Shown one piece after another: positions 1 through 64,000 of a DNA stretch of 64,000 nt. Both the position numbers and the translations under genes were made by a program. Position 1 is the stretch's first letter; every line of letters starts with the position of its first letter. The DNA lies in assembly GCA_016791025.1 (NCBI GenBank), contig JAEUNX010000082.1:33487-97486 (forward strand), given 5' to 3'. This DNA comes from Zoogloeaceae bacterium (GTDB lineage Bacteria > Pseudomonadota > Gammaproteobacteria > Burkholderiales > Rhodocyclaceae). The notes under the pieces were generated by a model. That model made no database searches, was not told the origin of the DNA, and saw nothing but the letters and a program-made list of their open reading frames with translations.

Positions 1-1
1 C

Positions 2-976
2 TCCATTCCGGCGATTGCGGAGGACCGCCTGGCGGCCATCCTCTTTACCTCCGGGTCCACCGGCCTCCCCCAGGCCCATCGCAAGCATTGGGGCAAGCTG
101 GTACGCAACGGCGCCGCCGAGGCGCGCCGGCTCGGGTTTGTCGGCCATCACCATGCCATCGTGGGCACGGTCCCCGTCCAGCACAGCTACGGTTTTGAGT
201 CCACCTTCCTCCTTACGCTCCACGGCGGCAGTCCCTTCTGGGCCGGCAAACCCTTCTACCCCCAGGATGTAGCCGCTGCGCTGGCGGCCGTGCCCAGCCC
301 TCGCCTCCTGGTTACGACACCCTTTCACCTCGCCAATCTGATGGCCTCGGGGATTGACCTCCCGCCCGTCGCAATGATCCTGTCGGCCACGGCGCCCCTG
401 TCCCGGGAATTGGCCCAGTCGGTGGAGGAGCGCTACGGGGCGCCGGTGCACGAGATCTACGGTGCCACCGAATGTGGCCAACTCGCCTCGCGACGCACCA
501 CCAACGGTGAGGTATGGAGCCTCCTGGAGGGCGTCCGCCTGCTCCAGGACGGCGACGAGACCCGCGCCGAGGACGGCCATGTCGAAGTCCCGGTGCGCCT
601 GGGCGATCGAATCGAGCTCCTGGGACACGATCGCTTCCTCCTCCTCGGGCGGGAGGCCGATCTCGTCAACCTGGCGGGAAAGCGGACCTCACTGGCCTAC
701 CTCAACCACCAGGTTGGCGCCATCCCCGGCGTCCGGGACGCGGCCTTTTTCCTGCCGCCGGAGCAGGGCCATGGCATGACCCGCCTGTGCGCCTTCGTCG
801 TCGCACCAGGACTGGACGTCGCCACCCTCCAGGCCGAACTGCGCCGCCGCCTCGATCCCATTTTCCTGCCGCGGCCCCTGGTTCTGGTGGAATCCCTGCC
901 CCGCAACACCACCGGCAAGCTTCCCCGCCAGGCCCTTGAAACGCTGTACGCTGACAAGGTGACCCATGAGCATTGA
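2..976 (+). CDS. AMP-dependent synthetase/ligase (aryl/acyl-ACP ligase of aryl-polyene clusters, ApeH/XanA2-like), 5' end cut by window
   Basis: Frame 2 is open from the window edge. Hand translation of nt 2-160 gives ...AAILFTSGSTGLPQAH (adenylate-forming core motif), continuous with listed ORF 161..976. The C-terminus carries LPRNTTGKLPRQ. Confidence 0.8.
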   Translation, partial: SIPAIAEDRLAAILFTSGSTGLPQAHRKHWGKLVRNGAAEARRLGFVGHHHAIVGTVPVQHSYGFESTFLLTLHGGSPFWAGKPFYPQDVAAALAAVPSPRLLVTTPFHLANLMASGIDLPPVAMILSATAPLSRELAQSVEERYGAPVHEIYGATECGQLASRRTTNGEVWSLLEGVRLLQDGDETRAEDGHVEVPVRLGDRIELLGHDRFLLLGREADLVNLAGKRTSLAYLNHQVGAIPGVRDAAFFLPPEQGHGMTRLCAFVVAPGLDVATLQAELRRRLDPIFLPRPLVLVESLPRNTTGKLPRQALETLYADKVTHEH

Positions 977-1268
977 GTTCGTCTGGCCGGTTCCTGCCGA
1001 CTTGCCCGCCTTTGCCGGTCATTTCCCTGGTCAGCCCATCGTCCCCGGCGTGGTGATCCTCGATCGGGCTTTGGGTTACGTGGCTTCCTGGGTGCCTGCC
1101 CCTCCGGCAAGCTGGCAGATCGCCCAGGCCAAGTTCCTGGCCCCGGCCGGGCCCGGTGACACGCTGCGCTTCCGCCTGGAGCGCCGGACCAGCGGGGCCA
1201 TCGCCTTCCAGGTGGAAGGACGAGGAGGACTGGTGGCCACCGGCAATTTGGTTCCTGAGGCCTCATGA
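966..1268 (+). CDS. FabA/FabZ-like hotdog dehydratase
   Basis: 100 aa with GHFPGQPIVPGVVILD, a hotdog dehydratase signature. Overlaps the ligase stop by 11 nt. Confidence 0.6.
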   Translation: MSIEFVWPVPADLPAFAGHFPGQPIVPGVVILDRALGYVASWVPAPPASWQIAQAKFLAPAGPGDTLRFRLERRTSGAIAFQVEGRGGLVATGNLVPEAS

Positions 1269-2167
1269 CCGCCGGGGCGGGCGCCCCCGCCTGGATGCGG
1301 GAGGCCGAGCGCAGCCACCTCCCGATCCTGCGCCTGATGGTGTGGCTCTCCCTGCGCCTGGGACGCGGGGCCACCCGCTGGCTGGTGGCAGGCATCGCGC
1401 TCTATTTCACCCTGTTCTCCCCCCGCTCCCGAGCCGCCAGCCGAGCCTATCTTCACCAGGTCGGGGCCGCCACGGGATGGCGTGCGACATTCCGCCACTT
1501 CTTCGCCTTCGCCAGCACGATTCACGATCGCATCTACCTTCTCAACGGGCGATTTGACCTCTTTAATATCGAAGTCCATGGCACCGAGGCACTCCACGCC
1601 ACCCTGTCCAGCCAGCCCGGCCTATTGCTCATGGGGGGCCATCTGGGGAGTTTCGAGGTCCTCCGCTCGGTGGGTCGCGGCCACGCGCAGCTTCCCGTGG
1701 CCATGCTCATGTACGCTGACAATGCCCGCAAGATCAACACGATTCTGGAAACCATCAATCCCTCGGCCAGCGCTGACATCATTCCCCTCGGCCAGATCAG
1801 GTCGATGCTCGAGGCGCGGGATCGGCTGGAGCAGGGCACCTTGGTGGGCATGCTGGCCGACCGCGGTCTCGGCGGCGACAGCACCCGCATCACCGACTTT
1901 CTCGGCCGACCGGCGGCTTTTCCCCTCGGCCCCTGGCGGGTGGCAGCCATGTTGCGCCGACCCGTATTTTTCATGACCGGCCTTTATCTCGGCGGAAACC
2001 GCTACCGGATCCACCTGGAGCCCCTGGCGGATTTTTCCGCTGTCGAGCGTGGCGAGCGGGAGAACGCCATAGCCGCCGCCGTGGATCGATACGCTGATCG
2101 GCTCGCCCATTTCTGCCGGATCGCGCCCAACAACTGGTTCAATTTCTTTGATTTCTGGCAGTCATGA
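1265..2167 (+). CDS. LpxL/HtrB-family (LPLAT) acyltransferase
   Basis: 300 aa with an LLMGGHLGSFE block (H-x4-E/D type). Has 4-nt overlaps with both neighbours. Confidence 0.6.
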   Translation: MTAGAGAPAWMREAERSHLPILRLMVWLSLRLGRGATRWLVAGIALYFTLFSPRSRAASRAYLHQVGAATGWRATFRHFFAFASTIHDRIYLLNGRFDLFNIEVHGTEALHATLSSQPGLLLMGGHLGSFEVLRSVGRGHAQLPVAMLMYADNARKINTILETINPSASADIIPLGQIRSMLEARDRLEQGTLVGMLADRGLGGDSTRITDFLGRPAAFPLGPWRVAAMLRRPVFFMTGLYLGGNRYRIHLEPLADFSAVERGERENAIAAAVDRYADRLAHFCRIAPNNWFNFFDFWQS

Positions 2168-2736
2168 AACGACTCGGCGCCGTCCTGGCCCTCACCCTTT
2201 GCGCCCTTGCCGCCCCCGTGAAGGCCGGCTTCGACCTCAATCAGCTGATGGCCGATCTGGCCCGGCACCCGGGGGGGCGGGCCACCTTCACCGAGCGGAA
2301 ATATCTGGCCGTGCTGGACAAGCCAGTGGTCTCCAGCGGCGAAATGCGCTTCACCCCCCCTGGGCGCATGGAAAAGCGCACCATTTCACCCCGTTCGGAG
2401 ACCCTGGTGCTCGATCAGGACGTCTTGACGATGGAGCGCGACAAGCGCCGGCTGAGCATCCGCCTCGATGCGCAGCCCGAGGCCCTGGCCTTCGTGGATA
2501 GCCTGCGCGCCCTGCTCGGCGGCGATCGCGTCACCCTTGAACGCAGCTACGCCCTCCAACTGGTGGGCGATGCCCAACGGTGGGTGCTCCACCTCCTGCC
2601 CAGCGACCAGCGGATCGCTGCCCTGGTCCTGCGCATCACGGTGAGTGGCCAGGCCAATCAGGTGAGGAGCATCGAGTACCTCCAGGCCGATGGGGACCGG
2701 ATCGTCCTCGACCTCCAGCCCGTCGCCGGCTCATGA
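2164..2736 (+). CDS. LolA-like periplasmic lipid/lipoprotein carrier (ApeL-like)
   Basis: 190 aa with signal peptide MKRLGAVLALTLCALAAPVKA. Sits between the acyltransferase and the MMPL exporter, as in aryl-polyene clusters. The fold call is mostly contextual. Confidence 0.55.
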   Translation: MKRLGAVLALTLCALAAPVKAGFDLNQLMADLARHPGGRATFTERKYLAVLDKPVVSSGEMRFTPPGRMEKRTISPRSETLVLDQDVLTMERDKRRLSIRLDAQPEALAFVDSLRALLGGDRVTLERSYALQLVGDAQRWVLHLLPSDQRIAALVLRITVSGQANQVRSIEYLQADGDRIVLDLQPVAGS

Positions 2737-5069
2737 CCCGGTTAGTCCCGCGTCCGGTGCTCCTTTGGATTCTCGCCCTGCTGGCGGGACTTGCCATCGC
2801 CTGGCACAGCCGCTTCAACGCCGACATGTCTTTCGTCCTCCCTCTCCACCCGACGCCGAGCCAGGAGGTGATGATCCGTCAGATCAAGGAGGGCGTCGTG
2901 TCCCGCCTGCTCATGGTTGGGATAGGCGGAGGCGACGCGGACCAGCGGGCCCAGGCTTCCCGTGACTTGCGGGCGCGGCTGGTCGCCTCCGGCGCCTTCA
3001 CGTCAGTCCAGAATGGCGAGGCCGGTAGCCAGGACGCCGACCGCGAATACCTGTTTCGCAACCGCTACCTGCTAAGCCCCGCCGTGACCCCTGCCCGCTT
3101 CACGGTCGAGGGGCTGCGCGAAAGCATCGGCGCCAGCATCGACCTTCTGGCCTCCCCAGCCGGGATGATGCTCAAGCGCAGCCTCCCCCAGGACCCGACG
3201 GGCGAGCTCTGGGCCCAGATCAGCGCCCTTGATCCCACCAGCGAACCGCCCAGCCGGGCAGGCGTGTGGGCCTCCCGGGATGGCGGGAGGGCGCTTCTGG
3301 TGCTGCAGACGAAGGCCCTGGGCTCGGACACCGATGGTCAGGAGCAGGCCCTGGCCACCCTAGACGCCCAGTTCGAACAAGTCCGTCAGACCCCGGGTCT
3401 GACCGCGCTGACCCTGGAAGTGGCGGGCCCGGGGCGATTCGCGGTCAAAGCCCGTGACACCATCCGCGAAGAGGTGAGTCGGCTCTCAATCCTCAGCACC
3501 GTCGCGATTGTCGTGGTGCTGGCCTTCGTTTATCGCTCGCCCCGCCTGGTCTTCCTTGGTCTTCTGCCGGTGGCCAGCGGCGCCCTGGCCGGGGTCGTAG
3601 CGGTAAGCCTGATCTTCGGCACGGTTTTCGGCATCACCATCGGCTTTGGTGCCGCCCTCATCGGCGAGGCGGTGGACTACTCCATCTACTACTTCCTTCA
3701 GTCAGGGCGGGTGGGCGCAGAGGCATGGCGGACCCGCTTTTGGCCCACGGTCCGCCTGGGCGTGCTGACTTCCCTCGCCGGCTTCGGCGCCCTGCTCTTT
3801 TCCGGCTTCCCCGGGCTGGCCCAACTCGGGCTGTACGCCATGAGCGGCGTGCTCACCGCCGCCCTCGTCACCCGCTTTGTGCTGCCGGTGCTAGCGGGAC
3901 CCGTCCCGGCAGTGCGGGACCTGACCGGTCCGGGAATCCGCCTCGCCGCCATGGGCCAGGCCCTCCGGCGCGGACGCTGGGCCGCCCTCGTGCTCGCGGT
4001 CCTCGCCCTGACTCACCTGGCCATCCACCGCGGGGATCTCTGGCAGGCCAACATTTCCGCCCTCAGCAGCGTGGACCCCGCCGATCTGGCCGTGGACCAG
4101 GCCCTGCGGGCCGACATCGGCGCCCCGGACGCCCGTTATATGGTGGTGGTGCAGGGCATCAACCAGGAAGCGGCCCTCCAGGCGGCGGAAGCAGCCGGGG
4201 CGCGGCTTGATCGTCTGGTGGAAAGCGGTCGTCTGGGCGGTTATGACAGCCCGGCCCGCTTCCTGCCCAGCCAGGCCCTTCAACGCCAACGTCAGGCGGC
4301 CCTGCCGGAGCCCGCCGACCTGGCGCGACGGCTGGCTGTGGCCCAGGCAGACTCCCCCCTGCCGGCGAATCGGCTGGCCCCGTTTCTCGCCGATATCGCG
4401 GCCGCCCGGGCCCAACCCCTGATTGGTCGCGACCAGCTCGACGGAACTCAGCTCGCCCTGGCGACGGACGCCCTCATGGAACGTCATCCCGCGGGTTGGG
4501 GGGTACTGCTCCCCTTGCGGCCTGCCGGCGGCGATGGGGAGATCGATACCGACGCGGTCCGCGCAGCCCTGGTGGGGACCGGGGCGTTGTTCATCGACCT
4601 CAAGGGCGAACTGAATCACCTCTACGCCAGTTATCTGGGCGAGGCCCTCGTCCTGGCCCTGGCGGGGGTGGCCGCCATCGTTGCACTGCTCGCCGCCACC
4701 CTTCGCTCCCTGCCCCGCCTGGTGGCCGTCATCGGGCCCTTGGGCCTGGCGGTGGTCCTGGTCATGGCCGGCTTGCATGCGCTAGGCCAACCCCTCCATC
4801 TGCTGCACCTGGTGGGCTTCCTCCTCATCGTCGCGGTGGGGTCGAACTACGCCCTCTTCTTCGAGCGTTCAGCTGACTCGGCCGGGATCGACCCCACGAC
4901 CCTGACCTCCATGGTGGTGGCAAACATCACGACGGTGATCGGTTTCGGCGTGCTGGGTCTGTCATCGGTTCCGGTGCTCCACGCGGTGGGGGTGACCGTG
5001 GGACCGGGTGCAGCTTTGGTACTGGTGCTGTCCGCTGCGTTTCTCACCCGCCGGGCCGCCCCGGCCTGA
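2733..5069 (+). CDS. MMPL/RND-superfamily exporter
   Basis: Listed ORF is 2580..5069. Start moved to ATG 2733 (MTRLVPRPVLLWILALLAG), which makes an ATGA overlap with the upstream stop. About 778 aa, with two clusters of TM helices separated by large soluble regions. Confidence 0.8.
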   Translation: MTRLVPRPVLLWILALLAGLAIAWHSRFNADMSFVLPLHPTPSQEVMIRQIKEGVVSRLLMVGIGGGDADQRAQASRDLRARLVASGAFTSVQNGEAGSQDADREYLFRNRYLLSPAVTPARFTVEGLRESIGASIDLLASPAGMMLKRSLPQDPTGELWAQISALDPTSEPPSRAGVWASRDGGRALLVLQTKALGSDTDGQEQALATLDAQFEQVRQTPGLTALTLEVAGPGRFAVKARDTIREEVSRLSILSTVAIVVVLAFVYRSPRLVFLGLLPVASGALAGVVAVSLIFGTVFGITIGFGAALIGEAVDYSIYYFLQSGRVGAEAWRTRFWPTVRLGVLTSLAGFGALLFSGFPGLAQLGLYAMSGVLTAALVTRFVLPVLAGPVPAVRDLTGPGIRLAAMGQALRRGRWAALVLAVLALTHLAIHRGDLWQANISALSSVDPADLAVDQALRADIGAPDARYMVVVQGINQEAALQAAEAAGARLDRLVESGRLGGYDSPARFLPSQALQRQRQAALPEPADLARRLAVAQADSPLPANRLAPFLADIAAARAQPLIGRDQLDGTQLALATDALMERHPAGWGVLLPLRPAGGDGEIDTDAVRAALVGTGALFIDLKGELNHLYASYLGEALVLALAGVAAIVALLAATLRSLPRLVAVIGPLGLAVVLVMAGLHALGQPLHLLHLVGFLLIVAVGSNYALFFERSADSAGIDPTTLTSMVVANITTVIGFGVLGLSSVPVLHAVGVTVGPGAALVLVLSAAFLTRRAAPA

Positions 5070-5096
5070 GAGCCGCCCCACCCTCCCCCACACCCC

Positions 5097-5924
5097 ATGC
5101 CGCGCTCCTGGTCCCCCTCCCCCGTCCTCCAGGCCACCTTCGCCCTCCACGGCCTCACTGCCGTGGGGCTGGCGATCGCCCCGGGACTGTGGCCCTGGGG
5201 ACTGGGGGCGCTGGCAGCCAATCACGTGCTGCTCACTACGGCCGGCCTCCTGCCCCGCTCGCGAATCCTGGGTTCTAACCTGACTCGCCTGCCGCCCGCG
5301 GCCGCGGCACGTCGTCAGATCGCGCTCACCATCGACGATGGCCCTGACCCGGAAGTAACGCCCCGGGTGCTGGATCTTCTGGACGCGGCAGGGGCCAAAG
5401 CAAGCTTCTTTTGCATCGGCCACCGGGCCCGCGCTTTTCCGGCCCTGTGCCGGGAGATCGCCGCGCGGGGGCATCGGGTCGAAAATCACGGCGACGCCCA
5501 TTCCAACGCCTTCTCACTGTTCGGCCCGGCCAGGATGCGGGCGGACATCCAGCGGGCCCAGGAGACCCTCACGGACCTCGCCGGCCAATCGCCGCGCTTT
5601 TTTCGCGCGACTGCCGGGCTGCGCAACCCCTTCCTCGATCCGGTGCTGGCCTCCCTGGATCTGCGCCTCGCGGCCTGGACCCGGCGCGGTTACGACACGC
5701 GCTGCCCCGACTCCGAAGTGGTGCGACACCGCCTGGTCCGCAATCTGGCCCCGGGTGACATCCTCCTCGCCCACGATGGTCACGCAGCGCGAACGGCCGA
5801 TGGCACCCCGGTCATTCTCGCCGTGCTGCCGCCCCTTCTGGTCCACCTCCGCGCCGCTGGCCTGGCGCCGGTGACCTTGGTCGAGGCCTGTGCCGACGAC
5901 CTGACGTCTGCCCCGACGCCATGA
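5097..5924 (+). CDS. Polysaccharide deacetylase (NodB homology domain)
   Basis: IALTIDDGPDPEVTP and HRVENHGDAH motifs. An N-terminal hydrophobic segment is present. Confidence 0.7.
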   Translation: MPRSWSPSPVLQATFALHGLTAVGLAIAPGLWPWGLGALAANHVLLTTAGLLPRSRILGSNLTRLPPAAAARRQIALTIDDGPDPEVTPRVLDLLDAAGAKASFFCIGHRARAFPALCREIAARGHRVENHGDAHSNAFSLFGPARMRADIQRAQETLTDLAGQSPRFFRATAGLRNPFLDPVLASLDLRLAAWTRRGYDTRCPDSEVVRHRLVRNLAPGDILLAHDGHAARTADGTPVILAVLPPLLVHLRAAGLAPVTLVEACADDLTSAPTP

Positions 5925-6463
5925 GCATTCCCCTGGGTGACCTCCCCCTGTTCGTCTTGGGCAGCGCCGCCCTCGCCTGGGTGTCGCGCAAGCCGCTACG
6001 CCAACCGGGTTCCCATGGCTTCTGGCGTTTTTTCGCTTGGGAAGCCATCCTCGCCCTGAGCGTGCTCAATCGCGATCCCGTGGGTCCGCAATTCTTCTCG
6101 GAAACTTTGCTTCAGTTCAGCTTGGTGCCGGCGGGCCTGGGATTGTTGGCCCTGGTCAGGCAGGGCCGCACCAGCCCCGAGCGGCCCGACGCGGCCCTTC
6201 TGCCCTTCGAACGGACCACCCAGCTCGTCACCCAGGGCATCTACCGCCACATCCGCCACCCCATGTACGCCGCGCTGCTGGGGCTCACCTGGGGCATGTG
6301 CCTGCGGGCCCCCAGCAGCGTGGGCATCGGACTGGCCACCTTGGCAAGCTACCTGCTGCTGTGCACGGCCCGGGCGGAGGAGAGGGAGTGCATCGCCTAT
6401 TTTGGCCAGCCCTACCGGGACTACATGAAGCGGTCATGGCGCTTCGTGCCCTGGATCTATTGA
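5921..6463 (+). CDS. ICMT/PEMT-type membrane methyltransferase
   Basis: 180 aa, multi-TM, with an RHIRHPMYAALLG motif. ATGA overlap with the upstream gene. Confidence 0.6.
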   Translation: MSIPLGDLPLFVLGSAALAWVSRKPLRQPGSHGFWRFFAWEAILALSVLNRDPVGPQFFSETLLQFSLVPAGLGLLALVRQGRTSPERPDAALLPFERTTQLVTQGIYRHIRHPMYAALLGLTWGMCLRAPSSVGIGLATLASYLLLCTARAEERECIAYFGQPYRDYMKRSWRFVPWIY

Positions 6464-6540
6464 AGCGGCAGGGGACCGGGTGGGGATGATCTGGCTCAGC
6501 GTTTGCTAGAATTCTGCCCATTTCCCCCCGCGCCCACATC

Positions 6541-7731
6541 GTGACGCCCATTCAGATTTCTGCCTACACCGCCACAACCTGTCTGGGCCGCGGCCTCGCC
6601 GCGACCCAGTCCGCCATCGCCCATGGCATCGGTGGGCTTGCGCCTTGCCACTTCGAAACCGTCCGCCTCGACACCTGGATCGGGGAAGTGCCTGGCGTCG
6701 ATGACCAGGGGCTGCCGAGTTCGTTGAAGGCGTACGACTGCCGAAATAATCGGCTCACCCTGATGGGGCTGGAGACCGACGGATTCGCCGACCAGGTGCG
6801 GAACACCGCGGCCCGCCTGGGCCGGGACCGGGTTGGGGTCTTTCTCGGGACCAGCACCTCCGGAATCCTCCAGACTGAGCTGGCCTACCGCCGGCGCGAC
6901 GCGGCCACCGGAGCCCTGCCACCCGACTTCTCCTATCGCGGCAGCCACAATTCCTTCAGCCTTACTGAATTCACCCGCCGCTATTTCGGATTGGAAGGCA
7001 TGGCGATGACGGTTTCCACCGCCTGCTCTTCCAGCGCCAAGGTGTTCGCGGCCGCATCCCGGCAGCTCGCCCTGGGCACCATCGACGCCGCCGTTGTCGG
7101 TGGTGTGGATAGCCTGTGCCTGACGACGCTCTACGGCTTCGCCTCGCTCCAGCTGACTTCGGCGCGCCCCTGCCGACCCTATGACCTTCATCGGGACGGG
7201 ATTTCGATCGCCGAGGGCGCCGCCTTTGCGCTCCTGGAGCGTGCCGACACCCCTGATTCGGGGACGATCCTCCTCCTTGGCGCGGGCGAGTCCAGCGACG
7301 CCTACCACATGTCCGCCCCCCACCCCGAGGGCCTGGGTGCGCGCCTAGCCATGGAAGGTGCGCTCCGGGCGGCGGCCTTGGTCCCCCGGGACATCGACTA
7401 TATCAACCTCCACGGCACCGCGACCCCTGCCAACGATGCCGCCGAGGGCAAGGCGGTGGCGGCCCTGTTCGGCGCCGCTACGCCCTGCAGTTCAACCAAG
7501 GGTGCCACCGGCCATACCCTCGGCGCCGCCGGCGCTGTGGAGGCCGTGATCTGCGCCCTCGCACTGGACGGACGCTTCCTGCCGGGCAGTCCCGGCACCG
7601 AGGCGGTGGATCCGGCCCTTGGCCTCGATTACGTCCAGCAGACTCGCGCCGCTAAGCCGCGCCGGGCCCTGTCGAACTCCTTTGGGTTCGGCGGCAGCAA
7701 CTGCAGCCTGATCTTCGGGGTGGCCGCATGA
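6541..7731 (+). CDS. Beta-ketoacyl-ACP synthase (FabB/F-like KS, ApeO-like)
   Basis: VSTACSSSAKV (active-site Cys), NLHGTATPANDAAE, STKGATGHTLGAAG, FGFGGSNCSLIF. GTG start. Confidence 0.85.
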   Translation: MTPIQISAYTATTCLGRGLAATQSAIAHGIGGLAPCHFETVRLDTWIGEVPGVDDQGLPSSLKAYDCRNNRLTLMGLETDGFADQVRNTAARLGRDRVGVFLGTSTSGILQTELAYRRRDAATGALPPDFSYRGSHNSFSLTEFTRRYFGLEGMAMTVSTACSSSAKVFAAASRQLALGTIDAAVVGGVDSLCLTTLYGFASLQLTSARPCRPYDLHRDGISIAEGAAFALLERADTPDSGTILLLGAGESSDAYHMSAPHPEGLGARLAMEGALRAAALVPRDIDYINLHGTATPANDAAEGKAVAALFGAATPCSSTKGATGHTLGAAGAVEAVICALALDGRFLPGSPGTEAVDPALGLDYVQQTRAAKPRRALSNSFGFGGSNCSLIFGVAA

Positions 7732-8528
7732 GCCCCACCCTATCCGCCTGGATTGACGGAGTTGGCTTTCTCGCGCCGGGGCTTCCCGATTGGTCGGTCG
7801 CCCAGGCCGTTCTGCGCGGCGAATTTCCCTATGTCGCTGCAGCCTCGCTTCTTCCCGCCCCCGCGGTCCTCCCCCCCGCAGAGCGTCGCCGGGCGAGCCG
7901 CGTCGTCAAGCTCACCCTGGCCGTGGGCCTCGAGGCCGCCGCAGCGGCGGGCGCCGATCCCGCCCAACTCGCCACGGTGTTCACCGCATCCGGTGCCGAT
8001 GGGCACAATTGCCATGCCCTTTGCGAGCAACTGGCCGGTGACGATCGCCAGATTTCGCCCACGCGCTTCCACAATTCGGTTCATAACGCGCCGGCGGGCT
8101 ATTGGGGCATTGCCACCGGCTCCATGGCACCGACCCAGGTCCTGTGCGCCTTCGACGGGAGTTTCGGCGCCGGTCTCCTCGACGCCCTTGGCCAGGTCGT
8201 GGCTGATCAACAGACCACCCTCCTCATCGCCTATGACAGTGAATACCCACCACCGCTCTTCGCAACCCGCCCGCTGCCCGATGTCGCCGCGGTGGCACTG
8301 CTGCTGAGCCCCCGCGCCGGAGAGGGGAGCCTGGCCCGCATTACGGTCGGCCCAACCGGGGATACTCCCCAGAGCCTGGCCGATCCAGCGCTGGAGGGCC
8401 TGCGGCTGGCGCTCCCAGCCCTGCGGGCCCTGCCCCTGCTGCAGAACCTCGCCCGGCGGGACTCTGGCTCGGTGGTGCTGGAATTTCTTGCGCCACTCCA
8501 CCTCGAGGTCGCCGTCGAGCCATGCTAG
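7728..8528 (+). CDS. KS-like partner without recognisable Cys-His-His triad (chain-length-factor-like)
   Basis: 266 aa, overlapping the KS stop by 4 nt. No active-site Cys context is visible. Its position matches the KS/CLF pair of aryl-polyene systems. Confidence 0.55.
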   Translation: MSPTLSAWIDGVGFLAPGLPDWSVAQAVLRGEFPYVAAASLLPAPAVLPPAERRRASRVVKLTLAVGLEAAAAAGADPAQLATVFTASGADGHNCHALCEQLAGDDRQISPTRFHNSVHNAPAGYWGIATGSMAPTQVLCAFDGSFGAGLLDALGQVVADQQTTLLIAYDSEYPPPLFATRPLPDVAAVALLLSPRAGEGSLARITVGPTGDTPQSLADPALEGLRLALPALRALPLLQNLARRDSGSVVLEFLAPLHLEVAVEPC

Positions 8529-8971
8529 ACCGGAGCTGGATTGCCGCCCACATTCCCCACCAGGGCGCCATGTGTCTCCTGGACGAGGTGATGGAGTGGT
8601 CCGACGCGGCGATCCTCTGCCGAACGATGAGCCACCTCAACGCCGACCATCCCCTTCGAGAAGGCGATCGTCTCGGTGCGGCCCACGGCATCGAGTATGC
8701 GGCCCAGGCCATGGCGATTCACGGCGCCCTCCTGGCCGATTGTGACGGTCCACCCCGACAGGGCTATCTCACCAGTGTCCGGGGGGTTCGGCTCCATGTC
8801 CCCCGTCTGGACGATGGGCCCGGAGCGCTTTGGGTCCGGGCGGAACGACTGACCGGGGATGCCAATCATGTGATGTATTCCTTCTCGGTGGAGCAGGCGG
8901 GTCGCTGCCTGGTCGAAGGGCGTGCCTCGGTCGTCCTCGACGCCTCTGCCCTACGGGGTGCAACCCCATGA
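8522..8971 (+). CDS. Hotdog-fold dehydratase/thioesterase-like protein (ApeP-like)
   Basis: 149 aa with HPLREGDRLGAAHGIEYAAQAMAIHG, a hotdog-like core. Overlaps both neighbours. Confidence 0.55.
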   Translation: MLDRSWIAAHIPHQGAMCLLDEVMEWSDAAILCRTMSHLNADHPLREGDRLGAAHGIEYAAQAMAIHGALLADCDGPPRQGYLTSVRGVRLHVPRLDDGPGALWVRAERLTGDANHVMYSFSVEQAGRCLVEGRASVVLDASALRGATP

Positions 8972-9687
8972 AGCGGGCCCTCGTCACCGGTGGGAGCGGA
9001 GGTATCGGCGCGGCGATCTGTCGCCGGCTTGCCGCCGATGGGCACCACGTCATCGTCCACGGAAGCCGTCCCGGCGGTCTCGCCGAAGAGATCGCCCAGG
9101 ATTTGCGCGCCGTTCACCTGCAGGCCGAAGCGGTGGCCTTCGACGTGGCCGACCGGGCCGCAACCGCCACGGCTCTCGCGGCGATTCTCGCCGCCGGTCC
9201 GGTGCAGATTCTGGTGAACAACGCCGGGGTCCATGACGACGCCGTGTTCCCTGGCATGACCGGCGCCCAGTGGGACCGTGTGATGAACGTGTCTCTCGAC
9301 GGCTTTTACAACGTCACCCAGCCCCTCTCCCTCCCGATGCTGCGCACCCGCTGGGGCCGCATCGTCACGATTTCTTCCGTGGCCGGTCTGACTGGGAACC
9401 GGGGCCAGGTGAATTACGCCGCTGCCAAGGGGGCCCTCCACGCGGCGACCAAATCCCTCGCCCTGGAACTGGCCAGCCGTGGAGTCACCGTCAATGCGGT
9501 GGCGCCCGGCATCATCGACACCGCCATGAGCGGCGAAGCGTTCGACGAAGCCACCATTAAGCGCATTGTCCCCATGGGGCGGGCCGGACGCCCGGAGGAA
9601 GTGGCCGATCTGGTGGGATTTCTGGTGTCCGATCAAGCCGCTTACATCTCCGGACAGATCCTCTCCATCAACGGCGCGATGGTCTGA
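8968..9687 (+). CDS. 3-oxoacyl-ACP reductase (SDR, FabG-like ketoreductase)
   Basis: Start moved to ATG 8968 (MKRALVTGGSGGIGAAI), an ATGA overlap. Also NNAG and YAAAKGAL (Y-x3-K). Confidence 0.85.
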   Translation: MKRALVTGGSGGIGAAICRRLAADGHHVIVHGSRPGGLAEEIAQDLRAVHLQAEAVAFDVADRAATATALAAILAAGPVQILVNNAGVHDDAVFPGMTGAQWDRVMNVSLDGFYNVTQPLSLPMLRTRWGRIVTISSVAGLTGNRGQVNYAAAKGALHAATKSLALELASRGVTVNAVAPGIIDTAMSGEAFDEATIKRIVPMGRAGRPEEVADLVGFLVSDQAAYISGQILSINGAMV

Positions 9688-9693
9688 TCCACC

Positions 9694-10893
9694 TCAGGCG
9701 GGGCGGTGGATGAGATGGGCCAGACGCCCGAGGCGGCCCGACACCATCGGGACCGTGAGCATCGTGCTTGCCACCGCCATCAGCAGCAGGGCGGTGAAGC
9801 TGTCCCGGGTAATGATTGCCTTGTCGAGGAGAACATTGGCAAAGATGATCATGATCAGGGCCTTGGTCTGAAGTAGCCAGCCAATGAGACCAGCCTCCCC
9901 AGGACCCCAACCCAGGATCCGCCCTGCGATGGCCACCCCAGCGAGCTTGCCTGCCACCGACGCGGCGAGAAGCAATGCTGCAGCCAGGAACACCGTCTCC
10001 CCGCCAAGGCTCCAATGGGTCCGCAGTCCGGTGGACAGAAAGAACACCGGCATCATGACCATCAGCACGTGGTGACGGAGGCGGTCCATGTCCTCCTGAC
10101 GAAACCAGGTCGCCTCGACCACCGTTCCGGCGAGGAAAGCACCAACCATGAAATGCAGACCCGACCAATCGGCACCAAAGGCGCACACCAGCAACCAGAT
10201 CAGCGCGACATGCCAACGATCGGGCTCGGACAGGCGGGCCATGATCCGGCGGAAGCCCCAGGCTACCAGCGCAAAAGCCACAAGAAATGCCACCTGCCGG
10301 CCCACCCGCTCCCAGTCGAGCAGAATCAGGGCGAGCACGCCCCAGATGGCAATGTCATCGAGGCTGGCATAGCGCAAGATCCGCTGCCCGATGGGCTGGC
10401 GCAGGATCGCGAGCTTCTCCATGAACAGGATCAGGATCGGCAGGGCGGTCACCGCACAGGCCATCCCCACCCCGGCGACGAACTGCCACGGCTCGGCCGT
10501 CGGACCCATCCAGCCGGGATTGCGACCGAACAGCCAGGCCACGGCACACCCCAGCGCGAGGGGCGTCCCGAGGGCCAGCGCGGCGGTAAGCAAGCTCTCA
10601 CGCCGATGGCGCCAGGCCTTGGCCAGATCCAGCTCCACCCCGGCGATCATGACAAAGAGCATCACCGCCCACCAGGCGACCCCGTTCAGCGCCTGAATGA
10701 CCTGGGGCGTAAAAACGAAACCATAGCCCTCTGGCCACCAGCGCCCAAGGACTCCGGGTCCGAGGAGAATGCCGGCCACGATTTGGACCACGACCAGGGG
10801 CGCCCAGCGATCGGTACGGCCCAACCGCCACACCAGCCAGGGCAACGTGAAAACGATGCCCAGTGCGAGCAGGTAGACCTCGGTGCTGTTCAT
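9694..10893 (-). CDS. Cation:proton antiporter (Na+/H+ exchanger family)
   Basis: 399 aa, hydrophobic throughout (about 11-12 TM). Its ATG overlaps the upstream glycosyltransferase stop (ATGA at 10890-10893). Confidence 0.7.
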   Translation of the reverse strand: MNSTEVYLLALGIVFTLPWLVWRLGRTDRWAPLVVVQIVAGILLGPGVLGRWWPEGYGFVFTPQVIQALNGVAWWAVMLFVMIAGVELDLAKAWRHRRESLLTAALALGTPLALGCAVAWLFGRNPGWMGPTAEPWQFVAGVGMACAVTALPILILFMEKLAILRQPIGQRILRYASLDDIAIWGVLALILLDWERVGRQVAFLVAFALVAWGFRRIMARLSEPDRWHVALIWLLVCAFGADWSGLHFMVGAFLAGTVVEATWFRQEDMDRLRHHVLMVMMPVFFLSTGLRTHWSLGGETVFLAAALLLAASVAGKLAGVAIAGRILGWGPGEAGLIGWLLQTKALIMIIFANVLLDKAIITRDSFTALLLMAVASTMLTVPMVSGRLGRLAHLIHRPA

Positions 10894-11645
10894 AAAAACC
10901 GCCTTGCCAGCAATACCGGTAGCCGCAACAGAAAGCCCAGGAAGAGCCGGGTATGCATCCAGGTCAGCAGGGTGTTGTCCCGCAGGTAGCGAAAGTGGGA
11001 GACGCCCCCCTCCTCCGCCGACAAATAGCGGACTGGGGCCTCCAGATTAACCGGTCGCACGCCGGCCCAACACAACCGGACCACCGCCTCGGGATCAAAA
11101 TCGAAGCGCCGCATGAAGCGGGTCGACGCCATGATCCGGCGTAACGGCGCGATGGGATAGACCCGAAAGCCATAAAGGGAATCGCCAACCCCCATCCAAA
11201 GGGTTTCCAGGTTGGCCCAGGCATTCGAAACCTTGCGCCCATTGACGCGCAGCGAGGGCGCCTCCGGGCCGAAAACCGGCCTGCCAAGGATCATCACCTC
11301 AGGCCGGGCCTGGGAAGCTGCCATGAACGCCGGGATCTGCTCGGCCGGATGTTGGCCGTCGGAATCCATGGTGAGGGCGTGGGTGAATCCCTCGGCAGCG
11401 GCCAGGGCGAGCCCTTCCAGGACGGCCCCGCCCTTGCCCCGGTTGGATTCCAAAACGATTACCCTGAGGCCTGGATCATGTTGGGCCATAGCGCGGAGCA
11501 TTTCCGGGCTGCCGTCGGTGCTTCCGTCGGTCACCACCCAGACCGGGTCCCAGTGGGCCCGGGCCAAGGCCACGGTATCCAGCACCCGGGCACCGGGGTT
11601 GTAGCTGGGGATGAGAACCAGATGGGTAGCGGATCGGACCGGCAA
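10890..11645 (-). CDS. Family 2 glycosyltransferase
   Basis: LIPSYNPG...VVTDGSTDGS...MDSDGQH, a GT-A/GT2 pattern. Confidence 0.75.
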   Translation of the reverse strand: MPVRSATHLVLIPSYNPGARVLDTVALARAHWDPVWVVTDGSTDGSPEMLRAMAQHDPGLRVIVLESNRGKGGAVLEGLALAAAEGFTHALTMDSDGQHPAEQIPAFMAASQARPEVMILGRPVFGPEAPSLRVNGRKVSNAWANLETLWMGVGDSLYGFRVYPIAPLRRIMASTRFMRRFDFDPEAVVRLCWAGVRPVNLEAPVRYLSAEEGGVSHFRYLRDNTLLTWMHTRLFLGFLLRLPVLLARRFL

Positions 11646-11654
11646 GGCGAGCTC

Positions 11655-12428
11655 TCAGGCGGGGATGCCCTGGGGCGTGGTGGACAAGGAGTCGCGGAAG
11701 CTCGACTCGAGGTCCCGGGCGAAAGTAGCCAGATCGGTAGGCGGATTGAAGCGCCGTCCCAAACGCAGGCTGAAGGTGAGTGGAAGCTGCGGCCGGCGGA
11801 AGAGCGGCCAATCCCGGCCGAGATAGGGCGTCGAACAGGCGATGAGCACCGTCTGGATCGGGACGCCGGCCCGGGCCGAGATCAGACCGACACTGGGCAG
11901 ACAGCGATCCACAGGAAATCGCCGGGTTCGGGAGCCTTCCGGGAAGATCAGCAAATGCGCGCCCTGGGTCAGGTTGTCCCGGGCATCGAGGATCATCTTG
12001 AGGGGCGCATCGTTACGGATGTAGCGGGCGAGGCGCGCGGCGGCGCCGAAAAGGATGTTGTCCATCAGACTTGCCTTCATCACGCAGACCGCCTCGGGCA
12101 AGCGGGAGACGATCATCACCGCATCAAGCAATGACGGGTGATTGGCCGCCACGATGAGCGGATGCTCCTCTCGCAAGGCATCCAGAGCGGCTAAGTCGAA
12201 GCGGCAAAGGCACAGCCGCTCCAGGAGCCAGAGATAGACCCGAAAGCCAAGGGCGATGGCCCGGCGGCCGAGGGGCTGGGCGATCCGTTGCGGAACGGTG
12301 AGGTGGATGAGCAGTGAAATTGGCATCCAGATCAGGCACAGGACCGCGAGCAGCCCCAGACCCAGGCCCATGGCCAGGATTTCATAGGCCGGCCACCAAG
12401 GCGGCACAGCGCGACGCGGCTCAGTCAT
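11655..12428 (-). CDS. PlsC-like lysophospholipid acyltransferase
   Basis: Start moved to ATG 12428 (MTEPRRAVPPWW). HX4D motif AANHPSLLDAV and an FPEGSRT block are present. Confidence 0.75.
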   Translation of the reverse strand: MTEPRRAVPPWWPAYEILAMGLGLGLLAVLCLIWMPISLLIHLTVPQRIAQPLGRRAIALGFRVYLWLLERLCLCRFDLAALDALREEHPLIVAANHPSLLDAVMIVSRLPEAVCVMKASLMDNILFGAAARLARYIRNDAPLKMILDARDNLTQGAHLLIFPEGSRTRRFPVDRCLPSVGLISARAGVPIQTVLIACSTPYLGRDWPLFRRPQLPLTFSLRLGRRFNPPTDLATFARDLESSFRDSLSTTPQGIPA

Positions 12429-13266
12429 CGACCCGAACACGAACCGACGACTCACGAAAGATCCAGGATACGGCGACCCCCCCGGAGAAATTGTCGCTGC
12501 GCTTGACGAGGGGACTGTCCTCGAAAACGGCTCCGGCGAGATTGTCATAACGGGCAAAGGCGCCCACCCACAGGCCAGGAAAGCGCTTCGAGACCGCCGC
12601 CAGATACTGCATGCCGCCGAACCCCGCGCGGGCGGAGTAAGCGGGCCGATCGGCACGAGCAAAACGCGGAGCTACTTCGTAAAAGTAGGCATGCTGGCGG
12701 CGGTCGCCGAATACCGGTCCGGCCTGGAGACCCAGATTCCAACCCGCAAGGCCGGGAAGATCGGTAACGTCCAGATTGAATCGCGGATGGACCACCCAAC
12801 CAATGTCCTGGGGCGGCCCCTCCAGGGTGAAGGCGGCCCGGGCGGGAACCAGGAGCTTCAGGCTACGCGCACGACTGGCCGATCGCCAAAGGGTGAGATC
12901 GATCTCGGGGCCGAGTTCGAAGGTCGCCTTGAGGTCGGCCATACCAGCCCGGGCCCGGGCATCGTCGCTCGCCACTGGGGGAGACAAGGCGGCCGATATA
13001 GTGAATTCGAGGCGATCGGAATCGAATACCTCGCCCCGGACCCCATGCCGATCCGCCTTGAGAATTTCCCCATGGTAGGTGAAGTAGGGAACGGGTAGGA
13101 GAAACTGGTTTTGCTCGTCCGACCCCCGATAGGCGGGGAAGCTCAGCGCCCCCACGCCGGCCCCTAACTCCCACAAAGGCTGATCGCCCGCAGCCCCCGC
13201 TTCGGTGCCACCGCCAAACAGCAGCGCCAAACCCAGGAATCCCACCGGGACCTTCGTGATCATCAT
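12421..13266 (-). CDS. MipA/OmpV-like outer-membrane protein
   Basis: Signal peptide MMITKVPVGFLGLALLFGGGTEAGA and Gly/aromatic-rich beta-barrel-like repeats. ATGA overlap with the upstream stop. Confidence 0.6.
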   Translation of the reverse strand: MMITKVPVGFLGLALLFGGGTEAGAAGDQPLWELGAGVGALSFPAYRGSDEQNQFLLPVPYFTYHGEILKADRHGVRGEVFDSDRLEFTISAALSPPVASDDARARAGMADLKATFELGPEIDLTLWRSASRARSLKLLVPARAAFTLEGPPQDIGWVVHPRFNLDVTDLPGLAGWNLGLQAGPVFGDRRQHAYFYEVAPRFARADRPAYSARAGFGGMQYLAAVSKRFPGLWVGAFARYDNLAGAVFEDSPLVKRSDNFSGGVAVSWIFRESSVRVRVDD

Positions 13267-14273
13267 GGTCGCGCCTCCCTGAACCCCACCGCTTCAACCT
13301 CGAGCAATAACTCGGAACGACAAACATCTGCCTGAAGAAAGATCGCCGGAGCCACCGCGCCGACGCGGCTGCGAAGGACATCGCATACCTGTGCGTAATC
13401 TCCGGGGTGACGGACATAGACGCGATAGGTGAGCTCCGACAGCCCAAAGCCCGCGTCGGGGCTAATCTCCGCCGCGCGGGCGAGCAGCGCCTCGATGTTG
13501 TCGAGGGACTCATGGCATTGCCGGGCCGCATCCCCGGTATGCAGCGTGGCGTGGCCGACAATGCTGGCCGTGCCCGAAATAAAAAGCACCGCCTGTCGAT
13601 CCAGGCGCACCAGGCCGGCGCGGGAAAACGTCGGACTTGCGGGGCCGTATTCCGGTGGATAGTCATAGGCGCTGATCTGGCGGGGATTTTCGATCGCAAG
13701 CAGGGGCTGGAATCCCGCCAGGAAGGCTACCGACACCGGCCCCCCTGCCAGGCCCAGGGCACTGGCCGCTGGCACAGCCCCCCGCACAGCCCGTCCGGCC
13801 GCCATAAAGGCATGCTGCCGTCCCTGATTGAACTGACGATAGCGTTCCAACCCGTCCGTTTCGCGGTTGATGTCGGCAAGAAAATTCCAGACTCGCCAAA
13901 GATGGGGTATCCCCTGGCTCGCAGCCAACGCGAAGACCTTTTCATAGGCCACCCGCCCCGCCGCCTGAAGGGTGGTCTCGTCGGCACCTCGGAGCGCCAC
14001 CGCCTCGGGCACCTCGACCACCGCAAACAGGACGCCACCCTGGCGCGCCCAAGACACCCCATGACCAGTCCCGGTTTCAACGGGTCCGTCACTACGCCAC
14101 ATCTCGAAAAGCGCCGCGGAAGATGCGCCCAGAAGCGGCGCCACCACACGCTGGACCGGTAGTGGCACAGAATCCGGCCCGACGTCAGACCCGAGCCGAA
14201 CGGCTCCCAACCCAGCCATCCCAGGGGGACGGTCCTCCCCGCCAGCCGCAAGAATGTCGAGTCGCAAGCTCAC
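13263..14273 (-). CDS. FkbO/Hyg5/XanB2-type chorismatase (hydroxybenzoate-forming)
   Basis: C-terminal YjgF/RidA-like block FISGTASIVGHATLHTGDAARQCHESLDNIEALL, preceded by ENPRQISAYDYPPEYGPASPTFSRA. Start is uncertain: GTG 14273 abuts the upstream TAG, with an alternative ATG at 14219. Confidence 0.7.
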   Translation of the reverse strand: MSLRLDILAAGGEDRPPGMAGLGAVRLGSDVGPDSVPLPVQRVVAPLLGASSAALFEMWRSDGPVETGTGHGVSWARQGGVLFAVVEVPEAVALRGADETTLQAAGRVAYEKVFALAASQGIPHLWRVWNFLADINRETDGLERYRQFNQGRQHAFMAAGRAVRGAVPAASALGLAGGPVSVAFLAGFQPLLAIENPRQISAYDYPPEYGPASPTFSRAGLVRLDRQAVLFISGTASIVGHATLHTGDAARQCHESLDNIEALLARAAEISPDAGFGLSELTYRVYVRHPGDYAQVCDVLRSRVGAVAPAIFLQADVCRSELLLEVEAVGFREARP

Positions 14274-15649
14274 TAGGCGTTGTACAAAGCCGCGTCGTCG
14301 ACCTTGCGGATGTTCAAGCGCCGGCGCCGCCACCCTTGGAGAGCCCGGCGGGGCTGGACGATATTGGCGACGTAGTAAATCGTCTTGAAGATCCGCAATG
14401 ACCGCCAGATCGGTGTCGAACCGAATATGTCCCCAGCCAATACGGAAAGCAATGCCTCCTTCACCCGGAAGATGTTCTTCGGGTCCATGAAGAACTCCCG
14501 CATGATGGGATTGGTGACCCGATAGATGAACCACGAAAACTCTTTGGGGCCCCGCCGCATGAGCCGGTCGAAGCGCCTGAGGGCAGCCCGCGCCTCGGCC
14601 GGGCGCGACAGACAGGTGTCGATCACCTCTGCCGCGACCATCCCGCTGTTCATCGCCAGCAACACGCCAGAAGAAAAGACCGGGTCGATGAAGGCAAAGG
14701 CATCCCCGAGCATGACGTAATTGGGGCCGTGATTGCGCTCGGCTGTGTAAGAGAAGTTACCTGTGGCTTCCACCTTGGTGACAAGAGCCGCCCCATCAAG
14801 CCGCGCCGCAAGGGCCGGGCAACTATCGATGCCATCAAGAAAATAGCGCTCTAGGCTGCGAGTTCCCTTGGTCTTCATGAAGTACGGCCAAGTCACCATA
14901 CCCACGCTGGTGATGCCGTTCTGCATCGGAATGAACCAGAACCAGCCATGCTCGAACCAGAAGATCGTGATGTTGCCTTCCTCGGTTCCTGCATGCCGCC
15001 TGGCCCCGCGGAAGTGGCCATAGACCGCCGAGCTGTTGTGACGCGGATTGCGGTGTTTGATCTGGAATCGGTTAGCGAGAAAGGTTTCTCGGCCAGAGGC
15101 GTCCACGAGAAAGCGGGCTTCCCATTCGCTTTCACGTCCGTCGTCATGGGCGGCGGTAACCACGACCGACTGATCCGCCTGGAAGACCACATCGCGCGCC
15201 CTGCACCCCTCCTCAACCTGCACGCCCTGGCGCGCCGCGTTGCGGATCAGGATCTCGTCAAACTCTTCACGCCGAACCTGGTAGGCGTAGGGCATGGATT
15301 TATCCCAGGCATCGGCAAAATGGAAGACTTGGGGTTTGTCGTGAAACGGTGAAACGAACTCGGCCCCAGGCTTGTGCATGCCAATGGCCCGAACCTCATC
15401 CGCGACCCCAAGCGTTTCAAAAAGCGGCAGGTTGGCCGGAAGCAGGGATTCACCAATATGAAAGCGTGGGTGGCGCGCCTTCTCCAGCACCACGACGTCA
15501 TAGCCCTTGCGGGCGAGCATCGGCGCGACGGTGGCGCCCGCCGGCCCCCCGCCGATCACGATCACATCGCACCGCTGGCGTACCGATTCTGGATTGTCCC
15601 CTTGCAACACGGCCACCTCACCCAAACCCGGCGTCTCGCAGAAGATCAA
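14273..15649 (-). CDS. Flavin-dependent halogenase
   Basis: VIVIGGGPAGAT dinucleotide fold plus GWFWFIP, the WxWxIP halogenase signature. The listed ORF starts at TTG 15649; the true start may be an internal GTG. Confidence 0.75.
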   Translation of the reverse strand: MIFCETPGLGEVAVLQGDNPESVRQRCDVIVIGGGPAGATVAPMLARKGYDVVVLEKARHPRFHIGESLLPANLPLFETLGVADEVRAIGMHKPGAEFVSPFHDKPQVFHFADAWDKSMPYAYQVRREEFDEILIRNAARQGVQVEEGCRARDVVFQADQSVVVTAAHDDGRESEWEARFLVDASGRETFLANRFQIKHRNPRHNSSAVYGHFRGARRHAGTEEGNITIFWFEHGWFWFIPMQNGITSVGMVTWPYFMKTKGTRSLERYFLDGIDSCPALAARLDGAALVTKVEATGNFSYTAERNHGPNYVMLGDAFAFIDPVFSSGVLLAMNSGMVAAEVIDTCLSRPAEARAALRRFDRLMRRGPKEFSWFIYRVTNPIMREFFMDPKNIFRVKEALLSVLAGDIFGSTPIWRSLRIFKTIYYVANIVQPRRALQGWRRRRLNIRKVDDAALYNA

Positions 15650-15908
15650 GCGAAGCCAACGGGCTGAAACGTCGAAAATGCCAGAATTATACAGAGGGCG
15701 GGCAGGTCTCCACTCACCTGCCAGATAGTGTTACCGCTAGCCGATGGCGCACTAACCCGAAAATTTCAGGACGGCAACTCGCCGCGCTCCGCAATTTCGC
15801 CTAGCCCACGTGCAGAAAAGGACAATAGGCGGCACAGCTTCAGCCCAAAAATGCTGCTGAACTAAGATGTACCAGTTGGCGCAGAGGGCAGAGCGTAACC
15901 GACGGCCT

Positions 15909-16124
15909 TCAGCAGAAGTGCCCCGCGACATGCGGGAGTCGCGGCGGCGTTACGTCGGTCGGGGCTACCTGACGGATCGCCTTTTCAAGTGGACCAATAC
16001 CACTATCCAGCAATCCCTTGATTACTCCGATGAGATCGTCCCGCAGCGACCCAAGTGGTGCAACGTCCGACCCGATTCGATCGACCTCCGACTGGCCCGC
16101 AAGCCGCGGCTCCCATTGCTCCAT
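15909..16124 (-). CDS. Hypothetical protein (71 aa), weak call
   Basis: ORF only. Co-oriented with the island genes, with a weak RBS. Confidence 0.25.
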   Translation of the reverse strand: MEQWEPRLAGQSEVDRIGSDVAPLGSLRDDLIGVIKGLLDSGIGPLEKAIRQVAPTDVTPPRLPHVAGHFC

Positions 16125-16216
16125 CCCATAGCTGCACAGGGAATCATGGATTCGGAACTTTGGGGCTACCCTCGTTGGGGTAGCCGATTTTGTTGTTGTC
16201 CATCATGCCCTCCTCC

Positions 16217-16477
16217 TCAATCGGCCTTGCGGCTCTTCTCGATTTGGGCGCTCAGCCAAACGTCAATCTCGGCTTCGATCCAGCCGACAGCCTTCTCGCC
16301 AAGCGAGATTGGGGCCGGGAAGGTGCCGGCCTTGATGCAGTCGTAAATAGTCGACCTTGAAAGCCCCTTGCGGGCCTCCACTTGGCGCCGCCGAATGATG
16401 GTCAGCGCGGTTTGGATTTGTGCGGCCATGCGGATTTCTCCGTAATGAACCGGAACATACCGGCACGGCCCGCACAA
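16217..16477 (-). CDS. alpA: AlpA-family phage/island transcriptional regulator (excision control)
   Basis: 86 aa. RRRQVEARKGLSRSTIYDCIKAGTFPAPISLGEKAVGWIEAEIDVWL is the typical AlpA/MerR-like HTH pattern. Confidence 0.8.
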   Translation of the reverse strand: MCGPCRYVPVHYGEIRMAAQIQTALTIIRRRQVEARKGLSRSTIYDCIKAGTFPAPISLGEKAVGWIEAEIDVWLSAQIEKSRKAD

Positions 16478-16538
16478 TAGAAAGGCGCGGAAAGGCTAAG
16501 GCCGAATTCGGTTTTCGGTTCACGAATTCGGTTTTCGC

Positions 16539-16838
16539 CTACTTCCCGCGGCGCTCGATAGCCTCGGGGATCAGCTTGAGAATATTCCGCACGGTGTCAT
16601 CGCTCACAGGTGCGCCGATTAACTGAGTCCAATCAGCGATGCGCCCCGCTGCCCCACGCTCGCCGAGGTCAATTTGGGCTTGATCCGCCAATGTCCCGAT
16701 GATGGTCAAAAGGGTATCGCGAGCCCTGGTCTCCGCAGCCTTGGGTTTTGGAGGCTCACGGGAACCAAGTCCTTTTCGAATTGCATCAAAGTCCGGGCAT
16801 TTGTCAGACGGCCATCCGAACCTCTGCATAATCGCCAT
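16539..16838 (-). CDS. Hypothetical island protein (99 aa)
   Basis: ORF in the island orientation, 61 nt upstream of alpA. No family recognised. Confidence 0.45.
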   Translation of the reverse strand: MAIMQRFGWPSDKCPDFDAIRKGLGSREPPKPKAAETRARDTLLTIIGTLADQAQIDLGERGAAGRIADWTQLIGAPVSDDTVRNILKLIPEAIERRGK

Positions 16839-16862
16839 AGCGACGTCATGCTCCTTTTCCCC

Positions 16863-17123
16863 TTAGTCGGGGGTGTCGCCTGGGTGGCGAATGAGGAAGA
16901 AGTACGAATACTTGCAGTGCTCTGCCAAAGCATCCAGTGCCCGATTTTTGGCTCGCTCATCTGCATGCCCGAACCGTCCAAATCGGTCCCAGGTGTAGAT
17001 TCCGTTTTGCTCAATAGCCGTTGCCAATGTGCCAATTCCAGAGCTCCGGCTCTTTAGAACGTCACGTAAGCATACGAAGGGGTTAAGGTCGAAATCGTCT
17101 TCGGTATCACTGAGTTCGCTCAT
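16863..17123 (-). CDS. Hypothetical island protein (86 aa, acidic N-terminus)
   Basis: ORF 24 nt upstream of 16539..16838. No family recognised. Confidence 0.45.
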   Translation of the reverse strand: MSELSDTEDDFDLNPFVCLRDVLKSRSSGIGTLATAIEQNGIYTWDRFGRFGHADERAKNRALDALAEHCKYSYFFLIRHPGDTPD

Positions 17124-17229
17124 CTTCGCGCCTGACCCTTGATTGGAAGCCGCGCTGGCCGGACAAGGGAATCCGGTTTGCGCCCTCGGGGATCAGCCTT
17201 GGGCCAGGCGCGGCAAACTGGCTATCGGG

Positions 17230-18268
17230 TCATGCGGCCCCGCGCGCCGGCAAGGCCACCACCTCCGCCCCGGCCTTGAGGCGATCCAGATAGTCTGCCC
17301 ATCGCTGCATCATGGCCCGCCGCGCCTTGAGGAACTTCGTCCCGTTGTAGGCCGTGCCCAGGGCGTCGGGCACACAGTGGGCTAGCTGGTGTTCGATCAC
17401 GTGTTGGTCGAATTCGAGCACCTCATGAAGAATGGTCCGCGCCATCGCCCTAAAGCCGTGGCCGGTCATCCCGGTCTTGGTGTCGTAGCCCATCCGGCGC
17501 AGGGCTGCGTTCACCGCCGCGTCGCTCATCGGTTTCTTGGGATCGCGGCCCGCGAACACATGAGCACCGCGGCCGGTCAGGGGGTGCAGGTCTCGCAGGA
17601 TCACCACCGCCTGGGAGGGCAGCGGGACAAGGTGGGGCTGCCGCGCCTTCATCCGATCGGGCGGGATGTTCCACTCCCCTTTCTCCAGGTCGAATTCCGC
17701 CCATTCCGCCCGGCGCAGTTCGCCAGGCCGGACAAATAGCAGCGGGGCCAGTTTGAGGGCTGATTGCACGATCAGGGTGCCCCGGAAGGCTTCGATCGCT
17801 CGCAGCAGCGCCGCCACCTCGGCGGGCTCGGTAATCGCGGCCATGTGCTTCTCCCGGGTGGGAGGAAGGGCGCCCAGCAGGTCGCCGGTGGGATCGCGCT
17901 GAGCCCGGCCGGTCGCCACGGCATAGCGGAAGACCTGTCCGCAATTCTGGAGGGCACGGTGGGCCGTTTCCAGCCTTCCGCGGGCCTCGATACGTCGAAC
18001 GGTCGCCAGCACATTGGGGGCGGCCAGGTCGGCAATGGGCCTGCCGCCGATCCACGGGAAGATGTCGCGCTCCAGGCGGCGGATGATCTTATCTGCGTTG
18101 CCTGGTGCCCAGGGACAGCAGCTTTTCCTTACCCCCAAATCGGTACTTCAGCCGCCACCACTTACCCCCGTTGGGGGTAATCAGCAGGAACAGCCCTTTC
18201 TCGTCAGCCGCCTTGACGGGTTTTTCGCCGGGCTTGAGGGCGCGGATCGCGGTATCGGTCAGGGGCAT
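17230..18268 (-). pseudogene. P4-type tyrosine integrase, internally deleted and frameshifted
   Basis: The N-terminal arm domain MPLTDTAIRALKPGEKPVKAADEKGLFLLITPNGGKWWRLKYRFGGKEKLLSLG (ORF 18089..18334) stops after ..GTRQRR. The catalytic part (ORF 17230..18138: ...RPGELRRAEW...HGFRAMARTIL...HQLAH...Y) is in another frame. About 70 aa of linker normally found between the two is missing. Confidence 0.8.
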
Positions 18269-18473
18269 GAAGGGGTCCGGGTCCGTGGTCAGGGGTTCGA
18301 TTGCATGCCACCGCCTGCCACCCAGTACTGCCAAGCATTCGTCCGTAATTCAGTAATGGCGCGGGTTTCAGCGGCATTTGGGGGTGCCTGATTGGCATAG
18401 CATGGCAGATACCCCCAATGTCGCCCCCACGAAAAGCCGGACTTCAACAGCCCTCGTCGGCACGCTACGGACG

Positions 18474-18514
18474 AAAAAAAGCCGGGAAGCCTTGTATTTC
18501 TTGGCTTTCCCGGC
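18474..18514 (-). terminator. Rho-independent terminator downstream of ssrA
   Basis: Minus strand reads GCCGGGAAAGCC-loop-GGCTTCCCGGC followed by TTTTTTT. Confidence 0.65.
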
Positions 18515-18542
18515 CTTGACCGGAACATCCCGGAACTGTTGT

Positions 18543-18907
18543 TGGTGGAGCCGGGGGGAATCGAACCCCCGTCCGCAAGCCCTCCACAGGAAGCTCTACA
18601 TACTTAGCCTGGCAATTTGGATTTAACCGTCGGTTTAGCCACCAGGCAGGCCGACCGCCAGCGAGTCACCTTGGATTTAGTTTGGCGTCAAGTAACCCGA
18701 CGCCTCACGATTCCCTGTGAATGACACTGCAATCGAGTTGCCCCGAGTCCGGCCCAGAGACATGCCGGTGCAGCGGCTTAGGCCTTAAGCGGCCAGAGCG
18801 AAACGCTCGTCGTTGGCGTTTGTTAGTTTCCAGTGGATTTACGAGGGGACTGGTCCTCGGTATGCACTTCACCGCTTTGCGACCCACGTCGAAGCCAGGT
18901 CGGCCCC
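18543..18907 (-). ncRNA. ssrA: tmRNA (SsrA)
   Basis: Reverse complement starts GGGGCCGACCTGGCTTCGACGTGGG and ends GGACGGGGGTTCGATTCCCCCCGGCTCCACCA. The tag reading frame GCC AAC GAC GAG CGT TTC GCT CTG GCC GCT TAA = ANDERFALAA lies at 18785..18817. Confidence 0.95.
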
Positions 18908-19045
18908 TCGACCGGTTGCGAAATCCGATCGTTTGGAGCTTTGGATCTTACCATGCAACCAGCACGAACTTCCCGCGCCGTCGCATCATTGGATCCTGCG
19001 GAAGTGGATCGGCACCAAGCGAGTTGGTTCCCGCCAGTGCCGCGA

Positions 19046-19834
19046 TCATCGTGCCGGCCACGCGGCGAGGAACTCCCGCCAGTGGGGCGCCCCAATACGG
19101 GAGAGGCTCTCCCGCACCACGTCGCATTCGGCGCCAAACGCCACCTCATCCAACTGTCCACGCATCTGCTGGAAGCGCAGGAAGACGAGGTAGGTATTGA
19201 CCACGTCGGTTTCGCAGTAGTCGCGGATCTCGCCGATCCTGCCGGCCTGGTAGGCGCTCCACACGGCCGAGCCATCCATGCCCAGCTTGCCGGGAAAACC
19301 CATGAGCTTCGCCAGGTCGTCCAGGGGCGCGTTGGCCCGAGGCTGGTAAAGAGCTAGCAGATCCATGAGATCGAGATGGCGAAGGTGATAGCGGCTGATG
19401 TAGTTGTTCCACTTGAAATCCCGCGAATCGGCGTAGTCGCCGTCGCCAAGGTCCCAATACCGGGGGGCGGTGACGCCATGCATCATCCCGCGGTAATGGA
19501 GGACCGGCAGGTCGAAGCCGCCGCCATTCCATGTGACGAGTTGGGGGGCGAATTTCTCGATTCCGTCGAAGAACCGCTGGATGATCTCGCCCTCCCCGGA
19601 TTCGGGTTCGGAAAGCGAAAACACGCGAAATTGCCCCGGGTCCCGCAACACGCAGGAAATGGTCACCACCCGTTGTAAATAGTGGGGAAGAAAATCGTTG
19701 CCCGTGGCGGCCCGCCGGCGTTGGAAGCCTAGCTCTGCCACTTCGTAGTCGGAGAGATCGGCGGGCAATCCGTGGAGTTTGCGCAGCCCCGCCACGTCAG
19801 GCACGGTCTCGATGTCGAATACGAGGGTAGCCAT
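19046..19834 (-). CDS. Predicted 3'-5' exonuclease related to the PolB exonuclease domain
   Basis: 262 aa. LVFDIETVPD (ExoI-like) and TWNGGGFDLPVLHYR (ExoII-like) motifs. Confidence 0.65.
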   Translation of the reverse strand: MATLVFDIETVPDVAGLRKLHGLPADLSDYEVAELGFQRRRAATGNDFLPHYLQRVVTISCVLRDPGQFRVFSLSEPESGEGEIIQRFFDGIEKFAPQLVTWNGGGFDLPVLHYRGMMHGVTAPRYWDLGDGDYADSRDFKWNNYISRYHLRHLDLMDLLALYQPRANAPLDDLAKLMGFPGKLGMDGSAVWSAYQAGRIGEIRDYCETDVVNTYLVFLRFQQMRGQLDEVAFGAECDVVRESLSRIGAPHWREFLAAWPAR

Positions 19835-19842
19835 TGGCGCGA

Positions 19843-20742
19843 TCAGGCGGGAAACACCCCGGTGGAGAGGTAACGATCGCCCCGATCGCAGACTACGGTC
19901 ACAATTACCGCGTCGCGGACCTGGGCAGCAATGCGCACCGCAACGTGCAGTGCTCCGCCGGATGAGATGCCGGCAAAGATGCCCTCCTCCCGGGCCATCC
20001 GACGGGTCATCTCTTCGGCGTCGGCCTGGCTCACGGATTCGATCCGGTCCACGCGGCTACGGTCATAGATGCGCGGCAAATAGGCTTCTGGCCACTTGCG
20101 AATACCAGGAATCTGGGAGCCTTCCTCGGGCTGGCAGCCGATGATCTCGATGTCGGACCGGACCGATTTGAGGAAGCGCGAGACACCCATGATGGTCCCG
20201 GTGGTCCCCATGCTGGAGACGAAGTGGGTAATCCGCCCGCCGGTCTGCTCCCAGATCTCCGGCCCAGTGCCCTCAATGTGAGCCCGGGGGTTATCGGGAT
20301 TGGCAAACTGGTCGAGGATGCGCCCCTGCCCCTCGTCGCGCATTTTTTCGGCCACGTCGCGGGCCATCTCCATACCGCCGGCCTTCGGCGTCAGGACCAA
20401 TTCCGCGCCAAAAGCCCGCATGGTCTGGCGGCGCTCCACGCTCTGGTTCTCAGGCATCACCAGAATCATGCGATAGCCTCGCATGGCAGCCGCCATGGCC
20501 AGCGCGATGCCGGTGTTACCGCTGGTCGCCTCGATCAGGGTGTCGCCGGGCCGGATATCGCCCTTGGCCTCGGCATGAACAATCATGGAAAGCGCCGGGC
20601 GATCCTTGACAGAGCCAGCGGGGTTGTTGCCCTCAAGCTTGGCAAGAATGACGTTATTCTCGCCGGCATTGATGCGCTTGAGGCGAACCAGCGGGGTCTT
20701 CCCCACGTAGTCCTCGAGGGTCGGAAATTCCATTACATTCAC
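19843..20742 (-). CDS. cysM: Cysteine synthase B
   Basis: KTPLVRL...LEGNNPAGSVKDRPALSMI PLP-lysine motif; 299 aa. Confidence 0.85.
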   Translation of the reverse strand: MNVMEFPTLEDYVGKTPLVRLKRINAGENNVILAKLEGNNPAGSVKDRPALSMIVHAEAKGDIRPGDTLIEATSGNTGIALAMAAAMRGYRMILVMPENQSVERRQTMRAFGAELVLTPKAGGMEMARDVAEKMRDEGQGRILDQFANPDNPRAHIEGTGPEIWEQTGGRITHFVSSMGTTGTIMGVSRFLKSVRSDIEIIGCQPEEGSQIPGIRKWPEAYLPRIYDRSRVDRIESVSQADAEEMTRRMAREEGIFAGISSGGALHVAVRIAAQVRDAVIVTVVCDRGDRYLSTGVFPA

Positions 20743-20858
20743 CTGCGCTACTGCAATGGCAGGATCTTACCGGACGGGCCAGCGCCTGGGGGCGGTCCCA
20801 TTCCGCCCCACGGCCCCCTGCGGTATAGTCCGCCCGCCCAAATTCCGCCGCCCGTGCC

Positions 20859-21755
20859 ATGTCGAGCCCGCTGCGCTTCATCCAACTTTCCATCGCTGCC
20901 GCTATTGCCACCATCGTCCTGAAGATGGGCGCCTGGTGGGTCACCGGTTCGGTGGGTCTGCTCTCTGACGCCCTGGAGTCGTTTGTGAATCTCGCCGGGG
21001 CAAGTTTCGCTCTGTGGATGATCGCGATCGCGCGAACCCCGGCGGACGCCGATCACCCCTTCGGCCATGGCAAGGCCGAGTACTTTTCGTCCGGCTTCGA
21101 GGGCATCCTAATTTTTGGCGCGGCCCTCGCCATCCTGGCCACGGCGGTCGAGCGGTTCTTGAACCCCCAACCTCTGGCCCAGGTAGATATTGGCCTGGTA
21201 TTTTCGGCGATCTCAACGGCGATCAATTTTCTCGTTGCCCGCACCCTCTTCCGCGCCGCCAAGGAACATCAATCCGTCGCCCTGGACGGCGACGCCCGCC
21301 ATTTGATGACCGATGTATGGACTTCTGTAGGAGTGATCGGTGCCGTCGCGATCGTGGCGATCACCGGCTGGTTATGGCTGGACCCCCTGATCGCCGCCGG
21401 GGTGGGCCTCAACATTCTGCGGGAGGGCACCCGCCTGGTCCGTGGGTCCGCCCAGGGCCTGATGGACCAATCGTTACCGCCGGAAGATCTCGACCGTGCC
21501 CGGACAGCCCTGGACAGTTTCGCCGCAAATGGAATCCGGTATGCCAACATAAAAACCCGCCTGGCTGGCCACCAGCGTTTCCTTTCGGTGGACATCCGTG
21601 TTCCTGGGGAATGGTCGGTGAGGATGGGCCACACCTGGTTGGATCGGATCGAGACCGCGCTGGGTCAAGCCCTGCCCGGGCTCCACGTGGTCACCCACCT
21701 GGAGCCCGACGACGCCCCCGGAGCGAGAAGGCCTCAGCCCCCGACCCAGGCCTGA
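20859..21755 (+). CDS. Cation diffusion facilitator family transporter
   Basis: Six N-terminal TM segments, LLSDALESFVN and HLMTDVW motifs, and a C-terminal cytoplasmic domain. Confidence 0.8.
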   Translation: MSSPLRFIQLSIAAAIATIVLKMGAWWVTGSVGLLSDALESFVNLAGASFALWMIAIARTPADADHPFGHGKAEYFSSGFEGILIFGAALAILATAVERFLNPQPLAQVDIGLVFSAISTAINFLVARTLFRAAKEHQSVALDGDARHLMTDVWTSVGVIGAVAIVAITGWLWLDPLIAAGVGLNILREGTRLVRGSAQGLMDQSLPPEDLDRARTALDSFAANGIRYANIKTRLAGHQRFLSVDIRVPGEWSVRMGHTWLDRIETALGQALPGLHVVTHLEPDDAPGARRPQPPTQA

Positions 21756-23521
21756 CGCAGCGCCCGGACGTCTTCGCTGGGCCTTTTGGCGAGCCCAAGT
21801 GTGATGCGGTTCGAGGGCGCGGGCGCCAACTCCACGGTGAAGCGCATTAGTTCATCGCGCCGAAAGGCATGGATGGTGACCCGCTCACCCACCCGGCGCC
21901 GTTCCAGGCTCCCGGCCAGACTGGTCCCGCTCACTTTCAGGCCATCCAGCGCCACCAACACGTCGCCAGCCGACAGGCCCGCCTCCTGAGCCGGACCGCC
22001 ATCGAACACCTGAATCAGTTTGGCGTCGCCCTGGGCTGCGACCTTGGCACCGAGCCAGGGCCCAACACTCTCCGGCTCGGCGAGATAGCTCACGCCGATT
22101 CGGCTAAGCCAGCGGCCCAGGGGAAAATCCTCCGTTCCGCTGACCGCCCGTTCGAGCCAGTGGGCGATCTTCGCTCCGCCTAAACGCTCTACGAGTTGGA
22201 AGACCTCGCCCTCCGCCACACCGCGCCCGGTTTCCCCGAACTCCCGCCACAGCAACCGCATCAGGTCATCCAGGCTCACCACCCCGGCACTCCCTAGGCG
22301 CAGTTGGAGATCAAGCGCCAGGGCGATCAGGGCCCCCTTGGTGTAGTAGCTCACGATGGCATTGGGAGCGTTTTCGTCCTGTCGGTAGTACTTGATCCAA
22401 GCGTCGAAGGACGACTCGGCCACGCTCTGCTTGAGGCGGCCACTGCCCTTCATCACTGCGCCGATATTCTTCGCCACCAGATCGAGGTAATCCTGGACAC
22501 CGATCACCCCTGAGCGAACCAGGGCTAGATCGTCGTAGTAAGAGGTGAAGCCCTCGAATACCCACAGCAACCGGGTGTAGGCCTCCCGGGCAAGGTCATA
22601 GGGCTGGAAGGCTTGGGGCTGAATGCGTTTGACGTTCCAGGTGTGGAAATACTCGTGGCTGCATAGGCCAAGGAAGCCCCGGTAGGCCTCGGGAACACCC
22701 TTCATACCCCGGAAGGGAAGATCGTTGCGGCTGGCGATCAGGGCCGTCGACGAACGATGCTCCAGGCCACCATAGCCGTCACCGACGAGCAGGGTGAGAA
22801 AGAGGTAGCGCTCCATGGGCACGGTGCCGCCGAAAAAGCCGATCTGCCACTCGCAGATGCGCGCCAGATCGGCGGTGAGCCGAGGCAAGTCGCAATCGTG
22901 CTGCCCAGTCAGAACAACCTCGTGACGCACCCCGGCCACTTCGAAATGCCCAACCTGATGGTGCCCCATCTCCACCGGATGATCGATCAGTTCATCATAG
23001 TTGGCGGCCCGATAGAGGCCGAAGCCATGGAGACGTGCGGCACCCGAGAGCCCCCGGGCGGTGGGCAGGGTGGTAGCCACCTTCCAGCCCTGGCAGGACT
23101 CATCCACCGGCGGCTCCAGATAAACCAGACAAACCCGGTCTTCCCGGCCCTGGGGGCACACAAAAACGCTGCTGCCATTGAAGAACCCATGGGTCTGATC
23201 AAGGTGCGCCGCCCGCACCGACAGATCCCAGGCATACACCTCGTAATCGATGAGGAGGCCAACCCTGGGAGTGACCGGAGCCGCCCGCCAGCTGCACTTA
23301 TCGACCTTTTCCAGGATCACGGGCTCACCATCGCATTCGGCGCGAATGCTCACGATGTTCCGGGCGAACTCCCGGATCATGTAGCTGCCGGGAATCCAGG
23401 TTGGCAAAGTGAAAACCTGCCCTTCCGGATCCGGGTCTGCCACTTCGACCATCACGCGAAATAAATGAGCCGCGGGATTGGACGGCAGGATGCGGTAACG
23501 GACGGGCGCACTCATGGGCAA
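21734..23521 (-). CDS. M61 family (glycyl aminopeptidase-like) metallopeptidase with C-terminal PDZ domain
   Basis: LCSHEYFHTWNVKR (HExxH) and a PDZ-like GLSAGDVLVALDG. Confidence 0.8.
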   Translation of the reverse strand: MPMSAPVRYRILPSNPAAHLFRVMVEVADPDPEGQVFTLPTWIPGSYMIREFARNIVSIRAECDGEPVILEKVDKCSWRAAPVTPRVGLLIDYEVYAWDLSVRAAHLDQTHGFFNGSSVFVCPQGREDRVCLVYLEPPVDESCQGWKVATTLPTARGLSGAARLHGFGLYRAANYDELIDHPVEMGHHQVGHFEVAGVRHEVVLTGQHDCDLPRLTADLARICEWQIGFFGGTVPMERYLFLTLLVGDGYGGLEHRSSTALIASRNDLPFRGMKGVPEAYRGFLGLCSHEYFHTWNVKRIQPQAFQPYDLAREAYTRLLWVFEGFTSYYDDLALVRSGVIGVQDYLDLVAKNIGAVMKGSGRLKQSVAESSFDAWIKYYRQDENAPNAIVSYYTKGALIALALDLQLRLGSAGVVSLDDLMRLLWREFGETGRGVAEGEVFQLVERLGGAKIAHWLERAVSGTEDFPLGRWLSRIGVSYLAEPESVGPWLGAKVAAQGDAKLIQVFDGGPAQEAGLSAGDVLVALDGLKVSGTSLAGSLERRRVGERVTIHAFRRDELMRFTVELAPAPSNRITLGLAKRPSEDVRALRQAWVGG

Positions 23522-24032
23522 TGGGTGAACTCAGGTGAAGCCGTGATTCTAGCCCCAGTTTCCCCCTGTGCTTCATTTTGCGGCACGCAGTGAATCCTGA
23601 GTCGCATCAGCGAGATGAACCATCGCCACACAGGCTGTCCACAGAACTGCCCCCGCCCGGCGGGGATAAAGCGCCGAGGTTCCCCCCCTCGCCGTCTCTC
23701 TGTGACGAAATTCCCATTTTCATCGTTGCCCAGCATTTGGGCAGAGGGTGTAAACCCTTGCCAATGATGGCGGTCAGTCTCGTCATCACGACTTATCCAC
23801 AAATTTAGCCACCAAAACTGGGGACAACTCCGCCCCGGGACGCTGCGGTGCGCAATAGCCAAGTTTGGACTAACCATCTGTTCTTAAACGGAACAACGAC
23901 CATCCATACCTTGCATTGCAAAAATCCGCCATCCCAAAAGGTCCTCGTCACCCTTGCCCCAACCTAAATTACCCACAAGTCGACCCACAATCCCCACTGC
24001 GCCCCCGTTGTCAACGGCGGGAAGACGGAGAC

Positions 24033-25322
24033 TCAGCCCGGCCCCGAGCGCGGTGGCGCGAAATCGATCGCACTAGGCCGGTCCGCCAGGTGCAGGGTGG
24101 TGGATGCGGGCGGCGTGGTGGCAACAATCTGGCCATTTCGCACCACCGCCAGCCGGGTCGCCCGCCGGCGCAGGGCATCCACCGGATCCTGGGCCTGGAG
24201 CAAGACAAAATCGGCCCGGCACCCCGGGGTGAGTCCGTAATCCGGCAGGCCCAGCACCTGGGCCGCCGTGGTGGTCACAGCGGCAAAACAGGCCCGCATT
24301 CCGTCCTGACTGGTCATCTGAGCCACATGGAGCCCCATGGCCGCCACCTCCAGCATGTCGGCCGACCCCAGGCTATACCAAGGATCCATCACGCAATCGT
24401 GGCCGAAGGCCACCGGTACGCCCGCCGCGAGCAACTCGGGGACACGGGTCATGCCCCGCCGCTTGGGGTAGGTATCATGGCGGCCCTGGAGGGTGATGTT
24501 GATGAGGGGATTGGCAATGGCGGAAAGACCCGCTTCGGCCATGAGCGGAAGCAGTTTTGACACGTAGTAGTTGTCCATGGAATGCATGGACGTGAGGTGG
24601 GACCCCGTCACTCGGCCCTGAAGCCCCAGCCGCTGCGTCTCGCAGGCCAATACCTCCACATGGCGGGAATGGGGGTCGTCGGATTCGTCGCAGTGCATAT
24701 CTACCGGCAAGCCCCGCTCGGCCGCCAACTCGCACAACTTACGCACCGATTCGGCCCCCTCAGCCGTGGTGCGCTCGAAGTGCGGAATGCCGCCCACCAC
24801 GTCGACCCCCATATCCAGCGCCCGGACGAGGTTGTCGTAGGCGCCAGGGCTGCGCAGCAGGCCATCTTGGGGAAATGCCACCAACTGCAGATCGAGATAG
24901 GGACGGACCCGGTCCCGGACGTGCAAAAGAGCCTCCACGGCCAGGAGACGAGGATCGCAGACATCCACATGGCTGCGAATGGCCAACAGCCCCCGGGCCA
25001 CCGCCCAATCGCAGTAGGCCATTGCCCGGTCCACCAAGGCCTCCTGGGTCAGATGTGGCTTGAGCTCGCCCCAAAGGGCAATCCCTTCCAGGAGGGTACC
25101 GCTGCGATTGACCCGGGGTAATCCGTAGGACAAGGTCGCATCCAAATGGAAGTGGGCATCGACGAAGGGCGGCGTCACCAATTGGCCGGCGGCATCGAGC
25201 TCCCGCCCCCCCGGTGCGGTCACTTTGGCATCCACCACGCGGATACGACCGTCGGCAACACCGATGTCGATACCTTTGCGCCCGTCGGGCAGGGTGGCAT
25301 TACGCACAACCATGTCAAGCAT
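24033..25322 (-). CDS. codA: Cytosine deaminase
   Basis: PPFVDAHFHLD metal motif and amidohydrolase fold. Start taken at [11 protein letters not shown] (25322); an alternative Met lies 9 nt downstream. Confidence 0.8.
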   Translation of the reverse strand: MLDMVVRNATLPDGRKGIDIGVADGRIRVVDAKVTAPGGRELDAAGQLVTPPFVDAHFHLDATLSYGLPRVNRSGTLLEGIALWGELKPHLTQEALVDRAMAYCDWAVARGLLAIRSHVDVCDPRLLAVEALLHVRDRVRPYLDLQLVAFPQDGLLRSPGAYDNLVRALDMGVDVVGGIPHFERTTAEGAESVRKLCELAAERGLPVDMHCDESDDPHSRHVEVLACETQRLGLQGRVTGSHLTSMHSMDNYYVSKLLPLMAEAGLSAIANPLINITLQGRHDTYPKRRGMTRVPELLAAGVPVAFGHDCVMDPWYSLGSADMLEVAAMGLHVAQMTSQDGMRACFAAVTTTAAQVLGLPDYGLTPGCRADFVLLQAQDPVDALRRRATRLAVVRNGQIVATTPPASTTLHLADRPSAIDFAPPRSGPG

Positions 25323-25998
25323 CTTGCCCCTCCCTCGCGATCTCGGTGCGGCCTCCCTCGTCGTCAAGACCGCAGCCGCGCAACACCAGATTCAAGACGT
25401 GGGCCGTGGCGCGGCGATGATCAAGGGTGCCCAGCGCCCGGCGGCCCAACACAGCGCAGACCTGGACCTCGAAATCAGCATAGGTCTGAGTCAATGCCCA
25501 CAGGCTGATGAAGAGATGGACCGGGTCCACCGGCGCAATCCGGCCGGCCTGCACCCAACCTTGGACGATCTCGGCCTTGTCCTCCACCTGCTCTCGCAAG
25601 GTTTCCCGCAGGAAGTTACCGATCTCCGGGGCGCCGTGGAGCAGCTCGTTGGCGAAGACGCGGGACGCCTCGGGCCGCTGTGCCGACAGTCTCATCTTCG
25701 CCTGAATGTAATGGCTCAGGGCGTCCCGGGGATCGGCCTCGGCAGTGATACGGTCGGTTTCCGCCAGCCAGAGGCGAAGAATGTTGGCCAGCACCGCCCG
25801 GTAGACGTCGGCCTTGGTGCCGAAATAGTAATGGACATTGGATTTCGACAGCCCTGCTTCCCGGGCAATTTCAGCCATGGTGGCCCCCTGGAACCCCCCG
25901 CGGGCGAAGACCCGCTCAGCGGCCTGCAGGATGGCAGATTCCTGCTGCTGGCGGATCCGGCCACCACCGGCCTCCCGCATCCGCACCACGGCCTTCAC
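25315..25998 (-). CDS. TetR-family regulator, RutR-like
   Basis: [33 protein letters not shown]. The ligand-domain blocks [25 protein letters not shown] resemble E. coli RutR as I recall it. GTGA overlap with the upp stop. Confidence 0.7.
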
Positions 25999-26627
25999 TT
26001 GGTGCCGAAGATCCGATCGCCAGCGTCCCCCAAGCCGGGGACGATGTAGCCGTGGTCGTTGAGATGATCATCCACCGCGGCCGTGGTGATGGGCACGTCC
26101 GGGTGGGCAGCGCCCAGGGCGGCCAGCCCCTCCGGAGCGGCCAGAAGACAGACGAACTTGAGGCTCGAAACTCCGGCTTCCTTGAGCCGTGAAAGCGCCG
26201 CAGACGCCGAGTTTCCCGTCGCAAGCATCGGATCTACCACAATGACCAGACGGTCTTCGACGTCGTCCGGGAGTTTGAAGTAATACTCCACCGCCTCGAG
26301 ACTTTCCGGATCCCGATAGAGCCCGATGTGCCCCACCCGCGCACCGGGCAGGAGGTCGATCATCCCATCGAGCATCCCGTTGCCGGCGCGAAGGATGGAT
26401 ACGAGACACAACTTCTTGCCGCTGATCACTGGCGCCTCGCACTCGGCCACCGGCGTGGTGACCCGGATCTTTTCAGTCGGCAGGTCGCGAGTCACTTCGT
26501 AGGCAAGCATGGAAGCGATCTCGCGCACCAGACGGCGGAAGTTATCAGTGGTCGTGGCCGCGTCGCGGGCCATGGTGAGCTTGTGCTGCAGCAGCGGGTG
26601 ATCAACAACGGTCACGCAATGGGCCAT
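25995..26627 (-). CDS. upp: Uracil phosphoribosyltransferase
   Basis: [17 protein letters not shown]-terminus, PRPP motif [12 protein letters not shown]. Start moved to ATG 26627, which has a GAGGAAG RBS. Confidence 0.9.
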
Positions 26628-26651
26628 GGCTTCACTTCCTCGAAACAAGAT

Positions 26652-27896
26652 TCAGAAGACGGTTCCATCACTGCGGATGCGAAGCGGCGGCTCTCCGCCG
26701 GGCCGTCGTTGGGCGGCAATCCGGCGGCCGGCGGCCCAGGTGCCTCCTTCGAGGACCCTCGCCAGGGGAAACGCCTCGGCCGACACGCCCAGTTCCTCGC
26801 GCACCGCTCCCGCCAGCAGGTCCAGCCCCATCACGGTCAGGGCCCGCCACTCCACCACCGGAGCGGCATCGACGGTCCAATCCTGGGCCCAGAACCCCGG
26901 GTCCTTCGGTTCGATGACGCCGAAGTCGAGCAGGAGGCCGCCATTGCGGTACTCCGGCAGTCCGGTCAGGCAATCCAGACCGGTCACCTTCAAACCGGCC
27001 CATTCGAGGGGTTCGAGCAGGGAATAGGTGAGCCATTGGGTCAGCTTGTGGAAGGGCACCAGCCCGTCGCTCGGGGCAGGGTGGGACCAACAATCTCCCA
27101 GGGATACCCCGTCGAGTTCGATCCTCCCGGGCCACACCGGGCCCAACACCCGCAGCAGGGTCACAAGCACGAACTCAGCTTCGAGGGTCCCTCCGTCGGC
27201 GTGGGTCAGCAGGTAATCAAGCAGATGACCCGCCCGGGCCGGTGTGCCAAACACCTCCGCGTGGGCACCCATGACGGTACCCAACCGCCGCAGCAACTCG
27301 GTGCGCCCCTCCACGCCCACCATCGGATTGGCGGGCCCGACCTGGAAGAGCAGGGCCACGTGTTCGGGAATCAAGCGGTCGAGGGCCTGGGCGTCACAGC
27401 GGTGATGACGCCGGGGATCCCCCGACAGCGCCCCGCTGGCAAAAAGGGCAAGACTGGCCACCGCCAGACCTTCAGAACGGGTCAGAACCTGATGGCGGCC
27501 CGGCTCCTTGTAATGCCAATGGGGGCCCGCCCCGGCATCGAGCAGGACGCTCGGTATGACAAGATCGATGGCCACGCGGGACCGCTCCAGGGGATCGGCG
27601 GTCAAGCCCGCGTCGATCACCAGCTTGCCCCAACGATCTACGCCGCCCGCCTCGAAATGGCGCCAACGGCTGTGGTAGGGGACTGCCAGGGTCGGGTAGT
27701 TCTGCCGAATGGTCTGGGCCACGTAGTCGGCGGCTGCCGGAATTCGGTCAGGACGCCAGCGGAAGAAGGGCGACATGCCGCGCTCGACGTGATCGAGCAC
27801 CGCTCCGCAACGAGCGCGGATCGCGCCGGCCGTGAGGAGGGCCGCCGCGGGGTGATGGTCAGGGACACCTCCCAACCATTCCGGACCGGGTTTCAT
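26652..27896 (-). CDS. DUF1688 / URC4-like protein
   Basis: Start moved to ATG 27896 (MKPGPEW), an ATGA overlap with the upstream stop. About 414 aa. Family assignment is from recalled similarity (..YHSRWRHFEAGGVDRW.., ..GLPEYRNGGLLLD..). Confidence 0.65.
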   Translation of the reverse strand: MKPGPEWLGGVPDHHPAAALLTAGAIRARCGAVLDHVERGMSPFFRWRPDRIPAAADYVAQTIRQNYPTLAVPYHSRWRHFEAGGVDRWGKLVIDAGLTADPLERSRVAIDLVIPSVLLDAGAGPHWHYKEPGRHQVLTRSEGLAVASLALFASGALSGDPRRHHRCDAQALDRLIPEHVALLFQVGPANPMVGVEGRTELLRRLGTVMGAHAEVFGTPARAGHLLDYLLTHADGGTLEAEFVLVTLLRVLGPVWPGRIELDGVSLGDCWSHPAPSDGLVPFHKLTQWLTYSLLEPLEWAGLKVTGLDCLTGLPEYRNGGLLLDFGVIEPKDPGFWAQDWTVDAAPVVEWRALTVMGLDLLAGAVREELGVSAEAFPLARVLEGGTWAAGRRIAAQRRPGGEPPLRIRSDGTVF

Positions 27897-29137
27897 GCGT
27901 GAAGGCCTCGCCCTTTCGCCCGCGCCAGTTCCGCAGCTTCCGGTGCCACGCCGGCGCTGAAGTAACCGGCCGCCACCTTGGCGTCCATCTCCACTCGCGC
28001 GTCGGCAGGAATCAGCTGATCCGGAATCGCGACCCGCTCCACCACGTCGATACCGGCCGCGGCCAAGGCGCCGTGCTTCATGTTGCTCATCGATGCCCAG
28101 CGGTCGATGCGGGTAATGCCCAGCCAATGAAAGACGTCCGGCATCAGCTCCTGAAAGCGCATGTCCTGCACCCCGGCCACACACTCGGTGCGGGCGAAAT
28201 AGGTTTCCGCCCGGTCGCCCCCACGCTGGCGCTTGCGGGCGTTATAAACCAGAAACTTGGTGACTTCCCCGAGCGCCCGCCCTTCCTTGCGGTTGTACAC
28301 CACCAGACCGACGCCGCCCTGTTGGGCCATCTCGACGCAAATCTCGATGCCATGGGCGAGGTAAGGCCGGCAGGTGCAGATGTCGGAACCGAACACGTCG
28401 GATCCATTGCATTCATCATGAACGCGGCAGGCGACGCGGGTCTCCGGGCGCCCAAGCTTCTCGGCATCGCCGAAGAAATACAAAGTCATTCCTCCGATGG
28501 GTGGGAGGAACACCTTGAGATCGGGCCGGGTCACCAGTTCGGGAAACATTCCTCCGGTTTGCTCGAAGAGGGCGCGGCGCAGTACCCGCTCGGAAATCCC
28601 GAATCGGGCCGCCACGCCCGGGAGGTACCAGACCGGGTCCACCGCCGCCTTCGTCACCCGCACGTCCCCGTTTTCATAGAGGATGTCTCCGTCCGGGGCC
28701 AAGCGGCCGGCGAGGATGGCGTCGCGCAGTTCAGGCATATTGATGTGGGCCGTGGTCACGGCGATGGTCGGGCGGATGTCGAGTCCTGCGGCGATCTCCC
28801 TGGAGAAGGTTTCGGCCACCCGATGTCCCCAGGGATCCAGGGACACGATCTTCTCCGGGTCGCGCCACTGGGGATGCGGACCAAGAGAGGTGGCGGGCAC
28901 CGTATTGGTGAGGTCCGGTCGGTGATCGCCCCGCAGATTGCCCGCCGCCACGGCCAGCGCCCGATAGACCGAGTACGATCCGGAGTGGGTGCCGATCACG
29001 TTACGCATGGCAGGCGACGCCAGGCCGGCCACCAGGGGCCCCCGCTCAGCGGCGCTGGGGGCGCCCCATTGAATGGGCGGCATGGCTTGGGCGCCACGGC
29101 CCCGGGGATGGGAGGTCAACACGATATGGGAAGCCAT
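27893..29137 (-). CDS. GTP cyclohydrolase II family protein with long N-terminal extension (URC1-like)
   Basis: Start moved to ATG 29137 (MASHIVL) with an AGGAG RBS. RVHDECNGSDVFGSDICTCRPY is the RibA-type zinc/Cys motif. About 200 aa of extra N-terminal domain is present, as in URC1. Confidence 0.7.
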   Translation of the reverse strand: MASHIVLTSHPRGRGAQAMPPIQWGAPSAAERGPLVAGLASPAMRNVIGTHSGSYSVYRALAVAAGNLRGDHRPDLTNTVPATSLGPHPQWRDPEKIVSLDPWGHRVAETFSREIAAGLDIRPTIAVTTAHINMPELRDAILAGRLAPDGDILYENGDVRVTKAAVDPVWYLPGVAARFGISERVLRRALFEQTGGMFPELVTRPDLKVFLPPIGGMTLYFFGDAEKLGRPETRVACRVHDECNGSDVFGSDICTCRPYLAHGIEICVEMAQQGGVGLVVYNRKEGRALGEVTKFLVYNARKRQRGGDRAETYFARTECVAGVQDMRFQELMPDVFHWLGITRIDRWASMSNMKHGALAAAGIDVVERVAIPDQLIPADARVEMDAKVAAGYFSAGVAPEAAELARAKGRGLHA

Positions 29138-29153
29138 GGCCCGCTCCTGAATC

Positions 29154-29169
29154 CTGACTATTTGGTCAG
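29154..29169. promoter_or_regulatory. RutR-box-like palindrome
   Basis: CTGACTATTTGGTCAG compared with the recalled E. coli RutR consensus TTGACCAnnTGGTCAA (11 of 14 specified positions). Lies 17-32 nt upstream of the 29137 start codon. Confidence 0.45.
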
Positions 29170-29177
29170 CTTTTATG

Positions 29178-29194
29178 AAGCCAGATCCATGCCA
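29178..29194 (-). promoter_or_regulatory. Sigma54-type -24/-12 promoter candidate
   Basis: Minus strand TGGCATGGATCTGGCTT, i.e. GG-N10-GC, matching TGGCACG-N4-TTGCW at all but 2 specified positions. The predicted start site falls at the edge of the RutR-like box. Confidence 0.4.
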
Positions 29195-29384
29195 GCGCCC
29201 AAACCCCGCTTCCTGCCATCCTCGCCCAAAGGCCGCACCACCAGTGCCCACGGGGCCCCGCGCCCTGCGCTCGACTGGTGCGCCGGGGCATGCCCATCCG
29301 GCGGTGTTAAGCTGACTGCCAATTTTTCCGACAGGGTTTCCGCCCCCACCGCCTGGCTGAAACCCAACAACGGGAGATTCTCCC

Positions 29385-30776
29385 ATGGGCTATGCCGCGA
29401 CCATCGCCTCCAAGCGCTACGTTTTTTCCGACTTGCGCACCCTGCTCGCCCGGGCATCCCCCCTGCGTTCGGGCGACCAATTGGCGGGCCTGGCTGCGGC
29501 CAGCGCGGTCGAACGCATGGCGGCCCGCCTGGCCCTGGCGGACCTCCCCCTGCGCCACTTCCTCGACGAGGCGGTGATTCCGTATGAAGCGGATGAAGTC
29601 ACCCGCCTGATCGTGGACACCCACGACGGCGCTGCTTTCGCCTCCGTGGCCCACCTGACCGTGGGGGAGTTTCGCGAATGGCTGCTAGACGACGCCACCG
29701 ACACCGCCGCCCTGGCGCACGTCGCTCCCGGACTGACGCCGGAAATGGTGGCGGCGGTAAGCAAGCTGATGCGCCAACAGGACTTGATCTCGGTCGCGCG
29801 CAAATGCCGCGTTATCACCGGCTTCCGTGACACGATAGGCCTGCCGGGGCGCTTGGCCGTGCGGCTCCAGCCCAACCACCCGACGGACGACCCTCGTGGC
29901 ATCGCAGCCTCGCTTCTGGACGGCCTGCTCTATGGCTGCGGCGACGCGGTTATCGGCGTGAACCCGGCCGGTGACAGCGTACCGGCCATCATGGATCTCC
30001 TTCGGCGTCTGGATGAGGTGCGAGAGCGCTTCGAGATTCCAACCCAGACCTGCGTGCTTACCCACGTGACGACGACCCTTCAGGCCATCGAACGGGGTGC
30101 TCCGGTCGATCTGGTCTTTCAATCCATCGCCGGCACCGAGGCGGCCAATCGCGGATTTGGTATCCACCTGGCCTTGCTGGCCGAAGCCCAGGCAGCCGCC
30201 CTCGAACTCAACCGCGGCACCGTGGGCCGGAATGTCATGTATTTCGAGACCGGCCAGGGCTCCGCGCTATCGTCCCAGGCCCACCAGGGCGTCGACCAGC
30301 AAACTTGCGAGGCGCGCGCCTACGCCGTGGCCCGTCATTTCCAGCCCCTCATCGCCAACACCGTGGTCGGCTTCATCGGGCCGGAATACCTCTTCGACGG
30401 CAAGCAGATCATCCGGGCCGGCCTGGAGGATCATTTCTGCGGCAAGCTTCTGGGCGTGCCCCTAGGCTGCGACGTCTGCTATACCAACCATGCCGAGGCG
30501 GACCAGGACGACATGGATGCCCTTCTCACCCTCCTGGGGACCGCCGGGGTCACCTTCATCATGGGCGTGCCGGGGGCCGACGACGTCATGCTCAACTATC
30601 AGAGCACCTCGTTTCATGATGCCCTGTACCTGCGCGGCCTGCTGGGACTGCGGCCGGCGCCGGAGTTCGAGGCCTGGCTTGCCCAGGTCGGCATCACCGC
30701 GACGAGCGGGGCCCTGCAGGGCCTGCCGCCGCAGATTGCCGCGGCCCTGGAGGATCTCACCGGAGGCCGGCCATGA
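29385..30776 (+). CDS. eutB: Ethanolamine ammonia-lyase large subunit
   Basis: 463 aa. Typical EutB N-terminus (YVFSDLRTLLARASPLRSGDQLAG) and length. GGGAGA RBS. Confidence 0.9.
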   Translation: MGYAATIASKRYVFSDLRTLLARASPLRSGDQLAGLAAASAVERMAARLALADLPLRHFLDEAVIPYEADEVTRLIVDTHDGAAFASVAHLTVGEFREWLLDDATDTAALAHVAPGLTPEMVAAVSKLMRQQDLISVARKCRVITGFRDTIGLPGRLAVRLQPNHPTDDPRGIAASLLDGLLYGCGDAVIGVNPAGDSVPAIMDLLRRLDEVRERFEIPTQTCVLTHVTTTLQAIERGAPVDLVFQSIAGTEAANRGFGIHLALLAEAQAAALELNRGTVGRNVMYFETGQGSALSSQAHQGVDQQTCEARAYAVARHFQPLIANTVVGFIGPEYLFDGKQIIRAGLEDHFCGKLLGVPLGCDVCYTNHAEADQDDMDALLTLLGTAGVTFIMGVPGADDVMLNYQSTSFHDALYLRGLLGLRPAPEFEAWLAQVGITATSGALQGLPPQIAAALEDLTGGRP

Positions 30777-31552
30777 GCCGCGGACTACGCCCGGACCCCT
30801 GGACCGTGCTGCGGCGCCTGACGCCGGCCCGGGTTGCCCTGGGTCGTGCCGGGCACAGCCTGCCAACCCAGGAGATCCTGCAATTCGGCGTGGCCCACGC
30901 CCAGGCCCGCGACGCGGTGCACGCTCCCCTGCACGTCGCCACCCTGGCCGCCAACCTCGCCCCCCTCGGCCAGCCGGTGCTGACCGTGGTGAGCAGCGCC
31001 CCCGACCGCCCGACGTATCTGATGCGGCCGGATCTCGGCCGACGTCTTGACCCGGCGAGCGCCCAGCACCTCGACCAACAACGTCCCGGCCCCCACGACC
31101 TCCTTTTCGTCATCGGGGACGGGCTATCCGCCCTTGCCGTAGCGCGCCACGCCGTCCCCTTGCTGACCCACTTCCATTTGGCCCGCCCACCCGAGTGGCG
31201 CATTGGGCCATTGGTCATCGCCAGTCAATGCCGAGTGGCCCTGGGCGACGAGATCGGCGAGCGGCTGGGCGCGCCCATGGTCGCGGTCTTGATCGGCGAG
31301 CGCCCGGGCCTGAGTTCACCGGACAGTCTGGGCATCTACCTCACCCGCCACCCCCGGGTCGGCCGGCTGGATGCCGAGCGGAACTGCCTGTCAAATATTC
31401 GCCCTGAGGGCTTGCCTTACGTCGAGGCCGCTCGTCGGCTCGCCTGGCTTTGCCAGGCCGCGATCCAGCTTGACGCCACGGGGATCGCCCTCAAGGATGG
31501 CAGCATCGACCCGGCGCATCTGGCCCCGCCAAACGCCGCAGCAGGAGCCTGA
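30773..31552 (+). CDS. eutC: Ethanolamine ammonia-lyase small subunit
   Basis: ATGA overlap with eutB. LTPARVALGRAG...LIGERPGLSSPDSLG pattern. Confidence 0.85.
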   Translation: MSRGLRPDPWTVLRRLTPARVALGRAGHSLPTQEILQFGVAHAQARDAVHAPLHVATLAANLAPLGQPVLTVVSSAPDRPTYLMRPDLGRRLDPASAQHLDQQRPGPHDLLFVIGDGLSALAVARHAVPLLTHFHLARPPEWRIGPLVIASQCRVALGDEIGERLGAPMVAVLIGERPGLSSPDSLGIYLTRHPRVGRLDAERNCLSNIRPEGLPYVEAARRLAWLCQAAIQLDATGIALKDGSIDPAHLAPPNAAAGA

Positions 31553-31717
31553 ACCGGCCAATTCCAGCAGACAGGCAGGCATGCCCTTGACCTCCCTCCC
31601 GGCAGTCCGATTTGCGCTTGGGCAATCTGCAGCGAATATGCAACAATCAGCAAGCATCGACCTCGAACCCACAGAAAGTAGTCCCTCACGGGTGATTTCG
31701 CCGGCGAAGCGCGTTTC

Positions 31718-32194
31718 ATGTTCACTGCCTCCCTCCACGCCATTTGTTCCCGTCCCTGGCGGCGCACTGCAACTTTGATGGCCACTACCGCCCTGGCCGC
31801 GGGGACCGCCCAAGCCCTGTGCATCCAGGCATCGGAGGCCAAGCTCCGCCGGGGCCCCGGGGCGCATTTCCCAGTCACCTGGGAGGTGTTCAAGTTCATG
31901 CCCCTGCAGCCAGTCGGCAAGAAAGGCGCCTGGCTTCGCGTGCGCGACCTGGATGGCGACACCCACTGGGTCCACCGCCAATTCATCTCGACCCGGTTCC
32001 GCTGCGCGGTGGTGAAATTCGCCACCGCCCGAGTTCGTAGTGCGCCGCGCCGCGACGCCCCCCAGACCGCCATCAGTCCGGTGAAGAGGTATTACGCCTT
32101 CCGCGTCGTCGGCCAGCGCCGGGACTGGGTGGCGGTGCGAGACGAGGTGGGAAACAGCGGCTGGATCGCCCACCAGCTCCTCTGGGTTCGCTGA
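31718..32194 (+). CDS. Secreted tandem bacterial SH3-domain protein
   Basis: 158 aa. Signal peptide with RR (possible Tat), followed by two repeats of the form ...LRRGPG..F..W..V...GAWLRVRDLDGDTHWV / ...VRSAP......VVGQRRDWVAVRDEVGNSGWI. Confidence 0.55.
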   Translation: MFTASLHAICSRPWRRTATLMATTALAAGTAQALCIQASEAKLRRGPGAHFPVTWEVFKFMPLQPVGKKGAWLRVRDLDGDTHWVHRQFISTRFRCAVVKFATARVRSAPRRDAPQTAISPVKRYYAFRVVGQRRDWVAVRDEVGNSGWIAHQLLWVR

Positions 32195-32209
32195 CACCCG
32201 TCGTACCGA

Positions 32210-32238
32210 CCGGTTAAGCCCGCTGCCGGCTTGACCGG
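32210..32238 (+). other. Stable stem-loop (11-bp stem) after the SH3 gene
   Basis: CCGGTTAAGCC-cgctgcc-GGCTTGACCGG with one G-U pair. No U-tract follows. Confidence 0.3.
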
Positions 32239-32292
32239 CGCAGATCCGCCACGCCACCATGGGGACCCTAATCCAGTCTTGGACATCACGCC

Positions 32293-34068
32293 ATGCTGCT
32301 GCAAACCGCCCTCCTGCTGTTTGGCGCGGTGCTCCTGGTGCCGCTGGCCAAGCGTCTCGGGCTAGGGGCGGTGCTCGGGTATCTGTTGGCGGGCGTGGGG
32401 CTCGGCCCCTGGGGCCTGGGGTTGATCCAGGATGTGGCCGCCATTCTTCATTTCGGCGAGTTTGGCGTCATCCTGCTGCTCTTCGTGATCGGGCTGGAAC
32501 TGCGCCCATCCCGGCTGTGGGTGCTGCGCCGCCCGATCTTCGGCTTCGGGACCCTTCAGGTGGGAATCACCGCGCTGGCGGTGGCCGGGCTGGCGCTGGC
32601 CCTGGGTCGAAGCTGGCAGACCGCTGCCGTGATCGGCCTAGCCATCGCCATGTCGTCCACGGCAATGGTGCTGCAGACCCTGGCCGAGCGCGGCCAGCTT
32701 GCTGATCGCCACGGCCGCGACGCCTTCGCCATCCTCCTGTTTCAGGACATGGCGGTCATTCCGATCCTCGCCCTGTTGCCCATGCTTGGTCACGGCCGCC
32801 CCGAGGTGGATCCCCTCGAGGTGGGAGCCGCCCTGGCTGCCATCGCCGGCGTGATTCTCGCCGGGAGGCTGCTACTGCGACCGGTCTTCACCTGGATCGC
32901 GACCCTCGGGAGCCGGGAAACCTTCACCGCCGCCGCGCTGCTGGTGGTCGTCGGCACCACGCTTCTCATGGAGGCGGTGGGACTGTCCGCGTCCCTCGGG
33001 GCCTTTCTTGCCGGCGTCGTCCTGGCGGACTCGGAGTTCCGCCACGAGCTGGAGGCCGATCTCGAACCCTTCAAGGGCTTGCTCCTGGGCGTGTTTTTCA
33101 TGGCAGTGGGAATGGGGGCAGACCTGGGCCAAATGCGGGACCACCCCGGCCAGATCGCCGCCCTGGCCGCGGCCATCCTTGCCATGAAGCTTGCGGTCCT
33201 CTTCATACTCGCCCGCCTGGTGGGGCGATCCACCTCCAGTGCCCGCAAACTCGCCGTTGCCCTGGCCCAAGGGGGCGAGTTTGCCTTCGTGATCTTCCAG
33301 TTGGCCCGCCAGGAGTCGGTGATGGACGCCCCGACCCTGGACTTTCTCACCGTCGCGGTCACCCTCTCGATGTTGCTCTGGCCTCTCGTCTTCCTAATCG
33401 AGGAGCGATGGCTGGCACCAAGACTGGACCGCATCAGCCCGCGTCCCTTCGATCGCATGGAGGACGAGGGCAACCCGGTGGTCATCGCCGGCTTCGGTCG
33501 CGTCGGCCAGATCATTGCCCGCGTCCTGGCGGTGCGACGGATTCCCTTCACGGTCCTCGAAGCGGACCCCCAGCAGGTGGACTACGTCCGCCGCTTCGGC
33601 AACCAGGTCTATTTTGGCGATGCCTCACGCCTCGATCTTCTGGAAGCAGCCGGGGTCGGCCGGGCACGGGTCTTCGTCCTCGCCATCGACGACATCGACG
33701 CCTCGGTGAAAACCGCAGCCCTTTTGCGCCGCCACTATCCCAGGCTTCCGGTGATTGCCCGGGCCCGCAACCGCTTCCACGCCTACAAACTCATGGACCT
33801 GGGGGTAGCCATGCCCTTCCGGGAGACCTGGCACACCAGCCTTGCGATGGTGGAGGAACTGCTCGCCGCCCTGGGGGACACCCCGGAGGTCGTCGCCACC
33901 ACGGTACGGCGCTTTGCCGAGCATGACGAGGACGCCCTGCACCGCCAGCACGCGGTGTATCAGGACGAGGCCCGGCTGGTCGCCACCATCCAGCAGGCGC
34001 GGGATGAACTGCGCAGCCTCTTCGACCAGGACCGCCCCGACGACGCCGACGCGTCCTCTTCGCCCTAG
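32293..34068 (+). CDS. Glutathione-regulated K+-efflux type CPA2 antiporter (KefB/KefC-like) with KTN domain
   Basis: 591 aa. N-terminal multi-TM exchanger domain plus VVIAGFGRVGQIIARVL, a Rossmann (TrkA-N) motif. Confidence 0.85.
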   Translation: MLLQTALLLFGAVLLVPLAKRLGLGAVLGYLLAGVGLGPWGLGLIQDVAAILHFGEFGVILLLFVIGLELRPSRLWVLRRPIFGFGTLQVGITALAVAGLALALGRSWQTAAVIGLAIAMSSTAMVLQTLAERGQLADRHGRDAFAILLFQDMAVIPILALLPMLGHGRPEVDPLEVGAALAAIAGVILAGRLLLRPVFTWIATLGSRETFTAAALLVVVGTTLLMEAVGLSASLGAFLAGVVLADSEFRHELEADLEPFKGLLLGVFFMAVGMGADLGQMRDHPGQIAALAAAILAMKLAVLFILARLVGRSTSSARKLAVALAQGGEFAFVIFQLARQESVMDAPTLDFLTVAVTLSMLLWPLVFLIEERWLAPRLDRISPRPFDRMEDEGNPVVIAGFGRVGQIIARVLAVRRIPFTVLEADPQQVDYVRRFGNQVYFGDASRLDLLEAAGVGRARVFVLAIDDIDASVKTAALLRRHYPRLPVIARARNRFHAYKLMDLGVAMPFRETWHTSLAMVEELLAALGDTPEVVATTVRRFAEHDEDALHRQHAVYQDEARLVATIQQARDELRSLFDQDRPDDADASSSP

Positions 34069-34081
34069 ATCGCCCCGCCCC

Positions 34082-34750
34082 TTACGGTGGCGGAATCTGG
34101 CCGCCCGCCGGGTGGGCCCCGGCCATCACATCCCGCTCTTGGGAAGCCCCCCCGTCACCATTCGCGACGGGGCGGACATTCCGCCACGCCTTTGGAAGCC
34201 AGCGCGGCCATCGCCCCTCCAGGCGAGTGGGAATCCATTGGGCCATCCATGCCACCACCAAGTACTTGATGGCCTTGCCCGCCAGCATGGCAGCAAAGAC
34301 GCTGAGGTATTCGTGGCGGGCCGCCCCGAGGACAATCAGGGCCGGCGTCTGGGGTAGCGGACTCACCGCGACCACGAACAGGGCTGCCGCGCCATAGCGG
34401 TCTGCCCATTCCATCACCTGGGCCCAGGTGGGATTGCCGGCGATCTGGGGAAAATGGCCAAACACCCAGGCCCAACCGAGAAAATGGAATACCGCCACCA
34501 AGGCTGTGGCCGCGATGGCACTTCCCAGGGCCGCCGCCAGCGCCACAGAGCGCCAGCGGCGCGGAACGAGGAGGGTGGCAGGCACGATGATCGCGGTGAC
34601 AGGATAGCTCGCGGTACCGGTCCCGAAGGCCGCGAGGAGCCCGCTTGCCAGACCCAGCCGGCGGCCTCGGGCGGCCCGCGCCAGCAAGGCATGCAGCCAC
34701 CGACCCCTCCCACCGTCGCCCTGCCTTGTCGCCACGTCTGCTCCACTCAC
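34082..34750 (-). CDS. DedA/YqaA-like membrane protein
   Basis: Hydrophobic, with ...YGAAALFVVAVSPLPQTPALIVLGAA..., a VTT-domain-like segment. Confidence 0.5.
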   Translation of the reverse strand: MSGADVATRQGDGGRGRWLHALLARAARGRRLGLASGLLAAFGTGTASYPVTAIIVPATLLVPRRWRSVALAAALGSAIAATALVAVFHFLGWAWVFGHFPQIAGNPTWAQVMEWADRYGAAALFVVAVSPLPQTPALIVLGAARHEYLSVFAAMLAGKAIKYLVVAWMAQWIPTRLEGRWPRWLPKAWRNVRPVANGDGGASQERDVMAGAHPAGGQIPPP

Positions 34751-34874
34751 CAGCCCCGGGATGCCGGAGTATGCCCGCTGCCACGGACAGACCCAAGCAT
34801 CCAGGCCAGCCCCAATGGCAGAGCCCTAGCCGGGGCGCTAACCTAGGCGCCTGTCTTCGACATCCGCCGTCACC

Positions 34875-36992
34875 GTGGCCCGCCTTCCCCGCATCTTCCT
34901 CACTCACACTTTCTACAACGGGGTCGCCTGCGCCACCGGCGTGATGACGGCCGCCCTCGCGGCCTACGCCGTGGGCGGCTATGGCCCGGCCACCGCAGTT
35001 TCCAGCGGCGCCTTAGTGGTCAGCATCAGCGACATGCCCACCCCCCGGGGCCACAAGTTCGGTCAGCTGCTCCCGGTCCTCCTCCTGGCCCCTTTTGTGA
35101 CCCTGATCGTGGGCCTGAGCCAGGGCCAGACCTGGCTGCTCGGCATGGAGATGGTCGCAGTGGGCCTGTTGGCCGGACTTCTGAGCGCGTGGACCCGCCT
35201 CTTGATTCCCCTTTCCTTCGGCATCGTCCTGGCGGCCATCTTTGCCCTGGCTTTTCCCCAGACTGACCCGGGGCTCGCCATCCGCCATGCGCTGTTCTTC
35301 GCGCTCGGGGCTGTCCTCTACACCGGATGGGGACTGGCCCTGGCCCAGCTCCTCGATCAACGCACCCGTGAGCAGATCCTGGCCGACGCGATCGACGAGT
35401 TCGCCCGCTACCTGCGCCTCAAAGCCGATTTCTACGACCCGCACCAACCGCTCGAGCAGGTCTTCCAGACCCTGGCGCGGGAGCATGCCGTCCTGGCGGA
35501 AAAGCTGCAGACTGCTCGGGATTTTCTCCTGACGGGGCTGCGTCCCGCCGCTGCCCGCGGACCGGCCGAGGTGCTCATCACCCTCCTGGAGGCCTACGAG
35601 CATACCCTGGCCTCCCAGACCGACCGCCAACTTCTGCGGGATCAGTACGGCAGCCACCCGGTCATGGCCGCCATGGGGCGTCACGTCCGTGATGCCGCCG
35701 ACGACTTGGTCACCCTGGCCGATGCCATGTTGCGGGGCCGGTCGATTCCCGCCCCGATCCCGCGCCGGGCAGGCTGCATCCGCACCCGCGACGAAGTCGA
35801 ATCCCTGTGCGCCCGAGACCGCCAGGACCCAAACCGTCGGCGGGCCGCCATCCTCCTGCGGGCCCTGGCCATCAAGCTCCTCCACAGTCTGGAAAGCACC
35901 CATCGGGTCGCCCGCACCGCAGCCCACCGCGAACCCGGTGTCCGCCTCCCGGAGGAGCCAGCGCTGCGCCCTTTCGTCTCCAATCGCCACCTCCGACTCG
36001 CCGACTTGCGGCGCCAGCTCACGGCAAGATCCCCAGTGCCCCGTTTCGCCCTGCGCCTCGCCGCGGCCATGGGGGTGGGATTCGTCCTTGGTCGCGTGTT
36101 GCCCTACGCCGCCCACGGCCACTGGATCATGCTTACCACGGCGGTGGTGATGCGCCCCAGCTTCAGTCAGACTCGTCAGCGCCACAAGGACCGGGTGATC
36201 GGCAATCTGCTGGGTTGCGCCCTCGCTGCCCTGCTGCTTCAACTCTTTACCTCCCCCGCCGCCCTGCTCCCCTTCCTGTTCGTGGCCACCGCCGTGGCCC
36301 ACGCCTTCATCACCATCCGCTATCGGGTCACCGCCACGGCTGCCGGCGTGATGTCCCTCCTCCAGCTGCATTTGCTGATGCCGGAAGCCAACTTTGCGGT
36401 GGTCGAGCGGGTTGTGGACACCGTGCTGGGCGCCGCCATCGGCCTGGGATTCTCCTTTCTTCTCCCCGACTGGGAACATCGCGGCCTGCCTATCCTGCTC
36501 AACCGGGTGCGGGGAGCCGCGGCCCGCTACATCGAGGCCACCCTCGATCCCGCCCTGGCGCCCCTGGCCTACCGCCTGGCGCGTAAGCAGTTCATGGACG
36601 CGGTGGCCGCCCTCAGTCAGGCCACCGCCCGCATGCTAGACGAACCCAAAGCCCAACAGCGCCCTCTCGCCCCTCTGCATGGTGCGGTGGTTGCCGCCTA
36701 TCTGCTGGCCGCCCAACTCGCCTCCGTCCGATTCCTCCTCGAATACCGCAATAAGGATTTCGACCCTGGACGGCGTGACAGCCTGCTTGCCCTGGCGCGG
36801 ACAGAATTGCGGGAGATGCTCGACGCCCAGGCAAGCGCCGTGGACCTGGGGCCCGCGGATCCGCAGGATTTCGGCGACGAGATGACGAACACCCCCGACC
36901 CCCACCTGCTGCTGATGCGAAGGCTGGAAGCCGCCGGGGAGGACGCGCTGCGCCTGGCCTGCTTCACCCATGATCCCGCCCTCCAGGCCTGA
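34875..36992 (+). CDS. FUSC/YccS-YhfK family integral membrane protein
   Basis: 705 aa. Two multi-TM blocks separated by a long cytoplasmic helical region. GTG start. Confidence 0.7.
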   Translation: MARLPRIFLTHTFYNGVACATGVMTAALAAYAVGGYGPATAVSSGALVVSISDMPTPRGHKFGQLLPVLLLAPFVTLIVGLSQGQTWLLGMEMVAVGLLAGLLSAWTRLLIPLSFGIVLAAIFALAFPQTDPGLAIRHALFFALGAVLYTGWGLALAQLLDQRTREQILADAIDEFARYLRLKADFYDPHQPLEQVFQTLAREHAVLAEKLQTARDFLLTGLRPAAARGPAEVLITLLEAYEHTLASQTDRQLLRDQYGSHPVMAAMGRHVRDAADDLVTLADAMLRGRSIPAPIPRRAGCIRTRDEVESLCARDRQDPNRRRAAILLRALAIKLLHSLESTHRVARTAAHREPGVRLPEEPALRPFVSNRHLRLADLRRQLTARSPVPRFALRLAAAMGVGFVLGRVLPYAAHGHWIMLTTAVVMRPSFSQTRQRHKDRVIGNLLGCALAALLLQLFTSPAALLPFLFVATAVAHAFITIRYRVTATAAGVMSLLQLHLLMPEANFAVVERVVDTVLGAAIGLGFSFLLPDWEHRGLPILLNRVRGAAARYIEATLDPALAPLAYRLARKQFMDAVAALSQATARMLDEPKAQQRPLAPLHGAVVAAYLLAAQLASVRFLLEYRNKDFDPGRRDSLLALARTELREMLDAQASAVDLGPADPQDFGDEMTNTPDPHLLLMRRLEAAGEDALRLACFTHDPALQA

Positions 36993-37096
36993 GCCCGGCC
37001 CGGCGCGGGGTATTTCAGGTTATGCTGATTAAGCGGTCTCGCCGGGCCGCTCCCTGCCCTTTCCGATCCTGAACCCTCGCCAGCCGGAGGCCAAGC

Positions 37097-37540
37097 ATGA
37101 GCGAATCCCTCTCGATCACTCTCACCCAACAGGCCGACTATCAGTTCCTCATCGACTTCGGTGGTGACCTTCAGCCCCTATTGACTGACGAGCCGCCGCC
37201 CCTGGGGGGTGGGGTGGGGCCAAAGCCGGATCACATGTTGCAGGCAGCCGTGGGGAATTGCCTCTTGGCAAGCCTCCTCTTCGCCCTGCGCAAGTTCAAA
37301 CAGGAGCCGGGAACCCTGACCGCGCAAATCACCAGCACGGTGGACCGCAACGACGCCAAGCGCCTGCGGGTGCTGGGAATCCAAGTGGACATCCGCTTCG
37401 AGGCCGCCGCCTCGGGCCTGGAACATCTGGATCGGGTGCTGGCGCAGTTCGAAGACTTCTGCACCGTGTCCCAAAGTGTTCAGCAGGGCATCCCGGTGGC
37501 GGTCACCGTCACCGACGGCGACGGCCAACGCCTCAAGTAG
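37097..37540 (+). CDS. OsmC/Ohr family protein
   Basis: 147 aa. Size and AVGNCLLASL...FCTVSQS, a two-Cys pattern. Confidence 0.7.
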   Translation: MSESLSITLTQQADYQFLIDFGGDLQPLLTDEPPPLGGGVGPKPDHMLQAAVGNCLLASLLFALRKFKQEPGTLTAQITSTVDRNDAKRLRVLGIQVDIRFEAAASGLEHLDRVLAQFEDFCTVSQSVQQGIPVAVTVTDGDGQRLK

Positions 37541-37552
37541 GGCCTTCCCGCC

Positions 37553-38350
37553 GTGCTAACGGCCTTGGTCTTGGGAGCGGTCATCGGGCTCATTCTCGGC
37601 CTGACCGGTGCCGGCGGCGGCAGCCTGGCGGTCCCGGCCCTGGTGTTCGGCCTCGGTCTCAGCATTCCCCAGGCCACCCCCATTGCCCTGCTGGCGGTGG
37701 CGGGGTCGGCCTTGCTGGGCACGGTGGAGGGGTTTCGACGCCGTTTGGTCCGTTACCGGGCGGCGAGCCTGATGGCACTGACCGGCATGGCGGCGACCCC
37801 CCTGGGGGTACTGGTGGCCCATCGCCTGCCTGAGCGAATTCTCCTGGGGCTTTCCGCCACCGTCCTCGGCATCGTCGCCGCCCGGGCCCTGGGGTGGGGG
37901 CAGGTCGATGATGCCCCGCCGGGCCCGGTTGCGTGCCAGCTGGATCCCACCACCGGACAGCTGCGCTGGGATGGCGGCGTCGCCGCCGTGCTGGCAGCCA
38001 TCGGGGCCGCAACGGGTTTGCTTTCCGGCCTTCTCGGTGTGGGGGGAGGATTCGTGATCGTGCCGGCGCTGCGGCGCGTGAGCGACATCCCCCTTGCGGG
38101 TATCGTCGCCACATCCTTGATGGTGATGTGCATCGTGAGCCTGGCGGCCCTGGTGGCCGCCGTTGCCCATGGCGCCACCCTCTCCGTCACCGTCGCCGGC
38201 CCCTTTGTCGGCGCCACGGCGCTGGGCATGGTGGCCGGCCGGCTCGCGGCCCGAAGGGTTGCCAGCCACCACGTACACCGCCTCTTCGGCTTAGTATTGC
38301 TCGTGGTGGCCCTGAGCCTCCTCGTCAAGGCGCTAACTTCCCCCACCTGA
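37553..38350 (+). CDS. TauE/SafE family sulfite/anion exporter
   Basis: 265 aa with a duplicated 4-TM pattern: LTGAGGGSLAVPAL and LLGVGGGFVIVPAL. Confidence 0.75.
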   Translation: MLTALVLGAVIGLILGLTGAGGGSLAVPALVFGLGLSIPQATPIALLAVAGSALLGTVEGFRRRLVRYRAASLMALTGMAATPLGVLVAHRLPERILLGLSATVLGIVAARALGWGQVDDAPPGPVACQLDPTTGQLRWDGGVAAVLAAIGAATGLLSGLLGVGGGFVIVPALRRVSDIPLAGIVATSLMVMCIVSLAALVAAVAHGATLSVTVAGPFVGATALGMVAGRLAARRVASHHVHRLFGLVLLVVALSLLVKALTSPT

Positions 38351-38460
38351 GCCCATGACGGGGCGTTGGTGCCCAACCTGCGAAGGCGAACCGGGGGCAC
38401 TAAATGCCATGGCCGGCATCCAACTATTCTTTGAGCTTCCTCATTGCGGAAGGATCCGAG

Positions 38461-38760
38461 ATGAGCTCCAAACACCTGAACCTGCTCCGCGCACTTTTCC
38501 AGAACCCGGTGAGTGCGAACATCCACTGGCGCGAGATCGAATCCCTGCTCACCCATTTGGGTGCTCGGGTCGAGGCCGCCCATGGCGCCCGCTTTCGCAT
38601 CGTCCTCAACGGGGTCGAAGGGTTTCTCCACCATCCGCACCACTCCAACGCCTGTCCGCCCCCTTTCATCAAGCAGGTTCGCGAATTGCTGACCCACGCC
38701 GGAATCAGCCCTTCTGCCTATGAGGAGCGCCAGCAAGCGGAAAGGGGCAAGGACAGCTAG
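38461..38760 (+). CDS. HicA-like toxin-fold protein
   Basis: Start moved to ATG 38461 (GGAAGGA RBS). The pattern SKHLNLLRALF..P....IHWREIESLL..LGA.....GARFRI.LNG....LHHPHH......FIKQVRELLTHAGI resembles a recalled HicA subfamily. No hicB lies adjacent. Confidence 0.5.
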   Translation: MSSKHLNLLRALFQNPVSANIHWREIESLLTHLGARVEAAHGARFRIVLNGVEGFLHHPHHSNACPPPFIKQVRELLTHAGISPSAYEERQQAERGKDS

Positions 38761-38848
38761 GACCCCTGCGGCCGATGTCAACCGCGGCCCCAAGGCGCGC
38801 CGGCCGTCTGCGGCTTGCGAGGGCCCTCCTTGACGCCGCATCGCCGAT

Positions 38849-38874
38849 CATTATTATTACGGTATTACTATAAC
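38849..38874 (+). promoter_or_regulatory. AT-rich patch with iterated TATTAC hexamers upstream of parA (promoter/operator candidate)
   Basis: CATTATTATTACGGTATTACTATAAC. TATTAC occurs at 38855 and 38863 (8-bp phasing), then TATAAC. It is the only AT-rich tract in the neighbourhood and lies 19-44 nt upstream of ATG 38893. Confidence 0.3.
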
Positions 38875-38892
38875 CAAACACCCGGAGACACC

Positions 38893-39549
38893 ATGACGGT
38901 GGTGGCCTTCGCCAACCAGAAAGGCGGCACCGGCAAGACCACCTTGCTGATGAATGTCGCAGCCGCCTTCCACCAGAGCGGGCGGCGGGTCACCATCCTC
39001 GACTGCGACCCCCAGGGCACCGCGTCGCGGTGGGCTCAAGCCAATGTGAAGCGACCATTCCCAGTGACAGTGACCCCCACAGGCCGCTTCGCCGAGGAGG
39101 TGCGCAAAGCGATCAAGTCGGCGCGGCACGGCGGTGACGCCCTAGTGTTGGTCGATTGCCCGCCGTCCGTGGAAGGTGAGGAAACTCGCGCCGCCCTGAC
39201 GGTGGCCGATTGGGTGGTGATTCCCGTTGCGCCGAGCCCACCCGATCTCTGGGCCACCCGGGGAATTGTCCACCTCATGGCGAGCCTGCCCGCCAAAGCC
39301 CGCCGCCAGGGCATTCTGGTGGCCAATCGGGTCACGCCTCGCAGCACGCTCGGTCGCGACGCCCTGGATCTCCTGGCCGAATTCGAATTTCCCCTCGCCG
39401 GCAGCACCATTGGCGCCCGCGCCGCCTATGGCCAGGCCGCGGCCCTCGGTTGCTCGGTTCTGGACCTGAAACGCGCGGAGGCTGCCGGCGCAGAAATCCG
39501 CGCCCTGGCCGATGAATTGCTGTCCCATATCGATGGAGCCCACCCATGA
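38893..39549 (+). CDS. ParA/ParF-type (type Ib, small) partition ATPase
   Basis: Start moved to ATG 38893. Deviant Walker A NQKGGTGKTT, A' ILDCDPQG, Walker B LVLVDCPP. 218 aa. Confidence 0.85.
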   Translation: MTVVAFANQKGGTGKTTLLMNVAAAFHQSGRRVTILDCDPQGTASRWAQANVKRPFPVTVTPTGRFAEEVRKAIKSARHGGDALVLVDCPPSVEGEETRAALTVADWVVIPVAPSPPDLWATRGIVHLMASLPAKARRQGILVANRVTPRSTLGRDALDLLAEFEFPLAGSTIGARAAYGQAAALGCSVLDLKRAEAAGAEIRALADELLSHIDGAHP

Positions 39550-40046
39550 CCTCAACCCTCAAAACTGCCCTCCAGGAATCCCTCCAGCAGGAGGACGCCG
39601 CACTCAAGGCCCGCCTCGACCCAACCACGGCCGATTCGCCACCGACCAAGCCAACGCGCAAGCCCCGGACCCCGAAGGCCGCCCCCGCAGCGCCAGATGC
39701 AGCAGTGAAAGCCAAGCCAGCGGTGACCAGGAAGCCGCGGGCCGCCGCACCCAAGGCCGTTCGCAAGGTGGCCTCGGAGGCCCCTGAGGTGGCGGCCAAG
39801 GCCATACCGGCGGCCCCAACACCGGCCAAGCCCCAGAAGGTCACCCGCGAATCCTTCTCCCTACCCGAAGGGGAGGCGGCTTTGATTCGCGCCCTGCGCA
39901 CCACCGTGGCCAAGGAGGGTCGCATCGCCACCAAATCCGAACTGATTCGTGCCGGCATCCAGTTGGCCGCGAGTCTGCCGACGACCGAATTGATGGCCCG
40001 CCTGGACACGCTGCCGCTGGTGGTCAAGAAAAAGAAGAAGAAGTAA
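39546..40046 (+). CDS. Pro/Ala/Lys-rich protein with C-terminal ribbon-helix-helix-like domain and hexalysine tail (ParG-like adaptor candidate)
   Basis: ATGA overlap with parA. Residues ~20-100 are low-complexity PTKPTRKPRTPKAAPAAPDAAVKAKPAV.... The C-terminus ESFSLPEGEAALIRALRTTVAKEG...KSELIRAGIQLA fits a beta-alpha-alpha pattern. Ends VVKKKKKK. Confidence 0.5.
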   Translation: MTSTLKTALQESLQQEDAALKARLDPTTADSPPTKPTRKPRTPKAAPAAPDAAVKAKPAVTRKPRAAAPKAVRKVASEAPEVAAKAIPAAPTPAKPQKVTRESFSLPEGEAALIRALRTTVAKEGRIATKSELIRAGIQLAASLPTTELMARLDTLPLVVKKKKKK

Positions 40047-40242
40047 TCGCGCTTCAGGCCACCGCAATCCCGCGCCCCCTCAATGGGGCGGCCGGGGTTT
40101 GTGAAAACTCGGCGGCACCAAGGGAATTGGCCCGGCGGGACTGCGAACGGAAGTGATCGTCAATCCGGCCCAGCGACAGCGGCGGTTTGACACCCATCCC
40201 CGCCTCCCGCACCATTCGCCTTCCTTTTTGCACGTCCGTCGC

Positions 40243-41577
40243 ATGGCCGCCGCCGATCTGCTTCAGCGCTCCCTGGGCGCCGTCTGGCACCCCTGCACCC
40301 AGATGCGCCACCACCAACCTGGGGCCACCTCGCCACTTCCTCTCGTTCCCGTCGTCCGGGGTCAGGGGGTGTGGCTGGAGGATGCCTCGGGTCACCGCAT
40401 ACTCGACGGCATCAGTTCCTGGTGGGTCAATCTCTTTGGCCATTGCCACCCCCAGATCGGGGCCGCAATCAAGGCCCAGCTCGACACCCTGGAGCACGTG
40501 ATGCTGGCGGGCTGTACCCATCCGCCGGTGGTGGAACTCTCCGAGCGGCTCGCGGCCCTCACCGGCCACCGTCTCGGGCATGCCTTTTATGCCTCGGATG
40601 GCGCCTCGGCCACCGAGATTGCGCTCAAGATGAGCGCCCATTACTGGCGCAATCAAGGTCAGACGGAAAAATGCCGGTTCATCAGCCTGGCTGGCGGTTA
40701 TCACGGCGAAACCGTCGGCGCCCTGGCGGTCACCGACGTCCCGCTGTTTCGTGAGGCGTACGCGCCCCTGATCCTCGCCGGCACCAGCGTGATGAGTCCG
40801 GACGCCCGCCAAGCCTGTGCCGGCGAAAGCCCAGCCGACGTGGCGCGCCGCGCCGCCCAGGCCCTGGAGGCCCACCTCGACGCCCATCACAGGGAAACCG
40901 CGGCGCTGATTGTCGAGCCCCTCGTCCAGGGGGCTGCTGGCATGGCCATGTACGACCCCAGCTACCTCCGCCACGCCCGAAGATTGTGCGATCGCTACGG
41001 GGTGCATCTGATCGCCGACGAGATCGCCATGGGTTGCGGCCGGACCGGCACCTTCTTCGCCAGCGAACAAGCGGAGATCTGGCCCGACTTCCTGTGCCTT
41101 TCGAAGGGCATCTCCGGAGGCTACCTCCCCCTCTCCCTGGTCCTCACGACCGATGGGGTGTTTGACGCCTTTCTCGATGACGACACGGCCCGGGGGTTCC
41201 TTCATTCCCATTCGTACACCGGCAATCCCCTGGCCTGCCGCGCTGCGCTGGCCACCCTGGATCTGTTCCGCGACGAAGACGTACTGACGGCCAATATCGA
41301 CCGCTCCCGCCGCCTGCGGGCCGCCTTCGACGCCCGGTTCGCGGATCACCCCCGCCTGCGCCACCAGCGCGCTCGGGGCATGGTTCTGGCCTTCGATGTG
41401 GCGGATGCCCCGCCCGATTTTTCCCGCCGCTTCTTTGCCGCAGGCCTGGAAGCCCGGGTGCTGCTGCGACCGATCGGCGCCACGGTGTACTTCATGCCCC
41501 CCTACGTGATCGATGGCGCGGAAATCGACCATCTGATGGACGGCGCCGCCGTCGCCCTTGAACGTGTCCTTGCCTGA
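40243..41577 (+). CDS. bioA: Adenosylmethionine-8-amino-7-oxononanoate aminotransferase
   Basis: Start moved to ATG 40243 (MAAADLLQRSLGAVWHPCTQM). SSWWVNLFGH and EIAMGCGRTGTFFA...LCLSKGISGGYLPL (PLP Lys). Confidence 0.9.
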   Translation: MAAADLLQRSLGAVWHPCTQMRHHQPGATSPLPLVPVVRGQGVWLEDASGHRILDGISSWWVNLFGHCHPQIGAAIKAQLDTLEHVMLAGCTHPPVVELSERLAALTGHRLGHAFYASDGASATEIALKMSAHYWRNQGQTEKCRFISLAGGYHGETVGALAVTDVPLFREAYAPLILAGTSVMSPDARQACAGESPADVARRAAQALEAHLDAHHRETAALIVEPLVQGAAGMAMYDPSYLRHARRLCDRYGVHLIADEIAMGCGRTGTFFASEQAEIWPDFLCLSKGISGGYLPLSLVLTTDGVFDAFLDDDTARGFLHSHSYTGNPLACRAALATLDLFRDEDVLTANIDRSRRLRAAFDARFADHPRLRHQRARGMVLAFDVADAPPDFSRRFFAAGLEARVLLRPIGATVYFMPPYVIDGAEIDHLMDGAAVALERVLA

Positions 41578-42745
41578 CTCGGTCCTGCGGGACGAACTCA
41601 TCGCCCATCTCGCCGCCCTGGACGAAGGGGCCCTGCGGCGTCGTCGGCGCACCGTGGAAGATCCCTGCGGCCCTCACGTCCGGGTGGACGGCCGTCCGAT
41701 GCTCGCCTTTTGCAGTAATGACTACCTGGGTTTTGCCGGCCACCCCCTGCTCGCGCAAGCCCTGCAGGAGGGGGCGGCCCGGTGGGGGGTCGGCTCCGGC
41801 GCCTCCCATCTGGTGAGTGGCCATTACCATGTCCATGAGGTTCTCGAATCTCGCCTCGCGGCCCTGGTGGGGCGCCCACGAGCCCTTTATCTCTCCACCG
41901 GCTACATGGCCAATCTGGGAATCCCCTCGGCCCTGGTCGGCCGGGGTGACGCCATCTTCGCCGACCGTCTGAACCATGCCTCCCTGGTGGATGGGGCCCG
42001 CCTGACCCGGGCCGACGTGCATCGGTATCCCCATGCCAACCTTGGCGCCCTGGCCCGTCAGTTGGAGGCCTGCCCGGCGCGGCGCAAACTGATCCTCACC
42101 GACGCCGTGTTCAGCATGGACGGAGACCTGGCGCCCCTGCCGGAACTGCTCGACCTTGCCGAACGGCACGACGCCTGGCTGGTGGTGGACGACGCCCACG
42201 GCTTTGGCGTGCTGGGCCCCCGGGGCGCCGGGGCGGCTGCCCACTTCGGCCTGCCCGACACCTGGCGGGTGGTTTACATCGGCACTCTGGGCAAAGCGGC
42301 CGGGGTGTCCGGCGCCTTCGTCGCGGGTGACGAGGTGGTGATCGAGACCATCCTTCAGGCCGCCCGCCCTTATCTCTTCACCACCGGCTCACCCCCCGCC
42401 CTGGCCCACGCCTTATTGACGAGCCTGGATCTCATCGCCCAAGGGGATGGACGCCGGGCCCATCTCACCGTCCTCATCGCATCGCTACGCGCGGCGCTGC
42501 CCCTGCAGCGTTGGTCCCTCCTTCCCTCGCCCTCGCCCATTCAGCCGGTGGTCATTGGTGACAATGCCGAGACGCTTCGAGTCGCCCGGGCCTTGTGGGA
42601 GCAGGGCTTATGGGTGCCCGCCATCCGTCCTCCCACGGTTCCGCAGCATTCAGCCCGCCTGCGGATCTCGCTCTCCGCCGCCCACACCCTGGAGGACGTT
42701 GCCCATTTGGCCGAGGCCCTGCTCCGCCTGGAGGCATCTGCATGA
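41558..42745 (+). CDS. bioF: 8-amino-7-oxononanoate synthase
   Basis: FCSNDYLG and [13 protein letters not shown] (PLP Lys). The start overlaps the bioA end, and the exact start codon (TTG/GTG) is uncertain. Confidence 0.9.
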
Positions 42746-43479
42746 AGTCCCCATTGGTCATGCTCCACGGCTGGGGCTTGTCTCCGGCGGTCTTCGGCGG
42801 GCTGCGCCCCCAGTTGCAAGGTTTCTCACGCATCGTCGCGCCCTGGTTGCCGGGACATGGCCCCGCCGAAGCAGCCCACGGCCCCGAACTGGCTGACTGG
42901 ACCGACCTGCTGGTCCCGGACCTTCCCGACCAAGCGGTAGTGCTGGGATGGTCCCTCGGGGGAATGATTGCCCTTGATCTGGCACGCCGTCATCCCCGCA
43001 AGGTCGCCCGATTGATTCTGGTGGGGGCCACGCCGCGCTTTGTTGCCAAGGATGACTGGCCCCATGGCCTCGCGCCCGCCGTGGTCGAGGAATTTCGCGC
43101 CGGGTTTGCGGCCGATCCCGCCGCCACCCTGCGACGCTTCATCGCCCTGCAGACCCTCGGCGATGCCCGCCGCAAGGCGGTGGCCCTGGCCCTGTCCGAG
43201 GGGCTTGCGCCCGTTGGACAGGCCGAAGGCTGCGCCCCAGCCGAGGGATTGCGTCTCCTCGCGGAGACCGATCTACGATCGATCGTAGCGGACGTCGGCG
43301 TCCCCACCCGGGTCCTCCACGGCCGCCACGATGCCCTCATGTCTGCCGAGGCGGCAGTCTGGCTGGCGGACCATTTACCCGACGGTCGCCTGAGCATTTT
43401 CGAGCAGGCCGGCCATGCACCCTTCCTCTCGATGCCGGCGCAATTTGCCGTCCTCGTTGATGGCTTCGCCCATGAGTGA
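42742..43479 (+). CDS. bioH: Pimeloyl-ACP methyl ester esterase
   Basis: Start moved to ATG 42742 (ATGA overlap). Alpha/beta hydrolase with nucleophile elbow GWSLGG. Confidence 0.75.
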   Translation: MKSPLVMLHGWGLSPAVFGGLRPQLQGFSRIVAPWLPGHGPAEAAHGPELADWTDLLVPDLPDQAVVLGWSLGGMIALDLARRHPRKVARLILVGATPRFVAKDDWPHGLAPAVVEEFRAGFAADPAATLRRFIALQTLGDARRKAVALALSEGLAPVGQAEGCAPAEGLRLLAETDLRSIVADVGVPTRVLHGRHDALMSAEAAVWLADHLPDGRLSIFEQAGHAPFLSMPAQFAVLVDGFAHE

Positions 43480-44257
43480 ACCTCCGGTGCGACGCCAAGT
43501 CCGGGCTGCCTTCGACAAGGCGGCAGGCAGTTATGACGCTGCGGCCACGGTGCAGCGTGAAGTCTGCCGCCACCTTGATGCCCTGGCCCGGCGCCGTCCC
43601 TGTGCGACACCACATCGCATTCTCGACGCCGGCTGCGGCACCGGATTTGGTCTCCCGTTTCTCCGCGGCCGCTTTCCTGCCAGCGAGGTTCTGGCACTGG
43701 ATTTCGCGCCGGCCATGCTGCAGCGGTTGCCGCCGGGTCTGGCGCTGGCCCTGGGCGGCGACATGGAGCACCTGCCCCTGGCGAACGCCTCGGTGGACGC
43801 CGTGTGGTCCAGCCTCGCGCTTCAGTGGTGCCATCCTGGCCGTGCTCTGGCGGAAGCGACTCGGGTGCTTCGGCCTGGCGGCCAGGCCTGGCTCGCCACC
43901 CTGGGGCCTGCCACGCTTTGGGAACTGCGCGAGGCCTTCGCCGGACTGGACGATGCCGAACATGTGCTCGGCTTCCACGATCTGACGGCCTGGACGGCGG
44001 ACGCTACCCAAGTCGGCCTTGCAATCATCGCCACTGAGCAATTCGCCACCCCCGCCACAGCCCCCAACCTGCGGGAACTCCTGCGGGACATCAAGGCCAT
44101 CGGCGCGCACAATGTGGGCAGCGGGCGCCGCCGGGCGCCCCTCGGCAAGGCCGCCTGGCAGATCCTGGAAGCACGTTACGAAACCCATCGCCGCGCCGAC
44201 GGCTGGCTCCCCGCCACTTATGACGTGATTTTGCTGCATCTGGAGAAACCACTATGA
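43472..44257 (+). CDS. bioC: Malonyl-ACP O-methyltransferase
   Basis: Start moved to ATG 43472. FDKAAGSYDAAATVQR and the SAM motif ILDAGCGTG. Confidence 0.8.
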   Translation: MSEPPVRRQVRAAFDKAAGSYDAAATVQREVCRHLDALARRRPCATPHRILDAGCGTGFGLPFLRGRFPASEVLALDFAPAMLQRLPPGLALALGGDMEHLPLANASVDAVWSSLALQWCHPGRALAEATRVLRPGGQAWLATLGPATLWELREAFAGLDDAEHVLGFHDLTAWTADATQVGLAIIATEQFATPATAPNLRELLRDIKAIGAHNVGSGRRRAPLGKAAWQILEARYETHRRADGWLPATYDVILLHLEKPL

Positions 44258-44943
44258 GTTCGCGGGCCTTCTTCGTCACCGGTACCGATACCGAGGTCGG
44301 CAAGACCTTTACGACTTGCGCGCTGATCCACGCCACTCGTGTCCTCGGGCTGTCGGCGGTCGGGATGAAGCCGGTGGCGGCAGGAGCCGATGAAGTGGAC
44401 GGCCGCGCCATCAACGATGATGTCGCGGCGCTGATCGCGGCAAGCAGCGTCATTCGCCCGGAGCGCGAGGTCAATCCCTACCTCCTGCGCGCGCCGGTCG
44501 CACCCCATATTGCAGCCCTGGAGGATGGCATCCAGCTCTCCCCGATTGCGATCTTCACCGCACTCAAGAATCTGCGCGCCGCAGCGGACGTGGTGTTCGT
44601 CGAGGGCGTGGGCGGATTTCGTGTTCCCCTCGGGCCAGCCTATGACAGCGCCGACCTGGCCCGGGACCTGGGCCTGCCGGTGATCTTGGTGGTGGGCATG
44701 AGACTGGGGTGCCTCAGCCATGCCCTTCTCACCGCCGAGGCCATCGACCGGCGCGGGCTCAGCTTGGCCGGCTGGGTTGCCAATCAAATCGATCCGGCCA
44801 TGCTGCGCTTTCAGGAGAATCGCGAGGCCCTGGCCTCCCGAATTGGTGCCCCGCTCCTCGGCACGCTTGCCCACCAGGCAGCCCCCCTGCCCGACGCCCG
44901 CGAGGCCGCCGGGCAGTTGAACGTCGCCACCCTCCTGGCCTGA
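44254..44943 (+). CDS. bioD: Dethiobiotin synthase
   Basis: FFVTGTDTEVGKT P-loop and VEGVGG. ATGA overlap with bioC. Confidence 0.9.
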   Translation: MSSRAFFVTGTDTEVGKTFTTCALIHATRVLGLSAVGMKPVAAGADEVDGRAINDDVAALIAASSVIRPEREVNPYLLRAPVAPHIAALEDGIQLSPIAIFTALKNLRAAADVVFVEGVGGFRVPLGPAYDSADLARDLGLPVILVVGMRLGCLSHALLTAEAIDRRGLSLAGWVANQIDPAMLRFQENREALASRIGAPLLGTLAHQAAPLPDAREAAGQLNVATLLA

Positions 44944-44965
44944 CCCATCAGGCTCGCGCTGCCGG

Positions 44966-45760
44966 TCAGCGCCCCTGCCGCTGGCGAACCTGCTCGAACA
45001 GACAAATCGCCGCCGCCGCCCCCACGTTGAGGGATTCGACCCCAACCGTCATGGGAATCACCACCTGCCCCTGGGCCTGAGCCAAGAGCCCGGACGAAAG
45101 GCCCTGCCCTTCCGATCCGAGCAACCACGCCACCGGGCCCCGCAAATCCCAGTCGTAGAGCGACCGGGCGCCGGCCCCCACCCCGGTGGCGAGGCGGATG
45201 CCATGGAAATGGACAAGGATATCCTCGCCCTCGTCCGCCTCAATAATGTCGAGCACGAAATGGGCCCCCATCCCGGCCCGCAGAACCTTGGGGGACCAGG
45301 CCTGGGCGCAACCCGGCGTGAGGATTACCGTACCCACCCCGGCAGCCGCCGCGGTCCGCAAAATGGTGCCGACATTGCCGGCATCCTGGATTCGATCGAG
45401 TACCACCCAATCCCCGATCGCATCGCCCAGCGCCGGGCGCGGGGGCACAGCAAGAATCGCGAGGATGCCCGTGGGCGATTCCACTGGGCTTACCCAGGCG
45501 AAGAGCGGCCCCGCCAGGACGGTGGTCGGCCCATTCCACCGGCCGAGGATCTCCTGAACCTCCACCCGTGTCCGGGCAGGTTCGGCCACCACGAGTTCGA
45601 CCACCTTGGCCCGTGCGCCGAGGGCCGCATCGACCAGGTGGGGGCCATCGAGCACCGTCTGACCGGCCTCCCGCCGCGCACGGGCGTCATGGGCCAGGGC
45701 TCTAAGATGCTTGACGTGGGCGTTGTCCCGCGACGTGAGAACGCGATCGGGGTCGATCAC
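44966..45760 (-). CDS. TrmH/SpoU-family RNA 2'-O-methyltransferase
   Basis: Start set at GTG 45760 (GTGA overlap with the upstream stop). VLDRIQDAGNVGTILRTAAAAG, LLGSEGQGLS, IPMTVGVESLNVGAAAAICLFE. Confidence 0.75.
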   Translation of the reverse strand: MIDPDRVLTSRDNAHVKHLRALAHDARARREAGQTVLDGPHLVDAALGARAKVVELVVAEPARTRVEVQEILGRWNGPTTVLAGPLFAWVSPVESPTGILAILAVPPRPALGDAIGDWVVLDRIQDAGNVGTILRTAAAAGVGTVILTPGCAQAWSPKVLRAGMGAHFVLDIIEADEGEDILVHFHGIRLATGVGAGARSLYDWDLRGPVAWLLGSEGQGLSSGLLAQAQGQVVIPMTVGVESLNVGAAAAICLFEQVRQRQGR

Positions 45761-46212
45761 AACCCCAGCCCGAGGGTACCGAGGGCGATGGTCGCGAGGC
45801 CAAGAACCAGGTTGAAACCGACCCGCTGACGAATCCTGGCGAGGGCACCGGCGCCGGCCGCCCAATCCTGGGCCGATACGGCCAGGGTGAGGGCAGGCCA
45901 GGGTCCGAACCAGATCGAGACGAACACCGAGGCCATGACGAGACCGGTCAGGGCCATGACATGCCAGGCTCCGGGTGCGTGGCGAACGCCCACTTCCGCG
46001 AACATCCAGGCGCCCGAGACGAGGGTCACCGTCATGGCGGCCCACACCAGGGAAAAGAAGCGACCTAACACGGCGCGCATCAAAGTCAATCGATCCGACG
46101 GTGCGAGAATGTCAAGGGAGGGCCTCAGGCAAACATGGGCAAAAAGCATTCCCCCCACCCAGACCACCACCCCGAAAATGTGCAGGAAGAGCATCAGGTA
46201 ATGGAGCCGCAT
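45757..46212 (-). CDS. Small 4-TM membrane protein (CopD-like fold?)
   Basis: 151 aa counted from MRLHYLMLFLHIFGVVVWVGGMLF within listed ORF 45757..46659. The family call is tentative. Confidence 0.45.
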   Translation of the reverse strand: MRLHYLMLFLHIFGVVVWVGGMLFAHVCLRPSLDILAPSDRLTLMRAVLGRFFSLVWAAMTVTLVSGAWMFAEVGVRHAPGAWHVMALTGLVMASVFVSIWFGPWPALTLAVSAQDWAAGAGALARIRQRVGFNLVLGLATIALGTLGLGL

Positions 46213-46216
46213 GACC

Positions 46217-46828
46217 TCACCCTTCCCCATCCGGCCAAAGGCTGGACTGGGCCGCTGCCGCCTGAACGGGGCCAAAGCTGCGCCGATGGATAGGCGCCGG
46301 GCCGTGCCGGCGCAGAGCAGCGAGATGAGCGGCCGTAGGGTAACCCTTATGGGCCGCCAAGCCATATTCCGGGTAGCTACGATCCAGCTCGACGAGGAGG
46401 GCATCCCGGGCGGTCTTGGCCAGAATGGACGCCGCGGAGATGGCTGGCTCCAGCGCATCGCCCCCGACGATGGCCCGGGCCGGCATGGAGAGCGATGGGC
46501 AGCGATTGCCATCGATCCACGCCTCGGCAGGTCTGGGATCGAGTGCTGACACCGCCCGCTGCATGGCAAGGAGGCTGGCCTGGAGAATATTGAGGCGGTC
46601 GATCTCCTCGACGCTGGCTTCGGCCACCGACCAGGCCAGCGCGTGGGTGCGAATCTCACTGGCGAGACGATCGCGCCTGGCCGCCGAGAGCTTTTTCGAA
46701 TCTGCCAGGCCTAAGATCGGCCGGCGGGGATCGAGAATTACCGCAGCCGCCATTACCGGCCCGCACAAAGGGCCGCGACCGGCTTCATCCACTCCGCAAA
46801 TCAGGCGCTCTCGCGATTCTCGTTCCAT
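46217..46828 (-). CDS. rnhB: Ribonuclease HII
   Basis: [21 protein letters not shown] and DSKKLS motifs. Confidence 0.9.
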
Positions 46829-47976
46829 GACAGGGACTTTTTCAGATAGGGCAGGATTGCATCGGCGGCACGCTGGGCAGTGTTTTGCCGGAGGGTGAGG
46901 TGCATGTCCCGGAAACGCGCCTCCAGAGCCTTGCGGCGCGGCGCATCATCGAGCCACGCCGCCATGGCCTCAGCGATGGCAGCCGGGTCGGCCGCGTCCT
47001 GCAGCAACTCGGGCACCACGGTTTCCCGGCACAGGATGTTGGGCAGCCCCACCCAGGGCAGGTAGGCCAGCCGCCGCATAAGTTTGTATTGCCAAGGCCC
47101 CACCCGATAGGTGATCACCATGGGTCGCTTGAGAAGAGCGGCTTCGAGGGTCGCAGTACCACTGGCCACCAGGACCACATCGGCGGCAGTCATGGCATCT
47201 ACCGCATGCCCGAACAGGATGCGCAGGGGCAATTCCCCGCCATGATGGCGGTACAAAGCCTCTTCGAAAATCTCCCGGGTCTCCCGAGTTGCCAGGGGCA
47301 CGAGAAACCGGGCGGAGGGGAAGCGATCATGGAGCCGCTTCGCAACGTCGATGAAAAGATCGGCCAGATTGCGGACTTCGGATTGTCGGCTCCCAGGCAG
47401 CAAGGCGAAGACCGGCACGTCCAGCGGCAGGCCATATCGCTCCCGCATGCCATCGCGATCCGGTTCCAGGGGGAGTTCGTCGGCGAAAGGATGTCCGACA
47501 TAGCTTACCGGCACCCCAGCCCCCTCATAGAGGGCCGGCTCGAAGGGAAACAGGCAAAGCATGTGACTGACGCTACGGGCGATCCCCTTCAACCGCCCAC
47601 CTCGCCAAGCCCAGATCGAGGGGCTGACGAAATGGATCGCTGGAATCCCGGCGGCCTTCAGACGCCGTTCGAGCCAAAGATTGAAGTCCGGTGCGTCGAC
47701 GCCAATGAAGGCATCGGGAGGATCCCGCAGGAGATCCCGCTGCAACTGGCGACGAATCCCGGAAAGTTCTCGGTACCGCTTCAGGGCATCGACATAGCCG
47801 TGGACGGCGAGCCGCTCGCAGGGCCAGTGGGCCTGGAAGCCGACAGATTCCATGCGCGGCCCACCGATGCCGAAAAAAGTCGCGCCTGGCACACGGTTGC
47901 GCAAGGCACGGATCAGGTGGCTTGCCAAAAGGTCGCCGGAAGCCTCACCGGCTACCATGGCAATGCGAATACCCAT
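46801..47976 (-). CDS. lpxB: Lipid-A-disaccharide synthase
   Basis: [19 protein letters not shown]-terminus; 391 aa; synteny after lpxA. Confidence 0.9.
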
Positions 47977-47980
47977 GACG

Positions 47981-48751
47981 TCAGCGGACGATGCCGCGGC
48001 CCGAATCCGAGATGAAGCGCGAGAATGACTCCACCTCCGGTGCGTCGGCCGCGATCTCGGCCACTTTCTTTCGCGCTTCGTCGAGGGTCAGCCCGGAGCG
48101 ATAGAGGGATTTGTAGGCACGCCGGATAGCCAGAATGCCCTCCGGGGAGAAGCCTCGCCGCTTGAGGCCCTCGCTATTGATGCCATGGGGTGCCGCAGGA
48201 TTGCCGGAGACCGTGACAAAGGGGGGGAGGTCCTGCAGCAGGACCGTGCCCACACCACAAAAACTGTGGGCACCAACGCGGACAAACTGGTGCACCCCGG
48301 TGAACCCCCCCAGGATGGCCCAGTCACCGACGGTGACGTGCCCGGCGAGCGTCGCGTTGTTCGCGAAAATGGTGTGGTCCCCCACGACACAGTCATGGGC
48401 GACATGCACATATGCCATGATCCAGTTGTCGCTACCAATGCGAGTGACGCCGCTATCCTGAGCGGTACCGGTGGAGAAGGAGCAAAACTCCCGAATCGTG
48501 TTGCCGTCACCGATTTCCAGACGCGTCGGCTCCGCCGCGTATTTCTTATCCTGGGGCTCCGACCCCAGGGAGCAGAACTGGAAGATCCGGTTGCCGCGCC
48601 CCAAGCGGGTGTGGCCTTCGATGACCACGTGGGGCCCGATCCAGGTGCCCTCCCCGATCTCGACATGCTCACCGATGATGGAATAGGCGCCCACCTCCAC
48701 CCCGTCGGCCAGGCGCGCCCCGGGGTGCACGAGTGCCGTCGGATGGATCAT
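47981..48751 (-). CDS. lpxA: UDP-N-acetylglucosamine acyltransferase
   Basis: Start moved to [12 protein letters not shown] (ATGA overlap with the fabZ stop). Left-handed beta-helix hexapeptide repeats. Confidence 0.9.
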
Positions 48752-49194
48752 GTGAGGGACCTGATTGCGCACATGAGGTCGCCTTCGGCCGCGAGTTGCT
48801 CGCCAACTCGTGCCACGGCCCGGTATTTGTAGATGCCCCGCTTGGCCTGAGTGATGGTCGCCTCGAGCAACAACTGGTCCCCGGGCACCACCGGCCTCTT
48901 GAAGCGGGCGTTATCGATCCCGGCGAAATAGACCACCTGGTTTTCGTCAGGCTTGACACCGTGGCTCTTGAAAGAAAGCAGCGCCGCAGCCTGGGCCATG
49001 GCCTCGACAATCAGCACGCCGGGCATCACGGGATGGTGGGGAAAGTGCCCCGGGAAAAAAGGCTCGTTCATTGTGACGTTCTTGAGGGCAACGATGCGCT
49101 CCCCGGGCACGAGTTCGATGACCCGATCCACCAGCAGGAAAGGATAGCGGTGGGGGAGATAGTCCAGGATTTCGAGGATGTCCATGGTGTTCAC
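48748..49194 (-). CDS. fabZ: 3-hydroxyacyl-ACP dehydratase
   Basis: [13 protein letters not shown] and [16 protein letters not shown]. Confidence 0.9.
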
Positions 49195-50216
49195 GCCGAG
49201 GATTCTCTTTGAAGTAGTTGTTGTTCCAATGCGCGGATGCGGTCCGCCATGGCATCCAGATGGCGGAGGTGGGCGAAATTCTTTACCCAGTCCTCTCGGG
49301 TCTGCAGCGGCAGATTCGCCGTGTAGACGCCGGGACGTGTGATCGATTTCGATACCAAAGTACAGCCCGATACCACCACGTCGTCAGTGATGGTCAGATG
49401 ACCGCTGATCCCGGCCTGACCGCCAAACATGCATCGCTTACCGATCCGCGTGCTGCCAGCCACCCCAGAACAGGCGGCCATGGCGGAATGGGCCCCGACG
49501 TGGACGTTATGGGCAATCTGAATCAGGTTGTCCAGCTTGACGCCATCTTCGATCACCGTGTCATCGAGGGCGCCACGGTCGATGGTGGTGTTGGCGCCGA
49601 TCTCGACATCGTCACCGACCACCACCCGCCCCACTTGGGGAATCTTGACCCAGCTCCCGTCTCGCTCCCTGGCATAGCCGAATCCGTCAGCCCCAATCAC
49701 CGCGCCGGCATGAATGATGACATCCCGCCCGATGCGGCAGCCATGGTAGATCGTGACGCGAGCGTGCAGGCGGGCCCCAGGCCCAAGGACGACCCCGTCA
49801 CCGATGACACAACCCGGCCCAATGTAGCTTCCCTCGCCGATCAGGACATCGCGTCCGATATCAACGCCGGCCTCAATCTGAACGCTATCCGGCACTGCAG
49901 AGCGAACACTGGCGGTGGGAGCGATCCCCGGAACCAGGGAGGGGACGGGGTTCAGAAGCTGGGCGACCCGCGCAAAGTAGAGATGAGGGTCGGGGACGAT
50001 GACCCGAGCGGCCACCGTCGCGTCTTCAACGTCTTTGCGCAGTATGAGTGCAGAGGCCTGACACGCGGCCAGCTGCTTACGCAGCTTCGGGTTGGCCAAG
50101 AAGGCGATATCCCCTGGACCAGCGCTCTCCAGGCTCGCCACCCGTCGAATCTCTACACTGCCGTCGCCCAACAGTTCGCCACCAAGGCGAACCACCAGAT
50201 CGCTAAGCTTGAACAT
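49191..50216 (-). CDS. lpxD: UDP-3-O-acylglucosamine N-acyltransferase
   Basis: Start moved to ATG 50216 ([13 protein letters not shown]). Hexapeptide repeats. Confidence 0.9.
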
Positions 50217-50238
50217 CGGGGCACCCTCTGGGTCAGGG

Positions 50239-50775
50239 TTACTTGCTGTCGGCAAGCGCCTTAATGACCTTGTCGGTGATGTCGATCCGAGGGCTGGCGT
50301 AAACCGCCTCCTGGAAGATGATGTCGAACTTTTCCAGCTCGGCGATCTGCTTGACCGCCTTGTTCGCTCGATCAAGGACCGAGGCCAGTTCTTCGTTGCG
50401 CCGCTGATTCAGATCTTCGCGGAATTCCCGCTGCCGGCGCTGAAAATCTCGGTTGAGGTCGTTGAATTCCCGCTCCTTGGTCTTTCGGTCCGACTCGGCA
50501 AGGGTCATGCCGTTCTTTTCAAGGCCTTCCTGCATGGACTGCAGGTCCTTGGCAATTCTCTGGAGATCCTGATCGCGCTTCTCGAACTCCTTTTCCAGGC
50601 GCTTCTGGGCGCGCACGGCTGGCGCTGCCTCCCGCATCACCTTGTCGGAATTGACGAAACCGATCTTGGTCTCTGCCATGACCAGGGAAGAAGAGGCCAT
50701 CAACACCGCGCCCACAACGGCGACACAAGCCTTAAGTTTCACTCCTGCCTCCACTATCGCGCCGCTCCGCGGCAT
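50239..50775 (-). CDS. skp: Periplasmic chaperone Skp/OmpH
   Basis: Signal peptide, then KIGFVNSDKV... and a coiled-coil rich in K/E/Q. Start codon uncertain. Confidence 0.8.
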   Translation of the reverse strand: MPRSGAIVEAGVKLKACVAVVGAVLMASSSLVMAETKIGFVNSDKVMREAAPAVRAQKRLEKEFEKRDQDLQRIAKDLQSMQEGLEKNGMTLAESDRKTKEREFNDLNRDFQRRQREFREDLNQRRNEELASVLDRANKAVKQIAELEKFDIIFQEAVYASPRIDITDKVIKALADSK

Positions 50776-53111
50776 TAGAACGTCGAACCCAACTGGAACT
50801 GGAAGGTCTGGGTCTTGTCCCCGGTTTCCTTCTTCAAGGGCACGCCAAAGCTGAATTTCAGCGGCCCCATCGGCGAACTCCAGGAAAAAGCTAGCCCGGT
50901 ACTGTAACGCAAATCCGAGAATCGCAAGCTCTGATCCCTGCCATCCTCGTTACGGCCCCACACATAACCGGTGTCGAGGAAGGTGGAGACGCGGAAGGAC
51001 TTGTCGAGACCAGCCCCCGGCACGGGGAAGAAGAATTCTGCGTTGGCCACAATTTTCCGCGTGCCACCGAGGGATTCCCGGTCACCATCAGACTGCTGGA
51101 TCCGCGGTCCAAGCGAGCTTTGCTCAAAACCCCGCACCGAGCCAATGCCCCCGACGAAGAAATTCTTGTAGAAGGGCACCCGACTGTCGCCATACCCCAC
51201 CGCCCAACCGATCTCGCCATTCAGCATCAGGGCGTAATCTTTGCCGATCGGGAACCAGCGCTGGTGCTGGTACGAAGCTTTGACGTAGCGCAGATCACCC
51301 ACGGGTAGACTGCCCTCGAAAGTAAGGCGCTGGAACGTGCCACTGCGCGGGAAGAGAAAGCTGTCACGACGATCGCGCGACCACCCCGCAGTGCCCACCA
51401 AACTGCTCACCGAGCAGTTGGTGCTGGATCCGTATTCCTTACAGAAGTCGATGTATTGCTGGGGACTGGTGCCGTAGTCAGGATCATCAATGAATGTGTC
51501 GATCTGGGTATGGTCCACGCCGAGGCCGAAGCTCACGGCATCGTCCTCGGCAATGGGAACGCCAAAGCGCAAGCCGGCCCCCGTGGAGGCCGTCTTGTAG
51601 GGCGCGACACTGAGGGACGTAGGATTCACCGTCCGGTGATAGATATCCCATCCGAAGCTCACGCCATCGGGCGTGAAGTAGGGACGGGTATAGGAGAGCG
51701 CGAGGGTCCGGTTGACCTTGCCAGTGTTCAGGCTCAGCGTCATGGCGTTACCACTGCCAAAAAGGTTCTGCTGGGACACCGACCCAGAAAGCACAATTTT
51801 CTCCGAACTTGAGAAGCCGGCACCGAGCATCAGGTTACCGGTCGAGCGCTCCTTGACATTGACGTTGAGGTCCACCTGATCGGTGGCCGTCGGCACGGCC
51901 GGAGTCTCGACGGCTACCTCATCGAAAAAGCCAAGCCGTTCAACACGTGTCTTGGACTTGTTGATCTTTTCGCCGTCGTACCATGCCCCTTCCATCTGGC
52001 GCATCTCGCGCCGGACCACCTCATCACGGGTACGGACATTACCTCCGACGTTTATCCGCCGCACATAAACGCGACGGCCTGGATCGACAAATATCGTGAA
52101 CGCGACTTGTCGCTTGGCCTTATCCACTTCCGGGGCCGCATTCACGTTGGCAAAGGCATAACCATCGTTGCCGAGGCGATCGGTGATCGCCTTGGTGGTG
52201 CTCGTGAGCTTCTCTCGTGAAAAGATCTCGCCAGGCTTGATCGTCACTAGCTTGCGATATTCCTCCTCCGCAAAGACCAAATCGCCGGTGAGCTTGATTC
52301 CTGAAACCGAGTACTGGGGGCCCTCGGAGATGCCGAGCGTGATGTAGATGTCCTGCTTGTCGGGCGTGATCGACACCTGTGTCGATTCGATGTTGAAATC
52401 GAGGTAGCCGCGATTGAGATAATGGGAGCGCAGAGTTTCCAGGTCGGCGGAAAGTTTCGGCTTGGAATATTGATCGTTTTTGGTGTACCAGGTCAGCCAG
52501 CCCGGCGTGGTGAGTTGGAACAGGCTGAGCAGTTCGGATTCCTTGAAAACCGTATTGCCAACGATCTTGATCTGTCGGATCTTGGCGACTTCGCCTTCGG
52601 TAACGGCAAAGTTCAGTCCAACCCGATTGCGCTCAAGAGGGGTGACGGTGGTTGTAATCTGGGCCGCGTAAAACCCTCGGCTGAGGTACTGCCGCTTGAG
52701 TTCCTGCTCCGCCTTTTCCAGCAACGACCGATCGAATATCCGCGACTCCGCGAGGCCGACTTCCTTAAGCCCTTTGCGCAGGACCTCCTTGTCGAATTCC
52801 TTGACCCCCACGAAATCGATCTGGGCGATGGCGGGACGCTCATCGACCAACACCACCACCACATCGCCCTCGACTTCGACCCGCACGTCCTTGAAAAAAC
52901 CGGTCGCAAAGAGCGCCTTCACCGCCTCGGAGGCTTTCTCGTTTGTGAAGCGGTCCCCCACCTTCACTGGCAAATAGCTGAAAACGGTACCAGCCTCTGT
53001 TCGCTGGAGCCCCTCCACCCGGATGTCCCGAACCTGAAATGGATCGAAGGCAAGGGCGGGCGAGGCAACAATAAGGGCACCGAGCAGCCCGGAAAGGAGC
53101 TTGAGTTTCAT
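50775..53111 (-). CDS. bamA: Outer-membrane protein assembly factor BamA
   Basis: 778 aa. Signal peptide, POTRA repeats (IRVEGLQRT...), and a C-terminal barrel ending ...FQLGSTF. Confidence 0.9.
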   Translation of the reverse strand: MKLKLLSGLLGALIVASPALAFDPFQVRDIRVEGLQRTEAGTVFSYLPVKVGDRFTNEKASEAVKALFATGFFKDVRVEVEGDVVVVLVDERPAIAQIDFVGVKEFDKEVLRKGLKEVGLAESRIFDRSLLEKAEQELKRQYLSRGFYAAQITTTVTPLERNRVGLNFAVTEGEVAKIRQIKIVGNTVFKESELLSLFQLTTPGWLTWYTKNDQYSKPKLSADLETLRSHYLNRGYLDFNIESTQVSITPDKQDIYITLGISEGPQYSVSGIKLTGDLVFAEEEYRKLVTIKPGEIFSREKLTSTTKAITDRLGNDGYAFANVNAAPEVDKAKRQVAFTIFVDPGRRVYVRRINVGGNVRTRDEVVRREMRQMEGAWYDGEKINKSKTRVERLGFFDEVAVETPAVPTATDQVDLNVNVKERSTGNLMLGAGFSSSEKIVLSGSVSQQNLFGSGNAMTLSLNTGKVNRTLALSYTRPYFTPDGVSFGWDIYHRTVNPTSLSVAPYKTASTGAGLRFGVPIAEDDAVSFGLGVDHTQIDTFIDDPDYGTSPQQYIDFCKEYGSSTNCSVSSLVGTAGWSRDRRDSFLFPRSGTFQRLTFEGSLPVGDLRYVKASYQHQRWFPIGKDYALMLNGEIGWAVGYGDSRVPFYKNFFVGGIGSVRGFEQSSLGPRIQQSDGDRESLGGTRKIVANAEFFFPVPGAGLDKSFRVSTFLDTGYVWGRNEDGRDQSLRFSDLRYSTGLAFSWSSPMGPLKFSFGVPLKKETGDKTQTFQFQLGSTF

Positions 53112-53117
53112 GGGAAT

Positions 53118-54485
53118 TCAGCTGGAAATGAGGCGGGTGATATCGTTGTAGAAGGCGAAGGCCATGAGCATGACGAGCAAGGCCAGGCCAACCTGCTGAC
53201 CAATCTCCATCAGCCTTTCTGGGATTGGCCCCCCCTTGATCAGCTCGATCGAATAATACAGTAAATGCCCACCGTCCAGCACCGGGATGGGGAGCAGGTT
53301 CAGGACTCCAAGACTGATGCTGATCAGGGCAAGAAATTTTAGGTAATGGTCCCATCCCATGCGAGCCGACTGGCCGGCGTAATCGGCAATCGTGACCGGA
53401 CCACTGAGATTCTTCCAGGATACTTCGCCCACCAGCATGCGCCCCATCATGGACAGGCTCAAACTGCTGGTTTCCCAGGTTTGACGCACAGCTCGCGCCA
53501 AACCGTCCACCGGCCCGTACTGCACTGTCGTAAACAAATCTTCCCGGGGCAGCGCCTCTTCCGCCACCGCGATCCCAATACGCCCTACCGACTCGCCCTT
53601 GCCATCCGGCGCCGCTTCCGGAGTCACGGCCAGACTCAAGCGGGATCCATGGCGCTGGATCTCTACCTCCAATACCCGCCCGGCGGCAGGGCGGATCCGC
53701 TCCACCATGTGTTCCCAGGAAAGAACTGGCTCCCCGTCGATGGCCAGGATTTTGTCCCCCACCTCAATCCCGGCCCGAGCGGCCGGCCCCGCCTCGACCA
53801 GACGTCCGACTTCGGCGGGAATCACCGGTCGAAAGGGGCGAAACCCGATGCGGGCAATGAAGTCCCGGCCACCTTCGTCGATATCGAATCCGGCCAGATC
53901 CATTGTCAATAACCGAATGCCCTGCCTGTCCCGCTCGACCTGAATATCGACTCTCCCGGCGTCAAGAGCGTGGCGCAAGATGGCCCAACGAAAATCTTGC
54001 CAGCTGGAAATCGGCTCACCGGCGACTGCCCGCACCTCATCGGCCTCCTCAAATCCAGCCGAAACGGCCGCGGTCGGTCCAGGCAGCAAGCCTACCCGCG
54101 GACGGAGTTCCTCTGTCCCGATAAGGTTCATTCCCCAGTAGATCAGGATCGCCAGGATCAGGTTGGCCAAGGGACCGGCGGCAACGATCGCCATCCGACG
54201 ACCGACGGTCTGGCGATTGAAGGCCCGATGGAGTTCATGGGCCGCCACCGGCGCTTCCCGCTCGTCGAGCATCTTGACGTATCCGCCGAGGGGAAAAAGT
54301 CCGATCGCCCACTCGGTTCCGTCGCTACCAGCCCGCCAGCGCAAGATCGGCCGTCCGAAGCCGATGGAAAAACGTAAAACCTTGACCCCACACCGCCGGG
54401 CGACCCAGTAATGGCCAAATTCGTGGATCGCGATCAGAAGTCCCAGGCCAACCGCAAATGGCACCAGATAATCAAGAATGTTCAT
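53118..54485 (-). CDS. rseP: RIP zinc metalloprotease RseP
   Basis: Start moved to ATG 54485. IHEFGHYWVARR (HExxH), PDZ domains, NLLPIPVLDGGH. Confidence 0.9.
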   Translation of the reverse strand: MNILDYLVPFAVGLGLLIAIHEFGHYWVARRCGVKVLRFSIGFGRPILRWRAGSDGTEWAIGLFPLGGYVKMLDEREAPVAAHELHRAFNRQTVGRRMAIVAAGPLANLILAILIYWGMNLIGTEELRPRVGLLPGPTAAVSAGFEEADEVRAVAGEPISSWQDFRWAILRHALDAGRVDIQVERDRQGIRLLTMDLAGFDIDEGGRDFIARIGFRPFRPVIPAEVGRLVEAGPAARAGIEVGDKILAIDGEPVLSWEHMVERIRPAAGRVLEVEIQRHGSRLSLAVTPEAAPDGKGESVGRIGIAVAEEALPREDLFTTVQYGPVDGLARAVRQTWETSSLSLSMMGRMLVGEVSWKNLSGPVTIADYAGQSARMGWDHYLKFLALISISLGVLNLLPIPVLDGGHLLYYSIELIKGGPIPERLMEIGQQVGLALLVMLMAFAFYNDITRLISS

Positions 54486-54505
54486 GCCCTGGAATTGGGA
54501 GGAAA

Positions 54506-55696
54506 TTAATTCAGAAGACTGAGCGCCCACCGCCGACCGATCGCGTCGGCCTCGAGGACGCCTTCCAGGGAAGAGACCGTCGTGCGCTCCGCGCGTTCCA
54601 GGACCCGCCGGATCACATTCGGGATGGCGAGATACGGGATCTGATGATTCAAGAATGCGGCAACGGCCACCTCATTGGCAGCATTGAGCAGAGCCGGCGC
54701 CGATCCGCCCTCCCGAAGCGCATCGTAGGCAAGAGAGAGGCAGGGGAAGCGGACAAAATCGGGCGCCTCGAAGTTGAGCTGGCCGACGGCGCACAGATCC
54801 AGGGGTGCGACACCGGATGCAACCCGATCGGGGTAAGCCAGGCCATAGGCGATGGGAGTGCGCATATCCGGATTGCCCAGTTGCGCCAGAACGGACCCAT
54901 CGGCGTACTCGACCATCGAATGGATGACGCTCTGGGGATGAACCACCACCTGGATACGGTCGGCCGACGCTCCAAACAACCAGTGGGCCTCAATGACCTC
55001 AAGCCCCTTGTTCATCATGGTCGCCGAATCGACGGAGATCTTTCGCCCCATGACCCAATTGGGATGGGCGCAAGCCTCTTCGGGGGTGACGGCTTCAAGT
55101 TCATGGAGGGATCGACGACGGAAGGGCCCACCCGATGCCGTCAGCAGAATACGGCGTACCCCGGCTTGGTCCGGAAGACGGCCGTAATTGCCCGGCAGCG
55201 CCTGAAATACCGCGTTGTGCTCGCTGTCGATGGGTAGAAGCCTCGCGCCCCCCATCACCACGGCGTCCATGAACAGTTGCCCCGACACCACCAGTGCCTC
55301 CTTGTTGGCTAGGAGGACCTGCTTACCGGCCCGTGCCGCGGCGAGGGCCGACGGGAGCCCGGCGGCACCGACAATGGCTGCCATCACGATGTCCGTTTCG
55401 GCGGCTCTGGCCACATCCACCAGAGCCTCCGGACCCCAGAGAATCTCGGTGGTCAGCCCTGCCTCAGCGAGTCTGGTTCGGAGCCAGTCCGCACCGTCTG
55501 CATCTCCAACCACTGCCACCGCCGGACGATGGATCAAACATTGACGCAGCAGGGCTTCGGTCTGACGGCAGGCGGTCAGAGCGAAAACCTGGAAGCGCTC
55601 GGGATGCCGGCTGACCACATCAAGGGTGTTGACCCCAATCGAACCGGTGGAACCCAGAACCGTGACGCGCCGGAGCGCCGTGGGGGAACTGATCAT
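54506..55696 (-). CDS. dxr: 1-deoxy-D-xylulose-5-phosphate reductoisomerase
   Basis: Start at residue 169 of the listed ORF ([27 protein letters not shown]), an ATGA overlap with the cdsA stop. Confidence 0.9.
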
Positions 55697-56520
55697 GGGG
55701 GAAGGAAATAGATGACCAAGCCAACCAAGGGGAGCGTCGAAGTCAAGCTGTCGATCCGGTCCAGGATGCCGCCGTGGCCGGGCAAAATCTGGCCGCTGTC
55801 TTTCAGGCCCGCCTGACGCTTGAGCAAGGACTCGAAAAGGTCTCCCTGAACACTCAGGGCCGCGAATCCCAGCAGGCAAAAAGCAAAAATCACGAACTTG
55901 CGGGCGTCTTCGCCAAGCCAACCACTCAGCCAAACCATCCCGAGTCCGTAAGTCACGACCAAGGCCGCCCCGCCGACGGCGCCTTCCCAAGTCTTGCCTG
56001 GGCTGATGTTGGGTGCAAGTTTGTGCCGCCCCCACGCCCGCCCTGAGAAATAGGCCCCAATATCGGCGAGCCAGACGGCCCCCAGGGACCAAAAGAGGAA
56101 TCCTGGTCCGATCTGGCGAAGGTGGGCCAGCGCCAGCGCCGCAGGAACGAGAACCACCATTCCGACCACCAATGCAACAACCGTCGACTGAAGCCGCCAT
56201 TTACGCGATAGCCACAGGGGCACCACCACCAGCCAGAACAGGACTGCTGCGGCATAGGCGCCCGCCAGCGCCGGATGCGCGGAAGGCGTGGGTTGGGCAA
56301 GACCCGCAAGGATGCCGCCACCCGCGATCAAAATCCCAATCAACGGCGAGAAAGCGGCCTTCATCGGCCTCCCCCATCCCGCCAGGCCTCCCCACTCCCA
56401 GGCGCCTAACGCCCCAACGGCAGCCGCAAAGGCCAGCCACCCCATGGGGGGGAGAAAAAGAAGGGCGGCCAGAAAACCGGCCAGGAGGATGAGCGCGGTA
56501 ATGACCCGCAGTTTAAGCAT
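55693..56520 (-). CDS. cdsA: Phosphatidate cytidylyltransferase
   Basis: Multi-[14 protein letters not shown] and [12 protein letters not shown] motifs. Confidence 0.85.
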
Positions 56521-57298
56521 GGGGTGCCGGTGGTATTCCGGCGGAACCGACCGCCGTCAGCTGTTCGCTGGTCCGCCCGAAGCGCCGCTCCCGCAAACGG
56601 TAGGACGCAATAGCCGTGTCGAGGGCGTTGGAATCGAAATCCGGCCACAGAATGTCGGTGAAATGGAGCTCGGTGTAGGCCAGTTGCCAGAGAAGGAAGT
56701 TGCTGATCCGCTTTTCCCCGCCGGTACGAATGAAGAGGTCCGGCTCCGGAGCGAAGGCCATCGAAAGACGTTGTGCAACCTCGTCCTCGGTAAAGCCCTC
56801 TTGCCTTCCGGGAAAATCCTGCACCAGCCGCTCGACCGCCTGAAGAATATCCCAGCGCCCCCCGTAGTTGGCGGCAACCGTCAGCTGCAGACGCTGGTTG
56901 TTTGCCGTCAACTCTTCCGATTCGGTAATGAGCTCGATGAGGCTCGAATCGAAGCGGGACAAATCACCTATGACCCGGAAGCGAATCCCATTCGCATGCA
57001 TCCGCGCGATTTCCTTTCGCAAGGACCGCACAAAGAGCTGCATCAGGAACGAGACTTCGTCCGCAGGACGCCGCCAGTTCTCGGAACTGAAGGCAAACAA
57101 TGTTAGAAACTGGATGCCGCGATCGATCGATGCCGCGATCGTGTTGCGTACCGACTCGACTCCGCGGGAATGGCCGGCAACCCGAGGCATCAGGCGCTGC
57201 TTGGCCCAACGCCCGTTCCCGTCCATGATGATCGCGACATGGCGGGGCACGCCGCTGACCGCCGGAATCTCCCGAGTTGAACTGCTGAAGGGCGACAT
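56513..57298 (-). CDS. uppS: Undecaprenyl diphosphate synthase (isoprenyl transferase)
   Basis: [13 protein letters not shown] and FSSENWRRP motifs. Confidence 0.9.
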
Positions 57299-57346
57299 TG
57301 ATGTGCCTGTCAGAGCGTTGCGGCGAACGCAGATCGACCCAGGGGG

Positions 57347-57904
57347 TCAGACCTGCATTAACTCCTGCTCCTTCTGGGCGAGCAGCTTGTCGATCTCGGT
57401 AATGAAGCGATCAGTCAGTTTCTGCACCTCTTCCTGACCACGGCGCTCATCGTCTTCAGAGATGGACTTTTCCTTCACCGCGTCCTTAAGGTGGGAATTG
57501 GCATCCCGGCGGAGGTTGCGGACCGCCACCTTGGCATTCTCGCCCTCCTGCTTCACGACTTTCGTGAGTTCCCGGCGCCGCTCTTCAGTCAGCGGAGGCA
57601 TCGGGACCCGGATCACGTCACCCTGGTTGGAGGGATTCAGGCCCAGGTCGCTATCCCGAATCGCTTTTTCAACTTTACCGAACAGCGGCTTTTCCCAAGG
57701 CTGGACACCGATCGTTCGGGCATCGAGAAGGGTCACGTTCGCGACCTGATTCACCGGAACCATGCTTCCGTAGTATTCGACTTGGACGTGGTCCAGCAGC
57801 CCGGTATGGGCTCGGCCAGTGCGAATCTTGGCGAGATCGGTCTTGAGCGACTCGATCGACTTCTGCATTTTCTGTTCGGTCATCTTCTTTACTTCCGGGA
57901 TCAT
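57347..57904 (-). CDS. frr: Ribosome recycling factor
   Basis: Start moved to [33 protein letters not shown]. Confidence 0.9.
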
Positions 57905-57912
57905 GGCGAACC

Positions 57913-58623
57913 TCAGCAATAGACCAGGGTACCTTCGTCCTCACCTGTGACCACGCGCCGTAAGGCGCCAGGTGAAAATATACTGAAAACATTGATCGGC
58001 AGGCGCTGATCGCGGCAAAGGGCAAAGGCTGTCGCATCCAGCACCGCAAGGTTGCGGGCGATGGCTTCGTCAAAGCTGACCCGATCGTAGCGAACTGCCG
58101 TCGGATCCTTTTTGGGATCGGCAGTGTAAATGCCGTCGACCTTAGTAGCCTTCAGCATGATCTGGGCACCGATCTCCACACCCCGCAAGGCGGCGGCGGT
58201 ATCGGTGGTGAAAAACGGATTCCCCGTCCCCGCAGCAAAGACGACGACCTTTCCTTCTTCCAGGTAGCGAATGGCCTTACCCCGAATGTAGGGCTCGACC
58301 ACCTGGTCAATGCGCAGGGCTGACTGAACGCGGGCGGGAATCCCGGCCCGGCGCATGGCGTCACCGATCGCCATGCCGTTCATGACGGTAGCCAGCATCC
58401 CCATGTAGTCCGCCGTGGCGCGATCCATGCCAGACGACGCCCCTGCCATGCCACGAAAAATGTTCCCCCCCCCGATGACCACCCCGATTTCCACGCCGAG
58501 GTGGACCACTTCACCAATTTCTTCGACGATTCGAGCCAGAACTGCGCCATTAATGCCGTAGGCATCTTCGCCCATCAGGGCTTCCCCGGAGAGCTTGAGC
58601 AGAATGCGCTTGTAGGCGGCCAT
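57913..58623 (-). CDS. pyrH: UMP kinase
   Basis: [13 protein letters not shown] and [10 protein letters not shown]. Confidence 0.9.
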
Positions 58624-58638
58624 GGGTTGGGGGACCCC

Positions 58639-59535
58639 TTACTTCTGGGCTGCGGCGGCCGCCTGCGCGGCTACTTCGGCGGCGAAGTCGGAAACCTTCT
58701 TTTCGATCCCTTCGCCAACGACAAACAGGACGAAATTGGCCACCGACGCGCCACGAGATTTAAGCAACTGCTCGATGGTCTGCTTGCCGTCTTCCGCCTT
58801 GACGAACACCTGGCCCAGGAGGGTCACATCCTTGAGATACTTCTGGACCGTTCCCTCGGCGATCTTTTCCAGCATCGCCTCTGGCTTGCCGGCTTCCCGC
58901 GCTTTCTCAATCGCAATCCGCCGCTCGGTATCCAGGAGTTCGCCGGGCACGCCGCTTGCATCCAGAGCCTTGGGCTTGGAGGCGGCGATGTGCATGGCGA
59001 CGTCCTTGGCCAAACCTTCATCCCCACCGACGAGATCGATCAGAACGCCGATCTTGCTGCCTCCGTGGATGTAGGAAGCCAGGGCGCCCTTGGCTTCCAG
59101 ACGCTGAAAGCGGCGAAGCGTCATGTTCTCGCCAATTTTGCCGACCAGAGCCGTACGCACGGAATCGACCGTCCCATCGCCCAGCGGCAGCGCCGAGAGC
59201 GTGGCAACGTCCGCCGGGTTGGCATCGGACACCAGCTTCGCCGCAGCGGCAGCCAAAGCCTGGAATTCCTCGTTCTTGGCGACAAAGTCGGTCTCGGAAT
59301 TGATCTCAAGAATGCTGCCGACCTTGCCGTCGGCGCTGATGCTGATTGCCACAACTCCTTCTGCCGCAACGCGCGCAGCCGCCTTGGACGCCTTGTTGCC
59401 CAGCTTGACGCGAAGAATCTCTTCCGCCTTGGCCATGTCGCCAGCGGCCTCCGTCAATGCCTTTTTGCACTCCATCATTGGAGCATCCGTCTTCTCACGA
59501 AGCTCCTTGACCATGCCTGCGGTAATTTCCGCCAT
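58639..59535 (-). CDS. tsf: Elongation factor Ts
   Basis: [27 protein letters not shown]. Confidence 0.9.
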
Positions 59536-59598
59536 TGCTACTCCTGCAATTCCGTAATGCTTAGAAATTAGATTAAGTCTCGACGCTGCCGCACCAAA

Positions 59599-60354
59599 TC
59601 AAGCCTGGGGCTCGCCGGCCTCTTCCTGAACTTCGACGAATTCATCTGCACCCGCCGCCACGATTTCCTGCAGGCTGGTCGCCTTACCTTCGAGCACCGC
59701 ATCGGCGACGCCACGGGCGTACAGACGAATGGCACGGCTGGAATCGTCATTGCCGGGGATCACGTAATCGACGCCATCCGGAGCGTGGTTGGTGTCAACG
59801 ACAGCCACCACCGGAATGCCGAGCTTCTGCGCCTCGGTGATGGCGATCTTGTGATAGCCGACATCAATGACGAACAACGCGTCGGGCAAGCCGCTGAGAT
59901 CCTTGATGCCGCCGAGGCTCTTCTGAAGTTTTTCCAGCTCACGGGAGGCCATCAGTGCCTCCTTCTTGGACAAGCGCTCAATGGAGCCGTCTTCCACCAT
60001 GGCTTCCATTTCCTTCAGGCGCTTGATAGACCCCTTGACCGTCTTGAAATTGGTAAGCATGCCGCCCAGCCAACGCTCATCGACGTAGGGCATCCCGGCG
60101 CGACGCGCCTCCTCGGCGATAATCTCCCGAGCCTGACGCTTGGTTCCAACGAAAAGGATGCTGCCCCGGTTGGCGGCCAGCTTGCGCACGAAGCCCATAG
60201 CCTCTTGATACTTGGCCATGGTCTTTTCGAGATTGATGATGTGGATTTTGTTGCGATGGCCGAAGATATAGGGGGCCATGCGGGGATTCCAGAACCGGGT
60301 CTGATGACCAAAATGGACACCAGCTTCAAGCATTTGACGCATCGTCACAGACAT
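59599..60354 (-). CDS. rpsB: 30S ribosomal protein S2
   Basis: Start moved to [24 protein letters not shown]. Confidence 0.95.
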
Positions 60355-60496
60355 GATTGACTCCAATCAAAGGGTTTGGCCTCCGTCCGGGCGGGCATTG
60401 CGCCCCTGCCAGCCCTTTGCTTGCGCGAAGGCCAGACCCCTTGAGGACGATCCCGGACGTGTGAATTTTGCCCGACTCGCATCGGGCAAGCTTTGG

Positions 60497-60526
60497 ATTA
60501 TACCGCTTCCGGCGCAGTTGTCTCAA
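60497..60526 (-). promoter_or_regulatory. Sigma70-type promoter candidate for rpsB-tsf
   Basis: Minus strand TTGAGA - 18 nt - TATAAT. It is followed by an 8-bp hairpin (TTGCCCGA/TCGGGCAA, 60468..60489) at the start of an approximately 135-nt leader. Confidence 0.45.
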
Positions 60527-60621
60527 CGACCCCGCCAATGCAGCCCTCGGGTCGAGGGAAATTTGCCCTCTTCGAACGCATGCGCTAGCCTGCCGATTGT
60601 TTCTGGGACATGTCGGACTGA

Positions 60622-61440
60622 ATGAGCGTCACCATCAAATCGCCGGCCGAAATCGAGAAGATGCGCGTCGCCTGCCGCCTTGCATCGGAAGTTCTTGATT
60701 ACATTGGCCCCTATGTCACCCCCGGGGTCACCACTGGTGAAGTTGACCGCCTATGCCATCGGTATATGGAGGATGTTCAGCACACCATCCCGGCGCCCCT
60801 CAATTACGCGCCCCCTGGGTATCCGCCCTACCCCAAGGCCATCTGCACCTCGGTCAATCACCAAGTCTGCCATGGAGTCCCGGGTGACAAGGCTCTGAAA
60901 AAAGGTGACATTCTCAATATTGATGTCACTGTCATCAAGGATGGGTTCCACGGTGACTGCAGCCGCATGTTCATCGTTGGCGGGGAATCGACGATCCTGG
61001 CCAAGCGATTGTGCCAAGTGACCTTCGAGTGCATGTGGCTCGGCATCGCCCAGGTTCGTCCAGGCGCCCGATTGGGTGACATCGGCCACGCCATCCAGCG
61101 CCATGCAGAAGGACACGGATTTTCGGTCGTACGCGAATTCTGCGGCCACGGGATCGGCACCAAGTTCCACGAAGATCCTCAGGTGCTTCACTACGGCCGG
61201 CCCGGCACGGGAGTGGAATTGCAGGCGGGAATGACCTTCACCATCGAACCGATGATCAATGCGGGACGTGCGGCCATTTCCGAGTTGCCGGATGGGTGGA
61301 CCATCGTCACCAAGGACCGCAGCCTTTCTGCTCAATGGGAGCACACCGTCTTGGTGACACCAATGGGCGTGGAGGTACTCACCTTGTCTGCAGGCTGCCC
61401 CGCGCCCCCCGCCCTGGTTGCGGACGCCTTGTCCTCCTGA
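60622..61440 (+). CDS. map: Type I methionine aminopeptidase
   Basis: VCHGVP, DIVNID-like LNIDVT, GHGIG, EPMIN and TVLVT motifs. Confidence 0.9.
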   Translation: MSVTIKSPAEIEKMRVACRLASEVLDYIGPYVTPGVTTGEVDRLCHRYMEDVQHTIPAPLNYAPPGYPPYPKAICTSVNHQVCHGVPGDKALKKGDILNIDVTVIKDGFHGDCSRMFIVGGESTILAKRLCQVTFECMWLGIAQVRPGARLGDIGHAIQRHAEGHGFSVVREFCGHGIGTKFHEDPQVLHYGRPGTGVELQAGMTFTIEPMINAGRAAISELPDGWTIVTKDRSLSAQWEHTVLVTPMGVEVLTLSAGCPAPPALVADALSS

Positions 61441-61450
61441 GGGAGCGGCG

Positions 61451-64000
61451 ATGGCAGAAGGCGATCACACCAAATCCAAGGGCTCGCTGGCCAACACCAT
61501 CGACATCGCCCGCGCTCTTGCTCAGGGACAGACCGAGCTGCGGGAAAGCTATATGGCGCGTCCGGCCACCGCCCCCATGCTAAAGGGGCGTGCCCGCTTG
61601 GTGGATGACGCGGTCCAGCAGATCTGGCGTGGATGTGACTTGCCTGCCGAAATCGCCCTCGTTGCCGTCGGCGGGTATGGGCGGGGCGAGTTGTTTCCCG
61701 CCTCCGACGTGGACTTACTGATTTTGTTGGGTGAACCAGAGAACGAAGCCCTCAAGACCCAGTTGTCGGAACTCGTCAGCACCCTGTGGGACGTCGGTCT
61801 CGACATCGGACACAGCGTTCGGACAGTGGGCGAGTGCCTGTCGGAGGCCGGCCAGGATGTGACGGTCCAGACCAACCTCCTCGAATCCCGCTTCCTGATT
61901 GGTAACCAGGATCTCTACCAATCCTTTGTCGAGCGTTTTCGGGCCGCGCTCGACATCAAGGCGTTCTTCAAGGCCAAGCGCCTTGAGCAGGAGCAGCGCT
62001 ATAGCCGCTACAACGACACGCCCTTTTCGCTGGAGCCCAATTGCAAGGAGAGCCCCGGAGGCCTGCGGGATCTTCAGCTACTCGGGTGGATCAGTCGGGC
62101 GGCCGGTTATGGCCTGACTTGGCGGGATCTCGTCCGTCGCAAGCTGATCACCCCCGACGAAGCCACGGACTTGCGCCAAATCGAGCGTTTCCTCCAGCAC
62201 GTCAGGATCCGGCTGCATTATCTGACTGGTCGAGCGGAAGACCGCCTCCTCTTCGACCACCAGGAGAAGATCGCCCGCGCCATGGGCTTCGAAACGGCCC
62301 CGGGCAAGCGGGCGTCGGAAGTCTTCATGCAGCGCTACTACGTCGAGGCCAAGAAGCTCACCCAGATCAGCACCATCCTGCTGCAAAACTATGGCGCGGA
62401 GATTTTCCCGGCCCGTGCGGCATCCGCCGAAATCATCAACGACCGCTTCCAGTGCATCCGCGAACTCCTCGACATCCGCCACGATCAGGTGTTTCAGGAG
62501 CACCCCCCGGCCCTGCTGGAGTGCTTCCTGCTGCTCCAGCAGCGTTCGGATCTCAAGGGCATGACAGCCCGCACCCTGCGGGCACTGTGGCTCAATCGCA
62601 AACTGATTACTGCCGCATTTCGGGCCGACCCCGTCAATCGGGCAACGTTCCTCCAATTGCTCCGCCAGCGGCGCGGAATCATCCACGAATTCCGCAGGAT
62701 GAATCAGTATGGGATCTTGAGTCGTTACATCCCCGCCTGGCGCCGCATCGTCGGCCAGATGCAGCACGACCTGTTCCACGTCTACACGGTGGACCAACAC
62801 ATCATGATGGTGCTGCGCAACCTGCGCCGCTTCACCATGAGCGAACACGGGCACGAATATCCCCTGATGACGCGCCTGATGTTGGGCTTTGAAGAGCATT
62901 GGCTGTTATACGTCGCCGCGCTTTTTCACGATATTGCCAAAGGCCGAGGCGGCGACCACTCCAAGCTGGGGATGGTGGAGGCCAGCGAATTCTGCAAATT
63001 GCACGCCCTTAGCGACGATCAACATCAGCTAGTGGTGTGGCTGGTGGAGCACCACCTGACCATGTCGCATTTCGCCCAAAAGGAGGACACCACCAATCCC
63101 GAAGTCGTCAAGCGCTTTGCCGAGACGGTCAGCGATGAGCGGCGGCTGACTGCTCTCTATCTCCTCACCCATGCCGACATCCGCGGGACGAGCCCCAAAG
63201 TCTGGAACGGGTGGAAGGGAAAGCTCCTGGAGGACCTGTACTTCGCCACCCAACGCATGCTGCGGGGCGCCACCGCGCAACAGGCCCTTGGCCTGGACGA
63301 CCGACAGGAAGACGCCCGGGCCCTGTTGCGATACCACGGCTTGCGTCAGGGAGTGGAAGAGGCGTTTTGGTCCAAGCTCGACGCGGTCTACTTCATGCGA
63401 CATTCCGCGGAAGAAATCGCCTGGCATACGCGCCTTCTTTACTACCGCACGGAATCCGCGGACCCTGTGGTAAAGGTCCGGGTAGCGGAAAATGGCGAAG
63501 GCCTTCAGGTCATGGTATTCACCAAGGATCAGAAGGACCTCTTCGTCCGGGTCTGCAGCTTCTTCGCCAAGCTTGGCTTCACGATCCTGGACGCCAAGAT
63601 CCACACCACGCGCCATGGCTACGCCCTGGACAGCTTCATCCTCCAGGATCCCGGCAAGGAGAGTCACTACCGCGATATCAGCGCCCTGATCGAACATGAT
63701 CTCGGCGCGCGCTTGGCGGCTCAGGGCCCAATCGACCGCCCCACCAAGGGACGAGTTTCCCGCCAGCTGAAACATTTCCCCATTACGCCCCACGTCCGGA
63801 TCCGTCCCGACGATTCCGGCCGCCAATACATCCTTTCCCTCACCGCAGCCGACCGCCCCGGTCTGCTCTTTGCCGTCGCTGAGGTCCTTGCCAAGTACGG
63901 GATCGGACTTCAAACGGCCAAAATCGCAACGCTTGGCGATCGGGTCGAAGACACCTTCCTGCTCAGCGGCGGAGGATTGTCCCAGGACGCTCAGGTGCTG
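61451..64000 (+). CDS. glnD: [Protein-PII] uridylyltransferase/uridylyl-removing enzyme, 3' end cut by window
   Basis: Not in the ORF track because it is open-ended. Hand translation from ATG 61451 gives MAEGDHTK...VAVGGYGRGELFPASDVDLLIL (nucleotidyltransferase). HD region ...LFHDIAKGRGGDHS. ACT-like ...AKIATLGDRVEDTFLL at the edge. The frame is open for 850 codons. Confidence 0.85.
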   Translation, partial: MAEGDHTKSKGSLANTIDIARALAQGQTELRESYMARPATAPMLKGRARLVDDAVQQIWRGCDLPAEIALVAVGGYGRGELFPASDVDLLILLGEPENEALKTQLSELVSTLWDVGLDIGHSVRTVGECLSEAGQDVTVQTNLLESRFLIGNQDLYQSFVERFRAALDIKAFFKAKRLEQEQRYSRYNDTPFSLEPNCKESPGGLRDLQLLGWISRAAGYGLTWRDLVRRKLITPDEATDLRQIERFLQHVRIRLHYLTGRAEDRLLFDHQEKIARAMGFETAPGKRASEVFMQRYYVEAKKLTQISTILLQNYGAEIFPARAASAEIINDRFQCIRELLDIRHDQVFQEHPPALLECFLLLQQRSDLKGMTARTLRALWLNRKLITAAFRADPVNRATFLQLLRQRRGIIHEFRRMNQYGILSRYIPAWRRIVGQMQHDLFHVYTVDQHIMMVLRNLRRFTMSEHGHEYPLMTRLMLGFEEHWLLYVAALFHDIAKGRGGDHSKLGMVEASEFCKLHALSDDQHQLVVWLVEHHLTMSHFAQKEDTTNPEVVKRFAETVSDERRLTALYLLTHADIRGTSPKVWNGWKGKLLEDLYFATQRMLRGATAQQALGLDDRQEDARALLRYHGLRQGVEEAFWSKLDAVYFMRHSAEEIAWHTRLLYYRTESADPVVKVRVAENGEGLQVMVFTKDQKDLFVRVCSFFAKLGFTILDAKIHTTRHGYALDSFILQDPGKESHYRDISALIEHDLGARLAAQGPIDRPTKGRVSRQLKHFPITPHVRIRPDDSGRQYILSLTAADRPGLLFAVAEVLAKYGIGLQTAKIATLGDRVEDTFLLSGGGLSQDAQVL

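Follow-up and report, generated by a model that had tools for sequence, protein, structure and literature searches.

Why should a gene for a GTP-cyclohydrolase-II-like protein and a gene for a DUF1688 protein be packed together with those for uracil phosphoribosyltransferase, a RutR-like regulator and cytosine deaminase? The question is raised by positions 24033-29137 of the window, the whole 64,000-nucleotide stretch analysed here. The region is very probably a bacterial operon of the URC type, controlled by a RutR-type regulator, that would let this Zoogloeaceae bacterium draw nitrogen from cytosine and uracil, a reading based on the gene identities, their packing, their linkage in 80 loci, the fungal parallel, the fold predicted for URC4 and the regulatory motifs. 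Its features are:

27893 to 29137, minus strand: URC1-type cyclohydrolase (UrcA, probable UTP cyclohydrolase), 414 aa; PF12471 plus PF00925, PRK07198
26652 to 27896, minus strand: URC4/urg3 (DUF1688) protein, 414 aa, predicted Qng1-like N-glycosylase; PF07958 over its full length
25995 to 26627, minus strand: uracil phosphoribosyltransferase upp (URC6 equivalent), 210 aa; NF001097, TIGR01091
25315 to 25998, minus strand: RutR-like TetR-family repressor, probably uracil-responsive, 227 aa, start codon uncertain; TetR_N plus TetR_C_3
24033 to 25322, minus strand: cytosine deaminase codA, 429 aa; NF005748 and 1K6W alignment
29179 to 29194, minus strand: sigma-54-type promoter element TGGCATGGATCTGGCT, GG-N10-GC (-24/-12 spacing), found by pattern in a conserved register; putative function
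29154 to 29169, no strand assigned: RutR-box-type palindromic predicted operator CTGACCAAATAGTCAG, 11/14 against the E. coli RutR consensus

Re-reading the open reading frames from the sequence returns five packed minus-strand ORFs, with the coordinates and the 4-, 4- and 8-nt overlaps exactly as an earlier note had described them: the URC1 stop and URC4 start share ATGA (27893-27896, 4 nt), the upp stop and regulator start share GTGA (25995-25998, 4 nt), and the regulator stop and codA start overlap by 8 nt (ATGCTTGA, 25315-25322), while a 24-nt gap separates the URC4 stop from the upp start. The ATG at 29137 is favoured as the true URC1 start over a longer ORF from 29386 because it has AGGAG 7 nt upstream, because homologues start with MASH or MSDH, and because the 7EJ3 alignment agrees; the GTG start of the regulator is uncertain, with an in-frame ATG 18 nt downstream. 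Upp passes the equivalog thresholds of the NCBIfam profiles (NF001097, 289 bits against a cut-off of 114; TIGR01091, 273 against 208). CodA exceeds that of the cytosine deaminase subfamily PRK07572 (NF005748, 802 bits against 438) and aligns over its full length with E. coli cytosine deaminase (1K6W, E 1e-115), keeping the HxH, FPQ(D/E)G, IPHFE, SMHS and GHD..DPWY motifs and, with them, the metal and catalytic residues of the E. coli enzyme (HxH, Q156, H214/E217, H246 and D313). Profile matches and overlaps together bear out one tight transcription unit in which URC1-, URC4- and URC6 (upp)-type homologues are joined by a RutR-type regulator and a genuine cytosine deaminase. Neither of the two sequence-based conditions under which the earlier note would have been refuted applies: the first protein is no orthodox RibA, and the second matches DUF1688 from end to end.

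The same trio occurs in fungi: S. pombe urg1/urg2/urg3 are clustered and uracil-induced (PMC2174524), and in yeasts the URC pathway supports growth with uracil as sole nitrogen source, L. kluyveri URC4 being placed at the step from ribosylurea to urea (PMC7530994). How common is the arrangement in bacteria? The rarity that the earlier note implied does not hold: at least 576 species genomes, from Beta-, Alpha- and Gammaproteobacteria and Cyanobacteria, carry a conserved URC1-URC4(-upp), and the identical five-gene order is found in Cupriavidus necator and Zoogloea. A sample of 80 loci from four bacterial groups does agree with the linkage then proposed, with URC1 directly upstream of URC4 in 79 and upp directly downstream of URC4 in 70. 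In most lineages the URC1-URC4-upp trio is kept without codA or the regulator, and in other genomes, not here, a PnrA/Bmp-type ABC transporter is linked to the cluster. Two proteins, P0359 (786 aa) and P0339, are URC1-URC4 fusions; one or both could be a frameshift artefact at the ATGA overlap. The second protein is 100% identical to the NCBI entry "URC4/urg3 family protein [Zoogloeaceae bacterium]". The locus adds another copy of a bacterial URC cluster that is widespread, already has a name and has been characterised in part, and is no discovery per se; what is new here is (i) a structural match between URC4 and Qng1 that carries a testable function and (ii) a promoter/RutR-box pair that accompanies the conserved regulator.

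What might URC4 do in the URC pathway, which was defined in 2008? The protein is DUF1688-like, as the earlier note had it, matching PF07958 over the full profile (2-420 of 420, 474 bits). Its AF2 model (pLDDT 92.1, pTM 0.91) has the helix-hairpin-helix two-lobe fold of Qng1, including Qng1-specific insertions: in a Foldseek search of the PDB the sole significant matches are 11 Qng1/DUF2419 chains (E 4e-9 to 1e-7, probability 1.0, TM 0.71-0.76 normalised by target), the next match has E > 1, and no metal-hydrolase or amidase fold appears among the structural relatives. At the level of sequence the resemblance is marginal. The window URC4 does not match PF10343 (Q_salvage) even at E <= 10, short of the Pfam gathering threshold, and profile searches of PDB sequences with URC4 return nothing; two other DUF1688 members match Q_salvage collinearly, P0233 at 25.0 bits, equal to the cut-off (residues 133-202 on 39-108), and P0339 at a borderline 22.5 bits (residues 342-462 on 150-277).

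The active-site and structural landmarks of Qng1 (PMC9881137) fall on URC4 with a constant offset of +84/85, in a mapping made from secondary-structure register and the marginal HMM matches rather than from residue-level superposition. In this register the Qng1 hairpin R185-Y198 corresponds to URC4 269-281, the helix-hairpin-helix Lys K199 to K284, D231-Y232-K233 to E315-Y316-R317 (with Glu replacing the catalytic Asp), strand L244-Y246 to 328-330, and the C-terminal Y323 carboxylate to the C-terminal F414. EYRNGG and the C-terminal Phe are invariant in 81/81 URC4 proteins. From fold, motifs and yeast genetics we lean, with no great assurance, towards URC4/DUF1688 being a divergent helix-hairpin-helix homologue of Qng1 that acts as an N-glycosylase on phosphoribosylurea or a ureido-ribotide; its active site would comprise K284, E315-Y316-R317 and its own C-terminal carboxylate at F414, and would release urea and recycle ribose-5-phosphate. 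No paper linking DUF1688/URC4 to Qng1/DUF2419 was found in the literature searched, subscription journals lying outside its scope.

If URC4 is a glycosylase, why is the intermediate reported from L. kluyveri free ribosylurea rather than its phosphate (PMC7530994)? This observation, together with the Asp-to-Glu replacement and the marginal sequence similarity, speaks for a different division of labour, in which URC4 would act on a base-derived fragment (by ureidoacrylate or carbamate hydrolysis, or by helping to open the ring) and an unlinked nucleosidase would cut the N-glycosidic bond once the phosphate had been removed, with free ribosylurea arising as in yeast. Such a role is rather unlikely: the only structural relatives detected are nucleotide N-glycosylases, with no metal-hydrolase or amidase fold among them; the putative active-site constellation of Lys, acid-Tyr-base and C-terminal aromatic is collinear and invariant, and one of its members is the basic residue by which Qng1 holds the 5'-phosphate; and the URC cluster has no further conserved hydrolase. 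An N-glycosylase at this step would close the URC pathway mechanistically and would mean that a DNA-glycosylase-derived fold has been recruited twice for free-nucleotide catabolism or salvage. The analysis also supplies a concrete, testable function with named residues to mutate, and a caution that C-terminal tags may inactivate URC4, as they do Qng1. Some cyanobacterial DUF1688 proteins are mislabelled "uracil phosphoribosyltransferase".

What would control such an operon? The regulator has TetR_N and TetR_C_3 (YcdC-like) domains, and its residues 17-208 align without a gap to E. coli RutR (3LOC, E 4e-40), the four uracil-contact residues L74, W77, L78 and W167 of RutR being identical and in the same positions (4/4). 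It stays below the RutR equivalog cut-offs (TIGR03613, 190 against 368 bits; NF011584, 157 against 230). The operon and the window ORFs scanned hold no rut genes, and the regulator sits inside the URC operon, not beside rutABCDEFG. Upstream of URC1, a sigma-54-type motif (TGGCAC-N5-TTGCW, GG and GC ten bases apart) runs from 29194 to 29179; it is kept in 17 of 19 box-bearing sites (the window and 18 loci), and when both strands of 658 kb of betaproteobacterial loci are searched with TGGCAY-N5-TBGCH, 17 of the 21 occurrences fall at this site. The predicted operator has its first base 11 nt downstream of the -12 GC and its last one 17 nt upstream of the ATG of URC1. It matches the E. coli RutR consensus TTGACCAnnTGGTCAA (PMC2475637) at 11/14 positions, and those of its relatives match the same E. 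coli consensus at 10-13/14, mostly 11-13. A [C/T]TGACCAnnTGGTCAG box lies 17-40 nt upstream of URC1 in all 18 other box-bearing loci, which include all 16 loci shown to encode a RutR-like regulator, and is absent from loci without the regulator; the register of promoter to operator is fixed within the Zoogloea group (10-11 nt) and within Cupriavidus (18-20 nt). A search for NtrC-type activator sites gave nothing significant: one site with three mismatches lies at 29266-29282, and the window holds 21 matches against 24 expected by chance. A near-perfect RutR box also lies inside pyrH in the same window.

The pairing of a sigma-54-type promoter with a RutR box, which is a new finding here, appears to be kept wherever the regulator is present. 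The regulator is probably a uracil-responsive repressor acting at the predicted 29154-29169 operator, and the promoter/box pair and the uracil-contact residues together imply control by nitrogen limitation and uracil, as in the E. coli rut operon. The conserved sigma-54-type promoter, which points to nitrogen-status control, also weighs against taking the operon for one of pyrimidine salvage and homeostasis, in which codA and upp would feed UMP and URC1/URC4 would serve as an overflow or detoxification valve. We give that possibility little credence even though codA and upp belong to the classic salvage genes, RutR in E. coli has targets in pyrimidine synthesis as well, carAB among them (PMC2475637), and the pyrH box would suit it, for the trio persists in most lineages without codA or the regulator, and the yeast pathway sustains growth on uracil as sole nitrogen source (PMC7530994).

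Opening of the ring would fall to the first gene. Its product joins a GTP_CH_N domain (PF12471, 278 bits, residues 3-193) to a GCH-II domain (PF00925, 49 bits, residues 230-369), which bears out the N-terminal extension noted earlier, and carries the Zn-binding motif of the GCH-II fold, C243-x10-C-x-C (C243 NGSDVFGSDI C T C), the RibA-type Cys motif quoted then. The profile search places it as URC1-type, not an orthodox RibA: it scores 771 bits with PRK07198 / NF005536 (cut-off 403) and misses the RibA and RibBA thresholds (TIGR00505, 46 against 206 bits; PRK00393, 57 against 148; RibBA models, 39-47 against 486-764). The view of the earlier note that no bacterial version had been characterised is not borne out: a bacterial homologue with 67.7% identity over 409 aa (PDB 7EJ3) has two crystal structures, 7EJ3 and 7EEV. 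These entries are presumably the bacterial UTP cyclohydrolase UrcA of Zhang et al. in ACS Catal, 2021, by whom a bacterial URC1 homologue was reportedly studied as "UTP cyclohydrolase". Judged from sequence, the URC1-type enzyme here probably opens the uracil ring of UTP hydrolytically. That the gene encodes an ordinary riboflavin-pathway GTP cyclohydrolase II, beside pyrimidine salvage genes by chance, is hardly credible: the RibA Zn-binding Cys triad and the name "GTP cyclohydrolase II" of NCBIfam equivalog NF005536 and PDB 7EJ3/7EEV suit it, but all RibA and RibBA models give 39-57 bits against cut-offs of 148-764, RibA lacks the 190-aa GTP_CH_N domain, DUF1688 adjoins URC1 across phyla (79/80 loci), uracil induces the fungal orthologues (PMC2174524), which are also genetically needed for its catabolism (PMC7530994), and PMC12507026 cites the family as UTP cyclohydrolase, through the title of a 2021 paper (ACS Catal). 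The old name, still carried by NF005536 and the PDB entries, is an annotation problem.

Put together, these parts suggest the following route. CodA would convert cytosine to uracil and NH3, and Upp would join uracil to PRPP to give UMP, both on strong homology. Since the name of the ring-opening enzyme implies UTP, not UMP, as its substrate, housekeeping UMP and NDP kinases (PyrH and Ndk) would be needed to raise UMP to UTP; the earlier scheme of cytosine/uracil to UMP to ring opening stands as a URC-pathway reading and is amended at this step. URC1, a Zn-dependent relative of GTP cyclohydrolase II, would then free pyrophosphate and open the uracil ring hydrolytically, as its 68% identity to the crystallised homologue suggests, and URC4 would cut the N-glycosidic bond of N-ribosylurea 5'-phosphate or of a ring-opened ureido-ribotide, freeing urea and regenerating ribose-5-phosphate. 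Urea and the C3 fragment would be processed by enzymes encoded elsewhere. The operon and the window ORFs scanned contain no transporter, urea-degrading enzyme or malonic-semialdehyde enzyme, nor the linked urea amidolyase (URC3,5), malonic-semialdehyde reductase (URC8) and permease of a complete L. kluyveri-type pathway; of the "complete module" proposed earlier, the URC, codA, upp and RutR-type genes in one unit stand and completeness does not. Transcription would start from the sigma-54-type promoter, with nitrogen status sensed through a putative enhancer-binding activator; the RutR-like repressor, bound to the palindrome over the predicted start site, would block it until released by uracil, an AND-logic like that of the unrelated E. 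coli rut operon.

How does this operon compare with known systems? Like the L. kluyveri URC and S. pombe urg clusters, it combines URC1 (GTP_CH_N plus GCH-II), URC4 (DUF1688) and uracil phosphoribosyltransferase in physically clustered core genes that are uracil-responsive, or predicted to be so. Unlike them, it is a single polycistronic operon with a sigma-54-type promoter, adds cytosine deaminase, uses a TetR/RutR-type repressor where the fungi have the Zn-cluster factor URC2, and lacks linked URC3,5 and URC8. Its URC1 shares the two-domain architecture, Zn motif and 67.7% identity over 409 aa with the presumed bacterial UTP cyclohydrolase (7EJ3, 7EEV), which comes from another organism; no locus among the 80 goes beyond 76% identity to the PDB sequence. 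The URC4 model shares its fold with Qng1/DUF2419 (PDB 7U07, 7U91, 7UGK; TM 0.71-0.76) and, by the secondary-structure register, would also have in common with it the Lys of a hairpin-interrupted helix-hairpin-helix, the acid-Tyr-base motif where ribose and phosphate bind, and the C-terminal aromatic, which is invariant; it differs in being ~90 residues longer at 14-19% identity, in having Glu for the catalytic Asp, in having no mapped counterpart of the base-binding D298 and W302, and in its predicted leaving group, urea or a ureido compound instead of a 7-deazapurine.

The regulator resembles E. coli RutR in its TetR_C_3 subfamily, ungapped alignment and four identical uracil-contact residues, but it scores below the NCBI RutR equivalog cut-offs and is the fourth gene of its own operon, whereas RutR is divergently transcribed. 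With the E. coli rut operon, which is said, by Zimmer in 2000 and Loh in 2006, to depend on sigma-54 and NtrC, the locus shares an operator of the TTGACCAnnTGGTCAA-like type and a sigma-54-type promoter suggesting nitrogen control, while the enzymes, URC here and RutA-G there, are wholly unrelated. The comparison suggests reuse of a regulatory module, a RutR-type, uracil-sensing repressor with a sigma-54-type promoter, for two pyrimidine-nitrogen pathways of unrelated chemistry, Rut and URC.

The reading of the five-gene operon as a unit of uracil catabolism, akin to the URC pathway of the yeast Lachancea kluyveri, is supported by our analysis. Five minus-strand ORFs lie at exactly the coordinates claimed in the earlier note, and profile searches agree with the identities proposed there:

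27893-29137, minus strand: URC1, a URC1-type cyclohydrolase (GTP_CH_N and GTP_cyclohydro2 domains; PRK07198, 771 bits)
26652-27896, minus strand: URC4, a DUF1688/urg3 protein of 414 aa (DUF1688, 474 bits over the full length)
25995-26627, minus strand: upp (Upp, 289 bits)
25315-25998, minus strand: RutR-like regulator (TetR_N and TetR_C_3 domains)
24033-25322, minus strand: codA, cytosine deaminase (802 bits)

URC1 is not an orthodox RibA: the RibA/RibBA models, whose cut-offs are 148-764 bits, all give it 39-57 bits. The alignment of CodA to the E. coli cytosine deaminase spans the full length (E 1e-115), and the metal and catalytic motifs are preserved. As read from the sequence, URC1 and URC4 share an ATGA overlap, upp and the regulator gene a GTGA overlap, and the regulator gene and codA an 8-nt overlap, ATGCTTGA; the 24-nt spacer between URC4 and upp carries a GAGGAAG ribosome-binding site ahead of upp. 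Terminator-like signals within the operon genes exceed the level of shuffled sequence only modestly and were set aside. An M61 peptidase gene lies ~510 bp downstream; on the 5' side, a 247-bp intergenic region is common to the operon and the divergent eutB and eutC genes (ethanolamine ammonia-lyase, 29385-31552), so that two nitrogen-yielding catabolic units stand back to back.

The arrangement is not peculiar to this genome. When one genome per species was scanned, at least 576 proved to encode a relative, and an exhaustive HMM search returned 3,331 clusters at 50% identity, 1,044 of them at E <= 1e-30. The ~20-kb neighbourhoods of the best 80 loci were compared; these loci include Zoogloea, Cupriavidus, Noviherbaspirillum, Azospirillum, Methylobacterium, Kaistia, Bradyrhizobium, Marinobacterium, heterocystous cyanobacteria, and others. 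In 79 of the 80, URC1 directly precedes URC4 in the same orientation; upp directly follows URC4 in 70, and a RutR-like gene (>= 50% identity) and codA are found in 16 and 14, respectively. In Cupriavidus necator, the five genes follow one another in identical order and carry equal Pfam labels; other members of the genus have a PnrA/Bmp-type ABC transporter (binding protein, double ATPase, two permeases) between the regulator gene and codA. A transporter of this type also adjoins the URC1-URC4-upp trio in Azospirillum and cyanobacteria (loci L005-L019, Cupriavidus; L022, Azospirillum; L069, Dulcicalothrix); none is present in the operon studied here. Two representative proteins, P0359 (786 aa) and P0339 (477 aa, N-terminally truncated), are URC1-URC4 fusions, which would offer Rosetta-stone support for a functional link; caution is needed, since a frameshift at the ATGA overlap could mimic a fusion. 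The same trio is clustered and uracil-induced in S. pombe, as urg1, urg2, and urg3 (PMC2174524).

Some of these proteins are known already. URC4 matches, at 100% identity, an NCBI protein that goes by "URC4/urg3 family protein [Zoogloeaceae bacterium]", and URC1 shares 67.7% identity over 409 residues with the protein in PDB entries 7EJ3 and 7EEV (76% for the best match to 7EJ3 among the 80 loci). The view that no bacterial version had been characterized is thus out of date: structures of a URC1 homolog and papers on a UTP cyclohydrolase exist. A 2025 paper cites Andersen et al., and "UTP cyclohydrolase" is also treated in one theoretical study; the architecture and the era of deposition indicated by the accession codes lead us to infer that 7EJ3 and 7EEV are the enzyme of these papers. 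The claim of novelty must likewise give way, because the URC cluster is widespread and in part characterized. Some database names probably are annotation errors: "GTP cyclohydrolase II" (equivalog) for the URC1-type family NF005536 and for 7EJ3 and 7EEV, and "uracil phosphoribosyltransferase" for the cyanobacterial DUF1688 proteins P0126, P0178, P0201, and P0214.

What, then, might URC4 do? AlphaFold2, given 46 diverse sequences, predicted its structure with confidence (pLDDT 92.1, pTM 0.91), and Foldseek against the PDB gave 11 significant matches, all of them Qng1/DUF2419 glycosylases (E 4e-9 to 1e-7, probability 1.0; TM 0.71-0.76, normalized by target), with the next match at E > 1. Two DUF1688 proteins, independently of each other, give marginal hits to collinear halves of the Pfam Q_salvage model (PF10343): residues 133-202 of P0233 fit positions 39-108 (25.0 bits), and residues 342-462 of P0339, starting exactly at a VPFHK motif, fit positions 150-277 (22.5 bits). 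Sequence searches of the PDB with URC4 alone, a 46-sequence profile, the cyanobacterial P0233, and an 84-column active-site sub-profile did not find Qng1, the last returning ankyrin-repeat noise only; the link to Qng1 therefore rests on the fold and the marginal Pfam hits.

Qng1 hydrolyzes the N-glycosidic bond of queuosine-5'-monophosphate (PMC9881137). Its K199, which follows a β-hairpin inserted in a helix-hairpin-helix motif, orients the ribose; D231 is a nucleophile or stabilizes an oxocarbenium; Y232 stacks on the ribose; the 5'-phosphate is held by K233 and R80; and the last element of the site is the carboxylate of Y323, the invariant C-terminal residue (PMC9881137). These landmarks were mapped onto URC4 by register rather than by superposition, all at an offset of +84/85.

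Correspondence of Qng1 and URC4 landmarks, mapped by register
Qng1 hairpin R185-Y198: URC4 model hairpin 269-281
Qng1 K199: URC4 K284
Qng1 D231-Y232-K233: URC4 E315-Y316-R317
Qng1 strand L244-Y246: URC4 strand 328-330
Qng1 helix from P248: URC4 short helix 333-336
Qng1 C-terminal Y323: URC4 C-terminal ...SDGTVF414

The acid is Glu in URC4 but Asp in Qng1. EYRNGG and the C-terminal Phe occur in all 81 DUF1688 proteins, and FHKLxQW in 76 of the 81. Yeast URC4 has been assigned to the conversion of ribosylurea to urea (PMC7530994), a placement that fits a Qng1-like N-glycosylase. Together, fold, mapping, motifs, and the yeast step tip the balance slightly toward URC4 being an N-glycosylase that would split phosphoribosylurea into urea and ribose-5-phosphate.

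Over residues 17-208, the regulator and E. coli RutR align gap-free (E 4e-40), and the regulator retains L74, W77, L78, and W167, the RutR residues shown to bind uracil and exclude thymine. A palindrome at 29154-29169, CTGACCAAATAGTCAG, agrees at 11 of 14 positions with the E. coli RutR consensus TTGACCAnnTGGTCAA (PMC2475637). In each of the 18 other loci with a box, its equivalent, [C/T]TGACCAnnTGGTCAG, is found 17-40 nt 5' of URC1; all loci in which the regulator gene was demonstrated are among them, and beta- and alphaproteobacterial and cyanobacterial loci without the regulator have no box. A near-perfect RutR box, TCGACCACCTGGTCAA (13/14), is also found at 58295-58310, inside pyrH (57913-58623, minus strand); matches with at most one mismatch arose in none of 100 shuffles. 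In E. coli, most sites bound by RutR lie within genes and have no known effect there, and the pyrH box could be a second target of the regulator or a coincidence of coding sequence. PyrH, the UMP kinase, yields UDP en route to UTP, the presumed URC1 substrate.

No sigma-70 promoter turned up when the operon was scanned for one. Eleven nt 5' of the box, TGGCATGGATCTGGCT (29194-29179) is a sigma-54-type -24/-12 element, which places the predicted transcription start under the box. The element is kept in 17 of the 19 box-bearing sites (the window plus 18 loci) in a fixed register, 10-11 or 18-20 nt from the box; 17 of the 21 occurrences of the pattern in 658 kb of these loci are at the URC1-upstream position. 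The window holds further TGGCAY-N5-TBGCH matches at 45188-45203, where it abuts the start of a 208-aa ORF, unannotated and on the opposite strand, and at 143-158 (minus strand). A search of the window for NtrC sites gave 21 matches versus 24 expected by chance, so the one intergenic match (29266-29282) is not evidence. These sequence elements suggest joint control by nitrogen limitation, through sigma-54 and a putative activator, and by uracil derepression.

The remainder of the window (40153-44943, 46801-60366) is ordinary core genome, with bioA/bioF/bioD-like biotin genes and an lpxB-lpxA...uppS-frr-pyrH-tsf cluster. A minus-strand tmRNA gene (18543-18907; tag ANDERFALAA) is followed by a phage-type integrase gene (17230-18138), an int-alpA RNA (17136-17214), and an adjoining lower-GC stretch (~13-17 kb) with a Trp-halogenase-like flavoenzyme gene (14273-15649); this region resembles a genomic island that has inserted at ssrA.

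In the pathway that we propose, CodA would convert cytosine to uracil and Upp uracil to UMP, which housekeeping PyrH/Ndk would raise to UTP; the URC1-type enzyme would turn UTP into pyrophosphate and a ring-opened or cleaved ribotide, from which URC4 would release urea and ribose-5-phosphate, with urea and the C3 product processed by genes elsewhere. To call this a complete module, as the earlier note did, is too strong, because no urease, urea amidolyase, rut, or pyd genes were found among the scanned window ORFs. What is new is the regulatory architecture (regulator, operator, and promoter) and, as judged from openly accessible literature, a probable mechanism for URC4; with the Qng1-like fold, the remaining open URC step becomes a directly testable hypothesis. 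The E. coli rut operon is sigma-54/NtrC dependent; its enzymes are unrelated to those of URC, yet the proposed logic of nitrogen and uracil control would be the same.
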